From the NCBI GenBank assembly GCA_032250835.1, contig JAVVEA010000015.1, positions 22,758 to 86,757 on the forward strand: a stretch of DNA of 64,000 bases. Direction: 5' to 3'. A model generated the notes under the pieces. The model worked only from the letters and a program-made list of their open reading frames with translations, searched no databases and was not told the DNA's origin. Positions 1 to 64,000 of the stretch are shown in pieces. Position 1 is the first letter of the stretch. Each line of letters opens with the position of its first letter. A program made the position numbers and the translations under genes. Origin of the DNA: a bacterium (lineage in GTDB: Bacteria > SAR324 > XYD2-FULL-50-16).

Positions 1-207
1 TTTATCTTTGGTGAAGGTGCGTTGTTCTTCGTCGCCCGAGCCGTTGCGGACGATATGGCGCGCCGATAGGGTTTGGTTCTCTAATCCAGAGAACCACTCA
101 AAATGCTCCGCTGGGATCATGGCCAGGAAAATAGCCAGCGCGATATAGAGGTCATACCGTATCAGCAGGTCTTTCATGGAAAACTGCTGTTTCTTCTTTT
201 TGGCCAT
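1..207 (-). CDS. 5' part of a membrane protein running off the window edge; possibly a CHASE2-domain sensor
   Basis: Manual translation from ATG at 207: MAKKKKQQFSMKDLLIRYDLYIALAIFLAMIPAEHFEWFSGLENQTLSARHIVRNG... A TM helix is followed by an LE..TL..R..VR pattern typical of CHASE2 N-termini. Open to position 1. Confidence 0.5.
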   Translation of the reverse strand, partial: MAKKKKQQFSMKDLLIRYDLYIALAIFLAMIPAEHFEWFSGLENQTLSARHIVRNGSGDEEQRTFTKDK

Positions 208-290
208 CTTTACGCTCTCGGTTGAAGGTCTTTTCCCAGGCTTACCAGTCTTTTGCCTTTGCTACAAGAGCCTGACTGCCTGCTAAGAAC

Positions 291-330
291 AAAAAAAAAG
301 GGCACCTCCTTGGCAGGAAGTGCCCTTTTT
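291..330 (-). terminator. Rho-independent (likely bidirectional) terminator
   Basis: AAAAAAAAAGGGCACCTCCT-TGGC-AGGAAGTGCCCTTTTT: GC stem flanked by A and T runs, just downstream of the 354..1319 stop. Confidence 0.8.
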
Positions 331-353
331 AGGGACCTAAAAGCAAATTCCTT

Positions 354-1319
354 TTATTCTTCGGTCAACTCTTTGTACTTGGTCATTTCGTTGCGGTAAA
401 GCTCGTCTAAGAAGAGTTGCTTTTTGATCACCCAGAAGTAATAGGGATAGATGTCCTCATCGTCCGGGTTGGCCTTGAGGTAGTCGCGGTATGAATCCAT
501 AGCGGCTACGTAAAGTCCTTCTTGCTCGTAAAGCTTGCTCAGCAGGGCATCGTTGCCCGGAAAGGCCTCTTGGATTTGTTTAGCCTGCGCAGCGAGCTCA
601 CGCTCCTTTCCTTCAGAAAGCCAGCTTAGTTGGCGGTCTAGCTGTTCGCGGCCTTTGCGGTAAGGCTTCATGGTGAAGACCTTCTTGCCGCTTTTAAGGA
701 CGTCAATGCTGTAGACCACATTGCCTTTGAAGGGCTTCACTTTAAGACGGACCAGCTCTTCTTTGGTCGGCGATACTTTATACACCTCGTTGCCTACTTT
801 CACTTCATAGGAGAACTGCTCACCAGCAGATTCAAAGACGATGTAAGGGTAGGCGTCCGAAAGGGTTAGCTCGCGGGCTGATTCGACCTCAACTTTTTTA
901 GAACTAGCAGCGCGGCGCACGGTGGTATAAGACTGGCTTTTGTCGAAGCGCTTCATCAAACCGGCCACCAAGGCGCTGCTTTCTCCGGCAGCGGCCAATT
1001 TACCCTTCTTGGCCACTAGCTTGCCGTCTTTAACGATAAATTCGGTGTTGGGGCCTAATTCAAAGGTATCGCCACTGGCTTGTAACATTACTTTACCGGA
1101 GCCATCGGCACCGCTACGGATCAGGTAGTCTGCTTTGAGGAATTTGTTGCGGCGCACAGCACGCCACTTTTTGCCGTCTTTGGAGTACTCGACCTCGCCT
1201 TTGACTTGGCTTAAGACCGCAACCGGTTCATCGGGGGCAGCAATAATCTCGGGTGCTTGGCTAAAACCAAAGCTCATCGTTAATGCCAAAGCAAACAGGA
1301 AAGTTAGCAACTTGCTCAT
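354..1319 (-). CDS. Secreted FecR-like domain protein with C-terminal TPR-like helices
   Basis: Signal peptide; VAVLSQVKGEVEYSKDGKKW...IRSGADGSGKV...LGPNTEF resembles FecR; C-terminal LYEQEGLYVAAMDSYRDYLKANPDD resembles a TPR. Confidence 0.6.
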   Translation of the reverse strand: MSKLLTFLFALALTMSFGFSQAPEIIAAPDEPVAVLSQVKGEVEYSKDGKKWRAVRRNKFLKADYLIRSGADGSGKVMLQASGDTFELGPNTEFIVKDGKLVAKKGKLAAAGESSALVAGLMKRFDKSQSYTTVRRAASSKKVEVESARELTLSDAYPYIVFESAGEQFSYEVKVGNEVYKVSPTKEELVRLKVKPFKGNVVYSIDVLKSGKKVFTMKPYRKGREQLDRQLSWLSEGKERELAAQAKQIQEAFPGNDALLSKLYEQEGLYVAAMDSYRDYLKANPDDEDIYPYYFWVIKKQLFLDELYRNEMTKYKELTEE

Positions 1320-1375
1320 GTCGAATTCCTTCTCATCGGGTTGCGGCCCCCTTAGGCCAATGTCTATTTAGGTAC

Positions 1376-1404
1376 ATTATAGGGTATCCCATTAGCAGGC
1401 GCAA
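1376..1404 (-). promoter_or_regulatory. Putative sigma70 promoter for 354..1319
   Basis: Minus strand TTGCGC-N17-TATAAT. Confidence 0.5.
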
Positions 1405-1418
1405 GAGCACAAGTTGAC

Positions 1419-2207
1419 TCAGAACTCTAACTCAAGGTCACGATTGACCTCAAAGAATTTAGAATGTTTGCGTAAGCGATTGAAGGCTTCTTCTAATCGG
1501 TCCAGTAGCGCAAGTTCCTCTTCATCAGGGTTAGCAAAGCTGAAGACCCCGGTCAGACCGCCGTTTACTGCGTACCCCGCAGTTTGGCTGCGCAGCTTCG
1601 ATAAGATGCGTTTGGCCTGCTGTGAGTCCGTCGCTGGGAAACCAAATAAGAAACTTTCTTTCCCGTAGTGGGCCGCTAGATCGCCCCAGCGGATCAATTC
1701 GGCGAAGCGGCGGCCTAGTAGGTGGATCGTTTCGATCGAAGAGGGCTCTTTGGGCCCCAGAAGTGCTACGGCAAAGGGGGAATCGGCGCGGCGCGCTTCT
1801 TCGATCTTTTCGCTTAAAAGTCGTTGGCCTAGTTGCTGGTTATACAGACCGGTTTCTTTGTCGTAGACCGCTTGTTTGGACATCTCGGCCTTGCGCTCGG
1901 CCAGTAGCTTGACCGCTATCGCCTGATCTTCGGGCTGGTCCAGGGCTTCGGATACCATGGCGTATAGCTCTAAATCTTCAAGCCTCAATTTTTTATAGAT
2001 CGCGAGCTGTTGCGTATCGTGGCCCAGCTTGGTGGCGAGATCGGCCAAAATCTGTGATTCTAGTTCGATCATTTTGCGCAGCCGCTCCAACAGCTCCGCC
2101 CAGTTGCTGTTGTCTCGGTCCGCCCGGTTGTAGCGTCTTAGTATCTGCATACGGGTTTCGTATTGGTGCAGATCGATTTCACAGCGGCAATGGACAACAG
2201 GTTTCAT
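1419..2207 (-). CDS. Degenerate GGDEF-domain protein
   Basis: DKETGLYNQ (D.LTGLYN motif) and RWGDLAAHYGKESF in place of R..D..ARYGGEEF. Start re-assigned to ATG 2207 (MKPVVHCRC); the ORF track extends to 2363. Confidence 0.65.
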   Translation of the reverse strand: MKPVVHCRCEIDLHQYETRMQILRRYNRADRDNSNWAELLERLRKMIELESQILADLATKLGHDTQQLAIYKKLRLEDLELYAMVSEALDQPEDQAIAVKLLAERKAEMSKQAVYDKETGLYNQQLGQRLLSEKIEEARRADSPFAVALLGPKEPSSIETIHLLGRRFAELIRWGDLAAHYGKESFLFGFPATDSQQAKRILSKLRSQTAGYAVNGGLTGVFSFANPDEEELALLDRLEEAFNRLRKHSKFFEVNRDLELEF

Positions 2208-2317
2208 GGGACTTCTCCGAGGGGGATCGCTGGTGTTTGGGATTAGTTTATCATAGCCGAGGCGGTTCTGTGGATCATTTCTTCGTAAAATCGAGCGCCA
2301 ACCCTGGTTGGCAAGGG

Positions 2318-2346
2318 TTGCCAGATTGTTAGGCCCGGCGTAGGAT
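2318..2346 (+). promoter_or_regulatory. Putative sigma70 promoter for DAHP synthase-panB
   Basis: TTGCCA-N17-TAGGAT, 47 bp upstream of the ATG. Confidence 0.4.
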
Positions 2347-2392
2347 GGACCAGATAAATTCACTTACCTGCCAAACGCTTGTGTAAACTACG

Positions 2393-3745
2393 ATGAACAA
2401 AGAGCAACGCTGGTCTAAATCTTCTTGGCAAACCCTGGTGGCAGCCCAACAACCCAATTGGCCCGATCAGGCGAGCTATGCTTCGGTTTTGGCTGATTTG
2501 GAGCGGTTACCGCCCTTGGTTTTTGCTGGCGAGGCCCGCAAACTAAAATCGGATATTGCTCGGGCCCAACGGGGCGAAGCCTTTTTGTTGCAAGGCGGAG
2601 ACTGTGCCGAAGAGTTTGCCCGTTGCACCGCTCCGGCGATCCGCGAGACCCTCAAGGTGATCTTGCAGATGTCGGTGATCCTCACCTATGCCGGTGAAAA
2701 ACCGGTCATTAAGGTAGGGCGCATTGCCGGACAATACGCCAAGCCGCGCTCCAGCGACACCGAAGTGATCGACGGTCTAGAATTGCCCAGCTACCGTGGA
2801 GACATCATCAACAGCCCGGAATTTACCGAGGCGGCACGTCTGCCCGATGCGGACCGGTTGCGCCAGGGGTATTTTTATTCTGCGGCGACTTTAAACATCT
2901 TGCGGGGCTTCACTAAAGGCGGGTTTGCCTCTTTAGAACGGGTCCATTCCTGGAACAATGAGTTCGTGTCTAACTCCAAAGAAGGTAAGGGCTACGAACG
3001 ACTGGCCGGTGAAATCGACAAGGCGCTGAAGTTTATTGGCACCATCGGTATGGATATGGGCAAAGAGCGGGACCTGAACCAAGTGGATTTTTACACCAGC
3101 CACGAAGCCCTGCTTTTGGCCTATGAAGAAGCCATGACACGCTGTGACTCCACCACCGGAGAATGGTACGACTGCTCGGCCCATATGCTCTGGATAGGGG
3201 ACCGAACCCGTCAGTTAGACGGGGCTCATGTGGAATTTTTGCGCGGCGTGCGTAACCCCATCGGCATGAAGCTGGGCCCCAACCACGACATCGACGAGAT
3301 CAAACGGATTATCGACCGCCTCAACCCGGACAACGAACCTGGGCGCATGACGATGATCACTCGCTTTGGGGCGGATTTGATTGACGAGCACCTGCCTAAG
3401 GTGCTGCGCCAGCTTAAAGGTGAGGGCTACAACCTGCTTTGGAGCTGTGACCCTATGCACGGGAACACCTACAAAGCCGGTAACTACAAAACCCGTAGCT
3501 TTGAAGCCATTTTAAAGGAAATCGGGCATTTCTTCCATATCCACCGCGCCGAAGGAACGATCCCCGGCGGTATCCACTTCGAGTTGACCGGCGAAGCGGT
3601 GACGGAATGTGTGGGCGGCGGTTCGGACAACCTAGAGGCGCATCAGCTAGAAGAAAACTACCTGACCAGTTGCGACCCTCGGCTCAACGGACGCCAGAGC
3701 CTAGACATTGCCTTCATGATCGCCCATTTGCTTAAGCACCCCTAA
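2393..3745 (+). CDS. Class II 3-deoxy-7-phosphoheptulonate (DAHP) synthase
   Basis: LLQGGDCAE, GRIAGQYAKPRS, YTSHEALLL, WIGDRTRQ, CDPMHGNT and CDPRLN motifs; 450 aa. Confidence 0.95.
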   Translation: MNKEQRWSKSSWQTLVAAQQPNWPDQASYASVLADLERLPPLVFAGEARKLKSDIARAQRGEAFLLQGGDCAEEFARCTAPAIRETLKVILQMSVILTYAGEKPVIKVGRIAGQYAKPRSSDTEVIDGLELPSYRGDIINSPEFTEAARLPDADRLRQGYFYSAATLNILRGFTKGGFASLERVHSWNNEFVSNSKEGKGYERLAGEIDKALKFIGTIGMDMGKERDLNQVDFYTSHEALLLAYEEAMTRCDSTTGEWYDCSAHMLWIGDRTRQLDGAHVEFLRGVRNPIGMKLGPNHDIDEIKRIIDRLNPDNEPGRMTMITRFGADLIDEHLPKVLRQLKGEGYNLLWSCDPMHGNTYKAGNYKTRSFEAILKEIGHFFHIHRAEGTIPGGIHFELTGEAVTECVGGGSDNLEAHQLEENYLTSCDPRLNGRQSLDIAFMIAHLLKHP

Positions 3746-3758
3746 CCCAAGGGAGTCC

Positions 3759-4538
3759 ATGCCGCGCAAAACCATCCCGCAGTTAAGGGCCCTAAAAGGC
3801 CAGACCCCCATTGTCGTGGCTACGGCCTATGACGCTACTTTGGCTCGTTTGGTAGACGCTGCGGTGGATGCTATTTTGGTCGGAGATTCTTTGGGTATGG
3901 TGGTGGCTGGGTTGGAGAGCACCCTAAAGGTCAGCCTGGATCAGATGGTTTATCATTGTTCCATGGTGGCTAGAGGCTCGAAATTGGCCGCCTTGATCGG
4001 GGACTTGCCCTTCTTGAGTTACCAACTAAACCCCGAGCAGGCCTTGGTCAGTGCTGGGCGGTTGGTGGTTGAAGGGGGGATGATGGCCGTTAAGCTTGAA
4101 GGTGGCAGCGAGTATGTTCCTCAAATCCGCAAGATTGTTGCCGCTGGGATTCCGGTGGTCGGACATTTAGGGATGCAGCCCCAGTGGCTCAACGCCTATG
4201 GTGGTTATGGCAAACAAGCCAAAGACGAAGCCGGGGCCCAGTTGCTTTTGCAAGATGCACTAGCCCTAGAAGCCGCCGGAGTGAGTCTGTTGGTATTAGA
4301 GAATATCCCCCATAAACTGGCCAAAGAAGTGACCGCAAAGCTGTCGATCCCTACCATCGGAATCGGGGCGGGCCCAGACACAGACGGCCAAGTGCAGGTC
4401 TGGCACGACTTGATGGGCATGGACCCAGACTTTGCTCCGCGCCATGCGGTGCCCTTCCGGGCTTTAGGTAAAGAGGTGATGGAGGCTGCGGCCGAGTACG
4501 CCGCTGCGGTGCGTTCGGGTCAGTTTAACAGCAAATAA
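3759..4538 (+). CDS. panB: 3-methyl-2-oxobutanoate hydroxymethyltransferase
   Basis: TAYD, LVGDSLGMV, AVKLEGG, GHLG, TIGIGAG..DGQVQV motifs. Confidence 0.95.
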   Translation: MPRKTIPQLRALKGQTPIVVATAYDATLARLVDAAVDAILVGDSLGMVVAGLESTLKVSLDQMVYHCSMVARGSKLAALIGDLPFLSYQLNPEQALVSAGRLVVEGGMMAVKLEGGSEYVPQIRKIVAAGIPVVGHLGMQPQWLNAYGGYGKQAKDEAGAQLLLQDALALEAAGVSLLVLENIPHKLAKEVTAKLSIPTIGIGAGPDTDGQVQVWHDLMGMDPDFAPRHAVPFRALGKEVMEAAAEYAAAVRSGQFNSK

Positions 4539-4997
4539 CTATTTTAGGGAGTCCGCCGCCCGGCGGGCTGCTTCAAAAACCAACTTTAGCGGAACCTGGG
4601 CCTGCTCGGCTAGCTGCTTGCAGTCTTCAAACTCAGGGCTGACTTGGGTGGTTTTTCCTTGGTGCTTGGCGATTTTTACCTGCACTTCTCCCCAGGGCGT
4701 TGCGACGGTGACCAAGGACTTTTCAAGGCGGTGCCCGGTGACGGCGTGGTAACGCAACCCCATGCTGCTGGTTTCGTTAAAAACAATCCCTTCAATGGTT
4801 TCTAGTAGCTTTGCTGGTAAAAGGCATTTGAGCATCAGCGCGGGCCGCCCCTTTTTCATGAGGATTGGCTGGAACCATGCATCTTTAGCCCCGGCAGCGA
4901 GCAACTGGTCTAACACAGGAGCGCAGAGCTCGGGGCTCATGTCGTCGATATTTGCACTTAATTCCAAAAGGTTGGCATCGGTGTGTTCGGTTTCCAT
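4539..4997 (-). CDS. larC: LarC-family nickel insertion protein, C-terminal domain only
   Basis: ANIDDMSPE, PILMKKGRP, ETSSMGLR, TPWGEVQVK, PEFEDCKQLA. About 152 aa; ATG overlaps the upstream TGA. Confidence 0.8.
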   Translation of the reverse strand: METEHTDANLLELSANIDDMSPELCAPVLDQLLAAGAKDAWFQPILMKKGRPALMLKCLLPAKLLETIEGIVFNETSSMGLRYHAVTGHRLEKSLVTVATPWGEVQVKIAKHQGKTTQVSPEFEDCKQLAEQAQVPLKLVFEAARRAADSLK

Positions 4998-5593
4998 CAA
5001 GCGCTCCGCTCATATTTATCACGCCACTGGTCGTAGCTTAACCCTAAATGTTCGGCTTTGCGCTGGCGGTGGGTTGTCAGGTAACGTTGGGTGAAGAGAT
5101 AGGCGAGGATGGATAAAGGGATGGCCCAAAAGAGGCTACCGATCACCATGGGGTAGCCTAAATCGAGGATCAAAAATCCTATCCCTTCTTTAAACATGTC
5201 CCAAGACGAGGCCCCTTGGGCGTGGGTGATTTCTTCTAATCGTTTGGTGAACTCTTGGTAAGACATCACCCCCTCATTGGCACCGACCACCGCAAAGAAC
5301 CAATTCCCGGTGACCAAAAATCCATAATAGAGCGGCCCCATGGTGACAGGATTGCTCAGCCAGACCATGGCGGTGCTGATCACTAAGTCAAACTTGCGGC
5401 GCAGCAGGTATTTAAAGACCAACCAGCTTCCGAAGACTAGGCTCATCTGGATGCCCACCGTCGGCGTCATCCCTAAAAACATCCCCACCGCTGCGCCTAG
5501 AGCTGCCTCGGGTATGGGCGCGTGGCTTTCTAGGATGGGCTTGATGATGTGTTGGTTTAGCTTGTCTTTAAAGACCTTCCAGGGTCCTTTCAT
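4997..5593 (-). CDS. DUF2062-family membrane protein
   Basis: ALGAAVGMFLGMTPTVGIQ and WLSNPVT..PLYY motifs. Confidence 0.8.
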   Translation of the reverse strand: MKGPWKVFKDKLNQHIIKPILESHAPIPEAALGAAVGMFLGMTPTVGIQMSLVFGSWLVFKYLLRRKFDLVISTAMVWLSNPVTMGPLYYGFLVTGNWFFAVVGANEGVMSYQEFTKRLEEITHAQGASSWDMFKEGIGFLILDLGYPMVIGSLFWAIPLSILAYLFTQRYLTTHRQRKAEHLGLSYDQWRDKYERSA

Positions 5594-5600
5594 GGGGTCC

Positions 5601-6206
5601 TTATTGGAGGCTGAAACGGATGGGTAACAGCAGTTCCCCCTTTAATTGGGAATCTGGGTGTCGCTGGCGTAGGACTTGCGCAATATCACCTCGGTGTTCC
5701 TTTAGCAGCTCTAAAGCTGCTGCGTCTAGCCTGGGATAGCGACTGCTTTGCGCCAAGTCTAGCTCGGTGATTTCTAACTGAGGCCCCCATACCACCCGAA
5801 CTGAAACCACCCCCTCTTCACCGCGCTTGCGTGAAGCCCTTGGGTAGTAGCGGTTTAGGTCCACCTGGGTCAGGTAGGCTAAGATTAGGTTCTTTAGCTC
5901 CTCGGGGTTCGGCGCTGGGTCGGCTTGGTTTTGTGCTTCAGCTTCGGGCTCCGGCTCGGTGTGTTGAGACATCGCTGGTTCCGTTGCCACCGATTTTTTG
6001 GGTAGCTTGTTTTTGAGGGTCTCGGCGGTTGGTTTGGTTTGGCTCGGTGGGGAGAGCCAAAACCGACTGAGACTTAAAGGCTGCGGCGTAGGCCCAGAAG
6101 ACTGAGCCTGCGGGGCCTCCATCCAAGAAAGAGCCGCCCACTGTAGCCCGAAGCATACCATGAAGAGCAGGCCTAAACGAAAGGAGGCGCGGTTGGTGGT
6201 CTTCAT
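5601..6206 (-). CDS. tonB: TonB family energy transducer
   Basis: N-terminal TM, Pro/Glu-rich linker, YPRASRKRGEEGVVSVR, SSRYPRLDAAAL, LPIRFSL. ATGA overlap with exbD. Confidence 0.85.
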   Translation of the reverse strand: MKTTNRASFRLGLLFMVCFGLQWAALSWMEAPQAQSSGPTPQPLSLSRFWLSPPSQTKPTAETLKNKLPKKSVATEPAMSQHTEPEPEAEAQNQADPAPNPEELKNLILAYLTQVDLNRYYPRASRKRGEEGVVSVRVVWGPQLEITELDLAQSSRYPRLDAAALELLKEHRGDIAQVLRQRHPDSQLKGELLLPIRFSLQ

Positions 6207-6619
6207 GGAGCCCACTGGCTTTGGATTTGTAGATTCGAAAACTGGTGCTCACTCAGGAAATTCATCACCCGCACCAACTCTTCAACCGGTAGGTCCCGTT
6301 GGGGGAGAATCCGCACCGGTCGGTTGTATTCGTCCCGATGGGCTGCCAAAAAGGCGCGGCTGAAGGCGGAAAATTCTTGGTAGGTTACGCCGCTTAAGTT
6401 CCAGGTCTGCCGGTCTAGCTCAATGGGGATGTTGGGGGCTGTTTCTGGGCTTGCCTGCGGGCGGCTGGAACTTTGGGCTAATTGGAGATGGGTGGTGATT
6501 TGGGTGGTGCCCATGGTCAATAACAAGAAGACCAAGAGGGTAAACAAAACATCCACCATTGCCGTCAGGTCTAGGGCTTCTTCTAAATGGCTTTGGGCTT
6601 TAGGCGGTAAGCCGATCAT
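6203..6619 (-). CDS. exbD: ExbD/TolR biopolymer transport protein
   Basis: LDLTAMVDVLFTLLVFLLLT TM with the conserved Asp. Confidence 0.9.
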   Translation of the reverse strand: MIGLPPKAQSHLEEALDLTAMVDVLFTLLVFLLLTMGTTQITTHLQLAQSSSRPQASPETAPNIPIELDRQTWNLSGVTYQEFSAFSRAFLAAHRDEYNRPVRILPQRDLPVEELVRVMNFLSEHQFSNLQIQSQWAP

Positions 6620-7137
6620 AGGGTCACCTCTAGGCCGTGGTGGCTTAGCGTCAAGGCTTCGGTTGCGGTTTTTAAGCGGTTTTGGGCCTTTAAGGCGAAG
6701 AGGCTGTGTCCCAGCAGCGCCGGGATAGCGATGATCAACCCGGCGGCGGTGGTGGTCAAGGCATGGCTGATCCCTTCGGCCACCAAGGCGGGTGTGATGG
6801 GCCGGTCTTGTCCGGCGATGGTTTCAAAAGCTTCCATCATCCCGAAAACGGTCCCCAAGAGGCCTAAGAGGGGGCTGATCGCCGCCAGGATACGTAACCA
6901 GGGCAGAAATCGGGTCAGCTGAGCTTCGGCCTGGGTGAGCAATAGATTGGCCAGGGCTTCTCCAACGGGGCCGGGGTCTTTGGCTTCTTGGGGGCGCAAC
7001 TGGGTAAAGCGCTCTGCCAAACGCTCGGCGGTCGGTGCCGAGGCTAGGAAAAACCAGGACCGCTCGGCTAAAATAGCCAAGACCAGACTAGAACAGAGCA
7101 ATAAGGGTAGAGCCAGCGGCCCCATAAGTTGCAGCAT
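6616..7137 (-). CDS. exbB: ExbB/MotA/TolQ proton channel protein (short)
   Basis: ISPLLGLLGTVFGMMEAF and GISHALTTTAAGLIIAIPA motifs. Confidence 0.9.
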   Translation of the reverse strand: MLQLMGPLALPLLLCSSLVLAILAERSWFFLASAPTAERLAERFTQLRPQEAKDPGPVGEALANLLLTQAEAQLTRFLPWLRILAAISPLLGLLGTVFGMMEAFETIAGQDRPITPALVAEGISHALTTTAAGLIIAIPALLGHSLFALKAQNRLKTATEALTLSHHGLEVTL

Positions 7138-7289
7138 TCTTAAAATTCGGCGTTGTATTCAGGTTAGAGGAGCTTTTTCACTCAAATATAGTTTTTTGTC
7201 CAATCTGTAAATTGTCCCTTTTCATTGGTTTGGTGAGTCTATATAATAACACACTTAATCCCAACCGGTTCTATCAACGGAGGTAACCA

Positions 7290-8837
7290 ATGGACCCGAA
7301 CCGTATCCACATTTTCGACACGACCTTAAGAGACGGAGAGCAATCACCTGGATGCAGCATGAACAAAGAGGAAAAGCTGCACATGGCTCGCCAACTCCAA
7401 CGGCTCGGTGTGGATAGCCTGGAGGCGGGTTTTGCGGCCTCTAGTCCCGGTGACTTTGAGTCGGTCCAGATGATCGGACATGAATTGAAGGGCCCCAAGG
7501 TCGTGACGTTGTGCCGGGTGATCGATTCGGACATCGACGCCGGAATCAACGCCTTAAAGGGGAGCTACAACTGGGGTATCCACTGCTTCATCAGCACCAG
7601 TGATTTGCATTTAAAAGAAAAGCTGAAGATCGACCGGGCCACGGCCATTGCGCGTTCGGTACGCGCCGTGGAACGCGCTGCCTCGGCTACGGATTCGGTT
7701 GAGTTTTCTTGTGAAGATGCCACCCGCTCGGACCCGGACTTTTTGGTGGAAATCTGCTCGGAGGTGGTCCGCGCTGGGGCGACGATCTTAAACATTCCCG
7801 ACACCGTGGGTTACACCACGCCCGGCGAGATGTATGCGCTGATTGACCGCTTGAAAAACGAGGTCTACCGGGGCGACGAGGTGATCTTCTCGGTGCACAA
7901 CCACAACGACCTAGGGTTGGCGGTGGCCAATAGTTTGGCGGCGGTGCAGGCTGGCGCGCGGCAGGTGGAATGCACCATCAACGGCATCGGCGAGCGGGCG
8001 GGCAACGCCAGCTTAGAAGAGTTGGTGATGGCCTTGAAAGTCCGCCATCAGTATTACCAGATCGAAACGGGCATCGATTCAACCCAGATCATCCACAGCT
8101 CTCGCTTGTTGACCAAGCTAACGGGACAGTTGGTCCAGGCCAACAAAGCCATTGTGGGTGACAATGCCTTTGCCCATGAGTCGGGTATCCATCAAGACGG
8201 GATGATCAAAAACCGCCTGACCTATGAGATCATGACCCCCGAATCGGTGGGTTTGACCAAGTCGAATCTGGTTTTGGGCAAACATTCGGGCCGGGCGGCA
8301 TTGCTTGAGCGTATCCGCGAACTGGGGTATCAGGTCGGTGAAGAGGAGATCAAGCGGATCTTCGACGAGTTCAAGAAGCTGGCAGACAAAAAGAAGGTGG
8401 TCTACGACGAAGACATCGAACTTTTGATCGCCGGTGACCGCGTCCAGCGAACCGAGAAGTACAAACTGCTGCAACTCAACGTATTTTCGGGCACAGACTC
8501 CTTACCTACGGCTACCGTTAAAATGGAAGCCGATGGAAAGGAACTAGCGCCCCACTCGGCCTTGGGTGCCGGACCGATCGATGCCGCCTTAAACAGCATC
8601 CGTGAAATCTTGGGGAGTGATTGCGTGCTCACCAAGTTTTCGGTTAAGTCGATCACCGGTGGTACCGATGCCCAGGGGATCGTTTCCATTGGGATCGAGT
8701 CCGAAGGGATCAGTGCTTCAGGGCGCGGGTCGGAAACGGATATCTTGGTCGCGGCGGCGAAGGCCTTTGTTGACGCCTTAAACCGACTTGAGATCAAGAA
8801 ACAGACCCAAGGGATTCGCCAGCAAGCGGCGGTTTAG
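7290..8837 (+). CDS. leuA: 2-isopropylmalate synthase
   Basis: [52 protein letters not shown]-terminal regulatory domain. Confidence 0.95.
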
Positions 8838-8860
8838 TTTAAGTCCTTTCCTTAAAAAAT

Positions 8861-8900
8861 GGCCTCTAGGTTTGAACTTTTAATCTAGGGGCCTTATAAT
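8861..8900 (+). promoter_or_regulatory. Putative lon promoter overlapped by an inverted repeat
   Basis: TTGAAC(8872-8877)-N17-TATAAT(8895-8900); imperfect inverted repeat GGCCTCTAGGTT/AATCTAGGGGCC. Confidence 0.5.
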
Positions 8901-8950
8901 AATGGCCAAGCCCTTCCCACTACCCGAACTCCCGGCAGGAAAGCCTCCTT

Positions 8951-11374
8951 ATGTCCGATCAAAACGAGTCAAAAATCATTAAGATCCCCATGTTGCCGAT
9001 GCGCAACATCGTGGTCTTCCCGCACATGACCACGCCTTTTTTTATCGGCCGCCAGCAGTCTATTGAAGCCCTCGAAGAAGCGCTCGCTAATGACCGGCGC
9101 ATTTTTGTGGTCGCTCAAAAAGACCCGATGATTGAAAAGCCCGGCGAAAACGACCTCTATGAAATCGGCACCGTCGGCTCGATTTTGCAGATCATGCGTC
9201 TACCCAACGGCACCATCAAGGCGCTCTTTGAAGCCCAGCAGCGGGGCCGCCGCAAAAAGGTGGAACTTGACGGGCCTAGTTATCAGGCCGAAGTAGAACT
9301 GCTAGATTGTGAGCCCGCCGAAACGACCGAAACCGTGGCTTTGGTCCGGTCGGTCAAAGACGAATTAAAAAACTTCCTCAAGCGCGTCACCAAAGGGATT
9401 GATTCGGCCGAAAAGATTCTTTCGGGCGACTACAACCCCGGTGAGATGGCCGATTTGATCGCGCCGCTTTTGACGCTAGAAATCCAGCGGCAGCAAGAAT
9501 TGCTGGCAGAGTTAAAAGACCAACGCCGCCTCGAATTGGTCTATTCGCGCATGCTTGAAGAAGAAGAGCATAAAAAGCTCGAGCAAAAGCTTAAGGAACG
9601 CGTCCAAGGCCAGATTGGCCGCACCCAAAAGGAGTATTACCTCAACGAGCAGATGAAGGCGATCCAAAAGGAACTGGGCGCCGAAGATGCCAAAGAGGAA
9701 TTTGACGAGTACGACGACAAGATCAGAGAAAGCGGCATGAGCGAGGCGGCCCGTGAAATGGCCCAGAAGGAGCTGAAGAAGCTCAAGTTAATGCCGCCTA
9801 TGTCTTCAGAAGCCAACATTGTGCGGACCTTTATCGATTGGTTGGTGACCGTCCCCTGGAAGGCTGAGACAGATGACAACCTTTCGGTGGACCATGCCCA
9901 GCAGATTTTAGATGAAGACCACCACGGCCTAGACAAGGTCAAGGAACGGATCATTGAATACATTGCCGTAGCCAACCGAGTAGGCAACCTGCGCGGGCCG
10001 ATCATCTGCTTGGTGGGCCCTCCGGGCGTTGGTAAAACCACTTTGGCCCGCAGTATTGCGCGGGCCATTGAGCGTAACTTTGTGCGCCTGTCCTTAGGTG
10101 GCGTGCGCGACGAAGCGGAAATCCGGGGCCACCGCCGCACCTACATCGGCGCGATGCCCGGCAAAATCGTCCAGAGCATGAAAAAAGCCAAGACCAACAA
10201 TCCGGTCATGTTGCTTGATGAAGTGGATAAGATGGGCCAAAGCCACCTGGGCGACCCTGCTTCGGCGCTGTTAGAGGTCTTGGACCCGGAGCAAAACAAA
10301 GAGTTTATGGACCATTACCTAGAGGTCGAATACGACCTTTCGAACGTAATGTTCATCTGCACCGCCAACAGCTACAGCGACATCCCCGGCCCGCTGATTG
10401 ACCGCTTAGAAGTGATCAACCTAGAGGGCTATTCGGAAATCGAAAAACACAAGATTGCCGAGAAGTATTTGGTGCCCCGCCAGCGCAAAGAAAATGGGTT
10501 GAATGAAGAGGATTTGGTCTTTACCCAAGAGGGTATCTTAGAGTCGATCCGCCACTATACCAAAGAAGCGGGGGTAAGGAACTTAGAACGGGTGATCGCA
10601 AAGCTTTGCCGTAAGGCGGTGACCGATCTGGTCAAAGACGAGAGCCAAGGCGTGATCACCGTCGATGGGGCCAAAGTGCGCGAGTATATGGGCGTCCATA
10701 AATACGATTCCGACAAGATCGACCAACACAACGAAATCGGGATCGTCAATGGCCTAGCTTGGACCAGCGTCGGCGGCGAGGTCCTGACCATCGAAGTCAA
10801 CGTCATGAAGGGCACCGGCAAGATCCAACTGACCGGTAAGTTAGGTGACGTGATGAAGGAATCGGCCCAGGCGAGCTTAAGCTTCATCCGCTCGAACGCC
10901 AATAGCCTAGGTATTTATTCTAAAGTATTCGGCGATTTGGACATCCATGTGCACGTGCCCGAAGGGGCTACGCCGAAGGACGGACCCTCGGCGGGTATCG
11001 CCATCACCACCGCGTTGGTTTCGGCCTTAACGGGCATCCCGATCCGCAAAGACGTGGCCATGACCGGTGAGATCACCTTGCGCGGGAAGGTGCTGCCCAT
11101 TGGCGGCTTAAAGGAAAAGCTGCTGGCCGCCAAACGCAACCGGATTGCGCAGGTGTTGATTCCCGTAGAAAACGAAAAGGAGCTAGTGGAAATCGACGCC
11201 GAAATCCGCGACGGCCTGACCATCCACTCGGTAGTGCATGTACGCCAAGCCCTCCAAGCGGCTCTAGAGCGCGAACCTCGACCAGTCGATGACAAAGAAC
11301 TAGAGGCAAACACCCCGGTCCCCATCCCCGAGGGCTCCGGTGCCTTTGGACAGATTTCGGCGAACCACCACTAG
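8951..11374 (+). CDS. lon: Endopeptidase La (Lon protease)
   Basis: LON N-domain, GPPGVGKT Walker [16 protein letters not shown] catalytic Ser, GGLKEK. Confidence 0.97.
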
Positions 11375-12306
11375 TGAGCCCGCCGAAGATTTTGGTGTTG
11401 CTGGGTCCCACGGCTAGCGGAAAGACCGAATTCGGTCTGGCGCTGGCCCAGGCCTTAGACCTAGAGATCATCTCCGCTGATTCTATGCTGGTATATAAAG
11501 GCATGGACATCGGCACCGCTAAACCCAGCGCCGAGGAACGGGCGCTGGTTCCCCACCATTTGATCGACATCCTCACCCCAGACCAACCCTTTAATGCGGG
11601 CCTGTTCCAGCATTTATCTGACCAGGCCATTGGGGACATTATCGGGCGCGGCAAGAACGCGCTGTTGTTAGGGGGCACAAATCTATACCTGCGGGGCTTA
11701 GTAGACGGGTTGATCGAGATTCCAGCGGCTCCGGCGGAGATAAAAGAACCGATTTACCGTCAGTTAGAAGCCGAAGGGGTCGGCCCGTTGTACCAGCAAC
11801 TTAGCGCACTGGACCCCCTGGCGGCGGCGGAACTTCACCCGAACGACTCCAGCCGGATCGCCCGGGCTTTGGAGGTGTTCCGCTATACTGGGCGCTCGAT
11901 TAAATCCTGGCAGGCCGAACATGCCTTTGCCCAAAGTCGTTATCGGCCCTATTACCTCTGTGTTGATCGCAGCCGCGAGGAGTTGTACCAACGGATCAAC
12001 CGCCGGGTGGAGCTGATGGTTGCCGCCGGGTTGGTGCAAGAGGTTCAAGGGCTCTTAGAACAGGGCTATGATCCCAGCCTGCCCTCGATGCGGTCCATTG
12101 GCTATAAACAAGCGGTGGACTTCCTGATGCACCGGTGCGACGATGTCCAGATGGTCAGCCGAATCCAACAAGATTCGCGTCGTTTTGCCAAAAAACAACA
12201 GACCTGGATCCGGCAATTGCCACAGTTGCATGCCCAGCTTCCAGGTGCGCCTGAAGCCTCTTTACTGGCCGACTTGAAACGGTTTTTATTTGATGAAGAT
12301 CCCTGA
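11374..12306 (+). CDS. miaA: tRNA dimethylallyltransferase
   Basis: GPTASGKT, ISADSMLVYKGMDIGTAKP, PHHLID, SIGYKQ, FAKKQQTW. Confidence 0.95.
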   Translation: MSPPKILVLLGPTASGKTEFGLALAQALDLEIISADSMLVYKGMDIGTAKPSAEERALVPHHLIDILTPDQPFNAGLFQHLSDQAIGDIIGRGKNALLLGGTNLYLRGLVDGLIEIPAAPAEIKEPIYRQLEAEGVGPLYQQLSALDPLAAAELHPNDSSRIARALEVFRYTGRSIKSWQAEHAFAQSRYRPYYLCVDRSREELYQRINRRVELMVAAGLVQEVQGLLEQGYDPSLPSMRSIGYKQAVDFLMHRCDDVQMVSRIQQDSRRFAKKQQTWIRQLPQLHAQLPGAPEASLLADLKRFLFDEDP

Positions 12307-12862
12307 TTATAGCCCAGACCACTGGTTAGAATATCTCCGGCTTGATGACCAGAAATTACTGACCCGAGCCCGGCGTGATACCTATAAATCCAGCGGAAAG
12401 GGTGGGCAAAAGAAAAATAAAACCGAAAATGCTATCCGCTTGGTTTTGGGCCATCTTTTGGTTAGCGAGACGGGCTCTCGCAGCAAAGAAGAAAACCTGA
12501 TCGGGGCGGTGAGAAAGTTGCGGCTGGCAATTGCGCTGGACTTCCTTAAGGGCAGCGAACTCCGCAAGAGTTTAACGCAGCCGCCCGTTGAGGTGTTGCC
12601 CTATTTAAACCAGTCGGAACTGCGGATCAACCCTAAGAACCGGGCTTTCCCGTTCTTTGTGGGGTGGTTTTTGGACCGGTATCTCTTTAGGCGCGGCGAT
12701 TGGGAGGCGACCATCAAAGACTTGGGTACCACCAAGAGCCAAGCCAATAAGTTCGTCGAACGCAACCGCGCCCTGATGGGCGCTCTGGGGCAAGCAGATG
12801 AATATTTGCTGGTGTTGAACTTGATTGAGGGGACATCGGCCCCCACGAAACCGGTAGTTTAA
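12293..12862 (+). CDS. Peptide chain release factor-like (RF-1 domain, GGQ) protein
   Basis: YKSSGKGGQKKNKTENAIRL GGQ loop, then SRSKEENL..A...LRL.IA; about 190 aa. Confidence 0.75.
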   Translation: MKIPDYSPDHWLEYLRLDDQKLLTRARRDTYKSSGKGGQKKNKTENAIRLVLGHLLVSETGSRSKEENLIGAVRKLRLAIALDFLKGSELRKSLTQPPVEVLPYLNQSELRINPKNRAFPFFVGWFLDRYLFRRGDWEATIKDLGTTKSQANKFVERNRALMGALGQADEYLLVLNLIEGTSAPTKPVV

Positions 12863-12886
12863 GAGTTTGTCGTAAGGAGAAATCAC

Positions 12887-13813
12887 TTGCCCAAAGGGGC
12901 CGAAAATGGCACTCCAGAGGGAAGGAAACCCGCTTTAAACATGAAGACACAACGGATTAACAACCGAGTTTTGATTGCCGACGATGAGCGCAGCGTGCGC
13001 CTGTTGCTGAGCCAGTTTTTAGCCAAAAAAGGCTATGAAGTGCTCGATGCCAGCGACGGGAGTCAAGCTGTTGAGTTAGTTGAGCAACAAAGCCCCAATA
13101 TCTTGCTTCTTGATGTGTCCATGCCGGAAATGGACGGTTGGGAAGTCTGCCGGGATCTCCGCCAAGAATCCAATTACCCTCTGCTTTATATCATTTTGAT
13201 GACGGGGCATGATTCGCCCGAAGATCAGGCCCGCGCCGAAAGGGTCGGGGCCAATGCTTTCTTACCCAAACCCTGCGACTTAACCGACCTAACCAATCAA
13301 ATTCGTTTAGGTTTTAAAGAGTTAGAGTCCAGGCGCGCCGTTATGCTCGACGGATTGACCCACCTCTACAACCGCGACCAGTTTTTTAAAACCCTCAAAA
13401 CCTGCGAAAAGTCGATCCTGGAGGACGACGATGACCCCTGCGGTCTTTTGGTCTTTGACTTAGACCACTTCAAGCAAGTCAACGAAACCTTTGGCCATGA
13501 GATTGGCGACCAAGTCTTAGGGGACTTTGCCGAGATGTTGGGCCAAGCGACACGCAAAAACGACATTCCCGCTAGATTGGCCGGTGACCGCTTCGCGGTC
13601 TTATTGCCCGAAACGGGCAAAGAAGCGGCCATCATGATTGCCTCACGCATCCAGAAACGCTGCGTTGAGATGGAACTACCCGAAGGCATCAAACTCTCGG
13701 TCACCACTGGCGGGGCTTTTTTTGAAAGCAGCATCACCGATATGTTTGATCGAGCCGAATTGGCCCTCACCCAGGCCAAGTCCCAAGGGCGCGGGCTAGT
13801 CCAGACCCTTTAG
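12887..13813 (+). CDS. Response regulator receiver plus degenerate GGDEF domain
   Basis: LIADDE, LLDVSMPEMDG, FLPKP receiver; DGLTHLYNR, DLDHFKQVNETFGHEIGDQVL, RKNDIPARLAGDRF. TTG start has an AAGGAG SD. Confidence 0.85.
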   Translation: MPKGAENGTPEGRKPALNMKTQRINNRVLIADDERSVRLLLSQFLAKKGYEVLDASDGSQAVELVEQQSPNILLLDVSMPEMDGWEVCRDLRQESNYPLLYIILMTGHDSPEDQARAERVGANAFLPKPCDLTDLTNQIRLGFKELESRRAVMLDGLTHLYNRDQFFKTLKTCEKSILEDDDDPCGLLVFDLDHFKQVNETFGHEIGDQVLGDFAEMLGQATRKNDIPARLAGDRFAVLLPETGKEAAIMIASRIQKRCVEMELPEGIKLSVTTGGAFFESSITDMFDRAELALTQAKSQGRGLVQTL

Positions 13814-13844
13814 CGGAACCATAACGCCTGCTTGCAAGGTAACG

Positions 13845-15647
13845 ATGTCGATGAAACGAGCCTGGTTGATCTTTTGGTTTTTGGTCCTAGGCGGCTCCTG
13901 TGCCTGGGCCTTCAATCCGGCCCACCTCGACCAACTCGTTAAAGATAGAAAATGCCCCGGCTGCGATCTTTCCAGTTCCGCACTACAAGACGCCCAACTG
14001 GCCGGTGCCCAGATCCAAAACGCTAACCTCAGCCGCGCCAACCTAAACGGTGCCGACTTGACCGGTGCCGACCTGACTGGCGTCAACTACCAACAAACCT
14101 ATTTTGAGGCCGCCACCTGGACCAACGGGGAGGTCTGTAAAAAGGGCTCCTTTGGCAAGTGCATCACCGCCACCATGGAGAAGCTGCTCTCCGCTAAGAC
14201 CTGCCGAGATTGCTCCTTGCCCTTCGTCATGTTGCGAGATACCTACTTGCAAGGTGCTTTTCTGCGGGGAGTGGACTTAAGGGGAGCCAATTTAGAAAAG
14301 ACGGTTTTCGTTAACGCCAACCTTCAATTAGCCAATTTAACCGGAGCCGACCTGCGCAAAGCTAACTTGACCGGTGCGGAGATTAACGGGATTAAGTTAG
14401 AAGGGGCAAATCTGGTGGGTGCTCTTTGGATCAATGGGGAGCCCTGTGGTGATGGCTCCATAGGCATGTGCCTGACCCCCGAATGGGCCCAGCTGATAAA
14501 GGAAAAAAGCTGCAATAACTGTAGCTTGATCATGGTCAAAAAGCCCCAGTTGGACCTAGTCGGCGCACAGCTGATTGATTCTAACCTCCGAGAAGGCAAC
14601 TTCGCGGGCAGCAACTTCACCAACGCCAACCTATCCGGTACCGATTTTAGCCAGTCCGATTTGACCGGGGCCATTTTCAGCGGTGCTACCTTAGCGGGGG
14701 CTCGCTTTATCCAAGTTAGCTTCGGTGCCACCTACTTTAGAGGCACTAAATTTCAGGAAGTGCGTATTTCAGACGCCAAAATGGCCGGTTCGGACTTTAC
14801 GGGCGCTGAATTCGGCCAGTCCGAAATCATCGGCTCCGATTTAAGCGGCAGTAAATTCATGAACAGCAGCTTCCAGGGAGCTGATTTTACGGATAGTAAT
14901 CTAAATAAATCTATTTTCGAAAACCTAGAGTTGGGCAACGTCCGGCTCAACGGGGCTACCTGGGTTGACGGACAACAATGCCAGCAAGGCAGCCAAGGCT
15001 TTTGCGTGACTCCATCGGTGGTGCGGGCGATCAACCAAAAGGAGTGCCCTAAGTGCAGTCTGGTCTATGCCAACCTATCCTCACGGAACTTGACCCAGGC
15101 CAAGCTGGCTGGCTCGAAGTTCTATCGGGCCAAATTGATCGGTAGCGACCTGACCGGTGCGGACCTCTCAGGCGCCGACATGACCCAGGCGAATCTGACA
15201 AATTCAGACCTTGCCTTCGCGAACACTACCGGAACGCAGTTTACGGGAGCCCTCTGGCCCGACGGAGTTATTTGTCAGGAAGGCTCAGTGGGCAACTGTG
15301 TCCACGACACCTACAAGACCTTAATGGCGGACAAAAAATGTAAAGCCTGCAGCCTGCCCTTCATCAACCTAGAAGGTAAAAGCTTGGCTTGGTTTAACCT
15401 AAACGGTTCTAGTTTGATCGGCGCTAAATTAGGTAGGGCTAATCTTACCGGTGTTTTCTTGGAGAACACCAACCTTTCTAAAGCTGACCTACGCGGGGCC
15501 AGACTGGTGTCTGCGGACCTCACGGGAGCTAACTTGAAGGGGGCGAACCTAGAAGGGGCCGACCTTTCGGGGGCAACCTGGACCGATGGAAGCATCTGCC
15601 GCCCCCACTCGGTGGGAGAATGTTTGACTGAGAGGGCCGGCAAATGA
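13845..15647 (+). CDS. Secreted pentapeptide-repeat protein with five Cys-capped modules
   Basis: Signal peptide; A(N/D)LxG repeats; five CxxCxL...A(T/L)WxxGxxCxxxSxGxC units. Confidence 0.9.
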   Translation: MSMKRAWLIFWFLVLGGSCAWAFNPAHLDQLVKDRKCPGCDLSSSALQDAQLAGAQIQNANLSRANLNGADLTGADLTGVNYQQTYFEAATWTNGEVCKKGSFGKCITATMEKLLSAKTCRDCSLPFVMLRDTYLQGAFLRGVDLRGANLEKTVFVNANLQLANLTGADLRKANLTGAEINGIKLEGANLVGALWINGEPCGDGSIGMCLTPEWAQLIKEKSCNNCSLIMVKKPQLDLVGAQLIDSNLREGNFAGSNFTNANLSGTDFSQSDLTGAIFSGATLAGARFIQVSFGATYFRGTKFQEVRISDAKMAGSDFTGAEFGQSEIIGSDLSGSKFMNSSFQGADFTDSNLNKSIFENLELGNVRLNGATWVDGQQCQQGSQGFCVTPSVVRAINQKECPKCSLVYANLSSRNLTQAKLAGSKFYRAKLIGSDLTGADLSGADMTQANLTNSDLAFANTTGTQFTGALWPDGVICQEGSVGNCVHDTYKTLMADKKCKACSLPFINLEGKSLAWFNLNGSSLIGAKLGRANLTGVFLENTNLSKADLRGARLVSADLTGANLKGANLEGADLSGATWTDGSICRPHSVGECLTERAGK

Positions 15648-16549
15648 ACCAACCGGTAGAATTGCTGATCTTAGCGGCGGGCTTGGGTAGCCGCTACGGA
15701 GGGGATAAACAGCTCGATTCCTTTGGCCCTTCGGGGGAGAGCCTGATGGAATACGCCTTGTTTGATGCCAAGAAGGCCGGTTTCGAGCGGGTGGTTTTTG
15801 TGATCCGCCACGAGCTAGAAGAGCTTTTCGCTAAAAAGGTGTTGCGCCCCTACCGGGCTTGGTTTGAAGTGGATTATGTCTTTCAGGAGGTATCGGACCT
15901 ACCGACGGGTTTTGTTTTACCCGCCGGGCGCAGTAAGCCCTGGGGTACCGGTCACGCCGTCTGGTCTGCGCGGAACAAGATCCGCCATCCCTTTGCAGTG
16001 CTCAACGCGGACGACTTTTACGGCCCCGGTGGGTTTGCGCTGATGGCCGAATACCTGGGCCAACTGGGACCCTCAGACACCGACTTCGCCATGGCCGCCT
16101 ACCACTTAAAAAATACCCTTTCAGAGTTTGGCACCGTCAGTCGTGGCTTGATCGAGGCTCAAGACGGGTATTTGGTCCAGTTGAGCGAATGCACCCAGAT
16201 TGGCCGAAGGGAGCAAGGGATTTTTGATTTAACCGCCGAACCACCCCGTCCGCTAGACCCAGACCAGCCGGTGAGCATGAATTTTTGGGGCTTTTCACCG
16301 GCCATCTTTCAACTGCTAGAAGAAGGATTTACCCAATTCTTGAGTCACTCTAGTGCGGACCCAAAAGCTGAGTTTTTTATCACCACCCCCATAGACCAAG
16401 CGGTTCGCGAGCAAAAGGCCAGCGTTAAGCTGCTTGATTGTCGTGAACATTGGTTGGGCGTTACCCATCCACAAGACAAACCATTGGTTGTCGAGGGGCT
16501 TCGACGTAGGCACCAAGAAGGCCTCTACCCGCGCAACCTCGCCCCATAA
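15644..16549 (+). CDS. Sugar-phosphate nucleotidyltransferase (NTP_transferase family)
   Basis: LILAAGLGSRYGGDKQ, KPWGTGHA, NADDFYG, SMNFWGF. Confidence 0.85.
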   Translation: MNQPVELLILAAGLGSRYGGDKQLDSFGPSGESLMEYALFDAKKAGFERVVFVIRHELEELFAKKVLRPYRAWFEVDYVFQEVSDLPTGFVLPAGRSKPWGTGHAVWSARNKIRHPFAVLNADDFYGPGGFALMAEYLGQLGPSDTDFAMAAYHLKNTLSEFGTVSRGLIEAQDGYLVQLSECTQIGRREQGIFDLTAEPPRPLDPDQPVSMNFWGFSPAIFQLLEEGFTQFLSHSSADPKAEFFITTPIDQAVREQKASVKLLDCREHWLGVTHPQDKPLVVEGLRRRHQEGLYPRNLAP

Positions 16550-16573
16550 GTTTGGGGAAATAAGGAACTTACC

Positions 16574-17038
16574 ATGCTGTTGAGCGAATACATCCGTGCT
16601 GAATCGGTATACCTGGGGCTGCAAGCCACCGAAAGTCCGGCTGTTTTAGAAGAACTGGTGACCCAACTGGCCAGGGCCTTGCCGATTGAAGACCCCGCTT
16701 TGTTGACTGCCGCTTTGATTGAGCGTGAGGGACTTTCGACTACCGGCATCGGCAAAGGGATAGCCGTCCCTCATTGTAAGAGCGCCCAAGTCGAAGAACT
16801 GGTCATCTTGTTAGGCCGTAGCGCTCAGGGCGTTGAGTTTAAGTCTTTAGATGGCCAGCCGGTACGCCTCTTTTTCTTGCTGGTAGCGCCCATGTCTGCG
16901 GCCAGTACCCACCTAAAGGCATTGGCCAAGATTGCTCGGATGGCCAAACAAGAAGAGGTGATCCAACGCTTTTTGTCTTTGGAAACGGCCCCAGAGGTCT
17001 TTGCCTATCTCCAAGAGTTAGACCAACAAATGGATTGA
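16574..17038 (+). CDS. ptsN: PTS EIIA(Ntr)-type protein
   Basis: EREGLSTTGIGKGIAVPH phospho-His motif; FKSLDGQPV; HLKALAKIAR. Confidence 0.85.
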   Translation: MLLSEYIRAESVYLGLQATESPAVLEELVTQLARALPIEDPALLTAALIEREGLSTTGIGKGIAVPHCKSAQVEELVILLGRSAQGVEFKSLDGQPVRLFFLLVAPMSAASTHLKALAKIARMAKQEEVIQRFLSLETAPEVFAYLQELDQQMD

Positions 17039-17044
17039 ACCTTG

Positions 17045-17440
17045 ATGAAAATATTACTGATCACCCACGGCAATTTAGGCCAAGAGATGTTGGCCATTGC
17101 CCAGGAAATGTTAGAAAAAGATTTGAGTGCACGAGTCACAGCCATTGGGCTTCCCCTGCAAGGCAGCCATACTGACTTTGCTAAGGAGGTACATTTGGCG
17201 ATTGAATCGGTAGACCCGATGGACCGCGTGGTGGTCATGACCGACGTCTTTGGCGGTACCCCCTCTAACTTGGTCTTACCCTACCAGCAGGCCGGTCGGC
17301 TGGAGATGATTACGGGCTTGAACCTGGGGATGTTGATGCATCTGTTGACCCTCGACCTGAGCGGAAGCCTGGAAGATATCTCGCGGGAAATCAAGCGGGC
17401 CGGGCAAGAGGCGATTTTAGTTGCCGGAGATTTTCTGTGA
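17045..17440 (+). CDS. PTS EIIA mannose/fructose-family subunit
   Basis: LLITHGNLG, TDVFGGTPSN, ITGLNLGML. Confidence 0.9.
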   Translation: MKILLITHGNLGQEMLAIAQEMLEKDLSARVTAIGLPLQGSHTDFAKEVHLAIESVDPMDRVVVMTDVFGGTPSNLVLPYQQAGRLEMITGLNLGMLMHLLTLDLSGSLEDISREIKRAGQEAILVAGDFL

Positions 17441-17781
17441 AATCGGCCCCTTGGGCGTGGCGGTTGCTAGCGCGCCTGTTGGATTTGGCCCTGGTCGCCC
17501 TGTTGCACCAGATCGCTGGCTTGATGGTCCCGCTTGACTGGCCTTGGCTGTTTAGTTATCTGGGATACGAGCTTATGGTGCCCCTCTTAGGGGGGGTGAG
17601 TTTAGGCAAGTTCTTGACCGGACTCAAGGTGCAGCGCAACACCGAACAGACCGCGGCGGTTGGCCCTTTGGTGGCCCGTGAGCTGATTCTTTTCCTTTTA
17701 GGGCCCTTGGTGGCTTTGGGTGCCTGTCGAGGCCCTTGGTTACATGACCGAATCTTAGCGACTCAAGTGGTGCATGGCTAA
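17437..17781 (+). CDS. RDD-family membrane protein
   Basis: APWAWRLLARLLD, SLGKFLTGLKV, LHDRILATQVV. Confidence 0.85.
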   Translation: MKSAPWAWRLLARLLDLALVALLHQIAGLMVPLDWPWLFSYLGYELMVPLLGGVSLGKFLTGLKVQRNTEQTAAVGPLVARELILFLLGPLVALGACRGPWLHDRILATQVVHG

Positions 17782-19081
17782 ACAATACATTATCCGCTGT
17801 CCTATCCACGGGTCCATGGACTTCTCACCTCGTGAGATGACCTTGATCGACGGCCCCTTTTTTCAGCGCTTACGCCAAATCAGCCAATTGGGTTTTGCCT
17901 CCTTGGTCTTTCCAGCGGCGACCCATACCCGTTTTGCCCATAGCCTGGGGACGGCGCACTTGGCGGGGCGGGTCTTTGATCAGCTGGAATTAGGCTTGTC
18001 TCATGATTTGCGCGGAGACTATGAAGAAGAACAATTGGTCTACGCCCGCCAACTTCTGCGCTTTGCTGCGTTGTTGCATGATATCGGTCACCCGCCCTTT
18101 TCTCATGCCGCTGAATCGGTTTTACCCCCCCTTTCGGCCCTACCGGTTCCGCCTTATTTCGCGCCGGAGATAGACCGGCAAGCCACCCATGAGGACTATG
18201 GCTATGCGGTGATTTACCGTTTATACCAGGAGGGGGTCTTTGCCGAAGAAGAGGCTCGCGATTTGATCGCGGTGCTCTCGAAACGGGTCACGCCGAGCCC
18301 TAGGCTCAACGGGCGCAACGGAGAGGCTTTGATCTTCCCGCTGCTATGTCAGTTGATCAACGGAGAGATTGACGTGGACCGGATGGATTATCTGCTACGT
18401 GACGCCTATACTGCCGGGGTTCCCTATGGCCGTTTTGACTTAGACCGAATGATTGCCAGTATGTCCGTTTACCGGGCCGAAACAGGATACCACCTAGCGC
18501 TACGCGAAGATGACGTGGCGACCTACGAAAATTTTCTGCTGGCACGCCAACATATGTTCCAGCAAGTTTATTTCCACAAAACCTTAGGCGCCTTCACCCA
18601 CTACCTCAAGTGCGCCTTCGCGGGCGGCGAGGTGGCTTTGCAAATCAGCGGGGATTTAGACGAGTTTGTTGGCTTGACTGAAGCCAAGGTTCGTCAGGCC
18701 TTAGCCGAGGCCAAAGACCATAAATGGGCCGGTAAGATTCTGCGCCGTGAGCGCGCCAAGACGGTCCAACGGCTCCAGAGCGAAGACCCAGCGCACTTAG
18801 AAGAAGTTACCTGGGCCAAGGCAGTGCTGGACGAAGTGGGTATCGAGAGTTTCATTTCCACCTCGTCGAACCGGTTTTCTTCGCAAGTTAAAGGCCAGGC
18901 GGCGGATTCCACCACCTTGATGGTCTTAGTAAAACACTTCGGCCAGATCCAAGCCCGTCCTTTAGCGGACTGTTCTGGACTGCTTAAAGCCTGCGAAAGC
19001 AAAATATTGATCACCCAGTTATACGTAGAAGCCGCCGATTACCAAGGGGCGGTGCAAGCGATTCAAGAAAGGTTGCCATGA
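17774..19081 (+). CDS. HD-domain phosphohydrolase (SAMHD1/YwfO-like)
   Basis: FQRLRQISQLG, HTRFAHSLG, ALLHDIGHPPFSH, IDVDRMDYLLRD, QVYFHKT. Confidence 0.9.
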   Translation: MAKQYIIRCPIHGSMDFSPREMTLIDGPFFQRLRQISQLGFASLVFPAATHTRFAHSLGTAHLAGRVFDQLELGLSHDLRGDYEEEQLVYARQLLRFAALLHDIGHPPFSHAAESVLPPLSALPVPPYFAPEIDRQATHEDYGYAVIYRLYQEGVFAEEEARDLIAVLSKRVTPSPRLNGRNGEALIFPLLCQLINGEIDVDRMDYLLRDAYTAGVPYGRFDLDRMIASMSVYRAETGYHLALREDDVATYENFLLARQHMFQQVYFHKTLGAFTHYLKCAFAGGEVALQISGDLDEFVGLTEAKVRQALAEAKDHKWAGKILRRERAKTVQRLQSEDPAHLEEVTWAKAVLDEVGIESFISTSSNRFSSQVKGQAADSTTLMVLVKHFGQIQARPLADCSGLLKACESKILITQLYVEAADYQGAVQAIQERLP

Positions 19082-20103
19082 AATTGACCCTACGCAAACC
19101 CGACGATTTCCACCTGCATCTGCGCGAAGGGGACCGGATGGCCGCAGTGGTGCAAGACTCAGCCCGCTGGTGCCGCCGCGCCCTGATCATGCCCAACCTC
19201 AAGGAGCCGGTACGCAGCACCCAGGCGGCATTGGATTACCGTGACGAAATTTTAGCCGCCTTACCTCAGGGCGGCTTTGAGCCTTTGATGAGCCTCTACC
19301 TAACCGACCGAACCACACCAGCCGAGATCAGCCAAGCCAAAGCTAGCGGGGCGGTGGTGGCCGCCAAGTTGTATCCTCAAGGGGCAACCACTAATTCAGA
19401 TCTGGGCGTAAGCCATATTGAAGGACTTTATCCGGTCTTAGAAGCCTTAGAAAAAACCGGTATGGTACTCTGCATCCACGGCGAAGTGACCGCGCCGGAG
19501 GTGGATATCTTCGACCGAGAAGCGGTTTTTTTAGATCAGGTTTTGGACCCACTGGTCCGGCAGTTTCCGGGTTTGAAGGTGGTGTTGGAGCATGTCACTA
19601 CCGCTGAAGGAGTGGCGTTCGTCGAAGCGGGCGGTCCTAATCTGGCGGGAACCTTAACGGCGCACCATCTGCTGATCAATCGCAACGACCTCTTGGTTGG
19701 CGGCATCAAGCCCCACCATTACTGTTTGCCCGTTGCCAAACGTGAAAAGCACCGCAAGGCGTTACTGAAGGCGGCGACTTCGGGCAGCCCCAAATTTTTC
19801 TTAGGCAGCGATTCGGCCCCGCACCCCCAATCGGCTAAAGAATGCGCTAGCGGCTGTGCTGGGGTTTATACCGGCTATGCGCTGCTACCCTACTACGCCG
19901 CTGCTTTTGAATCCGCTGGGGCCTTAGAGGCTTTAGAAGATTTTGCTTCGCGTTTTGGGGCGGAATTTTACGGCTTACCGCTAAATGAAGAATCTTTGAC
20001 TCTAGTGCGTGAACCCTATCTGATTCCGAACAGCCTGGAGTATGGTTCGGATGCACTTATTCCCTTCTGGGCCGGGCAACAGGTTGCCTGGAAACTTCAA
20101 TGA
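19078..20103 (+). CDS. pyrC: Dihydroorotase (homodimeric type)
   Basis: PDDFHLHLR, MPNL, KLYPQGATTNS, HGEVT, LEHVTT, CLPVAK, LGSDSAPH. Confidence 0.96.
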   Translation: MKLTLRKPDDFHLHLREGDRMAAVVQDSARWCRRALIMPNLKEPVRSTQAALDYRDEILAALPQGGFEPLMSLYLTDRTTPAEISQAKASGAVVAAKLYPQGATTNSDLGVSHIEGLYPVLEALEKTGMVLCIHGEVTAPEVDIFDREAVFLDQVLDPLVRQFPGLKVVLEHVTTAEGVAFVEAGGPNLAGTLTAHHLLINRNDLLVGGIKPHHYCLPVAKREKHRKALLKAATSGSPKFFLGSDSAPHPQSAKECASGCAGVYTGYALLPYYAAAFESAGALEALEDFASRFGAEFYGLPLNEESLTLVREPYLIPNSLEYGSDALIPFWAGQQVAWKLQ

Positions 20104-20133
20104 TTTAAGTGGCTTGTTTTGATTTTGGCGGAA

Positions 20134-20187
20134 ATAAGGAAAACACCTGATTTATTCTTGCCATATTTCAGGAAATTCCCCTATACT
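20134..20187 (+). promoter_or_regulatory. Putative sigma70 promoter with two similar 18-bp imperfect palindromes
   Basis: TTGCCA(20158)-N18-TATACT(20182); ATAAGG-AAAACA-CCTGAT at 20134 and TTCAGG-AAATTC-CCCTAT at 20167. Confidence 0.45.
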
Positions 20188-20242
20188 CGAAATGACAGGA
20201 GAGCAGAAGGAAGGCCTCTTAAACTTTTGAGGAGGAGAATGC

Positions 20243-20467
20243 ATGAACCGTCTACGCCAAAATAGTGTCTGGTTGGATTCATTGTTTGAGGCTCAATCGG
20301 AGTTGCTGAACATGCCTTGCCATAAAGGCGACCACGCCCAAAGCTGCCGTGAACAAGATGTTCCCGGTTGCGACAAGGAGCGTTGCGCCCACTTATTACA
20401 GAGGACCCAGGAAGCCCAGGTCCGCTTGGCCCAAAAGGGCTACCCCCAGTTTGGCCTGAGCGCCTAG
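20243..20467 (+). CDS. Small hypothetical Cys/His-rich protein (74 aa)
   Basis: Strong SD (GAGGAGGAG), own promoter, fills the gap to the convergent SDR stop; 4 Cys and 3 His clustered. Confidence 0.6.
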   Translation: MNRLRQNSVWLDSLFEAQSELLNMPCHKGDHAQSCREQDVPGCDKERCAHLLQRTQEAQVRLAQKGYPQFGLSA

Positions 20468-20468
20468 T

Positions 20469-21203
20469 TCACACGTTGTAGCCGCCGCTGACGATAAAAT
20501 TATTACCTGTTTGGTAGGTCGAGTCTTCGCGGAAGATGAGATCGAAAATGGGGAATAGGTCTGCATACAAGCCGAAACGCCCTTGGGGGATGTATTCAGC
20601 GGGGTCTTCGGACTCCATCACGATCGAATTAAACAAGGTCCCTGGACTGATCACGTTCACGCTGATTTGCTCTGGACCCCATTGGGCCGCGAGGCTGCGG
20701 CTAAAGGAAATCACCCCCATTTTTGCGATATGGTAAGCCCAGGCTTTAGCGCTGGTGACCCGTTCGCCCTTGGCGTAAGCAAAATTAACCACCCGGGGCC
20801 GCTTAGATTTGCGCAGCAACGGGTAGGCTCCTTGGCACATCAAGAAAACCGAATCCATATTGTTGGAAAACACCTGTTTATAGTCTTCGAAGGAGGTCTC
20901 TAAGATCGGTGCTTCATGATAGTCCCCCACAACGTTGATCAGGCCATCGAGACGGTCGGTTTCCTGTCCGATCTTTTTATATAGAGCTTTGACCGATGCT
21001 GGATCGGTTACATCGGCCTGGATCGGACGGGCCATCTGGGGCCCGAATTCCGAAACCAATTCTTCGGCTCCTTGGTGGTTGGAATGGTAGTTTAAATAAA
21101 CCTGGGCTCCACGGCTCAGCAGATACCTGGCGATAGCCCCACCGGTACGGGTGGCCGAGGCGGTCATTAAGATCACCGTTCCGTCAAAGTTCCTTGAATT
21201 CAT
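20469..21203 (-). CDS. Short-chain dehydrogenase/reductase (SDR)
   Basis: Atypical TASATRTG nucleotide motif, QADVTD, YHIAK catalytic motif, VNVISPG, VSGG end. Confidence 0.85.
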   Translation of the reverse strand: MNSRNFDGTVILMTASATRTGGAIARYLLSRGAQVYLNYHSNHQGAEELVSEFGPQMARPIQADVTDPASVKALYKKIGQETDRLDGLINVVGDYHEAPILETSFEDYKQVFSNNMDSVFLMCQGAYPLLRKSKRPRVVNFAYAKGERVTSAKAWAYHIAKMGVISFSRSLAAQWGPEQISVNVISPGTLFNSIVMESEDPAEYIPQGRFGLYADLFPIFDLIFREDSTYQTGNNFIVSGGYNV

Positions 21204-21404
21204 ATCCAGCGTAGGGGAATGGGTTGGGTGTAGGTTAGTATAGCGGGCTTGGCGCGAGCTGGGAAGACTGGGATGGGCATAGTCGGCAGCACTGAACGAT
21301 TGATCACGTAATAAGCTGTAAATATTATTTAAATTAATGTAAAATATTCGGTTGATTTCAGCGCTCCCTGTGGCACACTAGGCTTTTGCATACCCAGGCA
21401 GACT

Positions 21405-22820
21405 ATGTGCGGCGTATTTGGTTTTACTGGTCATCCCGAGGCGAAACAGATTCTTCCGGTCATTTTGGCCAGTCTGCAACACCGCGGGCACGACGCAACC
21501 GGGATTGCCGGTTTGGTCGCCGAAGGACCTAACTGTATCGACACCATCAAGGAGATGGGCCGCGCCAGCCGTGCCATCACCACCGCTAAGCTCGATAAGT
21601 TCATTGGCGACAGCTTCATCGCCCATACCCGCTATTCGACCCGTAATTCTTCTTCTTCGCTGCGCGAGATCCATCCCCACTGGGCCCAGAGCATGCAGGG
21701 CCGTTTGGTGATCGTCACCAATGGTGATTTGCTCAACGTTGACGAGCTGCTAGAATACATCGCCAAACGCAAGGTAAAGGTTTACACCAAAAACGACGCC
21801 GAGATCATCGCCGCCTTGATCAACATCCAAATCCGGCTGCGTGGGATGGACATGATGGAGTCCATCACCGAGGTGATGCGCCTGACCAAAGGCGGCTACG
21901 CCGGGGTGGTGATGACCGAAGACGACCCCAATATTTATGCCTTCAGGGACCCCTGGGGCATCCGTCCTTTGCATTACGCGGAGTTTAACTTGGGCGGGCA
22001 GCTTTGCCGTGCCGTCTCCAGCGAAACCTGTTCCTTTGACCTGATCCAGCGATACGACGCCGTCAAATATCCTGACGGAGCCTACCAGACCCGTGAAGTG
22101 GCGCCTGGGGAGATCATATCCTTCTCTAAAGAAGGCACCCCGACCAACCGCTTCCATTCTACCCGTTTCCCTGACCAGTTGGGCTGTGTCTTTGAAGCCA
22201 TCTATTTCTCCCGGCCAGACAGTATCTTACGGGGGGTGACTTACCAGACCCTGCGCGAGCGGATGGGCAAACAATTATTTCAGGAAGCTGGGGTCGAGGC
22301 AGACTTGGTGACCGCCGTGCCCAAAGGGGGCATCCCTTCGGCAGTAGGTTATGCCAAAGCAGCGGGCCTACCCTATTCAGTGGCGATTCTAGAAGAGCCT
22401 TCGACCGGGGGCTTGCGTAGCTTCACCACCAACCCCAAAGACCGCATGGCTTTAGCTAAGATGAAGTATAGCATCTTAAAAGATGTGGTCTTAGATAAAC
22501 GCGTGGTGGTGGTTGATGATTCGATTGTGCGCGGCACCACCGCCAAGCTTTTGGTTAAAAGTCTTTATGAGGCCGGAGCCAAAGAGGTGCATTTGCGGAT
22601 TCCCTGTCCGCCATACAACCATCCCTGCCACTACGGCATCGAAACAAAGGACCCGAAGACCCTGCTCAGCCATGGGCGCAGTAACCAAGAAATCTGCGAG
22701 ATTTTGGGGGCCCATTCGCTTTATTATCTCTCCATTGATGGACTTTACGAGGCCTTAGACATGGAGCGCAGTAAGTTCTGCGACGAATGCCTTTCGGGCC
22801 GCCAGCCTTTCGATATTTAG
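21405..22820 (+). CDS. purF: Amidophosphoribosyltransferase
   Basis: N-terminal MCGVFG (Ntn Cys), LQHRG, HTRYST, CVFEAIYFSRPDS, VDDSIVRGTT, Fe-S cysteines (PCHYGI, FCDEC). Confidence 0.93.
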   Translation: MCGVFGFTGHPEAKQILPVILASLQHRGHDATGIAGLVAEGPNCIDTIKEMGRASRAITTAKLDKFIGDSFIAHTRYSTRNSSSSLREIHPHWAQSMQGRLVIVTNGDLLNVDELLEYIAKRKVKVYTKNDAEIIAALINIQIRLRGMDMMESITEVMRLTKGGYAGVVMTEDDPNIYAFRDPWGIRPLHYAEFNLGGQLCRAVSSETCSFDLIQRYDAVKYPDGAYQTREVAPGEIISFSKEGTPTNRFHSTRFPDQLGCVFEAIYFSRPDSILRGVTYQTLRERMGKQLFQEAGVEADLVTAVPKGGIPSAVGYAKAAGLPYSVAILEEPSTGGLRSFTTNPKDRMALAKMKYSILKDVVLDKRVVVVDDSIVRGTTAKLLVKSLYEAGAKEVHLRIPCPPYNHPCHYGIETKDPKTLLSHGRSNQEICEILGAHSLYYLSIDGLYEALDMERSKFCDECLSGRQPFDI

Positions 22821-23123
22821 TCCTTTCACCACCTCTGCTGCTGCTTTATTTCTTTGGATTTTTTCGGGAGACCCTCGTCCTTTTTTTTGGTCTATTCGAA
22901 TTGTCGCATATACGACCTTTCAAACGTTGTTTTGAAATCGGTAAGGGTTCTTTGCCTCTCGCTTGGAGGTCTGTTGTATTTTTTTTACACAACCTACTTG
23001 TGAAGGTTTGCCAAAGAGTATTTTTTTAGTTAAGTTCGGACCGATTTGAGCTTGTGTTGCGGGCTACCGGGTCTAAAGAGCTCGGGCGCTCCACAGGAAA
23101 CAAACTATATTTTGGATTGTTCT

Positions 23124-23525
23124 ATGCTGTTTAACTTCGGCGTAGCCGCGACCTTCCTGGTCGTCATGGCCGCCTTCTTGGGTGTCAACCTCTTGGTTGC
23201 CCGATTGCTGAGCCCCCAAGCGCCCAGTGCCGAGAAGGCCGCACCCTATGACTGTGGTGAAGCTCCGGTGGGTGTGGGTTACCGACAGTTTAACCTGCGC
23301 TTTTATCTAGTCGCTTTGATCTTCGTGATCTTCGATGTGGAGATTGCCTTCATGTATCCGGTGACCGTGGTTTTTAAGGACCTGACCTTTGATGGATACG
23401 GCAGTCTGGCCTTTGTGGAGATCGGTATCTTCGTGTTGATTCTGACCGTTGGGTTTGTCTACGCCTGGAGCGTAGGTGCCCTTGACTGGGTCCGCGAACA
23501 GCTCCAAGAGGAGACTAAATCATGA
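23124..23525 (+). CDS. nuoA: Complex I subunit A
   Basis: [34 protein letters not shown]. Start set at ATG 23124. Confidence 0.93.
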
Positions 23526-24013
23526 ACAACCTACTCAACACCTTCGATAACGACGGGATCGTCTTGACCACTTTGGATCAAGCACTCAACTGGACCCGTG
23601 CCAATAGCTTGTTTTACATGCTCTTTGGTTTGGCTTGTTGCGGTATCGAGATGATGCAGACCGGCGGCCCCCGCGGCGACCTGGACCGGTTCGGCTCGGT
23701 TCCAAGGGCTTCACCGCGCCAATCTGATTTGATGATTGTGGCCGGTACGGTGACCTTAAAGATGGCCAGCCGCGTTAAGGTGCTCTATGATCAAATGCCT
23801 GAACCGAAATATGTCATCTCCATGGGGAGTTGTTCGAATACTGGCGGCTTGTTCCAACCCGGCTACTCGGTGCTTCACGGTGTTGACCGGGTGATTCCGG
23901 TGGATGTTTACCTGCCCGGTTGCCCGCCGCGGCCCGAAGCTTTGACTTCTGCGCTGATCGAGATCCAAAAGCGGATCATGGCCGAGCGTTACCTTCGCAA
24001 GCAAAAGGACTAA
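23522..24013 (+). CDS. nuoB: Complex I subunit B
   Basis: [30 protein letters not shown]. Confidence 0.96.
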
Positions 24014-24022
24014 GGAGTGCCC

Positions 24023-24520
24023 ATGGAGACCCAAAACATCCTCCCGCTACTCCAAAGCAAGACCCAAGGGGCCTTGGAGTTGATCGAAGACGCCTATGGC
24101 GCTACGATCAAGGTCCCGGCCGAGGCCTTGTTGGAGGTTTGCCGCGCCGCTAAAGAATCGCCGGAACTAGCCTTTGACTGTTTGATGAGCCAAACGGGCA
24201 GCCACGTAGGCGAGTCGATCCAACTTTTTTATGTGCTCTTTTCCTACCAGCACAAACATGAGTTGATCTTGACCAGCGAGGTCCCCTTGGGCGGAAGTAT
24301 CGACAGCGTTGCCGGCCTTTGGGCGATTGCCGATTGGCTTGAGCGCGAAACCTTTGACCTATTAGGGGTGAGCTTTAAGGGCCACCCGGACCTGCGCCGG
24401 ATTATGTTGCCTGAAGACTGGGAAGGGCATCCGTTGCTGAAGGACTACCCGACTCCGATGGAGTACAACGGGATTGACAATAGTCCTTCAGAAATCACTC
24501 AAAGCTTTAAAGTGAAATAA
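24023..24520 (+). CDS. nuoC: Complex I subunit C
   Basis: ADWLERETFDLLGVSFKGHPDLRRIMLPEDWEGHPLLKDY. Confidence 0.95.
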   Translation: METQNILPLLQSKTQGALELIEDAYGATIKVPAEALLEVCRAAKESPELAFDCLMSQTGSHVGESIQLFYVLFSYQHKHELILTSEVPLGGSIDSVAGLWAIADWLERETFDLLGVSFKGHPDLRRIMLPEDWEGHPLLKDYPTPMEYNGIDNSPSEITQSFKVK

Positions 24521-24531
24521 GGAGCCACCAG

Positions 24532-25653
24532 ATGGGTAAGTCGCTCAAAACCGAGATCATGACCATCAACATGGGTCCCCAACACCCCTCGACCCATGGT
24601 GTGATTCGGTTTATTATCAAAACGGACGGTGAAATCATCCACGAGTGTATCCCCGATGTGGGCTACCTGCACCGCTCGATCGAGAAAATTGCCGAGGCGG
24701 TAAGCTGGCAAGGCTTTGTGCCTTATACGGACCGGGTGGACTATCTGGCCGCTATGAACGCCAACTGGGCTTATTGTACGGCCGTCGAGAAGATGATTGG
24801 AGCCGAGGTTCCCCGCCGGGCCGAGTTTATCCGCGTGATTGTCGGCGAGCTCAACCGTATCTCTAGCCACCTGATTGCCATCGGTGCCACGGCCATGGAC
24901 TTAGGGGCCTTCACTCCCTTTATCCAACTATTGCGAGAACGCGAGTACATCAACGACTTGCTGGAGATGGCCTGCGGTGCACGTCTGACCTATAACTACA
25001 TCAGCATTGGTGGGGTCAACTGGGATGTACCGCCGAACTGGACCGAGAAGATTGGCGAGTTCTTAGACCATTTTGAGTTGGCGATGGAGCAGATGAACCG
25101 GTTGATTTCTTATAACCGTATCTTCATCAACCGGATGGCCAACTTGGCGACGGTCTCGGCCGAGACCGCCATTGACTATTGCTTCGTGGGGCCGAACCTA
25201 CGTGCTTCGGGCGTCAAATACGATCTGCGTAAAGACATCCCCTACAGTGTATACCCCGAGTTGGATTTTGAAATTCCCGTCGGCGAAGGCCGCGAAGGGG
25301 CCGTAGGCGATTGCTATGACCGCTACTATGTAAGGGCCATGGAAATCCGCGAATCGATCAAAATCTTACGCCAAGCGCTTAAGATGATGCCCGAAGGCGA
25401 ATTTCAAGGCAAAGTAAAAAACAACATCAAACCCGAAGCTGGCGTGGCTTATGTCCGCCACGAAACGCCCCGAGGCGATACGGGATATTTGATTCAAGCA
25501 GATCAAAAAACTTCACCTTACCGATTGAAGATCCGTACCGGAAGCTTCACGGCCATGGCGGCGATACCCGAACTAGCCCAAGGCGTCTTCATTGCCGACT
25601 TGGTGGCCATTATCGGATCTTTGGACGTGGTCGCACCGGAACTGGACCGTTAA
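24532..25653 (+). CDS. nuoD: Complex I subunit D
   Basis: NMGPQHPSTHGVIR, GYLHRSIEK, DRVDY, ELNRISSHL, GSLDVVAPELDR; no NiFe CxxC motifs. Confidence 0.95.
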   Translation: MGKSLKTEIMTINMGPQHPSTHGVIRFIIKTDGEIIHECIPDVGYLHRSIEKIAEAVSWQGFVPYTDRVDYLAAMNANWAYCTAVEKMIGAEVPRRAEFIRVIVGELNRISSHLIAIGATAMDLGAFTPFIQLLREREYINDLLEMACGARLTYNYISIGGVNWDVPPNWTEKIGEFLDHFELAMEQMNRLISYNRIFINRMANLATVSAETAIDYCFVGPNLRASGVKYDLRKDIPYSVYPELDFEIPVGEGREGAVGDCYDRYYVRAMEIRESIKILRQALKMMPEGEFQGKVKNNIKPEAGVAYVRHETPRGDTGYLIQADQKTSPYRLKIRTGSFTAMAAIPELAQGVFIADLVAIIGSLDVVAPELDR

Positions 25654-25665
25654 CCGACGAGTAAA

Positions 25666-26919
25666 ATGCTGATCGAATCCATGACTTCCCTGGGCGTCCC
25701 CGAACTGGTGGCGCAATTGATCTACGCCGGATTGGTGGCCTTTATGTGCATCAACTTCGTGGCGGTATACGCCGGTTTGATCTCGGTGGTGGAACGCCGT
25801 GTGGCCGCTAAGATGCAGTCACGGGTCGGACCTAACCGGGTAGGGCCCAATGGCTGGTTGCAGTGGCTGGCCGACGGCGTCAAATTGATCTTAAAGGAAG
25901 ACCTGATCCCCGCAGGGGCTGACCGCTTGCTGTTTAAAGCGGCCCCGATGATTATGGCAGTGGGTGTGGCGGCGTCCTTTGCGGTGTTGCCTTGGGGACC
26001 GGCTCATGCAATCGCCGCGGACCTGAACGTGGGGATCTTATACCTGATCTCCATTTCGGCATTGGTGGTCATTGGTATCTTGATGGCCGGTTGGGCTTCT
26101 AACAACAAATGGTCGCTTTTAGGCGGCATGCGTGCGGCGGCCCAGATCGTTACCTATGAAGTGCCGGTGGCCATGGGCTTGCTACCAGCGATCATGATTG
26201 CTGGCTCCTTGGCCGTTAGTGACTTGGTCAACGCTCAAGGTTGGGCTCCCTGGGACTGGGTAGCCTTCGATAACCCCTTCGCCATGTTGGGCTTTCTTTT
26301 GTTCCTTACGGGCAGCGTTGCTGAATCAAACCGGACGCCTTTCGACTTGACCGAAGCTGAATCAGAGTTGGTGGCCGGTTACTCGACTGAGTATTCAGGC
26401 TTCCGCTTTGCCATGTTCACGCTTGGTGAATTTGCCAACACTTGGGTGGTTGGGGCTATCTCTGCGGCTATCTTTCTTGGTGGCGGCTTGGTTCCCCCGA
26501 TATTAGCCAATGTCCCCGGTGCTGCGGTAGGCGTGTTCATACTCAAGACCTTGTTTATGGTCTTTGTGTTGATGTGGTTCCGCTGGACTCTGCCGCGCTT
26601 CAGAATTGACCAGATGATGGACTTCTCCTGGAAGTACATGTTACCCCTGGCGCTGTTGGCCTTCTTTGGCCAGTCGATCTACTTCTTGGCTACCTGGGAC
26701 AGCCTAGTGGCTCAGTCGGTAGTCAGCCATCTGATGGTGCTGATCTTTCTGGGCGTCTTCTTTGTCTTCATCAACCGCGTGTTGATCAACTACCGCCACC
26801 AAGCAACGGTGGTGAACAGCTATAAGACCGAAACGGACTATTTGGTGAAGACCGGCAAGATCGTTTTAGCGGCCCCGAAAGAGGCCGCCGCCGATTCATC
26901 AGAGCAGGAGGAAGGATAA
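25666..26919 (+). CDS. nuoH: Complex I subunit H
   Basis: ERRVAAKMQSRVGPNRVG, ADGVKLILKE, AESNRTPFDLTEAESELVAGY, TLPRFRIDQ; C-terminal extension. Confidence 0.95.
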   Translation: MLIESMTSLGVPELVAQLIYAGLVAFMCINFVAVYAGLISVVERRVAAKMQSRVGPNRVGPNGWLQWLADGVKLILKEDLIPAGADRLLFKAAPMIMAVGVAASFAVLPWGPAHAIAADLNVGILYLISISALVVIGILMAGWASNNKWSLLGGMRAAAQIVTYEVPVAMGLLPAIMIAGSLAVSDLVNAQGWAPWDWVAFDNPFAMLGFLLFLTGSVAESNRTPFDLTEAESELVAGYSTEYSGFRFAMFTLGEFANTWVVGAISAAIFLGGGLVPPILANVPGAAVGVFILKTLFMVFVLMWFRWTLPRFRIDQMMDFSWKYMLPLALLAFFGQSIYFLATWDSLVAQSVVSHLMVLIFLGVFFVFINRVLINYRHQATVVNSYKTETDYLVKTGKIVLAAPKEAAADSSEQEEG

Positions 26920-26923
26920 CCCC

Positions 26924-27562
26924 ATGAATATGACCCCCAAAGGCTCTCCGGTGAAGGTTTACTTCAATAACGTGCTCAACGGCATCAGCAGCATGTTTGA
27001 AGGGATGAGCATCACCTTAGCCAGCATGTTCACCCGCGCGCAAACTGTGCAGTATCCCGAGGTGGACCCCCGCTCGGTGGCTTCACAACGCCAAAACTAT
27101 AAAGGTAATTTCCGGGGCATGCCCGAGAATTACCGTGGATTGTTGGACGTTGAGATGGACATCTGCACCGCCTGCTTGATCTGCATGCGGGCCTGCCCGA
27201 TCGACTGCATCGTGATCACCAACGTCAAATGCGACAAGCGGGTGTTCAACGGACGCAGCGGCAAAAAGGCGGTCCAGACCCGCGCGGCTACCCGCTTTGA
27301 TATTGATCTGGGTAAGTGCATGTTCTGTGGACTTTGCACCCTGCCCTGCCCGACCGGTGCGATCTTCCATACCAATGAGTTCGCCTGGAACAAAGAAGAC
27401 TTAGATAGTTTGGTCAAACGTTTCGTAGACCCAGAAACCGGGGCCGCTGCACAGAAGCGGGCCGAAGAAATTGCCCAGGAAGAAATAGCTGCTAAGGCTG
27501 CTAAAGCTGCTGCTAAAGAGGCAGAGCCTAGCAGTGGCGATAGCTCATCCGAGGAGTCTTAA
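26924..27562 (+). CDS. nuoI: Complex I subunit I (2x[4Fe-4S])
   Basis: TVQYPE, CTACLICMRACP, CMFCGLCTLPCP. Confidence 0.93.
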   Translation: MNMTPKGSPVKVYFNNVLNGISSMFEGMSITLASMFTRAQTVQYPEVDPRSVASQRQNYKGNFRGMPENYRGLLDVEMDICTACLICMRACPIDCIVITNVKCDKRVFNGRSGKKAVQTRAATRFDIDLGKCMFCGLCTLPCPTGAIFHTNEFAWNKEDLDSLVKRFVDPETGAAAQKRAEEIAQEEIAAKAAKAAAKEAEPSSGDSSSEES

Positions 27563-27566
27563 CCAG

Positions 27567-28064
27567 ATGGTACAGAATATATTTTTCTTGATTGTGTTGG
27601 TCTTCACCTTGGGCATGGGCCTTTACGTAACGGTGGGGCAAAACTTGATCCGTTCAGCCTTCGCGCTTTTCTTTACGCTCTTTGGCATGGCCGGGTTTTA
27701 TATTTTGCTTGGTGGTGACTTCATTGCCATGGTCCAATTGTTGGTTTACGCAGGCGGCATTGCCGTACTCTTGACCTTCGGGGCTATGTTGACCGCTGAG
27801 GTGGACAGCCCCTTCCAGTCAAACCAGTTATTTAATGGTTTTTGGACCTTTGTTAGTGGGGTGGGCTTCTTCTCGCTGATCTATTACGTCTTGATGGAGA
27901 CTGACTGGCCCTTAAAGGCGGCAAACTACCATGAGCCGACCACCAAAGAGATTGGCCGGTTGTTGCTCCAGCAATACATCTTACCCTTCGAGGTGATCTC
28001 CTTTTTGTTGCTAGTGGCCATGGTGGGCGCGATCTTCTTAGTTCAAAAGGGGGACCGACAATGA
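27567..28064 (+). CDS. nuoJ: Complex I subunit J
   Basis: QLLVYAGGIAVL, YILPFEVISFLLLVAMVGAI. Confidence 0.93.
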   Translation: MVQNIFFLIVLVFTLGMGLYVTVGQNLIRSAFALFFTLFGMAGFYILLGGDFIAMVQLLVYAGGIAVLLTFGAMLTAEVDSPFQSNQLFNGFWTFVSGVGFFSLIYYVLMETDWPLKAANYHEPTTKEIGRLLLQQYILPFEVISFLLLVAMVGAIFLVQKGDRQ

Positions 28065-28372
28065 GCTTAACCCTGATTTTGGCGGCCAGTACCGCCCTCT
28101 TTGCTTTGGGCACGGTGATGTTCATCTCCCGCAAAAACAGCATCGCCATCTTGATGGGTGTTGAATTGCTGATGAACGCAGCGGCCTTGAATTTTATGGG
28201 CTTTTCTTATTACAGTCCGGCCAAGGATCATCCCTTGGACGGTCAGATATTCGCCCTCTTTATCATCTTGATTGCTGCGGCCGAAGCAGTGGTAGCCCTA
28301 GGCATCGCCATTGCGGTCTATAAAGAATACGCGCACGTTCAGGCCGACCAACTGAATCAGTTGGAAGGATAG
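28061..28372 (+). CDS. nuoK: Complex I subunit K
   Basis: LMGVELLMNAAALN, GQIFALF, AAAEAVVALGI. Confidence 0.95.
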   Translation: MSLTLILAASTALFALGTVMFISRKNSIAILMGVELLMNAAALNFMGFSYYSPAKDHPLDGQIFALFIILIAAAEAVVALGIAIAVYKEYAHVQADQLNQLEG

Positions 28373-28406
28373 CCGAAGTTTTGGAACCTAACGGAACGAA
28401 AAAACC

Positions 28407-30494
28407 ATGATCGAATCCCTGATCCCTTTAGTCCCCATCTTGCCGCTCTTCGGAGCCATGGTCATGGGGTTCTTCGGCAAGCGAATCCAGGCCGCCTTCG
28501 GTGAAAATCTGACCGGAATTTTAGGCTGTACTGCACCCGCATTGGCGGCGCTGATCGCTTTCGGCAGTTTCTTTGAGTTGATCAGCCTGCCAGAAGAGGC
28601 CCGAGTGTTTGTCATCAAACTGGGCCAATGGGTCGGCGTGGCCGACTTCCAGGTAGAGTGGGCCTTCCGCTACGATCCGCTTTCGGCCTTAATGTTGATG
28701 ATCATCACCGGCATCGGCACGCTCATCCATATCTATTCGATGGGCTATATGCACGGCGACAAGAGCTTTTGGCGCTTCTTTAGCTACATCAACCTGTTCC
28801 TCGCGGCTATGTTGATGCTGGTCTTAGGCGACAACCTCTTGATCATGTTCTTGGGCTGGGAAGGGGTAGGCCTCTGCTCTTACCTGCTGATCGGCTTTTG
28901 GTTCACCAATTCGGATTACGCCTACGCCGGACGCAAGGCCTTTATTGTCAACCGGATCGGTGACTTAGGCTTTTTGACCGGTATGTTCTTGCTGATTTAC
29001 TTTTCGGCCATGCATTACGACATCGTGACGTTAAGTTACGGAGAATTAGCCAACCGCATGGAGGTGCTCTCTAAGCTTCAGATTTGGGGCCTGCCCATGT
29101 TAGAGGTGACGGCACTGGCCTTCTTCGTTGGGGCCATGGGTAAATCGGCTCAAATCCCCTTGTATGTCTGGCTACCCGACGCGATGGCCGGTCCGACCCC
29201 CGTTTCGGCTTTGATCCACGCGGCCACCATGGTGACCGCAGGCGTCTATATGATTGGCCGCATGTACTTTATGTACAGCATGGCCCCGATAGCGCTGCAA
29301 ACCATTTCTTTTGTCGCCGCCGCTACCTGTTTCCTCTCGGCGACCATCGGCATGGCCCAATATGACATCAAAAAGGTGTTGGCCTATTCGACGGTCTCTC
29401 AGCTCGGTTACATGTTCCTGGCCATGGGCGTCGGCGCTTATAGCGCAGGGATCTTCCACTTACTGACCCACGCCGCCTTTAAAGCTGCTTTGTTCATGGG
29501 CTCCGGGGCGATTATCGTCGCTTTGCACCACGAACAGGACATGCGCAAGATGGGTGGCTTGCTCAAGAAAATGCCCGTCACCGGTTATAGCTTCATTGCC
29601 GCGACGCTGGCGATCATGGGCTTCCCGTTGACTTCGGGTTTCTTCAGTAAAGACGAAATTCTTGAGAAGGCCTTCGAGCATGCCCCGGCCCTTTGGGTCT
29701 TGGCCTTTACCGCCGCAGGCATCACCAGCTTTTATATGTGGCGCTTGGTCTTCATGACATTCTTCGGGAAGTACCGGGGTGACGAGCATACCTGGGATCA
29801 TTGCGTTGAGCAGCCCAAACGCACTACCGTACCGGTAGCTATCTTGGCGGTGGCGGCTTTGACCTTAGGCTTCTTGAACGTGCCCGACTTCTTGGGTGGA
29901 AGCTACAGCTTCAGTAACTACTTGTCGCCGGTGGTCAAAGATATGGATGGCCACGCGCTCGAAGCTGGAGCGGTGCTTCATGCCGCTGCGGAACATGCCG
30001 CTGAGGCCGAAGAACACGGCGACCTTTGGATCGAATGGGCCTTGATGATTGGCTCGGTTCTTTGGACCTTCATTACCGCCGGATTGGCCTACTACTACTA
30101 CATGAAGGCTCCCCAGCAGCGCGAACGACTGATGGCCAAGGCCGGTCCCAAACGAATTTTTCAGGTTTTACACGACAAATATTATGTCGACGAGTTCTAC
30201 GACTGGGCTTTGATCCGGCCGTTGATCCGGTTGTTCCGTTTCTTAGCCAACTTCGACAAATACGTAGTCGATGGAGCGGTCAACCTAGCAGCCTTTTTAA
30301 GCAAAGGCTTGGCGCAGATAGCCGGCTTCCTCGACAAAGGCATTGTTGACGGTATTGTCAACGAATTGGCTTGGTTTTCCCAAGCAACCGGCAAAGGCTT
30401 TAGCTTGATGCAAAGCGGGCGAATCCAAGGTTTGGTCGCCAGTACGCTGGTACTTTTCACTGCGGTATTCGCATTGTTGATCTTTGTTCTTTAA
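28407..30494 (+). CDS. nuoL: Complex I subunit L
   Basis: GWEGVGLCSYLLIGFW, KAFIVNRIGD, KSAQIPLYVWLPDAMAGPTPVSALIHAATMVTAG. Confidence 0.96.
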   Translation: MIESLIPLVPILPLFGAMVMGFFGKRIQAAFGENLTGILGCTAPALAALIAFGSFFELISLPEEARVFVIKLGQWVGVADFQVEWAFRYDPLSALMLMIITGIGTLIHIYSMGYMHGDKSFWRFFSYINLFLAAMLMLVLGDNLLIMFLGWEGVGLCSYLLIGFWFTNSDYAYAGRKAFIVNRIGDLGFLTGMFLLIYFSAMHYDIVTLSYGELANRMEVLSKLQIWGLPMLEVTALAFFVGAMGKSAQIPLYVWLPDAMAGPTPVSALIHAATMVTAGVYMIGRMYFMYSMAPIALQTISFVAAATCFLSATIGMAQYDIKKVLAYSTVSQLGYMFLAMGVGAYSAGIFHLLTHAAFKAALFMGSGAIIVALHHEQDMRKMGGLLKKMPVTGYSFIAATLAIMGFPLTSGFFSKDEILEKAFEHAPALWVLAFTAAGITSFYMWRLVFMTFFGKYRGDEHTWDHCVEQPKRTTVPVAILAVAALTLGFLNVPDFLGGSYSFSNYLSPVVKDMDGHALEAGAVLHAAAEHAAEAEEHGDLWIEWALMIGSVLWTFITAGLAYYYYMKAPQQRERLMAKAGPKRIFQVLHDKYYVDEFYDWALIRPLIRLFRFLANFDKYVVDGAVNLAAFLSKGLAQIAGFLDKGIVDGIVNELAWFSQATGKGFSLMQSGRIQGLVASTLVLFTAVFALLIFVL

Positions 30495-30530
30495 CCAACC
30501 GACCGAAGGTCTTTACACTCTCTTGAGGTT

Positions 30531-32039
30531 ATGATGAGTCACATTCTGTCATGGGTTGTTTTCCTCCCCTTGATCGGGATTCCACTTCTGTTCCTGCTAC
30601 CCAAGGATAAAGGCAAGTGGATTGCCTTGGGGGTGACCATCGCCGATTTTCTGATCGGTATGCCCGTGATCATGGGCTACAACAAGACGATGGTCGGCGT
30701 CAGTAATCCTAGCGAGATGCAGTTCGTTGAACGGTTTTCCTGGATTCCTAGCTTGGGCGTCGAGTATTCGATCGGCGTGGATGGTCTGTCCATTACCATG
30801 ATCCTCTTGACCTTGTTGATCGGGATCTTGGGCGTCTTGGCTTCTTGGAACGTTAGCCAATTCGAGCGTGGATACTTCTCGATGTATCTACTCTTGCAGA
30901 CCGCCATGTTAGGCGTCTTCGTGGCGCTGGATTTGGTGCTCTTCTTTATCTTCTGGGAAGTGATGCTCTTCCCTATGTATTTCTTGATCGGTGTCTGGGG
31001 CGGTCCGCGCCGGATTTACGCGGCCATCAAGTTCTTCTTGTATACCCTCTTCGGTGGTGTGGGTATGCTGTTGGCCTTTATCGCCATGTGGTACTACGCT
31101 CCGGGGGAACGGACCTGGGATATGGTTGAACTGCTCCAGCGGGTTGCCGCAGGCGGTCAGTTTGACGGACCTGACATCTTCGGGGTGGCCTTCACCAAGA
31201 TGGTCTTCGTGGTGCTCTTCATTGGCTTTGCGATCAAAGTGCCGATCTTTCCCTTCCACACTTGGTTGCCTGACGCGCACGTCGAGGCCCCCACGGCAAT
31301 CTCGGTGATCTTAGCCGGTGTGTTGCTGAAGATGGGGACTTACGGTTTCTTACGGATCAACTTTACCTTGTTCCCCGAAGCCTTCGACTGGTTCCGTGAC
31401 TTCTTGGTTGCCTTAGCGGTGATCAACATCGTCTACGGTGCGCTCTGCGCCCTGGCGCAGTCCGACTTAAAGAAGATGGTCGCCTACAGCTCAATCAGCC
31501 ACATGGGCTTTATTTTGCTCGGTATTGCTGCCGCCACGCCCCAGGGCATCAACGGCGCTATGTTGCAAATGTTCAACCATGGTACCATCACCGCCATGCT
31601 CTTCTTGTTGGTCGGTGTGGTTTATGACCGTGCCCACCACCGCCAGATCGACGGGTTCGGCGGCTTAGCCGCTAGGACGCCGGTCTTTGCCGCCTTGACC
31701 AGCGCGGCCTTTATGGCTGCGGTTGGTTTACCTGGCTTCTCCGGCTTTATCAGTGAGTTGCTGATTCTTGCAGGTAGTTTTAAAGTTTACCAGGTGCCCA
31801 CCATCATTGCCGGTTTGGGCATCATCTTCGGTGCTGGATACATGCTCTGGGCATACCAGCGCGTGTTCTTCGGCAAGTTGAACGAGAAATATGCCGATAT
31901 GCCCGACGTAAATCGGGTGGAGGTGATTTCCCTGTTGCCCCTGTTGGTGATCGTGGTCTATCTCGGGATTTTCCCCAACAACCTGATCGTCTTCTTCGAG
32001 GCTTCGATGAACCACATCAGCGAACTGTTGCTGCACTAA
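30531..32039 (+). CDS. nuoM: Complex I subunit M
   Basis: FFIFWEVMLFPMYFLIGVWG, KVPIFPFHTWLPDAHVEAPT, AYSSISHMG. Confidence 0.96.
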   Translation: MMSHILSWVVFLPLIGIPLLFLLPKDKGKWIALGVTIADFLIGMPVIMGYNKTMVGVSNPSEMQFVERFSWIPSLGVEYSIGVDGLSITMILLTLLIGILGVLASWNVSQFERGYFSMYLLLQTAMLGVFVALDLVLFFIFWEVMLFPMYFLIGVWGGPRRIYAAIKFFLYTLFGGVGMLLAFIAMWYYAPGERTWDMVELLQRVAAGGQFDGPDIFGVAFTKMVFVVLFIGFAIKVPIFPFHTWLPDAHVEAPTAISVILAGVLLKMGTYGFLRINFTLFPEAFDWFRDFLVALAVINIVYGALCALAQSDLKKMVAYSSISHMGFILLGIAAATPQGINGAMLQMFNHGTITAMLFLLVGVVYDRAHHRQIDGFGGLAARTPVFAALTSAAFMAAVGLPGFSGFISELLILAGSFKVYQVPTIIAGLGIIFGAGYMLWAYQRVFFGKLNEKYADMPDVNRVEVISLLPLLVIVVYLGIFPNNLIVFFEASMNHISELLLH

Positions 32040-32072
32040 GAAGGCTCAAAGAATTGAAGCAAAGGTTATAGG

Positions 32073-33500
32073 ATGTTCAATACGCTACCCTTTCTCGCAT
32101 TTTTGCCGGCCCATATTCTGCTCGCTTTGGCTATGCTCTTCTTCTTTGCGGGGAAGGCGGTGCCGGGCTTGAGGAAAATGCCGGTAACCCCGCTTTTTCT
32201 GTTGGTCTTGGCCGGGGCCTTCGCCTTTGAGGCGATGGGTGAAGGGTCCCACGAGATCTTCTTTGGGATGATTGTGGTCGATAGCTTCTCTAGGCTCTAC
32301 GACCAGATATATTACCTCGTCACGGCCATTGTTGTCTTGATGTTGCACTATTCAGACGAAGTGGACCGCGACAATGACTGGGAAAACTTCGGTCTTTTGT
32401 CTTGCTTGTTGCTGGGCATGATGTTCATGACCAACTCTAGCCACCTCTTGATGGCCGTGATCGGCATCGAAATGGTTTCTTTGCCTAGCTATTTGCTGGT
32501 GGCGATGAATCGCAAGGTGGCTGCGGCTAAGGAAGCGAGCTTGAAGTATGTGCTCTTCGGCAGTTTCGCCACGGGCATCATGCTCTACGGTATGTCTTTG
32601 CTCTTTGGTCTGACCGGGTCTTTGGCCTTCGCCGATATTTGGAGTGGTTTGGACGGCTCTGTGGTGGGCTCACCGGTCTACTATTTGGCGATTGGTATGA
32701 CCTTAGCGGGTATGGCCTTTAAAGTCGCTGCCGTGCCCTTCCACTTCTGGTGCCCTGATGCTTACCAAGCGGCTCCGACCCCGGTGACTGCGTTTTTGAG
32801 CGTGGCCCCAAAGGTCGCTGGTTTGGCTTTGATGATGCGCTTTTTTGCCGAGCATATGGCGGTACAGGGCGAGAGCTTGACGCTGATGTTGTCGATCATC
32901 TCCATGGCAACCATGACCCTGGGCAACTTTGCCGCTCTAAAACAGACCGACATCAAACGGCTGTTGGCTTATTCGTCTATCTCTCACGCCGGGTTCTTGT
33001 TAATGGGGGTCACGGTGCTGAACGCTGACGGGCGTCAGGCGGTGTTCTTTTATATCCCCATCTATCTTTTGATGAACTTAGGTGCCTTTATGGTGGTGAT
33101 TTTGCTCTCAAAGGAGCAGAATTTTCAAATCAGTTCCTTTAAAGGTGCCATTAAAGCCAACCCATTATTGGTCGTGGCTTTTGCGGTTTGCAGCTTCAGT
33201 TTAGCGGGTATTCCGCCCTTCGCTGGATTTGTGGGTAAGTTTTATCTCTTTAAAGCCAGCTTAGAAAAAGGTTTATACCTGCTCTTGCTGGTGGCGGGGA
33301 TCAACTCGGTGGTGGCACTCTTTTATTATGTGAACGTCCTTAAGGTGATGATCATTGATAAAGAAGCCCAGCCGATGGTCCCACTGACCCAACGAATCCC
33401 TCTGGTTTTTGTGACCAGTTGCGCTGTGCCGCTCGTCTTTTTAGGCATCTATTGGGTGCCTTTATTACACTGGGCCGAAAAAGTTCGACTATTCCAGTAA
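32073..33500 (+). CDS. nuoN: Complex I subunit N
   Basis: EASLKYVLFG, FKVAAVPFHFWCPDAYQAAPTP, KRLLAYSSISHAG, SLAGIPPFAGF. Confidence 0.96.
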   Translation: MFNTLPFLAFLPAHILLALAMLFFFAGKAVPGLRKMPVTPLFLLVLAGAFAFEAMGEGSHEIFFGMIVVDSFSRLYDQIYYLVTAIVVLMLHYSDEVDRDNDWENFGLLSCLLLGMMFMTNSSHLLMAVIGIEMVSLPSYLLVAMNRKVAAAKEASLKYVLFGSFATGIMLYGMSLLFGLTGSLAFADIWSGLDGSVVGSPVYYLAIGMTLAGMAFKVAAVPFHFWCPDAYQAAPTPVTAFLSVAPKVAGLALMMRFFAEHMAVQGESLTLMLSIISMATMTLGNFAALKQTDIKRLLAYSSISHAGFLLMGVTVLNADGRQAVFFYIPIYLLMNLGAFMVVILLSKEQNFQISSFKGAIKANPLLVVAFAVCSFSLAGIPPFAGFVGKFYLFKASLEKGLYLLLLVAGINSVVALFYYVNVLKVMIIDKEAQPMVPLTQRIPLVFVTSCAVPLVFLGIYWVPLLHWAEKVRLFQ

Positions 33501-33540
33501 ATAAGCCAACCAAAAGGGTCGGTTCGGATAATAATTGGGT

Positions 33541-33569
33541 TTGACGGAGCGGGGTCGGACCCATACAAT
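33541..33569 (+). promoter_or_regulatory. Putative sigma70 promoter for the oxidoreductase gene
   Basis: TTGACG-N17-TACAAT, 78 bp upstream of ATG 33647. Confidence 0.6.
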
Positions 33570-33646
33570 CACAGACGGCGCAATGGTATCCATCAAAGGC
33601 CGATGGACCCTCCCGCGAACGCATTGAATTATCTTTCAGGTACTCC

Positions 33647-36600
33647 ATGAGCAAGCCCAAATATCCCGGTATCCGAACCACCACGAACGGCAACACTCTG
33701 GTTGCCTACTACACCGAAGCGCGCATTGCCGAGGCGGGGATTTTTTACCCCATCACACCCTCGACTGAAATGGGCGAAAACTTTCAGCTTTCCTTTGCCC
33801 AAGGGGAATTGAACGTCTTTGGTCAGGTCAAAATTGCCTTGGAAACCGAAGGTGAGCACGCGGCCCAGTCGGGCGCGATTGCCGCTTCGACGACTGGCAA
33901 ACGGGTGGTCAACTTTACCTCCGGTCAAGGTGTGGTCTATGGCGCTGAGCCTTACTACCATGCCCCTAGTAAATTTAGCACCATGGTGCTCCAGATCGCG
34001 GCGCGCGCACTGACCAAGTCAGCGTTGAACGTCCACTGTGGACACGACGACGTCTATTCGGTCTTAGATACCGGCTGGACCATGTTGTTCGCTAAAGATG
34101 CCCAGCAGGCCTCGGATCAATCGATGATCCTGCGCCGGGTCAATGAGCTGAGCCTCAACCCCGGCATCAACTGCCAAGACGGCTTCTTGACCAGCCACTT
34201 GGAGCGTACCTTCTTGATCCCCGAAGCCGAACTGATCCGCGAGTATCTGGGCCGTCCTGAGGACATGATCGACTGCCCCAATGAGTCGCAGCGTCAGTTA
34301 TTCGGACCCAAGCGCCGCCGTGTTCCCATTGGCATGGACCTGAAGAGCCCCGTTTTGATGGGCCCCGTCCAAAACCAGGAACACTACATGGGGGGCGTGA
34401 TCGCTCGGCGCAACCACTTCGTTGAGCCGATCTTAGGCTTTTTAGAGCAAGCCTACGAAGAATTTGGCAAACTGACGGGCCGCAACTATGGTTTGATCAG
34501 CCAGTACAACTGCGAAAAGGCGGATACCGTCTTCGTATCGCTAGGCTCCTCGGCTGAAAACATGGAAGCCGCCAGCGACTACCTTAAAGGTAAAGGCCAG
34601 GAATCCTTTGGGGTGATCCACCTCAACGTGATCCGCCCCTTCCCCGAGGCCGCAGTGGTCAACGCCCTGCGCGGTAAGAAGAATGTGGTTATCTTAGAGC
34701 GCATGGACGACCAGACCGCTTCAGATAACCCGATGGCCCGCGACATCCGCACCGCTTTATCTAAGGCTCTGACCAATTCAAAGACCAAGGCCTTTGACTA
34801 CCTGCCTTCGATCACCGATGCCGAAATGCCCCGCCTCTTCAGCGGCGTCTATGGTTTAGGCAGCCGCGACTTCCGCCCCGAAGGCGTGTTGGGTGCCTTT
34901 GACTTTGTGACCGGCAAGTCGGCCCGCCAGGATGGCAAGAAAGCCTCTGATGGCGTCAGCTTCTTCTACGTTGGGGTGGATCACCCCTACTCGGTTGAAT
35001 CCCAAGACAAGCCTAGCCTCCTGCCGGACGGCTCTATCGCCATCCGCTTCCACTCCATTGGTGGTTGGGGTGCGATCACGACCGGTAAAAACTTGGGCGA
35101 AATCATCGGTAGTATCTCTAACTACGTAGCCGAACGCGATGGGTTGTTTGAAGAGAATGGCTCCCCTAAAGAGGTCTTCCATATCTCGGCGAACCCTAAG
35201 TATGGCTCAGAAAAAAAGGGTGCCCCGACCAACTATTTCTTGGTCGCCGCTCCTGAGCGGATTCGGGTTAACTGTGATTTGCGCCACGTAGACGTGGTTC
35301 TTTGCTGCGACCCCAAGGCCTTCACCCACACCAACCCGCTCAACGGGCTCAACCCCGGCGGCGCGTTGATTATCGAGACCGACGAAACCACTTCAGCAGG
35401 GCTCTGGGGCCGCATCCCCAAGCAGTACCGCCAGTGGATCATCGACAACCAAATCCGCATCTACGGCTTGGCCGGTTTTGCGGTGGCTCGCAACGCCACG
35501 GAGCGTGAAGACCTCCAGTACCGTATGCAGGGCAACAGCTTCTTGGGGGCCTTCTTTAAGGTCTCTCCGATGCTCAAGGATTACAACATCCCCGAAGATG
35601 GTTTCTTGGAAATCGTCGAGGCCCAGTACAACAAAAAGTTTGGACGCTTCGGCGACGCCGTGGTGTCTTCAAACATGACCGTAATGACCGAAGGCTTTAA
35701 GGGCGTTTGGCAAGCCGAATACGGCCAAGTGGACGATGTCGATGGCTCGGCCATGCGCGGTCCCCGCTTGCTTCCGGTTAGCGGTAAGGCTCGTTTCGAC
35801 GAACATGACGAAAAAGGCAAGCAAACCGCTAAGGTTCCTTACCACTCAGTTGAAGCCTACAATGCTGAGTTTAAGGCGGGCTACGGTTACGACCAGCCCT
35901 CTACGGTGTTGGCTTCGACCGGTGTGATGGCTGCGGCTTCTGCGGCGACTAACTCAAAGTATGTAAGCCGCCGCCGGGTGCCGATCTTTTACCCGGAAAA
36001 CTGTACCCAGTGTATGGCCTGCATCACCTCCTGTCCCGATACGGCTATGCCGAACGCGGCCCAGGACATCAGCACTGTCTTGAAGGCGGCTATCTCTAAT
36101 TACGTTAGCGATGCCGCTGCCGTTAAGGTTCTGCTAGACGCAGTCCCCAGCTTGGATCAGAGCCTACGCGAAGCGATGATGTCGCAGATTCAAGAGAACA
36201 AAAACGAGGCCAAGAGCTTTACCGTTCTGGTTTCAGAAGCCCTTAAGACGGTAGACGTCTCTGAAGCGGCTAAGCAAGAGTTGTTGGGCATCATCGAAAA
36301 GGTCCCCATGGCTTACGCCAAGAGCCGACCGATCTTCGAGTTGCCCGAAAAGAAAGAAAAAGGCGCAGGCGGCCTCTTCACCATCATGATCAGTGACCTC
36401 TGCAAGGGTTGCGGTGAGTGTGTGGTGGAATGTGGCGACCACAAAGCCCTTTCAATGATCGAAGAAACCGAAGAGATCAACGGTGAGCACGCCACGGGTA
36501 TTGCCTTCTTAGACCTGCTGCCGGACACTTCTTCTAAGTTCTTGGGTAAGTTTGACGCGGCCAACATGGTGGAAACCTCTAAAGGGGTGCTGCACAACCA

Positions 36601-38221
36601 CTTGATGATCCGCACCAACTATGACGCACTGGTTTCTGGTGACGGTGCCTGTGCTGGTTGTGGTGAAAAAACCGTCCTTCGGGCTACGGCGACGATCACC
36701 GAAGCCTTCATGCGGCCTTTGTACCACGAGAAGGCCAACCGCCTTGAAGGCAAAGCTAAGAGCTTGGTTTCCGGTGGGGTTAAGATGCTGGCGGACCTCA
36801 AAGCCAAAGACGAAGAGGCCTACAAATGGTGGCGTGCAAGCTTGCTGCACCTAGTTATGGGCTTCGGCGGCGAGAACGAAAAAGACAGCTTGGTCCAGAT
36901 GGAAGGCTTTGGTGGCGATGACGCCGAATTGATCAACGCCTTGGATCTGGTCTTGCGCCAAGACGCCTTCAACCACCGCGATTTGCGCGCTGTGGACGGT
37001 CGTTATGCCAACGGTATGAGTGTGATGATGATGACCAGTTCGACTGGTTGTAACTCGGTTTATGGCTCAACCCACCCGAACAACCCGCACCAGTACCCCT
37101 GGATGAACAGCCTGTTCCAAGACAGCCCCACGCTGGCTTGGGCCTTTGGCGAAACCATGATCATGGACCACTCGAAACGCTCCGTATTACCTGAGCGGAT
37201 CGCCGATGCCTTGATCGAAGGTAAGGGCTTGACCCAGACCCAGTACTTCCGTTTCACCCACTTTACCGATGCTGAGATGACCGATCAGGAAATCTTGGAA
37301 CTGCCCAAGGTTTGGGCCATCGGTGGCGACGGCGCTATGGGGGATATTGGTTTCCAGAACCTCTCTAAAGTGGTGCTGCAAAACCGGCCCAACGTGAAGT
37401 GTCTGATGCTCGATACCCAAGTCTACTCGAACACCGGCGGTCAGAACTCTGACTCTTCGGTAATGCCCGGTGGTTTCGACATGAACCAGTACGGTAAGGC
37501 TACCGAAGGCAAGATGATCGAGCGTAAGGAAGTGACCAGTATCCTGATGGCGGGCCATGGTAGCCCCTTTGTGGCACAGGTAAGTATGGCCAACTCGGCC
37601 AATCTCCTCAAGGCCGTCTTGGACGCGGTAACCTACCGTGGCACGGCTTATATCCAAAGCTTCACCACCTGCCAGCCGGAGCATGGCGTGGCCGACGATG
37701 TGTCGACCGTACAAGCTCAGTTGGTGCGTGACTCACGGGCTATGCCGGAACTGGTCTTTAATCCTTCAGAAGGGGAAACCTACTACGAGGCACTTTCTCT
37801 TAAGGGCAACCCGAACGCTAAAAACGACTGGTTGATCAAAAAAGACCCCGAAGGCAATCCTTACAACTACACCGTAGCCCACTGGGCGACCACCGAAGCC
37901 CGCTTCAGAAAGCACTTCTTTAAGGTCGAAAAGGGTGGCGAGGCGCAGTTGGAGCATTTGGATTCAGCCTTAGCACGCCTCAGCCAGGACGACGTGGTTT
38001 ACCGCCGGTTCCTAATTCCCGGCCACCGTGCCTTTGTGCCGGAAAAGGGGGTGTATATTTTGGTTGAAAAGAAGGGCAAGATGGTCCCCATGGGCATCAG
38101 CCGTCAATTGGTCTTATTCTGCGTCGAGCGGCGTAAGAACTGGCGGATGTTGCAGTCTATGGCAGGCGTCCCCAACGAAGATTACAAAGCCCAACGCGAG
38201 CATTTAGCTTCGTTGAAGTAA
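33647..38221 (+). CDS. Fused pyruvate/2-oxoacid:ferredoxin (flavodoxin) oxidoreductase, long form (1524 aa)
   Basis: YPITPS (alpha), FHSIGGWGAITTGK and YGSEKKG (gamma), CTQCMACITSCP and CKGCGECVVECG (delta Fe-S), GACAGCGE and GGDGAMGDIG...DTQVYSNTGGQ (beta, TPP). Confidence 0.92.
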   Translation: MSKPKYPGIRTTTNGNTLVAYYTEARIAEAGIFYPITPSTEMGENFQLSFAQGELNVFGQVKIALETEGEHAAQSGAIAASTTGKRVVNFTSGQGVVYGAEPYYHAPSKFSTMVLQIAARALTKSALNVHCGHDDVYSVLDTGWTMLFAKDAQQASDQSMILRRVNELSLNPGINCQDGFLTSHLERTFLIPEAELIREYLGRPEDMIDCPNESQRQLFGPKRRRVPIGMDLKSPVLMGPVQNQEHYMGGVIARRNHFVEPILGFLEQAYEEFGKLTGRNYGLISQYNCEKADTVFVSLGSSAENMEAASDYLKGKGQESFGVIHLNVIRPFPEAAVVNALRGKKNVVILERMDDQTASDNPMARDIRTALSKALTNSKTKAFDYLPSITDAEMPRLFSGVYGLGSRDFRPEGVLGAFDFVTGKSARQDGKKASDGVSFFYVGVDHPYSVESQDKPSLLPDGSIAIRFHSIGGWGAITTGKNLGEIIGSISNYVAERDGLFEENGSPKEVFHISANPKYGSEKKGAPTNYFLVAAPERIRVNCDLRHVDVVLCCDPKAFTHTNPLNGLNPGGALIIETDETTSAGLWGRIPKQYRQWIIDNQIRIYGLAGFAVARNATEREDLQYRMQGNSFLGAFFKVSPMLKDYNIPEDGFLEIVEAQYNKKFGRFGDAVVSSNMTVMTEGFKGVWQAEYGQVDDVDGSAMRGPRLLPVSGKARFDEHDEKGKQTAKVPYHSVEAYNAEFKAGYGYDQPSTVLASTGVMAAASAATNSKYVSRRRVPIFYPENCTQCMACITSCPDTAMPNAAQDISTVLKAAISNYVSDAAAVKVLLDAVPSLDQSLREAMMSQIQENKNEAKSFTVLVSEALKTVDVSEAAKQELLGIIEKVPMAYAKSRPIFELPEKKEKGAGGLFTIMISDLCKGCGECVVECGDHKALSMIEETEEINGEHATGIAFLDLLPDTSSKFLGKFDAANMVETSKGVLHNHLMIRTNYDALVSGDGACAGCGEKTVLRATATITEAFMRPLYHEKANRLEGKAKSLVSGGVKMLADLKAKDEEAYKWWRASLLHLVMGFGGENEKDSLVQMEGFGGDDAELINALDLVLRQDAFNHRDLRAVDGRYANGMSVMMMTSSTGCNSVYGSTHPNNPHQYPWMNSLFQDSPTLAWAFGETMIMDHSKRSVLPERIADALIEGKGLTQTQYFRFTHFTDAEMTDQEILELPKVWAIGGDGAMGDIGFQNLSKVVLQNRPNVKCLMLDTQVYSNTGGQNSDSSVMPGGFDMNQYGKATEGKMIERKEVTSILMAGHGSPFVAQVSMANSANLLKAVLDAVTYRGTAYIQSFTTCQPEHGVADDVSTVQAQLVRDSRAMPELVFNPSEGETYYEALSLKGNPNAKNDWLIKKDPEGNPYNYTVAHWATTEARFRKHFFKVEKGGEAQLEHLDSALARLSQDDVVYRRFLIPGHRAFVPEKGVYILVEKKGKMVPMGISRQLVLFCVERRKNWRMLQSMAGVPNEDYKAQREHLASLK

Positions 38222-38237
38222 GCTTTTAGAAACCTAT

Positions 38238-38270
38238 AAAAAAGGGTCGCTTCGGCGGCCCTTTTTTTTT
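38238..38270 (+). terminator. Rho-independent terminator
   Basis: AAAAAAGGGTCGC-TTCG-GCGGCCCTTTTTTTTT. Confidence 0.9.
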
Positions 38271-38379
38271 GCCCTCCAGTTGGCTTGATTTAGGAAAACA
38301 AGGGGTTTATTAGCCTTCTATCGGTCATTCATTTTTTTGAGCCTTTTAATGGGCATTTCACCTGCGTCATCTGGCAACC

Positions 38380-38967
38380 ATGTCTGCTTTGTTGAGTGCG
38401 CTGCGCAAGGAGCCTGAACTCTCGAAAGTCTTAAGATCTCTGCTGGAAGACTCCCAGCCGAGGTTAGCCCTGATCCAAGAGCTATCCAAACATCGTTTGC
38501 TGTACTTTGCTTACGGTTCAAACCTCTTAAGCAGCCGTATCCAAGCGGCCAATCGGGCACCCGGTGCGGTCAGTCTCGGGGCCGCGCAACTGGAGGGACA
38601 TTGTCTAGTTTTTGATCTGCCAGGGATGATCGAAGGGGAAACCGCAGGAGGCGGCGTGGCCAATATCCGGCCCAGTCCGGGGGCGTCGCTTTGGGGGGCT
38701 TTGTACTGGATGCCACAGCCGCAGCTGGTGCGGTTAAACAACCTAGAGGCCGGGTTTGGGTACCGCGTCTTGTTTGAGCCAGTAGTCAGCCCGGTCTTTG
38801 GGGTCTTAAAGGCCTATTATTATTTGGCTGAGGCTCAGTTGGTGGTCGAAGCTGCGCCTACAGAGGTCTACCGGCGGTATTTGATCGACGGAGCCTTGGA
38901 ACAGAGGTTGCCCGAGGGGTATCGGCAGCAGCTTCAGAGTCAAATGGACCGCCTACAGAAAGCATAA
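38380..38967 (+). CDS. Gamma-glutamylcyclotransferase family protein
   Basis: YFAYGSNL, GGVANI, WGALY, LNNLE, YRRYLIDGALE..LPEGY. Confidence 0.85.
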   Translation: MSALLSALRKEPELSKVLRSLLEDSQPRLALIQELSKHRLLYFAYGSNLLSSRIQAANRAPGAVSLGAAQLEGHCLVFDLPGMIEGETAGGGVANIRPSPGASLWGALYWMPQPQLVRLNNLEAGFGYRVLFEPVVSPVFGVLKAYYYLAEAQLVVEAAPTEVYRRYLIDGALEQRLPEGYRQQLQSQMDRLQKA

Positions 38968-39020
38968 AAAAAACCCCCAAACAAAGCCGGAATTTGGAGG
39001 GGCTCTGTTTGGGGGTCTTT
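38966..39020. terminator. Hairpin/terminator between convergent genes
   Basis: AAAAAAACCCCCAAACAAAGCC...GGCTCTGTTTGGGGGTCTTT inverted repeat. Confidence 0.6.
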
Positions 39021-39102
39021 AAAAAATCCTAACAACGGTGCCAAGCACCGTTTAACGGGGAGGGGCCTTGAAAAATAAAGCCCCACCTTTTCTTAGGATG
39101 AT

Positions 39103-39456
<354 letters not shown>

Positions 39457-39494
39457 TTATGGGTTATAGGCCCCGAAGGGCCCGGTTCCTTTTC

Positions 39495-40232
39495 TTAGAA
39501 GGAGTAGTCAACAGACATCCAGAATTCATTGTGCAGACGATCGGTTTTGTCGGTCTGCTGAACTACTTGGGTTTTGTTGAAGCTGGCGCTGGCCTGATCG
39601 TTGATGGCTTTCGACATCGACAGGGTGATGATGCCACTGGTTTCAGGAGCGATACCGGCGCCACCTAACCACTCGTGGTTGTAGGTACCACCACCGTAGG
39701 TGATGCCTACGTCATAGCCCAAAGCCGCGGTGCTGTAGCCAATTTCGATCCAGTTTAGCATGATCGACTCGTCTGCTTTTTCGCCAGCACCCTTGGTGGA
39801 GGCATCAGGCAGAACTAAATACAAGGTAGCCGAGATCGCGTCCATTCCGTAGCCAACAAAGACTTCGTTCTGGGTGCCGATGTTCTTGCCGTCAGCATCG
39901 GTGCCGAAGCTTTTCCAGTCATAAGAGTACATGGTCAAACCGAAGCTTAAACCAGATTCCATCTCATAGATAGCGTAGTAGTCGGTTTCGTGAGCACCCG
40001 AAGCAACCGCGTTCCAGTTACCCAAGGTCAAACCGGGCATAGCCGCGAAGGTGAAGTCCAAACCACCGCTGAACGAGGTGTTGTTGCCGTTTTGGGGCAC
40101 ACCACGCCAGATGTAGTTAGACAAGACGCTAGCGTTGCCAGCGACGGAAACCGATTCTTCGGCGTAAAGGGTAGAGCCAAAGCCCATCAGGGCCAAACCG
40201 ATTACCATGCCTTTAATTGCTTTGCTGAACAT
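39495..40232 (-). CDS. TorF/Gcw_chp-like outer-membrane porin
   Basis: Signal peptide, SNYIWRGVPQ..SFSGGLDF, terminal aromatic VDYSF; lies between amtB and P-II. Confidence 0.8.
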   Translation of the reverse strand: MFSKAIKGMVIGLALMGFGSTLYAEESVSVAGNASVLSNYIWRGVPQNGNNTSFSGGLDFTFAAMPGLTLGNWNAVASGAHETDYYAIYEMESGLSFGLTMYSYDWKSFGTDADGKNIGTQNEVFVGYGMDAISATLYLVLPDASTKGAGEKADESIMLNWIEIGYSTAALGYDVGITYGGGTYNHEWLGGAGIAPETSGIITLSMSKAINDQASASFNKTQVVQQTDKTDRLHNEFWMSVDYSF

Positions 40233-40381
40233 GTGATATTCTCCTAAGAGTTTGTTATTAACGGGTTCCCCCCTGGGTTCGTGCGCCCAGGGGGTATGCC
40301 TGAACCATATGGTACCAAGCGCCCCGATGCGACCTTTGGGAACCCTATGTTCCCTAAGTTTTATAAAGCCTAAAGGCTCGA

Positions 40382-41725
40382 TTAAGAGCGTGCCGTGAGG
40401 CTGCTGATGTTGAAGTCAGCATAAGCCGCAGCGCCGTGCTCGCTGTAATCCAAGCCAACCAATTCTTCTTCTTCGGTTACGCGGATGCCGATCGTCATGT
40501 CGATGAGCTTGATCAAGACAAAGCTGCTGCCGAAGGCCCAAGCACCGATGCTCACCACACCGATGGCCTGATTGACCAACATACCAGCACCCCCGCCGTA
40601 TAGTAGGCCGTTCTCGGCGTCAACCAAGCCCAGCAACAAGGTACCGATGGCACCAACCACACCGTGAACACTGATCGCGCCGACGGGGTCGTCAATTTTC
40701 ATGGCATCCAAGGCCAACACGCTGAAGACAACGGCCACGCCGCTGATTGCGCCGATAAACATAGCACCTACCGGGGTTACGTTAGCGCAACCGGCCGTGA
40801 TACCGACCAGACCGGCCAAAGCACCGTTGAGGGTCATCCCGACGTCCGCACGCTTGTACTTAGCGAAGGTGACGAAGAAGGCAATCAAAGCGCCCACCGC
40901 AGCAGACAAGGTGGTGGTCACCGCGATCAAGCCGATCGAGGTATCAGCACCCATGGTCGAACCGGGGTTGAAGCCGTACCAGCCCATCCACAGGATGAAC
41001 ACACCCAAGGTAGCCAAGGGGATGTTGTGTCCGGGGATAGCGCGGGATTTGCCGTCTTCGGTGAACTTGCCGATGCGGGGGCCTAAGACCAACACAGCGG
41101 CCAGAGCAGCCCAGCCACCAACAGAGTGGACAATGGTAGAGCCGGCGAAGTCGGTAAAACCAACGTCACCCAACCAGCCACCGCCCCAGCCCCAGTGGCC
41201 AGAGATCGGGTAGATCACGGTGGTGACCAAAACAGAGATCACTAAGTAAGCAGAAAACTTGATCCGCTCTGCAACGGCACCAGATACGATCGTCGCTGCG
41301 GTAGCGGCGAAGACGGCCTGGAAAATGAACGCAGCCAATACGGGGACGGAAGTCCAAGCCAACGAGGCGAAGGCGTCCACGCTTGAAGCATCAGGCAAGA
41401 AGCCAGTCATGCCCATGAAGCCGTTGCCGTTGCCGAACATGATGGCAAAGCCCACCACGTAGAAGCTTAGAGAGCCAATGGCCAAGTCAGCCATGTTTTT
41501 CATCATAATGTTCACGGCGTTCTTAGAACGGGTGAAGCCGGACTCAACCATTGCAAAGCCAGCTTGCATAAAGAATACAAGCACGGCGGCCATAAGCACC
41601 CAGACGGTGTCTAAGGCGTATTGCAAGGCGGGAACTTCTTGTCCGTCTACCTTGCCTTCGAGCCCGAAAGCGGGCATGGCAAATAGCCCCAAAGCAACGA
41701 GGCTGGTGAACGCAAACTTTTTCAT
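40382..41725 (-). CDS. amtB: Ammonium transporter
   Basis: FFMQAGFAMVESG, FQAVFAATAATIVSGAVAER, DFAGSTIVHSVGG, GWYGFNPGS, DDPVGAISVHG. Confidence 0.96.
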   Translation of the reverse strand: MKKFAFTSLVALGLFAMPAFGLEGKVDGQEVPALQYALDTVWVLMAAVLVFFMQAGFAMVESGFTRSKNAVNIMMKNMADLAIGSLSFYVVGFAIMFGNGNGFMGMTGFLPDASSVDAFASLAWTSVPVLAAFIFQAVFAATAATIVSGAVAERIKFSAYLVISVLVTTVIYPISGHWGWGGGWLGDVGFTDFAGSTIVHSVGGWAALAAVLVLGPRIGKFTEDGKSRAIPGHNIPLATLGVFILWMGWYGFNPGSTMGADTSIGLIAVTTTLSAAVGALIAFFVTFAKYKRADVGMTLNGALAGLVGITAGCANVTPVGAMFIGAISGVAVVFSVLALDAMKIDDPVGAISVHGVVGAIGTLLLGLVDAENGLLYGGGAGMLVNQAIGVVSIGAWAFGSSFVLIKLIDMTIGIRVTEEEELVGLDYSEHGAAAYADFNISSLTARS

Positions 41726-41859
41726 CTTTAGGTTCCTTGCATCGGGTTATCTAAACTAAGTTTCCTTAGTTTTGGGGCCATAAACTCGGCTTCCTCCTTC
41801 CAGCGAGTTCTTAGGCCGATTCGGTAAGTACCGAAATCAGTTTGAATACCTTCCTTTAC

Positions 41860-41875
41860 TTCAGGATACGTGCCA
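41860..41875 (-). promoter_or_regulatory. Putative sigma54 (-24/-12) promoter for amtB, variant -12
   Basis: Minus strand TGGCACG-TATC-CTGAA against consensus TGGCACG-N4-TTGCW; AT-rich upstream region. Confidence 0.45.
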
Positions 41876-42086
41876 CAGTTTTAAGTGTAATAAATACAGG
41901 TAGTTGTGCAATAAAAATGAAAATTGAAAAATTACAAAAATGACAAAAAATACTAAAGACCCTGGGAACGAGACTCAAAATGACAAAAGTGACAAGGTGA
42001 GTTTCCGTATTCCTACTGAGGGGGGGGCTTTGGGGGAGGACTTTTTGGGAGAAACAAAAAATTCTTGACCGCTTCATAGATAAAGG

Positions 42087-42100
42087 AGAACATATGTACG
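42087..42100. promoter_or_regulatory. Putative LexA (SOS) box, GAAC-N4-GTTC type
   Basis: AGAAC-ATAT-GTACG, 28 bp upstream of umuD and just downstream of TTGACC (42065). Confidence 0.5.
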
Positions 42101-42127
42101 TGCACCACTCTTTACCCAGAGGACCCC

Positions 42128-42481
42128 ATGAACCAAAGCCTCTTCCCCTTTCCACAACCACCGGCACCCTATTTAGACCTCAACGATTTTTTAGTGGACC
42201 GTCCAGCGTCCAGTTTCTTTGTGGGGGTCGTGGGGGACAGCATGAGCGGTGCGGGAATCTTCCACGGGGACCTCTTGGTGGTCGATGCAGCGGAGCCTAT
42301 GCAAAGCGGTAAGGTCGTGGTGGTCCGGTTTCAGGGGGAGGTGCTGGTTAAGCGGTGGGTAGACGACGGTGAGGACCTCTTTCTTCGGTCTGAATGTGAA
42401 GGTGGGTCGAACCTATTGGTGGCCGAGCGGAGCGAGCTAGACCTGCTCGGCGTGGTCCGCTGGGTTTTGCACCAGCCATAG
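42128..42481 (+). CDS. umuD: UmuD-like S24 peptidase
   Basis: LDLNDFLVDRPASSFFVGVVGDSM..AGI..GDLLVVD, LVKR (Ser-Lys dyad), LLGVVRWVLH. Confidence 0.85.
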   Translation: MNQSLFPFPQPPAPYLDLNDFLVDRPASSFFVGVVGDSMSGAGIFHGDLLVVDAAEPMQSGKVVVVRFQGEVLVKRWVDDGEDLFLRSECEGGSNLLVAERSELDLLGVVRWVLHQP

Positions 42482-42587
42482 AAGCGCTAGAAGTTACCTA
42501 GAAGATGGGGCCCTAAGCCTGCGTTGGCTTTAGATAGGTTCCTGTGATTTTTCAGGTTAAAATTCTGGGTTGACTGACTGATCGACT

Positions 42588-42613
42588 ATATATATTTATA
42601 GCTATATATACAT
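42588..42613. promoter_or_regulatory. AT-rich 26-bp imperfect palindrome, possible repressor operator
   Basis: 13-bp arms centred on AG|CT (TATATATTTATAG/CTATATATACATA), two mismatches, downstream of TTGACT. Confidence 0.45.
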
Positions 42614-42652
42614 AAGCGATTGCCTCGTTAAATATCTATCCCCCAAACAAAC

Positions 42653-42853
42653 ATGTGTGTTGATCGAGTCCACCGTTTTTTAATGGCCAGCGTGCTGGGC
42701 CTTGGAGCTTTTTTAATCCACCAGTCCTCTCCCTTTGGTGAGTACATCTTATGGTTCGTGGTGGGGATGCTGGTGGTCTTTGGTGCCACCAATTTCTGTC
42801 CCTCGGTCTGGATCATGAAAAAACTGGGCTTAAAGAGCTGTAGCCCCTCTTGA
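42653..42853 (+). CDS. DUF2892/YgaP-like small inner-membrane protein
   Basis: DRVHRFL, two TM helices, GATNFCP...KKLG motif. Confidence 0.8.
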   Translation: MCVDRVHRFLMASVLGLGAFLIHQSSPFGEYILWFVVGMLVVFGATNFCPSVWIMKKLGLKSCSPS

Positions 42854-43065
42854 GGGCCCTGAGTATCGTTTTAGCCGGGCACTTAAAGACAACTGCTTTT
42901 AGTTAGGTGTTAAACCGGCTCTGGTTACCGGCCTTTGCCTCCAGGTTCTTTGTTTTCCTCCTTACCTGGAGGCCTTTGAGCCTCGGGCCGCTTTGGCGGT
43001 CTGGGGTTCACCTTCCCTTCCTACCAAAAATTCCCTATGATTTGATCCAAATCTTAGGAGCCCTT

Positions 43066-43743
43066 ATGTCAGTTAAAATCCAGGCGGTGATCTTCGATAT
43101 GGACGGTTTGTTATTGGAGACCGAGCCCATTTATACCCAGGTCACCCAACAGGTAGTCGCTCAATTTGGTAAGACCTTTGACTGGTCCATTAAGCGCCGC
43201 ATGATCGGGCGCGGCCGCCAAGAATCTGGGCAAATTTTGATTGATGCCCTGGGGCTGCCGCTCGATACCGAAGCGCTTTATGCCCTACAAAAGCCCCTGA
43301 TGGAGGCGGCCTTTAAACTAGCCCAACCTATGCCCGGCGCGGTGGCTTTGACCCAAGCCTTGTACCGCAATAACGTCCCCATGGCCCTAGCGACCAGTTC
43401 AAACCGCCATCTTTACGAGATCAAAACCACCGACCATAAAAAATGGTTTAGCCAGTTTTCGGCGGTGGTGACTGGTGACGATCCCCAGGTAGCCCGTTGC
43501 AAGCCGGCACCGGACATATTTTTAGAAGCCGCCCGCCGGATCGGGGCGGAGCCCAGCCATTGTTTGGTCTTTGAAGACGCCCCGACCGGGGTGACGGCTG
43601 CACGCGCTGCCGGTATGTCGGTGGTGGCGGTGCCGGACGCGCACATGGATTTGGCGGAGTACGGTGAGGCCCAGTTGGTGGTGGCGTCGCTCACCAAGTT
43701 TGACCCCATTCCCTGGGGTTTGCCCTTGGTGCTGGAGTCTTAG
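43066..43743 (+). CDS. HAD-IA hydrolase (GS1/pseudouridine-5'-phosphatase-like)
   Basis: IFDMDGLLLETE, ATSS, KPAPDIF, VFEDAPTG, FDPIPWGLP. Start ATG 43066 with AGGAG SD. Confidence 0.85.
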   Translation: MSVKIQAVIFDMDGLLLETEPIYTQVTQQVVAQFGKTFDWSIKRRMIGRGRQESGQILIDALGLPLDTEALYALQKPLMEAAFKLAQPMPGAVALTQALYRNNVPMALATSSNRHLYEIKTTDHKKWFSQFSAVVTGDDPQVARCKPAPDIFLEAARRIGAEPSHCLVFEDAPTGVTAARAAGMSVVAVPDAHMDLAEYGEAQLVVASLTKFDPIPWGLPLVLES

Positions 43744-43744
43744 G

Positions 43745-44431
43745 GTGAGGGTTTTGCTGCTAGGATTGTGGTTGCTGGGTCTGGGCTGGGCCCAGGCAAC
43801 GGCCCAAGACCTAGGTTTTGCAGAACATCTAAAGGCGCAAGGGGACTGCTACCGCGCCCTTAGTGAAGCGCTGGCCGTTGAGTACCAAAGCGGCGAAAGC
43901 CTGCAAAGCCTAAAAATCAAATTGCCCTGCTGGGCCCAAAGTCGGCGTTGGGACCGCTTTGATCCCGCCTTGGACCGGGCCCTGGGCCGGTTGGAGGGCT
44001 CCGAACAGAAACAATGGGCTCTTTTCGGTGTTGAGCAGGCCTGGGATCGGGGCGACGACGGCCGGGCGGCCCAACTTTACCAGCAATACCTTGCTGCCGA
44101 AGAACCGCCCTACCCGCATCAGCCTTCACAGCCCAAAAGCGTCGGGCTGGCCGTTGGCTTACAAGCCGCCCTGCCAGGAGCCGGTTTGGCCTATGCAGGC
44201 CGTTGGGGCCCCGGTTTGGTTTCTTTGGGCTTAAATGGCTTGTTTATCTACGGCAGCGTAAAAGCACACCAAGAAGGAAAGCCCGCCTTAGCGGCGCTTT
44301 TGTTCTTTTTCGAGTGGGGCTGGTACTTTGGGGGGATCGAGGCGGCCCAAGAGGCAGTAGCCCGGCATAACCAAACCCAACTCAGCCAGGAGCGCCGAGT
44401 TTGGCTGGACCTCTACCAACAGGCCTTTTAG
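43745..44431 (+). CDS. Hypothetical exported/membrane protein with TPR-like N-terminus
   Basis: Signal peptide from GTG 43745; FAEHLKAQGDCYRA; PKSVGLAVGLQAALPGAGLAYAG TM2-like motif. Confidence 0.6.
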   Translation: MRVLLLGLWLLGLGWAQATAQDLGFAEHLKAQGDCYRALSEALAVEYQSGESLQSLKIKLPCWAQSRRWDRFDPALDRALGRLEGSEQKQWALFGVEQAWDRGDDGRAAQLYQQYLAAEEPPYPHQPSQPKSVGLAVGLQAALPGAGLAYAGRWGPGLVSLGLNGLFIYGSVKAHQEGKPALAALLFFFEWGWYFGGIEAAQEAVARHNQTQLSQERRVWLDLYQQAF

Positions 44432-45510
44432 CCCAGGATTTCCGTTAAGGCTTGATACAACTTAGCCATCTGGTCGCGGCGGCCCATGCTGACGCGGATG
44501 AAGTTGTTTAATTCGGCCGTTTCAAAGTACCGCACCAAAATCCCCCGATTTTCCAAATCCAACTTCAGCTGTTTCGCAGAATATCCTTCGACGCGGCATA
44601 AAATAAAATTGGACTGCGAGGGGTAAGGCGTCAGGGCCTTAAAGTCCGCCAACCGGGCTTGGCATTCTTGGCGGATTTCGATCAGCTCGGCGACCTGTCC
44701 TTGGAAATGAGGCAGGTCGGCTAAGGCCGCTTTTAGGGATTCTTCGGCGGGGACCGAGACGCTATAAGGGGGTTTGATCTTCATCATCGCTTGGGCCAGT
44801 TCGACGCCCATCACCCCGTAACCTACCCGAAAGCCCGCCAGGGCAAAACATTTGCTGAAGGTGCGCAGCACAATCAGGTTGGGGTGCTCCATAACCCTTT
44901 GGATTTGGCTGACGCCGCTGAACTCGTAATAAGCCTCATCGAGCAAGACCACTAGGTTTTGGGCCAAGAAATAGTCCAACACCTCCGGCTCGACCAGGTT
45001 TCCGCTGGGGTTATTGGGCGAGCAGAGGGCCACCAATTTGACGCCGCTCAAGTCGAGGGCTTGGGCCTTTTTTAAAGAGATGCTAAAGTCTGCTTCGCGC
45101 GGTGCGGTTACATAAACGCCGCTGTTGAGGTCCACCACGTGGCTGTAATAGCCGAAGGTGGGCGTGAAGGCCAAAACTTTGTCCCCTCGTTGCAGCAGCA
45201 AGCGGCAGGTCAGGTCGATCAGCTCATCTGCTCCGGTCCCAGCCACTACCTGTTCCATTGGCACTTGGGCGTAGGCCGCAATGGCGCGGCGCAGGGCTAC
45301 CTGAGCCGGGTCGGGGTAGATATGATAATACTTGCCTTGGCTCAAAGCCTCCAACACCTTGGGCGCGGTGCCAAAGGGGTTTTCGTTGGCGTCGAGCTTG
45401 ATGATCTGCTCTTCGGGCAGGCCCAAGCGCTGCGCGATCTGGTCTGGCGGCTCAATGGGCGCGTAGGGAGACATGCGGCCCACCAAGGGGCTTAATAGTT
45501 GCTGGATCAT
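44428..45510 (-). CDS. hisC: Histidinol-phosphate aminotransferase
   Basis: KLDANENPFG, YPDP, GADELI, CSPNNPSG, DEAYYEF, RTFSKCFALAGFRVGY. Confidence 0.93.
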   Translation of the reverse strand: MIQQLLSPLVGRMSPYAPIEPPDQIAQRLGLPEEQIIKLDANENPFGTAPKVLEALSQGKYYHIYPDPAQVALRRAIAAYAQVPMEQVVAGTGADELIDLTCRLLLQRGDKVLAFTPTFGYYSHVVDLNSGVYVTAPREADFSISLKKAQALDLSGVKLVALCSPNNPSGNLVEPEVLDYFLAQNLVVLLDEAYYEFSGVSQIQRVMEHPNLIVLRTFSKCFALAGFRVGYGVMGVELAQAMMKIKPPYSVSVPAEESLKAALADLPHFQGQVAELIEIRQECQARLADFKALTPYPSQSNFILCRVEGYSAKQLKLDLENRGILVRYFETAELNNFIRVSMGRRDQMAKLYQALTEILG

Positions 45511-46490
45511 TTTTTCTGCGGATGCCGTGAAAGACTTTCTTTAAAGCGTTGGCAAGGGTCCACCCAGGAGTGCCGGTCCGTAAACCAGAGCCACTCAAAG
45601 GAGGGGCCCAGGTCTACACCCGCCGAATGGGTGTGTTCAAAATACTCTGCCAAGGGCCGGGGCTTGATGTCTACTTCCATGATGGCTAGTTGGAATTGGC
45701 GGGCCTGGGGGCGCATTTGGCCGATCCGCTCGGGAACCCCAAGGCCCCATTGCTGGTGCCCATTACCCAGGATCACCACCACCGGCCCGCCAGCGTCGAG
45801 CAGCAGGGCTAACTGGTCGGCCATGGCTTGATTGCGGGCCAACCAGACCCGGTACAGCCCGGCCATCAATTGAGGATCAGACCAACCGCAATGCCCTTCA
45901 GTGAAGGCATCGAACATGGCCAGCCGGTAGGCCTCGCTAGGGGAATGGTAATTTGGCAATTGCGCTCTTTCGGCGCTGCTGAGCTCCGCTAGGTTTTTTT
46001 TGGTCAAGCGGCGCTTTAGGGCGGAAGGCAGGTCCATGGCGGCGACGTCCAGTCCTTCTTGGCGCGCCAGCAGTAAAAGGTCATGGTACCCGGCCCACTG
46101 GTCTTGTTTTTCCCAACCCAGCCGCTTTCGTAGCTTCGCTTCAGCGGCCTGGGGGTCTTTGGGATGGGCGGTGGTATAGGCCATCAATTCCGCCGTTTGG
46201 TTCGCCTCAAAGAGCTCAAAGGCCAGGGTGGGCTTTTTTCCTTGGGCTACCAGATGTTGGATCACCTGGGCTTGGATTTGGTGGTGCCGCAGGTTGTCGT
46301 GTGTCTCGCCCAGGAAGATCAAGTCCGTTTGGGTGGCTTGGGACATCACTTGGCCCGGCTCGCGCAAGCTGCCGGACTGGTAAATCTGCCCGATCAAGGG
46401 GTCTGGGCGGGCTGCTGGCTCAGGTGAAGACAGGCTAGAGCAGGCAGCCAACCAAACCAGCCAGGGCAGCCAAAGCTGGGCTTTAATCAT
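45507..46490 (-). CDS. ChaN-family (heme-binding) lipoprotein
   Basis: Lipobox LAAC; FLGETHDNLRHH, LAFELF, GHCG, RNQAMA, GNGH. Confidence 0.85.
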   Translation of the reverse strand: MIKAQLWLPWLVWLAACSSLSSPEPAARPDPLIGQIYQSGSLREPGQVMSQATQTDLIFLGETHDNLRHHQIQAQVIQHLVAQGKKPTLAFELFEANQTAELMAYTTAHPKDPQAAEAKLRKRLGWEKQDQWAGYHDLLLLARQEGLDVAAMDLPSALKRRLTKKNLAELSSAERAQLPNYHSPSEAYRLAMFDAFTEGHCGWSDPQLMAGLYRVWLARNQAMADQLALLLDAGGPVVVILGNGHQQWGLGVPERIGQMRPQARQFQLAIMEVDIKPRPLAEYFEHTHSAGVDLGPSFEWLWFTDRHSWVDPCQRFKESLSRHPQKK

Positions 46491-49400
46491 GCCGGCCTTC
46501 TCCTAGCCTTTCTAACAAGACCACCAAGGGGTGGGCGGGGCGTTGCCCCATCAATCGTTTGGCTTGAGAACGGCAAGAATAGCCGGTCGCCAGCAACCGA
46601 AGACCGGGGTCGGGGTCCCCTTCGAGCTTGGGCCGCCAGCTGAGATCGAAAATTTGGCGGCTTTGGGAATAGTGTTTCGCTTCGTGCCCATAGATGCCGC
46701 TCATGCCGCAGCAGCCAACCTCTTCGAGCTTCAGCGAGATCCCAAAAGCCTTAAAAACACTCTGCCAAAGCTTTTGACTCTGAGGTTCCAGCGCCTTTTC
46801 GGTACAATGCCCAAAGAGCCGGGCGGAAAACTCAGCCGGTGCCAACGCGCTGAGGCGGGCTGCCTGTTGATCGACTACCCCTGCCAACCATTCCTGGGGT
46901 AGCCAGACTTGATAGCCCGCATGTTTGAGGCCCAAGGCCTTGGGGTATTCATCTCGGTAGGTCAAGGTTACTGCCGGGTCTAGGCCGATCATCGGTAGGC
47001 CTAGATAAGAAGCTCGTTCCAACAGCCGGTGGTTACGCTCGGCGACCTTAGCGAAGGCTTCTAACATGCCTTTAACCTGTAGCGCCTTGCCGTTGGGGAA
47101 GTGGGGCAACAACCAAAGCCGGTAGCCCAAAAGTTCGCAAAGCTCGTGGAGGTGTCCTACGGTTTTGGCTTCATAAAAACTAGTGAAGCTGTCTTGGATC
47201 AGCACCACATCCCGCCTCGGGTCCAGGTCCGCCGGAGGCTGCGCGATATTGAGCAGACGCAGTTCGCCCAGGGCCAACCTCCGGTTGACCGGGCGTTGGC
47301 TGATCTTGGGCGGGTCCACGATGCCGCCCCATTTGGCGATCAAGCTACGCAGCAGGCGGTTGGACATCAGTGCGCGCGAGAGTCTCGGCGTGGCCGCTTG
47401 GATCGGTGCCGTCCATTCGAGCGCAGCGGCGAGCAGGTGGGTCACGGGCCGGGGGTACCGGCGGTGGTATTCGGCCTGAAACCTGGCTTTCATTTCAGGG
47501 ATGTCTACCTTGATCGGGCAACCGGTCACACAGGCCTTACAGGCCAAACAGCCTTCCATCGCCTCGGCCACTTCGTGGCTAAAGTCATAACATCCTAGCG
47601 ATTTTTCCAAACCACCCACCCAGCGTAAGGCGGGGCCAAAAAGCATCGACTCGCGGCCACCGGGTTGGTACCCAGCGATACTCAAACGGCGCAACCATTC
47701 GCGCATCAGCCCGGCGCGGCCCTTGGGACTGTGCAACCGGTTCAGGCTGGACTTGGACGACGGGCACATCACCGAAGCGGGGCTGAAATTAAAGCAGGCC
47801 CCGTTGCCGTTACAGGCAATGGCGCGGTCAAATTCTTCTTGGTAGGCGGCGCTGATCTGGCGGTCTTGGTCCCCGCGCATGGGGCCGTCTACGGACACCA
47901 AAGATTCTTCACAACCGCAGGGCAACACGATCTTGCCGGGGTTGAGTTGGTTGTTCCGGTCGAAATAGGCCTTGATGCGGCCCATTTCTTGGTAAAGCAC
48001 CGGTCCCACATATTTTTCGGTATAACCGCTACGGAAGCCTTTGCCATGTTCACCCCAGATCACGCCGCCATATTTACCGACCAAGTCGGCCACTTCGTCG
48101 CTGATTCGTTTGAGTAACTTCTGGTCTTCAGGCAAACGCATATCCAAAGCGGGACGTACGTGCAGACAACCCACATCCACATGGCCGAACATACCGTAAA
48201 AGAGCCCGTGCTTTTCCAGTAGCGCCCGGAATTCTTCGATGTAAGCCGCCAGATGTTTGGGCGGCACCACTGTATCTTCTACAAAGGCAATGGGGCGGCG
48301 GTTGCCTTTGGCGTTGCCTAAGAGGCCCACACCCTTCTTTCGTAACTCCCACAGGGCGGCAATCTCATGGGCTTTGGCGGCCTTGTAATACCCCGAGGGT
48401 TGGCCCGGTTGGCCCTGGCTTTGTTTGATCAGCCCTTCGGCTTGGTCGATCTTTTGTTGTAATTCCTCGGCGGTTTCGCCAATGAACTCCACTAGGTTGA
48501 TCGCTTGGGGCACTGGCTCGCCTTCGGCGCTAAGCATTGGGCCCACTAAGTGGAAGATTTCGTCTTCGCGCGCCAATCCCAAGATGGTATCGTCAATCGT
48601 CTCGATGGCTGCGGGATCTAAGGAAACTAACGCCTCGGCTCCGCGCAGCGCCGCTAAAAAGTCGGGGTAACGTAGCGCCAAAAGCTGTTTGTGTTTGACC
48701 AACGGCAAGATCTTGAGCTTCGCTTCTTCGACTAAGGCCAAGGTCCCCTCGCTCCCGGCGATTAGGTAGTTGAGGCTATATTGCCCACTCTGGGGGTCCT
48801 TGAGGCGGGTTAGGTTATAGCCGGTCACAAAGCGGTCTAACTGGGGCAACTGGGCTATTTCTTCGGTCCTTTCACTTAAGATTTGATCGATCAAGGCGTA
48901 AAGATCCCCATGTTCGCCCAACCGTTCGCCTTTCCAACCGGCTTCATCTAAAATTTCGGTTTTCAGCCGTTGCCCGCCGACCATGCGGCACTTAAGCGCC
49001 AGGATATGGTCCGAGGTCTTGCCGTAAATGCGTGAGCCCTTACCGCAGGCGTCGGTGCTGATCATCCCGCCTAAGGTAGCGCGGCTCGAGGTGGAGAGTG
49101 TGGGCGCGAAGAAATAGCCCAAAGGGGACAAAAGGTCGTTGAGGCGGTCTAAAACCACGCCCGGTTGGACCCGAACCCAGCCTTCTTGGGTATTGATTTC
49201 TAGGATTTGGTTCAGGTGGCGGCTTAAATCGATGACCAAACCTTGGGTCAAGGATTGCCCATTGGTCCCGGTGCCGCCGCCTCGAGGGGCGACTTTAAGT
49301 GACCTGAACTCGGGCTTGCCGAGTAATTTGGTCAGTAGCTCCAAGTCTTCGACCTGGGCGGGGTAGACCACTGCTTGGGGGAAAAGTTGGTAGACGCTGT

Positions 49401-49533
49401 TGTCGGTGCCCGCTATCAGGCGCTCTGACGTTTCGCTACACAGTTCGCCACAAAAGCCGCCTTTAGCGAGAGCGGTCAAAAAGGATTGGGTGAGGGCCGT
49501 GGGGGCCTCAAAGGCGCTGAGTCTGGGGATCAT
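46483..49533 (-). CDS. ydiJ: FAD- and Fe-S-binding oxidoreductase (YdiJ/D-2-hydroxyglutarate dehydrogenase-like)
   Basis: TDNSVYQ, PRGGGTGTNGQS, GSEGTLA, FGHVDVGCLHVRP, WGEHGKG, CNGNGAC, CLACKAC, CCGMSG, TGYSCRSQ. Confidence 0.88.
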   Translation of the reverse strand: MIPRLSAFEAPTALTQSFLTALAKGGFCGELCSETSERLIAGTDNSVYQLFPQAVVYPAQVEDLELLTKLLGKPEFRSLKVAPRGGGTGTNGQSLTQGLVIDLSRHLNQILEINTQEGWVRVQPGVVLDRLNDLLSPLGYFFAPTLSTSSRATLGGMISTDACGKGSRIYGKTSDHILALKCRMVGGQRLKTEILDEAGWKGERLGEHGDLYALIDQILSERTEEIAQLPQLDRFVTGYNLTRLKDPQSGQYSLNYLIAGSEGTLALVEEAKLKILPLVKHKQLLALRYPDFLAALRGAEALVSLDPAAIETIDDTILGLAREDEIFHLVGPMLSAEGEPVPQAINLVEFIGETAEELQQKIDQAEGLIKQSQGQPGQPSGYYKAAKAHEIAALWELRKKGVGLLGNAKGNRRPIAFVEDTVVPPKHLAAYIEEFRALLEKHGLFYGMFGHVDVGCLHVRPALDMRLPEDQKLLKRISDEVADLVGKYGGVIWGEHGKGFRSGYTEKYVGPVLYQEMGRIKAYFDRNNQLNPGKIVLPCGCEESLVSVDGPMRGDQDRQISAAYQEEFDRAIACNGNGACFNFSPASVMCPSSKSSLNRLHSPKGRAGLMREWLRRLSIAGYQPGGRESMLFGPALRWVGGLEKSLGCYDFSHEVAEAMEGCLACKACVTGCPIKVDIPEMKARFQAEYHRRYPRPVTHLLAAALEWTAPIQAATPRLSRALMSNRLLRSLIAKWGGIVDPPKISQRPVNRRLALGELRLLNIAQPPADLDPRRDVVLIQDSFTSFYEAKTVGHLHELCELLGYRLWLLPHFPNGKALQVKGMLEAFAKVAERNHRLLERASYLGLPMIGLDPAVTLTYRDEYPKALGLKHAGYQVWLPQEWLAGVVDQQAARLSALAPAEFSARLFGHCTEKALEPQSQKLWQSVFKAFGISLKLEEVGCCGMSGIYGHEAKHYSQSRQIFDLSWRPKLEGDPDPGLRLLATGYSCRSQAKRLMGQRPAHPLVVLLERLGEGRHD

Positions 49534-49599
49534 AGATGGGTTCTTAAGGTGAAACCCAAAATAATCCCCCCTGAGTCATGCCGTCAAGGGGCTAGCGCA

Positions 49600-50475
49600 C
49601 TAGAAGTAATAATGGACCGAGAAGGTCGGGAAGGCGCTGGCTGAAAGGTCGGTGCTGGTGTATTCACCCGCCTTGCGGTACCCGGCTCCGATCTCGCCGG
49701 AAAAGCCGAAGTTGGGCAGGCTGGCAAAAAAGATTTCGGCGCCTAAGAAGCCGCTTAAGGAGATGCCGGAACCTGAGACGCCGTTGGCATCGTCGGTTAC
49801 CTGCAACAAACCGCCAGAGCCGCCGTAATAGAGGTTTACGTTGCGGTAGCGATCGAAGATATAGCCCATCCGGTAATCGGCGGCAAAGACCTTTAAGGCG
49901 TTTCCGTTAGAAACGCTGCTGCCGAAGGCGATTAAGATGTTGCCAAAGAGGCGCTCGTCTAAGAAAAACTTATAACTCAACTGGTCTGAAGTATAAGTGG
50001 CCGGCCCCGAGTTGCTGTTGAGTGTCGATTTTTTTTGTACATAACCCACCCCGGTGCGCTGGTTCATGTTCACAACTGTGTCTTGGGTGGTGATCATGTT
50101 GACCTCGCTGGTGGGCATCTGCAAAACACCCTGTCCACGTAAGCTTTCGATGGTGATGAACTCGGGGTTGTAGTTGGTGATCCGCCCGATAATCACTTCT
50201 CCGTTTTTCAAATAGACCACGTTGGCGGCCATTTGCTTCTTGAACTCAATGTAGCGTTGCTCTGAGTTCGAGTCGAAGTTGATCAGGTAAATATCGTCTT
50301 TACGGATTTCGCGTTCTTGTTGGTCCCCAATCGCCTGAACGGTAATGCTCTGGGGATTGTATTTGAGGATTTTGCCCACCAAGGTCTGCCCGTTTTTTAG
50401 GTAGATCGTCTCGGCAAAGAGCGTTCCTAGGGTCCAGAAGAGGAGGACCAGCACCAGCAGGCTTCTTCGGATCAT
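49600..50475 (-). CDS. Outer-membrane beta-barrel protein with duplicated N-terminal domain
   Basis: Signal peptide from ATG 50475; two YLKNG...G.I..YNP..IT repeats; amphipathic strands ending VHYYF. Confidence 0.65.
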   Translation of the reverse strand: MIRRSLLVLVLLFWTLGTLFAETIYLKNGQTLVGKILKYNPQSITVQAIGDQQEREIRKDDIYLINFDSNSEQRYIEFKKQMAANVVYLKNGEVIIGRITNYNPEFITIESLRGQGVLQMPTSEVNMITTQDTVVNMNQRTGVGYVQKKSTLNSNSGPATYTSDQLSYKFFLDERLFGNILIAFGSSVSNGNALKVFAADYRMGYIFDRYRNVNLYYGGSGGLLQVTDDANGVSGSGISLSGFLGAEIFFASLPNFGFSGEIGAGYRKAGEYTSTDLSASAFPTFSVHYYF

Positions 50476-50600
50476 GCCTTCCTTCAGGTCTTTAAGGTTG
50501 TGCCCCCGGAGTTCGGAGGTCTCTAAAGACCGATTATGCAAATGGGAAACCAAAATGGCCAGAATGTGGCCCCTTTGGCGAAAAAAGACTCGCTGGGGAC

Positions 50601-51017
50601 TTAAGCGGTCGGGCGGAGTTCGAGCGATACGGCGTTTAAAATTCCGTTGAGCAGCTTAACGGAGCGCTCCCCCACAAAGTTGCGGCAAATCTCGATGGCT
50701 TCGTTGAAGACTACCTTGGTGTCTGTTTCGCCGGGCAGCATCAACTCGGCAATGGAGATGCGCAACAAGGCGTTGAGGGTCTCTAAAAGCCTTGATTGCT
50801 TCCAGTTTTTTGAGTGCCGCCCGATCAACTGGTCGATCTCACTCTGCTTGGCTTGTACTTGAGACAAGAGATTGCGGGTGAACTCTAGATTTTTGGCGCT
50901 CAGCTGGCTGGTTTCTAAGAGCAAAGCTTCGGCGGGAGGATTTTGGCCCAGTCGTTGGCGTTGGTATTGGCAATTAAAGGCCAATACCCGGGCGATCCGG
51001 CGTTCGTGGTGTGGCAT
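50601..51017 (-). CDS. nusB: Transcription antitermination factor NusB
   Basis: RRIARVLAFNCQYQ, IDQLI...KNWKQSRL, LRISIAEL, VFNEAIEI, LLNGILN. Confidence 0.88.
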   Translation of the reverse strand: MPHHERRIARVLAFNCQYQRQRLGQNPPAEALLLETSQLSAKNLEFTRNLLSQVQAKQSEIDQLIGRHSKNWKQSRLLETLNALLRISIAELMLPGETDTKVVFNEAIEICRNFVGERSVKLLNGILNAVSLELRPTA

Positions 51018-51790
51018 CAGCGCAGCCCAAATTTGTCGATCAGTTCATCCATCAAGCGGATGTATGCGGTGGCTCCTTGCGACTTGAGGTCGTAAGTGAT
51101 GACCGAACGGCCTAAGGCGCTAGATTCGGTGATCTGGCCGTTTTTGGGGATCACGGTCTTAAAGACCGAAGAGCCAAGGGCTTTGTTGATCTGCTGGGCG
51201 ACCTTACGGTGGATTTCTAGTTCCTTGTCGTACATGGTCAAGAGAATCCCCGCGATCCGTAGTTCCTTTTGGGGGATTTTTTTCTGTAATTCGTTAAAAC
51301 CTACCAAGAAGCGCTTGAGAGACTTAACGGCCAAGGCCTCGCATTGCAGCGGAAGGACGTTTAAGTCCGACGCGCAGAGCGCATTGAGCGTTAAGGGGCC
51401 GGTGGCCGCCGGGGCGTCTAAGAAGATGAAGTCGTAATTGAGTTTCGCTTCTTCGATGCGGCGGGCCAAGAAGTTGTCGTCCTCGGCGACATGAGAGACT
51501 TTTTGTTCTTCGGCCAACGTTTGGATGTTGGAGAAGATGAAGTGCATGTTCTCTTGGTCGGTGCGCCGGATCAGCTTTTGTAGCGCAACGTTGGGCTTGA
51601 GGTAGAGCTCTTTGGTCCCTTGGTCGATAGCGTTTTTTACGCCAAAGGAATAGCGAACCGAACTTTGGGGGTCCAAGTCGATCAACAAGACCCGGTATCC
51701 GCCAAAGGCGAAGGCGGTAGCTAGATTGACGGCGCTGGTGGTTTTACCCACCCCGCCTTTTTGGGAAACAAAAGAAATTACGGATGTCAT
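51017..51790 (-). CDS. ParA/Soj family ATPase
   Basis: SQKGGVGKTTSAVNLA, IDLDPQ, PLQCE, GILLTMYD, VFKTVIP. Confidence 0.9.
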   Translation of the reverse strand: MTSVISFVSQKGGVGKTTSAVNLATAFAFGGYRVLLIDLDPQSSVRYSFGVKNAIDQGTKELYLKPNVALQKLIRRTDQENMHFIFSNIQTLAEEQKVSHVAEDDNFLARRIEEAKLNYDFIFLDAPAATGPLTLNALCASDLNVLPLQCEALAVKSLKRFLVGFNELQKKIPQKELRIAGILLTMYDKELEIHRKVAQQINKALGSSVFKTVIPKNGQITESSALGRSVITYDLKSQGATAYIRLMDELIDKFGLR

Positions 51791-51936
51791 GCCCGAGCCT
51801 CAGAGTTTTCGCGGTGTCGGTTTGCTCAAAAATCTTATCGGTCCGGCGGCAATTAGTCAAAATAAAGAACTGAAAATCCTCAGCATAGCTTAAGAAGCAG
51901 CGGATAAGCCTCAGGACAGTACCCCTTGCACCAGCG

Positions 51937-51965
51937 TTGACAACCTAGAACTGAACACCGAGAAT
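51937..51965 (+). promoter_or_regulatory. Putative sigma70 promoter
   Basis: TTGACA-N17-GAGAAT upstream of the aminotransferase. Confidence 0.45.
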
Positions 51966-52019
51966 AGCTTTCGGTCCGCCTCACTTCATTTTTCCCGCAA
52001 TCCTTAAGGAGCTTTGGCC

Positions 52020-53315
52020 ATGAACCCTCTGGCTGCCGAACTGAACCAGCAAATCCAATCTGCCAGTAATGTTGCTTTTGAGCTGCTGAGCGATCTGGGA
52101 CGCCGTATCTACTTCCCTAAGGGAATTCTTTTCCAGTCCGCCCAGGCCAAGGAAAAGGCGCACAAGTTCAACGCCACCATCGGCACCGCCACCGAAAAAG
52201 GCGGCCCTATGCATCTGGCAGTGACCCGCAAATATTATAACCTGCCGCCTGCCGAGGTTTACCCTTATGCGCCGCCCGCCGGTCGCCCGGAATTGCGTCG
52301 GTTGTGGCGCGAAAAGATGATGTCCCAAAACCCGAGTTTACAGGGAAAGTCGATCAGCCTGCCGGTAGTGACCAGCGCGATCACCCACGGGTTGTCTTTG
52401 GTCGGTCAGTTGTTTATGGACCCCGGTGATGTGGTGATCTCGCCCGATAAGCTTTGGGGCAATTACCGCCTAACCTTCGAGACCGTCTTAGGGGCGAAGA
52501 TCAAAACCTTTGAGATGTTTGACCAGCAAGGGACGATGAATCTGGATTCTTTGGCCCAAGCGGTGGCCGAAGAGGGCGAGCGTTGCGGTAAGGCTCTGGT
52601 GCTGCTTAACTTCCCGAACAACCCAACGGGCTATACGCCCAATTTGGCCGAAGCGGACCGGATTGTGGAGATCCTGATCAACGAGGCCGCCAAGGGGACC
52701 AAAGTTTTGGCCATCAGTGACGACAGCTATTTTGGGCTCTTTTACGAAGACAGCATCCAAGAATCCCTGTTCGCCCGCTTCGCCGAGGCCCACGAAAACA
52801 TCCTGGCTCTCAAGCTCGACGGCGCCACTAAGGAATATTACGCCTGGGGCTTCCGCACCGGCTTTTTGACCTTCGGCCACCGTGCCGGAGAGGCGCTTTA
52901 CGGACCTTTGGAAAAGAAGGTCATGGGGGCCATCAGAGCCGGGATCAGCAACTGTACCGCCAGTTCTCAGGCGGTGGTTGAACATATCTTAGAAGACGCC
53001 GAATTGGCCGCCGATTGGCAGTCTAAATTTGAGGTGATGAAATCGCGGGCTTTGGCGGTCAAAGAGGTCCTCAACCGCCCGGACTTTAAAGCGGTCTTAG
53101 ACTACTACCCCTTCAACTCCGGCTATTTTATGTGCCTTAAGTTGTCGGGCGTCGATGCCGAAGCGCTCAGGATGCACTTGCTGGATCAATATGGCGTGGG
53201 CACCATCTCGATCAACGCCACGGACCTTCGGGTTGCCTTTAGCTGCATCGAGGCGCAACAGGTAGAAGAGTTGTTTACCTTGATCCGCCAAGCGGTTCTG
53301 GATTTAAGGGTTTAG
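52020..53315 (+). CDS. PLP-dependent aminotransferase class I/II
   Basis: LNFPNNPTGY, DDSYFGL, DGATKE..WGFRTG, FNSGYF. Confidence 0.88.
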   Translation: MNPLAAELNQQIQSASNVAFELLSDLGRRIYFPKGILFQSAQAKEKAHKFNATIGTATEKGGPMHLAVTRKYYNLPPAEVYPYAPPAGRPELRRLWREKMMSQNPSLQGKSISLPVVTSAITHGLSLVGQLFMDPGDVVISPDKLWGNYRLTFETVLGAKIKTFEMFDQQGTMNLDSLAQAVAEEGERCGKALVLLNFPNNPTGYTPNLAEADRIVEILINEAAKGTKVLAISDDSYFGLFYEDSIQESLFARFAEAHENILALKLDGATKEYYAWGFRTGFLTFGHRAGEALYGPLEKKVMGAIRAGISNCTASSQAVVEHILEDAELAADWQSKFEVMKSRALAVKEVLNRPDFKAVLDYYPFNSGYFMCLKLSGVDAEALRMHLLDQYGVGTISINATDLRVAFSCIEAQQVEELFTLIRQAVLDLRV

Positions 53316-54445
53316 TCCGGCAGGGTGATCTTGCCCATCGACACCAATCGTTTGGCCCCGGTCACCTCGGGCACGTTGGTGGGGTGGCCGTTGAGCCGCT
53401 CATGGGCGAAGAGGGCAAAAAAGGCCGCTTCCTTGGAGTCGCCGTCAAAGGCGGGCACAACAGGAAGCGGTTCCACCATCCGGGGGGCCAAAGCTTGGGT
53501 TAATTGGGCCACCAAAAGGGGGTTGTGTTGGCCCCCACCGCAAAGATAAACCCGCTCGACCCGGGGCAAAAAGTCTTTATAGGCTCTGGCGATACTGCGG
53601 GCCACCAAGGCGGTCAGGCTGCACAAGAGGTCTGCATGGCTCAGATGGCCCCAACGGCTGATGATTCGCTGTACATAGTCCCGTCCAAAGTCCTCGCGCC
53701 CCGTTGATTTAGGGGGGCGCATGGCAAAATAGGGCTCTGCCGAGAGGCTATCTAAAAGTGCTTCGTCCACTTGGCCCTGGGCGGCCAAGGCCCCGTCGCG
53801 GTCAAAGGACTCGCGGCCATGGGTGAGCAAATAAACCGCTTCGTTTAAAATGCCATTGGCCGGGCCGGTATCAAAGGCGATCAGCGGGGCACTCGGGTCT
53901 TTAGGCAAGAACGTGACGTTGCCGATGCCGCCTAAATTTTGGACCGCTCGGGCTTCGGTGGGGCTTTGGAAAAAAACTCGGTCCAGGTAAGGGGCCAAGG
54001 GCGCTCCGGCCCCTCCGGCGGCGATGTCCGCCAGACGGAAGTCGTGGATCACTACCTTGCCCATGGCTTGGGCCAGTACTGCCGACTCGCCGGACTGTAG
54101 GCTAGAATGGCCGTGGATGTGCCAAAGGGTTTGTCCGTGCATGCCGATCACGTCCGGTTGGCCGACGCGGGCGCAAAAATCTAGGCAGCGAGAGGCATAA
54201 AAACGTCCTAGCTCCACATTGATCCGGCAAAGCTGCGCGGTATCGCCTCGAAAGGCGTCCATGATGGCGCGGCGCAGGTCCGCCGGGTAGTCGGCGGTCT
54301 CGAAGGCCAGTTGCTTCATCTGCACCTGTGCCCCGGAGCCAGAAATTTCGAATAGCCCCATGTCCAGGCCATCGAGAGAAGTGCCCGACATCAGCCCCAA
54401 GACACGGCGGGTCGGCATTTTAACTAAGTCCAACAACTGTTGCAT
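53312..54445 (-). CDS. anmK: Anhydro-N-acetylmuramic acid kinase
   Basis: GLMSGTSLDG, HGQTLWH, DFRLADIAAGGAGAPL, NLGGIGN, FDTGPAN, PPKSTGRE, KEAAFFA. Confidence 0.95.
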   Translation of the reverse strand: MQQLLDLVKMPTRRVLGLMSGTSLDGLDMGLFEISGSGAQVQMKQLAFETADYPADLRRAIMDAFRGDTAQLCRINVELGRFYASRCLDFCARVGQPDVIGMHGQTLWHIHGHSSLQSGESAVLAQAMGKVVIHDFRLADIAAGGAGAPLAPYLDRVFFQSPTEARAVQNLGGIGNVTFLPKDPSAPLIAFDTGPANGILNEAVYLLTHGRESFDRDGALAAQGQVDEALLDSLSAEPYFAMRPPKSTGREDFGRDYVQRIISRWGHLSHADLLCSLTALVARSIARAYKDFLPRVERVYLCGGGQHNPLLVAQLTQALAPRMVEPLPVVPAFDGDSKEAAFFALFAHERLNGHPTNVPEVTGAKRLVSMGKITLPD

Positions 54446-54453
54446 GGAACTCC

Positions 54454-55896
54454 ATGAATGAACCAGTGCCATTGATCGTTGGGTTCAAAGGAACCCAGCT
54501 AGATGAAGAAACCAAAGCCCACCTATTAGAGATCAACCCGATGGGCGTGATCTTCTTTAAGCGGAACCTCGCCGAACCGGAGCAAATCCGTTCCTTAGTG
54601 GCCGAGGTCAAACGCCTGCTGGGCCCAATTTTGGTGGCCGTGGATCATGAAGGGGGGATGGTCAACCGGTTCAGCCCTGAACTAGCCACCCCTCCGGCCC
54701 CTTTTGCCCTGAACTTTACCGGGCCCCAAGAGCAAAAGCAAGCGACCCAGATGTTAGCCGCTTTGCCGGCTCATTTTGGTTTTAACCTCAACCTAGCCCC
54801 GGTTTTGGACCTCTTTGACGCCGATTCGGAAGCCATCAATATCCGCGCCTTCTCTCGGGACCCCGAAGAGGTGGGGCGCTGGGGCTCGATGATCGTAGAG
54901 GCCCATGAGGAAGTGGGGCTGGGCAGCTGCGGCAAGCACTTCCCCGGCCATGGTCGGGTCCGCACCGACACCCACAACCGAGCCGGAGTGGCCGATTTTA
55001 CGGCCGAGGAATTGCAGGCTAAAGACCTGCTGCCCTACCGCCGTATGGCTTTGCCCGCAGTCATGACCAGCCACCTGATCTACCCGGCCTTTGATGCACA
55101 AAACCCAGCGAGCCTTTCAAAGGCAGTGATCACCGATTTGCTCAAAGGCCAAATGGGCTTTAAGGGGTTGGTTCTCAGTGACTGCGTGGAGATGGAAGCG
55201 ATCTCCGCGAGCTTTGGGCCCGAAGAGATTGTCGCCAAAGGCAAAGAAGCGGGCCTGGATTTGTGGATCAGTAGCTATAGCATCAAAGCGGATTTGGGCT
55301 TCCAAAAGGCCTTGGCCGATGCCATGCGGGCCCAAGGATTGGCCGGTAAAAACCCCAAGGTCCGCGACTTTTTGATGGACTACCCAGGGCGCAAGCCCCA
55401 GTTGTTCCGGCTAGATGAAGCCGTGGCGTTGCGCCGAGAGACGATCCAGCGCGGCGGAGTCAAGCCCGCACCGCCCTGGGAGTTGGCGGTAGTTAGCTCT
55501 AAAGCCTTTAACGGCATCAACCGCGACGAACCTGAAGAAGGATTCCGCTATTGGATGAAGATGGGTCTGGGCGAATTGGTTCCAAATAGCTTAGAGTTGA
55601 GCCTTGATGACCTTGATTCAGCGGAGGAATACTTCAAAGAGGTCCGCCAATCAGGACGATCTTTGCTGCTCGCTACCCAGGCGGCAAGGCGGCATCCCAA
55701 CTGGGAAAAGTTTATGCAACTAATTGAAAACATGAAGTCTGTTCTGCATCTTGACCTGGGCGAAGGGGCCGACATCATCGGCAGTATTGAAGGAAAGTGG
55801 AATTGCTTTGGAAGTGATCGCTTGACAGTTCAGGCAATTTGTAGAGAATTGAAGGTGGGACTTGCAACGGGCGTACCGGACTCGGCAAAGCCATAA
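54454..55896 (+). CDS. nagZ: Beta-N-acetylhexosaminidase (GH3)
   Basis: FFKRN, VDHEGGMVNR, APVLD, KHFPGHG-x4-DTH NagZ signature, MTSH, SDCVEM. Confidence 0.88.
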   Translation: MNEPVPLIVGFKGTQLDEETKAHLLEINPMGVIFFKRNLAEPEQIRSLVAEVKRLLGPILVAVDHEGGMVNRFSPELATPPAPFALNFTGPQEQKQATQMLAALPAHFGFNLNLAPVLDLFDADSEAINIRAFSRDPEEVGRWGSMIVEAHEEVGLGSCGKHFPGHGRVRTDTHNRAGVADFTAEELQAKDLLPYRRMALPAVMTSHLIYPAFDAQNPASLSKAVITDLLKGQMGFKGLVLSDCVEMEAISASFGPEEIVAKGKEAGLDLWISSYSIKADLGFQKALADAMRAQGLAGKNPKVRDFLMDYPGRKPQLFRLDEAVALRRETIQRGGVKPAPPWELAVVSSKAFNGINRDEPEEGFRYWMKMGLGELVPNSLELSLDDLDSAEEYFKEVRQSGRSLLLATQAARRHPNWEKFMQLIENMKSVLHLDLGEGADIIGSIEGKWNCFGSDRLTVQAICRELKVGLATGVPDSAKP

Positions 55897-55959
55897 CAGA
55901 AGGCGCTGTGGGGATCATATCCGGTCCCCCAATGGATATCCGAACTAGGGAGTGAATCT

Positions 55960-57645
55960 ATGGCAGGCATGAAGATGGGGATGGAGATGCGGATGAGCCA
56001 ACAGCTCATCATGACCCCCCAACTCCAACAGGCCATTAAGTTATTGCAGCTTTCCAGAGTGGAACTGCAAGAATTGATCGACCAAGCTTTGGTGGAAAAC
56101 CCCACCTTGGAAGTCCAGGAAGAAGACGAGAAGGACGAGCCCAAAGAAGAAATAGGCGAAGCCAACAACTTGGTGGACGAGCAGAGCCAACTGAGTATCG
56201 ACGAAGAATGGCAACACTACGTCGAAGCGGGCGCAGGCGTGATCCAAGAGGTCCGCAACCACGAGCCCGACGAAGACTCCAACCCCCTAGAAGCGACCAT
56301 CAGCCGCACCGACACCTTGGTGGACCACCTCCTTTGGCAGTTGGACATCAGCCGCTTAAATGAAGTGGAACACGAAATCGCCGAGTACTTGATCGGCAAC
56401 ATTGACGACGACGGCTACCTTTCGGCGACGCTGCGCGAGATGTTGGCGACCCTGCCGGACCTACGCAAGCTGGTGCAGAAGGCGCTAGAAGACAAAGCGG
56501 TGGCTCCTGCGGAATTCGACAAAGACCATCTTTTTGACACCCGCCACGACCTACGCCAGAAAAAAGAACCCACCAAAGGCAAACGCAAAAAGCCCCAACC
56601 CTTTGGCGAAGAAGGGGAAGAAGACGAGGATGACGAAGGTGAAGAGGACGCTGCCTTGGCGGGCATTCCCGACGAGGAATGCGCGGTTTTAGAGAATCTG
56701 TTGCTGCGGGTGCAAAAGTTTGACCCTCCCGGCGTGGGGGCCAGGGACCTCAAGGAGTGCTTGATCCTCCAGTTGAGCGCCTTGAAGCTGCAAGACAGCT
56801 TGGCCTTTGCGATCATCGACGAAAATATGGCCCTTTTAGAGCAAAAAGACCTCAAACGGATCGCCCGCCAGCAGAAGGCCGACATCGAGGAGGTGGTCGA
56901 GGCCTATCAGTTGATCACCGAACTAGAGCCCAAGCCGGGGCGTCCCTATGGCCGCGAAGTAACCCAGTACGTGATCCCCGACGTCTTTATTTACAAGCGG
57001 GGAACGGAGTATGTGGTCAGCATGAACCAGGACAGCTTACCGCGCCTGAGGATCAATCCCTTTTACCAAAATCTGATCAACGAGCAGAAGCTTAAAGAGG
57101 CCCAAGCAGCGGCCAAAAAGGCGGACGGTGACGGCACCGCCGAAGACATGACGACGCTTTACTTGCAAGAGAAGATCAAAGCCGGTGATTGGTTGATGAA
57201 GTCGATCGAACAACGGCAAAAGACCATTTTTCGAGTGGCTAAGTCGATTTTAAAGTACCAATACGAGTTTTTTGAAAAGGGGATAGACTACCTCAAACCC
57301 TTGGTGCTTAAAGACGTGGCTGAGGACATTGAAGTCCACGAATCCACCGTTAGCCGAATCACCACCAACAAGTACGTATACACGCCTCAGGGGATTTTCG
57401 AACTCAAGTATTTCTTCACCAGTGGCATCGGCCAAGAGGACGGGGATGTGATCAGTTCGAAGAAGATCAAAGACTACATTAAAAAGCTGATCGACAATGA
57501 AGACAAGAAGAAACCCTTGACTGATCTCCAAATTAAAAACATTTTGAAGGAGAAGGAAGAGATCAAGGTAGCTCGGCGTACGGTTGCAAAATATCGCGAA
57601 GCCATGAATATCTTGCCGAGCAACAAACGAAAGCAGCTTTACTGA
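55960..57645 (+). CDS. rpoN: RNA polymerase sigma-54 factor
   Basis: MTPQLQQAIKLLQL, FDPPGVGARDLKECL, HESTVSR, ELKYFF, RpoN box ARRTVAKYRE. Confidence 0.96.
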   Translation: MAGMKMGMEMRMSQQLIMTPQLQQAIKLLQLSRVELQELIDQALVENPTLEVQEEDEKDEPKEEIGEANNLVDEQSQLSIDEEWQHYVEAGAGVIQEVRNHEPDEDSNPLEATISRTDTLVDHLLWQLDISRLNEVEHEIAEYLIGNIDDDGYLSATLREMLATLPDLRKLVQKALEDKAVAPAEFDKDHLFDTRHDLRQKKEPTKGKRKKPQPFGEEGEEDEDDEGEEDAALAGIPDEECAVLENLLLRVQKFDPPGVGARDLKECLILQLSALKLQDSLAFAIIDENMALLEQKDLKRIARQQKADIEEVVEAYQLITELEPKPGRPYGREVTQYVIPDVFIYKRGTEYVVSMNQDSLPRLRINPFYQNLINEQKLKEAQAAAKKADGDGTAEDMTTLYLQEKIKAGDWLMKSIEQRQKTIFRVAKSILKYQYEFFEKGIDYLKPLVLKDVAEDIEVHESTVSRITTNKYVYTPQGIFELKYFFTSGIGQEDGDVISSKKIKDYIKKLIDNEDKKKPLTDLQIKNILKEKEEIKVARRTVAKYREAMNILPSNKRKQLY

Positions 57646-57675
57646 TCTTTAAAACCAAAAGGCTATCTTCATACC

Positions 57676-58071
57676 ATGGGAAAGACGCTCGAAGATTTGA
57701 TCGATTACGCTCACCGGATGGGCCTACAGATCAATAAAACCGACCTGGACGAAAGCTTGATCGTCGTTGCCGCTGAACACCGGGGCATCAGCAATCTAGT
57801 GATCGACTGCGAAGATTCCATTGTGATCTTAGAACAACCCCTGTACCGTATCCGCAACCAAAATGCTGAACATTTTAAGCGGTTGTTGACGATCAACCGT
57901 GAATTAGTTCATGGTGCCTTCGTGATGGACCCGGCGGGGGATTGGATCCTCTTCCGTGATACCTTGGAACTCGAGAACTTGGATTTCAACGAATTTGAAG
58001 GCAGCGTCAACGCGCTGACTTTAGGCTTGGCCGAGTTTTCTCGGGAATTGCTCAATCTTAACGCAACCTAA
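57676..58071 (+). CDS. CesT/YbjN-like chaperone-fold protein
   Basis: LVIDCEDSIVILEQ, LLTINRELVHGAF, FRDTLELENLDFNE; adjacent to pspA. Confidence 0.75.
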   Translation: MGKTLEDLIDYAHRMGLQINKTDLDESLIVVAAEHRGISNLVIDCEDSIVILEQPLYRIRNQNAEHFKRLLTINRELVHGAFVMDPAGDWILFRDTLELENLDFNEFEGSVNALTLGLAEFSRELLNLNAT

Positions 58072-58074
58072 TCT

Positions 58075-58812
58075 ATGGCTGGCTTCTTCCAAAGATTATT
58101 TAGGCTCAGCTCTGCTGAAGCCCACGGATTGATCGACAAGCTCGAAGACCCGGTCAAGATGACCGAGCAGGGCATCCGCGAGTTGGAAAAACACCACCAA
58201 GAATCGATCAAGGCGCTTGCCGAGGTCAAAGCGGTGGTCAACAAACAACGCGCCGACCTAGAAAAAGCTAACATGGAGGCCCAGGACTGGAACGAGCGCG
58301 CTATGGCGCTACTCAGCCGAGGCCAAAGCGGTCAATTGCCTATGGAAGAGGCCGAGAAATTGGCCCGACAGGCCCTGGGCCGCAAAAGCGAAGCCGAAAA
58401 ACGCCGCGACCTAGCCCAGAAGGCGGTGGATCAGCATGGACAGACCGTAAACCGGGTGCAGTCGAAGGTCGATAAGCTGAAGGCCCAGATCGACCTATAC
58501 AAAAATGAGTTAAAGACCCTTAAGGCCCGCAGCAGCGCGGCTAAAGCGGCCACCAAGCTAGACAAACAACTAGCCGGGGCCGACCCGGACGGCACGGTGG
58601 CCCTACTCGAACGGATGCGTGAAAAGGTGGAGGACCAAGAAGCGCTTTCGCTGGCTTACGCCGATATGGCGGATCGACCCCAGTCGTTGGAAGAGGAAAT
58701 CCAGCGTGCTTTGGCCGATGAGCCGACCCCCAAGCAGCTTACTTCAGGCAGCCAGTCAGTCAAGGAAGATGACGAACTAGCGGCTTTGAAAGCACAGCTT
58801 GGGATGAACTAA
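58075..58812 (+). CDS. pspA: PspA/IM30 (ESCRT-III-like) family protein
   Basis: MAGFFQRLF amphipathic N-terminus, LEDPVKMTEQGIRE, coiled coil, ERMREKV, ELAALKAQL. Confidence 0.9.
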   Translation: MAGFFQRLFRLSSAEAHGLIDKLEDPVKMTEQGIRELEKHHQESIKALAEVKAVVNKQRADLEKANMEAQDWNERAMALLSRGQSGQLPMEEAEKLARQALGRKSEAEKRRDLAQKAVDQHGQTVNRVQSKVDKLKAQIDLYKNELKTLKARSSAAKAATKLDKQLAGADPDGTVALLERMREKVEDQEALSLAYADMADRPQSLEEEIQRALADEPTPKQLTSGSQSVKEDDELAALKAQLGMN

Positions 58813-58840
58813 GGAAAGGAAATCAAACGAGGAACGCGAG

Positions 58841-59179
58841 ATGAAAATGAAAAAGTCCCAGCTTATTGAGCAGTTGGTGCAGGAGATGGAGGATTTCGCC
58901 ATCGAGAGCAACAGCAAGCAAAAAACCGAGATCGCCCGCGAGACGGTCAACCTGTTTTTCAACAGCATTAAAGAAGCCGTCGGCAACGGTGACCGGGTTG
59001 AAATCCGGGGCTTTGGTAGCTTCACCACCAAAGAATACGGCGAGTATACAGGCCGCAACCCTAAGACCGGTGAAAAGGTTCGGGTTGCACCTAAACAATT
59101 GCCCGTGTTCCGGCCCGGCCGCGAATTGCGCGATATGGTCAACAGCAACCTTGAGCGCCCTGACAAGAAGAAAAAGTAA
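58841..59179 (+). CDS. ihfB: Integration host factor beta / HU family protein
   Basis: KSQLIEQL, GDRVEIRGFGSF, YTGRNPKTGEKV, PVFRPGRELRDMVN. Confidence 0.88.
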   Translation: MKMKKSQLIEQLVQEMEDFAIESNSKQKTEIARETVNLFFNSIKEAVGNGDRVEIRGFGSFTTKEYGEYTGRNPKTGEKVRVAPKQLPVFRPGRELRDMVNSNLERPDKKKK

Positions 59180-59209
59180 GCCGTCTTTTCTAGGCGGTTT
59201 GAATCCGCT

Positions 59210-59253
59210 GCCGGAGCCCTTCGCTCCGGCCGCGTTTCTCTCCTTTGTCTTTT
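59210..59253 (+). terminator. Probable terminator of the rpoN-ihfB string
   Basis: GCCGGAGC-CCTTC-GCTCCGGC followed by a pyrimidine-rich tail. Confidence 0.6.
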
Positions 59254-59305
59254 AGAAATCCTGCCCTTTTTCGGGATCCGTCCGCCCTGCCCCCGCCTGT
59301 TTTGC

Positions 59306-59711
59306 GGCGTGGAACCCCGGAACTGGTGGCCCTTGGTTCGGGTTCGCGCCCGGCACTGGGTCCCTATGAACGCTTGCCTCAGCCAGCCGCCCGTTGGGGA
59401 CGTCTTAACGCTGCAGCCGATGCCCCGCGCTTTGGGTGTTTTTCCCTCTTCTATTTTCCATAAAATACACACTCGCCGATTTCAGGATGGCATCGTTCAG
59501 TAAGCCTGACCGCTGCGGCGTCTTAATGGGTTCGACAGTCCAGGGTTTAGGGTATAAGCGGGATGCTCTTAGGAACGGACCTTTTGCTGCGCTTTTTGAT
59601 GGAGTGTGGCTGAAACGTTTCACAGTAGCCACCTTAAGCTAAGATGATAGCGACTGCCAGCAGCTAGAAGATTGCCGCCTTACAGCGTTGATTTGGCAGT
59701 TGGATTTATCA
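59306..59711 (+). other. Candidate structured RNA region (several long hairpins); family not recognised
   Basis: Nested stems paired by eye, with G-U wobbles favouring the + strand; no convincing ORF. Confidence 0.3.
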
Positions 59712-60120
59712 GGTTTGGGGGATTGGTTAAAAGCGTACGAGCAACGGATGGATGAATTCTAGCCTTTTAGTGTGAGGCCAAGGGGGCAACAGGCCAGCAG
59801 GGAAGTGATAGGGGTTTTTGGGTGCTCTCTTGGGTGAAGTGGACCTCGGTAGCTTTTAAAAGGCCTTTTAGGTCCTTTTTTAGGTGCTTTTTTAGTGGGG
59901 GGGGGCTTTGATTTGAGGTACCGCCGAAAATTCGAAGGAGATGGGGCCGCCCCTTTCGTCATCGGGGGATGGTAGGTCCTGGAACTCCAATAATTCCTGT
60001 GGTGGTTTAATCAACCCACGCCGTCTACCGGAGAGCCGGCGGGCGTCTTTAAAATCCACAGGGTCCACAGGAGCCTTGCAGACCCCCGGGCGAACCAAAG
60101 TCCGCCCGGTGGTGAGGAGG

Positions 60121-61887
60121 TTATTGGATCAAACGAATTGCGTGACCGCTGGCGTCACCCACTAAAAGCCCGTAAGCAGTCGCTAAAATTGCTTCGGGGC
60201 CATTAAATAGAGCTGCTGTACCGGTTCCGTCGGTGGAACCAACCGTCCCTGCCGTACCGGCCAAGGTCACGGTGTTACCCGTGCTGGTGTTCACCGTACG
60301 GACTGTGCTGCCCCCCAAACCTCCGATGGAAGTGACATAGGCATAGGTACCGTCACAGGTGATCGCGTAGGGGTAACTAAAGCCGGCGGTGGCACCGGTG
60401 CCATCGGTCGAGTCCGTCGCATTGTCTGCGCCCGTACCTGCCAGGGTCGAAACTGCGTAGGGAGAGCTCAGGCTGATACTGCGGATTTTGTTTCCATTAA
60501 ATTCGGCGACGTAAAGATTGTTGCCGTCCGTGGTGATTCCGGTGGGTGCATAAAAACTGGCCGCCAAAGGATCAGTAGAACTATTTGTAGCCCCGGAGGT
60601 ACCAGGAGTCCCAGCGAAGACGGACACCGTGTTGGTGCTTAAGTCTAGCTTGCTGATCATGTGGGCCCCGTAAGACGCAATGTATAAGGTGCCGTTCAAA
60701 TAAATTAAGTCATTCGGTAGGGGGATATTAGCCGCCGTACCGACGTCGTTATAATTTGCTCCTCCGCCCGCTATCGTCGTCACCTCACCGGTGGAGATCG
60801 AGATTTTGCGGATCAGGTTTGAGTTGTAATCGGCCACGTAAAGATTGCTGCCGTCGCTCGCAAGCCCTGCGGGGGAGTTGAACTGGGCTGCCGTACCAAT
60901 GCCGTCCGCCGAGCCCGCAGTACCTGAGCCAGCCAAGGTGGTTACTTGACCGCTCTTCCCGTCGAGTTTGCGGATCACATGTCCCGCAGAATCGGAAATG
61001 TAGAAATTTTGGCCGTCACTGGTTAGGCCCTTGGGCCGATTAAAGGTGGCGTTCGTGCGGTAGCCGTTATCGGTGCCCGCCGTTCCCGCCGTGCCGGCAA
61101 AAGTGGTTACCACCGCATTTAAGCTTAAGTTGCCGCCCGAATAGACACCGCCGCTAAAGCCGGTGCTGGCGATAGTGGTGACCTTGTAGTCCTGGGTGGA
61201 ACCGTCAAGGGCCGCCACCTGGTAGGTCACGTCGGAACTAAAGTTGTTGGCTGTGGTGCCGCTGACTTGTGCGGTGGTCCCGACCATAATGCTAGCGCCG
61301 CTGTAAGCGAAGGTTGGGATCAAAGAACTAAAATCGGTGGTGAAGGGTAAGGCGACACCGATGTCGGTGCCCGAAATCGTCCCGACGGCATTGCTGGTTA
61401 AGCCAGCATTGTTTGACTGAAGAAAGTCAAAGGACGAAATAGTATGGGTCGTATCGTCAATGGCGCTAGTCGTTGCCGTAGCGGGAACATATAGAGCACG
61501 AGAACCGCTTGGGTCCGCAACGATGACGTTGAAGTAATAAGCGGTTGCCTTTGAAAGCCCCGTAGCGGTCAGGGTGTCGATATCGGCCGTGGCATCGGCG
61601 ACGCTGGTGCCGTTGGTGGTTACGTCGTCTAGAGTGTTGAGGTTATCAGCAGTAGAATAATAAGCTTGATAGGTTAGCTCAGTAGTGGCCGTATCGGCGT
61701 CGGTGGCTTTGGTCCAGCTGATGGTCGCCTTGTTTCCGGTCACCGAAGAGGTCGTTATCGTGCCGTCCGAAACGACGGGGCCAGAAGCAGAAGCCTGGGC
61801 AACATCGGCGTCTTCCTTTTTACAAGAAGACAGGGTGAGCGCAAACACCAGTGCGCCAACTAAAACAGTGGATTTGAAGGCAATCAT
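60121..61887 (-). CDS. Surface lipoprotein: Fn3-like, Ig-like (DUF5018-like) and NHL-repeat beta-propeller domains
   Basis: Lipobox LSSC; ISWTKATD..YQAYYS..YYFNVIVAD; TYQVAALDGSTQDYKV; repeated FNxPxGLxSDGxNLYVAD...IRKI...VTTLAG. Confidence 0.85.
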   Translation of the reverse strand: MIAFKSTVLVGALVFALTLSSCKKEDADVAQASASGPVVSDGTITTSSVTGNKATISWTKATDADTATTELTYQAYYSTADNLNTLDDVTTNGTSVADATADIDTLTATGLSKATAYYFNVIVADPSGSRALYVPATATTSAIDDTTHTISSFDFLQSNNAGLTSNAVGTISGTDIGVALPFTTDFSSLIPTFAYSGASIMVGTTAQVSGTTANNFSSDVTYQVAALDGSTQDYKVTTIASTGFSGGVYSGGNLSLNAVVTTFAGTAGTAGTDNGYRTNATFNRPKGLTSDGQNFYISDSAGHVIRKLDGKSGQVTTLAGSGTAGSADGIGTAAQFNSPAGLASDGSNLYVADYNSNLIRKISISTGEVTTIAGGGANYNDVGTAANIPLPNDLIYLNGTLYIASYGAHMISKLDLSTNTVSVFAGTPGTSGATNSSTDPLAASFYAPTGITTDGNNLYVAEFNGNKIRSISLSSPYAVSTLAGTGADNATDSTDGTGATAGFSYPYAITCDGTYAYVTSIGGLGGSTVRTVNTSTGNTVTLAGTAGTVGSTDGTGTAALFNGPEAILATAYGLLVGDASGHAIRLIQ

Positions 61888-62307
61888 TTAAAGCTCCTTT
61901 CGTGTATATTTGCTGTATCGGACCATCCGACCCATTGCCGCTGCCATCACGCCTAAACCTGAGAATTCTTTGCGGGATGAGCTAAGGTTAGAGAAAACCT
62001 AGCCAGCGAATTTAACCTTTGCCAGAGCCTAGCAGAGGAGGGCAGCACCCTAGAAGAGGTGGGTTCCTCGGGTTTTTGTAGGAAAAATCACATGAAAAAT
62101 TAGGTTGGAATATCTGCTTAATGTTTCCATAAAATGTTTTGTTTTTGAGGGTCCTTCGCTCCGCAGTTTTCCGCATGGTCGATTGCGGTATACCTAAAAA
62201 AAACAGGCTACAAAATGGTAAATCCCTTGAGGAGAATCTTGTAAGTTGCTTATACTGGACAGGATCGTTCACAGAAAACCTTTATTCGTCGGTAGGGGCG
62301 TTGAGTC

Positions 62308-62952
62308 ATGAAAACAATCCGCGTTGCTATTGCCGATGACCATGCTTTAACCAGAAAAGGGATCGTTGGCCTGCTTTCTGAACATAAAGAATTTGAAGTC
62401 GTCGCTGAGCATGACTCCGTTAAAAGCATGATGCAGGACTTTTACCCAGAGCAATGCGACGTATTGGTTTTAGATGTCCATTTTGGGGATGGAAGCGGCA
62501 TTGAAGTGTTGCAGCACCTTAAGCTCCAGAAAAAGAACGTACCTGTTTTAGTGTTCAGTTATCATAGTGAAACTCAATTAGCGCTGCGGGCCCTAAAGGC
62601 AGGTGCAAATGGTTTTCTAAGCAAAACCGCCCCAACAGATGAAATACTCCAAGCCATTTTAAAGCTGGCAGCAGGAGGGACCTATTTAAGCCCGAGCATC
62701 GCGGCGGATGTTGCCCTGCAAGCGCTACAACAAGAAGATCATATTACCCCGCACAACGCCCTAAGCAACCGAGAGTTCCAAGTCCTCTGTTTGATTGGAG
62801 CCGGCCATACCCACAAGGAAATTGCAACGAAGCTAAGTATCAACGTCAAAACGGTCAGTACCTTTAAAGCCAGAGTTTTAGAAAAGATGGGCTTAAAAAC
62901 AACAGCTGAGCTGATTTCTTACGTGATCGACCATCGACTAGCCTTCCGGTAA
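62308..62952 (+). CDS. NarL/LuxR-family response regulator
   Basis: IADDH, VLDVHF, GANGFLSK, LSNREFQVL, KTVSTFKARVLEKMGLKT HTH. Confidence 0.92.
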   Translation: MKTIRVAIADDHALTRKGIVGLLSEHKEFEVVAEHDSVKSMMQDFYPEQCDVLVLDVHFGDGSGIEVLQHLKLQKKNVPVLVFSYHSETQLALRALKAGANGFLSKTAPTDEILQAILKLAAGGTYLSPSIAADVALQALQQEDHITPHNALSNREFQVLCLIGAGHTHKEIATKLSINVKTVSTFKARVLEKMGLKTTAELISYVIDHRLAFR

Positions 62953-63330
62953 GGCCACCGGATTTAAAGATAGGGAAGCGGTGGGCTCAAGTATTTATTC
63001 GTGCCGCTGGTTCAGGCCGAGATGACCTCCTTGTTGGTGTTAAGTGGCGGCATTTTGTGCGACTTTCCGCACACAAACCGGATGATTCCCCCTCTTTTGG
63101 AATAACTCAAGTTTTGCTAGGTTGGCGGCAATCAAAGGTCCTGCTGCGGGCTCCTCTTGCAGGACCGGGTTTGTCCCCAGGGCAAAGGTGGTGATGTATA
63201 AAAGCGCTGTGGCTCTGTTTCCATGAAAGAACACAGACTTTACCAAATAGATCGACTGACTATCTTGATTAAAAAATAGCCTTTCCCTTCTTTAAAAGAA
63301 TCATTTGGTCCGATGGATCAGATGATGCCC

Positions 63331-63362
63331 TCCAACCAAGGGGACCTTGCCCCTTGGTTGGA
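63331..63362. repeat. Perfect 13-bp inverted repeat
   Basis: TCCAACCAAGGGG-ACCTTG-CCCCTTGGTTGGA. Confidence 0.8.
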
Positions 63363-63719
63363 TTGGCGCTGCTGATTTTGCTCTAGGGCAGACCGGCGAT
63401 ACCTAACGGTGGACTGCTCGGCTTTGACCGGCTCCCTTTTCCTTAGTTGAGCTTGGCCCCAATCCCCCCCTTTCGCCCCCGCGCCGTCAAGATCCAAGAC
63501 CTAATCCCTACTCGCAGGACTGCCGTTGGGCAAACGTCCGCTGGCAAAACCCCGCCAATCAACAAAATTCTGCTTTTCTAGGCTTGCTTGCTCGGTTACA
63601 GTAGGGTGGTTTCCGTTTGTGCCAATAAATTCTCCGGATCAATAACTTAGGTAAAGAGCCTAAAGGAATGGATGGTACAACGAGGGTCAACCCTTTTGTT
63701 TATTTTAAGTTAGCCCAAA

Positions 63720-63959
63720 ATGACCATTAAATTCTGGCCAACCATTTTCCTCCTATTTGCCCTTTGGAGTCCTGGGCTCCAGGCTGCTAATGGGGACCTT
63801 CCCACCATCTCAATTGATCCCAAGGGGCAACGCCAGCAGGTCCAGCAAAACATGCGCCAGTATTTGGGTGACCCCCAAGGGGAGCTGAGCCCCGATCAGG
63901 TTTGGCAACGGATCGATCAGTTTATTATAGTGGACCCACTTGTCCAGACAACTTTTTGA
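63720..63959 (+). pseudogene. Truncated secreted protein resembling the start of a 7TMR-DISM extracellular domain
   Basis: Signal peptide, then QYLGDPQGELSPDQVWQRIDQF...TTF, then TGA; the frame continues open to the window edge. Confidence 0.45.
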
Positions 63960-64000
63960 TTAGACGATCTTCCTGATCTTTTTTTCTAAGCAATCTTCAG

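Follow-up and report, generated by a model that had tools for sequence, protein, structure and literature searches.

Gene content of the nuo-PFOR locus

The window, that is, the whole 64,000-nucleotide stretch of SAR324 DNA that was analysed, carries a contiguous nuoABCDHIJKLMN operon followed on the same strand by a gene for a 2-oxoacid:ferredoxin oxidoreductase of the PFOR type (Table 1). As claimed in the first-pass annotation and borne out by the ORF coordinates and family profiles, nuoD and nuoH are 12 bp apart, and the PFOR-type gene begins 146 bp after nuoN. All 11 subunits of the 11-subunit complex I are encoded.

Table 1. Features of the locus, with positions counted from the first nucleotide of the window.
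Feature	Positions	Strand	Basis or remark
purF-like gene	21405..22820	+	TIGR01134, 312 bits against a cut-off of 350; upstream of nuo, outside the system
nuoA	23124..23525	+	PF00507, E 4e-32; ATG start at 23124
nuoB, N2 cluster subunit	23522..24013	+	TIGR01957 and NF005012 above cut-off
nuoC	24017..24520	+	PF00329
nuoD, short 373-aa type	24532..25653	+	family profile match; NiFe cysteine pairs absent; K294 and K300 correspond to NdhH K315 and K321
nuoH	25666..26919	+	PF00146; NF004741 above cut-off
nuoI	26924..27562	+	two [4Fe-4S] motifs, joined by a long basic loop (net +5); C-terminal tail extended
nuoJ	27534..28064	+	PF00499
nuoK	28061..28372	+	PF00420
nuoL	28407..30494	+	TIGR01974 above cut-off
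nuoM	30531..32039	+	TIGR01972 above cut-off
nuoN	32073..33500	+	TIGR01770 above cut-off
sigma70-like promoter candidate for PFOR, TTGACG-17-TACAAT	33541..33569	+	pattern scan; motif recurs in relatives
long-type one-chain 2-oxoacid:ferredoxin oxidoreductase, 1524 aa	33647..38221	+	Pfam domains, 12 cluster cysteines, TPP motif
intrinsic terminator-like hairpin with T run, 3' of PFOR	38238..38270	+	-18.4 kcal/mol

NuoD keeps the motifs GPQHPSTHG, YTDRVDYL and C-terminal DVVAPELDR, and with them the quinone-site His and Tyr. Judged by its sequence and the lack of NiFe cysteine pairs, it belongs to complex I and not to a group 4 hydrogenase. The family profiles found one NuoL, one NuoM and one NuoN in the genome and no extra copy, in contrast to the 2M-type complex I, which carries an additional antiporter-like subunit. 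The same 11 subunits, with no N-module and no NiFe cysteine pair in NuoD, occur in the known 11-subunit complex I-like enzymes (PMC3144371, PMC11238625).

In the PFOR-type protein, domains I, II, III, V and VI, the TPP motif and the motifs of three [4Fe-4S] clusters are present according to Pfam, and the 12 cluster cysteines are conserved without exception in all 71 long homologues. By these features, the protein is a member of the 2-oxoacid:ferredoxin oxidoreductase superfamily. It shares the domain order and the 12 cysteines with the one-chain NifJ-type PFOR (6CIN, 1B0P; TIGR02176), and its T37, E70, R120 and N1262 correspond to the YPITP threonine, catalytic glutamate, arginine and asparagine of that type. 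However, it is 23–30% identical to NifJ-type enzymes, is about 330 residues longer and lacks the EKR motif, and at residues 129–132 the Ile-Phe-Gly-Asp found near the NifJ substrate site is replaced by Val-His-Cys-Gly. EKR is missing from the split PFOR of Magnetococcus marinus too (PMC13768988, section 3). The score of 346.8 bits on TIGR02176, the NifJ-type equivalog, is far below the cut-off of 911, so that pyruvate is only the probable substrate.

The giant, fused form that the first-pass annotation pointed out is not special to this locus. The protein has the usual one-chain domain order with helical insertions (at about residues 802–882 and 1018–1126) common to a widespread subfamily, which accounts for more than 3000 matches among 8000 scored and has split forms among its homologues. 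A C-terminal extension spans residues 1454–1521, and the structure model has a pLDDT of 81.9 over residues 455–1518. No solved structure of this subfamily was among the PDB matches, and a search of the ESM Atlas returned ferredoxin-domain clusters only. A second long PFOR is encoded inside an rnf-kor cluster of the same genome, with rnfB upstream. This paralogue and a complete aceE-aceF-lpd PDH, likewise encoded in the genome, weigh against the reading favoured below.

No terminator-like site was found on the + strand between nuoN and PFOR, in agreement with the annotation, and the strong terminator that it placed after PFOR folds into a hairpin that ends in a T run; this hairpin is absent from the pattern-scan list and is supported by folding. 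The promoter candidate that it proposed for PFOR is the best of 12 promoter-like sites. Since 10.4 ± 3.3 sites are expected by chance, the candidate is not significant alone; however, TTGAC-17/18-TAnAnT recurs in the nuoN-PFOR gap of 5 of the 7 relatives with a long PFOR behind nuoN. PFOR is probably transcribed from its own promoter. Terminators lie between nuoN and PFOR in three relatives (G010, G006 and G013).

Electron input side of the complex

The genome, which is 97% complete, holds a single nuoABCDHIJK set and no other complex I. As the annotation had stated, the operon lacks nuoEFG, and the profile search of the whole genome gave no match above the cut-offs of TIGR01973, TIGR01959 and TIGR01958. 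An E-like subunit (NF005722, 130 against a cut-off of 141) and an F-like subunit (NF010120, 369 against 389) encoded elsewhere fall narrowly below. The three NuoF-domain matches comprise two RnfC proteins and a 592-aa protein, whose 1013-aa cluster-mate has a GltD-type flavin domain and best PDB matches to 9BOV, 9N5U (NfnA) and 8OH5. On this similarity, the cluster is of the NfnABC/Stn type. A NuoF-like gene of about 600 aa is present in 17 of 18 family relatives and was not found in G022 (sister family, 86% complete). In G022, the nuo-PFOR string is accompanied by genes for a heme-copper oxidase, for MqnA/D and for a small ferredoxin, and no E2 subunit, KorA or ACL-like gene was found.

Across all 20 operons without nuoEFG that were compared, the NuoI inter-cluster loop has a net charge of 0 to +6, against −2 to −4 in all 5 operons with nuoEFG. 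In the alignment, this is the loop that holds K86, K89 and K91 of NdhI. The G020 loop, about −1 when judged by eye, was not counted in the comparison; it is a counter-example, as the search for a NuoF-like gene in that genome gave none. In NuoD, K300 aligns with NdhH K321, and K294 aligns with K315 via a one-residue extension; a lysine at the K300 position also occurs, by eye, in 2 of 5 NuoD proteins of the nuoEFG type. All five of the latter carry a 25-residue segment that the SAR324 NuoD lacks. As for carriers, the genome encodes three small ferredoxins with net charges of −13 to −14, and no flavodoxin was found in it. Small ferredoxin genes lie at C22:174841-175278 and C11:293903-294145. 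Genes of the menaquinone pathway (MqnA/D), cbb3 oxidase genes (ccoN) and dsrAB are also present.

Cyanobacterial NDH-1, whose NdhH (6HUM_H) is the best PDB match of the SAR324 NuoD, is a headless complex fed by ferredoxin, as the SAR324 complex probably is, and its basic NdhI loop and NdhH lysines have apparent counterparts in the SAR324 sequences (Fd-NDH-1L structure, PMC7021789). A link to PFOR has also been described for it (PMC8887894). The two systems differ in several respects: NdhH keeps the segment deleted in the SAR324 NuoD, NDH-1 uses a plant-type ferredoxin whereas the SAR324 candidates are single-cluster [4Fe-4S] ferredoxins, and menaquinone is predicted as the acceptor in SAR324, unlike in NDH-1. 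No NdhL/M/N/O/S/V gene occurs in the nuo operon, to which this search was confined. In Campylobacter jejuni, a 2-oxoacid oxidoreductase also passes electrons through a small carrier, flavodoxin, to complex I, as cited in PMC4453560 and 10.1101/717884. However, the enzyme described there keeps NuoG and has replacements for NuoE/F. The genome studied here lacks all three, and no flavodoxin was found in it, so by gene content its complex is not a Campylobacter-type complex I of 12 or more subunits.

Gene order in relatives

Of 18 assessable genomes from this SAR324 family and its sister family, which are related and not independent, 9 have a PFOR gene immediately after nuoN. In eight genomes of two genera, the complex is kept and PFOR is not behind the operon. 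The purF-like gene upstream served as a synteny control, and its adjacency to nuoA holds in 8 of the same genomes. As this is nearly as conserved, much of the nuo-PFOR conservation may be plain inheritance. In G001, however, a canonical NifJ-type PFOR (1688 on TIGR02176) lies 126 bp behind nuoN and is unrelated to the long PFOR (23% identical), and in G008 a PFOR of changed class lies 7.4 kb behind nuoN; in both, the PFOR linkage stays although the purF link is lost. That the adjacency is kept through a change in PFOR class supports a functional link and disfavours a dedicated docking interface.

Among 76 long-PFOR loci outside the family, a single one has nuo genes, and of the 80 nearest nuoN loci, one has a gene for a 2-oxoacid oxidoreductase; a wide link between the long PFOR and nuo was therefore rejected. 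The adjacency, which the annotation had proposed to survey, is thus kept in half of the assessable relatives and rare outside the clade. One Fibrobacteria genome shows the same nuo-PFOR order, but its PFOR does not group as sister to those of SAR324 in a FastTree tree built on 40 of the 76 sequences. Among 121 Fibrobacterota genomes, a long-type PFOR occurs in G041 only. Four Fibrobacterota genomes have a PFOR gene no more than 8 kb away from a headless nuo operon, with differing layouts. We found no account of the nuo-PFOR adjacency of this SAR324 lineage in the literature, in which subscription journals were thinly covered.

Proposed electron path and direction

The reading to which we lean is that the headless complex I would be fed by a soluble ferredoxin reduced by the neighbouring PFOR. 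Electrons would pass from pyruvate through PFOR to a small soluble [4Fe-4S] ferredoxin, and from there through the complex to menaquinone, probably with the pumping of protons. PFOR would share the ferredoxin pool with two KorAB, two Rnf, an Nfn-type enzyme and nitrogenase, and would not be a fixed subunit. We infer pyruvate as the substrate, ferredoxin as the carrier and the ferredoxin concerned, as well as proton pumping and direction. Of the module proposed in the first-pass annotation, a ferredoxin-linked complex I with PFOR as partner is supported by the absence of canonical nuoEFG, the basic site residues, the acidic ferredoxins and the adjacency kept through the class change, whereas the variant in which PFOR itself docks as the input module is disfavoured. 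A ferredoxin-linked 11-subunit complex I with a PFOR partner is an already known idea, which the gene order in relatives supports. For Desulfitobacterium hafniense, PFOR and ferredoxin were proposed as donors from co-expression (PMC11238625); the link as described there rests on expression patterns, whereas in SAR324 the PFOR gene is adjacent and stays so through the class change. No designated partner of the 11-subunit enzymes was found in the survey by Moparthi and Hagerhall in 2011 (PMC3144371). For this electron partner, not yet settled in most phyla, the SAR324 lineage offers a candidate set, namely PFOR, three acidic ferredoxins and defined lysines, with natural controls in the PFOR class swap at one site, the genomes free of NuoF-like genes and the autotroph-like genomes without Rnf.

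Docking of the long PFOR on NuoI/NuoD as a substitute N-module, with its distal cluster passing electrons to N6a, is very improbable. The gene position would suit it, as would the paralogue likewise embedded in rnf operons, and the helical insertion in the PFOR ferredoxin domain, some 80 residues long and with a net charge of −4, might lie opposite the basic loop of NuoI. However, insertions of the same length and similar charge occur in homologues without a nuo neighbour, and for this reason they were rejected as a docking adaptation. The G001 NifJ without insertions occupies the same place, the NuoI loop is just as basic in genomes where PFOR is missing or encoded elsewhere, and the PFORs that have been characterised show little specificity for the small carriers that they use (PMC13768988, section 5.3). 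The separate promoter and the terminators in three relatives point the same way, and they also favour another alternative: that the adjacency is inherited gene order and the complex uses the general ferredoxin pool or the separate NfnABC-type module. The purF control, the split of nuo and PFOR in eight genomes, the rarity of the link outside the clade and the NuoF-like gene in 17 of 18 relatives fit this explanation, which we nevertheless regard as unlikely. PFOR stays near nuo in G001 and G008 after purF loss and class change, and the four Fibrobacterota layouts differ. Also against it are G022, in which no NuoF-like gene was found, and the 25-residue deletion in NuoD.

The soluble-ferredoxin path may also run backwards, as the annotation had suggested. 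In this alternative, which appears doubtful, electrons from menaquinol are pushed by the proton motive force via the headless complex onto ferredoxin, with PFOR acting as pyruvate synthase in a sulfur oxidiser's reverse TCA cycle. Reverse use gains support, to the level of plausible, from ATP-citrate-lyase-like genes in the family: an ACL/citryl-CoA-synthetase-like pair, assigned by similarity, occurs in this genome (C42:59005-63078) and in 13 of 18 family relatives. KorA was found in 14 of 14 genomes and RuBisCO in none of 5 searched, and dsrAB and ccoN fit such a sulfur oxidiser. G003 and G007 (97% complete) have an ACL-like gene, the nuo-linked PFOR as the sole PFOR match, and no RnfC, PntB or second NuoD-like match of the group-4 hydrogenase type, which makes CO2-fixing use plausible; the ACL-like gene is absent from the three genomes in which NifJ replaces the long PFOR. 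Against this direction, G022 has the nuo-PFOR string without an ACL-like gene, and the two Rnf sets and the second PFOR of this genome could do this work instead. Energetically, the complex has three pumping subunits only, and by our own arithmetic, about 0.36 V would be gained if 4 H+ move for every 2 electrons at about 180 mV. The menaquinol potential is about −74 mV. With −515 to −540 mV for the pyruvate couple (PMC13768988, section 5.2), this yield is marginal.

As cited in PMC4453560 and 10.1101/717884, reverse use of carrier-fed complex I is hypothesised for rTCA autotrophs, and the PFOR of Magnetococcus marinus, a possible relative of the long PFOR, makes pyruvate in vitro (PMC12337175). 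In its boldest form, which we hold to be about as doubtful, this alternative would have a standard three-pump headless complex I of sulfur-oxidising Lambdaproteobacteria run in reverse to reduce the cell's ferredoxin, with the long PFOR as pyruvate synthase of a reverse TCA cycle; the two may then form a reversible pyruvate:menaquinone module replacing Rnf. Reverse operation, if true, would account for the low-potential ferredoxin of some sulfur oxidisers that use the rTCA cycle.

Locus layout and properties of the long PFOR

ORF calls and family profiles place the eleven nuo genes and PFOR, all on the + strand, where the first-pass annotation had put them. The spacings were also reproduced (12 bp between nuoD and nuoH, 146 bp from nuoN to the PFOR start), as were the lack of a terminator-like site on the + strand of the nuoN-PFOR gap and the strong terminator-like site 3' of PFOR. 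The promoter-like site assigned to PFOR is present; however, it is one of 12 such sites in 19 kb, where 10.4 are expected. A TTGAC-17/18-TAnAnT motif lies 5' of PFOR in this genome and in five of seven relatives, and in G010, G006 and G013 there is an intrinsic terminator between nuoN and PFOR; the nuo operon and PFOR are thus neighbours that are probably transcribed separately.

The one-chain domain order of PFOR is intact, and the protein keeps residues T37, E70, R120 and N1262 as well as the 12 cluster cysteines, none of which varies in any of 71 long homologues. The protein scores 347 bits against TIGR02176 (canonical NifJ; cut-off 911), and its residues 129-132 differ from those of NifJ. 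In the AlphaFold2 model of residues 455-1518 (pLDDT 81.9, pTM 0.81) the two main insertions are helical; the insertions have equal length and similar charge in homologues without nuo linkage. The class is widespread (Acidobacteriota, Planctomycetota, Bacteroidota and others, about 60% identity). The abstract and sections 2, 3 and 5 of a PFOR review describe no long one-chain form of this sort (PMC13768988). The protein lacks EKR, as does the split M. marinus enzyme (PMC13768988). The latter may be a relative of the long class. A paralogous long PFOR (36% identical) is embedded in the rnf operon of five SAR324 genomes from two families, with korAB next in three.

Features of the locus and of the genomes compared
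Feature	Location	Strand
Promoter-like site 5' of PFOR	window 33541-33569	
Genes named from sequence as glnK, porin-like and amtB, downstream of PFOR; also in G003	window 39103-41725	-
600-aa protein, signal-like start, pentapeptide repeats, repeated Cys motifs	window 13845-15647	+
Shorter look-alikes of the 600-aa protein	C42:49387-50573	
145-aa unrelated ORF between nuoM and nuoN (G001)	L136:5734-6171	
Paralogous long PFOR, rnfB-rnfC interval	G000:C17:7167-19421 (L006); G010, G006, G026, G033 (L142-L145)	
Other PFOR-like matches directly 5' of rnfC	G031, G036, G039	
porCDAB-like four-subunit set running directly into nuoE/F/G-like genes	L119:4566-10727 (G017)	
Genes for small ferredoxins with one cluster, in two tandem pairs	G000 C22:174841-175278; C11:293620-294145	
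ACL/citryl-CoA-synthetase-like pair, 438 + 908 aa	G000:C42:59005-63078 (L151)	
aceE-aceF-lpd next to cas-like genes and repeat array	G000:C4:17421-23203 (L118)	
nifH-led nitrogenase cluster (further ferredoxin context)	G000:C38:183453-190825	
dsrC-dsrAB cluster (further sulfur context)	G000:C4:29386-38501	

Conservation of the nuo-PFOR linkage

The survey covered 20 genomes (own, 18 of the family, one of the sister family), of which 18 were assessable after G005 (no nuo match) and G011 (contig end 430 bp past nuoN) were dropped. In nine of the 18, PFOR is next after nuoN; another eight, from two genera, lack a PFOR at that position. The long PFOR directly follows nuoN, with gaps of 37-546 bp, in G000, G002, G003, G006, G007, G010, G013 and G022, whereas G001 carries a canonical NifJ (23% identical to the long PFOR) 126 bp downstream of nuoN. 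In G008, a NifJ lies 7.4 kb past nuoN, after three unrelated ORFs, and in G015 the long PFOR is directly 3' of purF. The purF gene upstream of nuoA, used as synteny control, is kept in eight genomes, which indicates that synteny comes cheap in the SAR324 clade. General synteny does not account for G001 and G008: both have lost the purF link and switched PFOR class, yet still carry a PFOR behind nuoN; this class change may be a single event.

Outside the clade the linkage is rare. Long-PFOR loci numbered 594; nuo genes occur at three of the best 80, and at one of 76 after removal of four loci classed as family members (61 of the loci examined had at least 2 kb of upstream sequence). That single locus comes from a Fibrobacteria genome; its headless nuo operon is unrelated (33-52% identity), and its PFOR is not sister to the SAR324 PFORs (FastTree, 40 of 76 sequences). 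Three genomes were chosen from 121 Fibrobacterota for NifJ and nuoN matches at most 20 kb apart: in one, PFOR shares the strand of nuoA and lies two genes 5' of it, in another it is divergent at a distance of 4 kb, and in the third the distance is 8 kb. A 2-oxoacid oxidoreductase gene accompanies one of the best 80 of 556 metagenome nuoN loci, 63 of those examined having at least 600 bp downstream.

The literature search found no paper on nuo-PFOR adjacency in the SAR324 lineage. Headless complex I is common and has no fixed partner (PMC3144371), and electron transfer from PFOR through ferredoxin to complex I was previously proposed for D. hafniense (PMC11238625) and Synechocystis (PMC8887894). 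The locus is real and of an ordinary kind, and the circumstantial support for a ferredoxin link is above average.

Candidate electron donors to the complex

Whole-genome searches by tblastn and profiles, a check proposed in the first-pass annotation, revealed no separately encoded N-module of the usual kind. By tblastn, nuoA, B, C, D, H, I, J and K are each single copy, and further L/M/N-like genes occur on contig C40 only; from their layout we take these genes to resemble an Mrp antiporter. Two of the three NuoF-domain matches are RnfC. The third belongs to a cluster on contig C13 of 177-, 592- and 1013-aa subunits, which score under the NuoE, NuoF and NuoG cut-offs; the large subunit, which includes a flavin domain of GltD type, has 9BOV, 9N5U (NfnA) and 8OH5 as its best matches. 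Because 17 of 18 family relatives have a similar long NuoF-like gene, this protein may also donate electrons to the complex. No NuoF-like gene was found in G022 (sister family, 86% complete), which has the same nuo-PFOR string. The porCDAB-nuoE/F/G-like arrangement, with matches also in G004, G009, G012, G015, G016 and G018, occurs in the two genera whose long PFOR is separated from nuo.

The Q module looks suited to an acidic partner. The residues that ferredoxin touches in the Fd-NDH-1L structure are K86, K89 and K91 of NdhI and K315 and K321 of NdhH (PMC7021789). The NdhI lysines belong to the loop that joins the two cluster motifs. Among operons without nuoEFG the net charge of this NuoI loop is 0 to +6 (20 of 20; +5 here), and among clusters with nuoEFG it is -2 to -4 (five of five), most rows being kin and G020 left out; the G020 loop is about -1 by eye, though no NuoF-like gene was found in that relative. 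A 25-residue NuoD segment, missing here, is present in all five nuoEFG-type sequences and absent from seven of seven aligned headless NuoD. NuoD K300 shares an alignment column with NdhH K321, and K294 matches K315 once the alignment is extended by one residue. Of 18 headless NuoD, 13 have K at these two columns and all 18 have K or R; K at the second column also occurs in two of five nuoEFG-type NuoD. Three of the genome's single-cluster ferredoxins have a net charge of -13 to -14; it also has a fourth that is less acidic and one linked to nif, and no flavodoxin was found in it. MqnA/D and a cbb3 oxidase are also encoded.

Direction of electron flow

Forward use, from PFOR to complex I, fits the gene content of G022: a heme-copper oxidase, a small ferredoxin and MqnA/D are present, and no E2, KorA or ACL-like gene was found there. 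Complex I of C. jejuni is described as fed by flavodoxin, and reverse operation has been hypothesised for rTCA autotrophs (PMC4453560, 10.1101/717884); rTCA clusters with Rnf have been described too (PMC6315080). Reverse use of the complex and PFOR is suggested by the ACL/citryl-CoA-synthetase-like pair, which 13 of 18 relatives share with this genome, KorA in 14 of 14 genomes, dsrAB, and the absence of RuBisCO from the five genomes searched for it. The last 600 residues of the 908-aa ACL-like subunit gave no Pfam or PDB match. G003 and G007 (97% complete) have the ACL-like pair and only the nuo-linked PFOR, and no RnfC or PntB was found in them.

By our own arithmetic, which uses the menaquinone potential, reverse flow with three pumps is energetically marginal. 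The genome under study has alternatives of its own, namely two sets of Rnf genes, another long PFOR in rnfB-PFOR-rnfCDGEA-korAB, and PDH. The reverse mode is a lead open to experimental test. No E2 subunit was found in four of four relatives searched, so aceE-aceF-lpd of this genome is possibly a recent gain.
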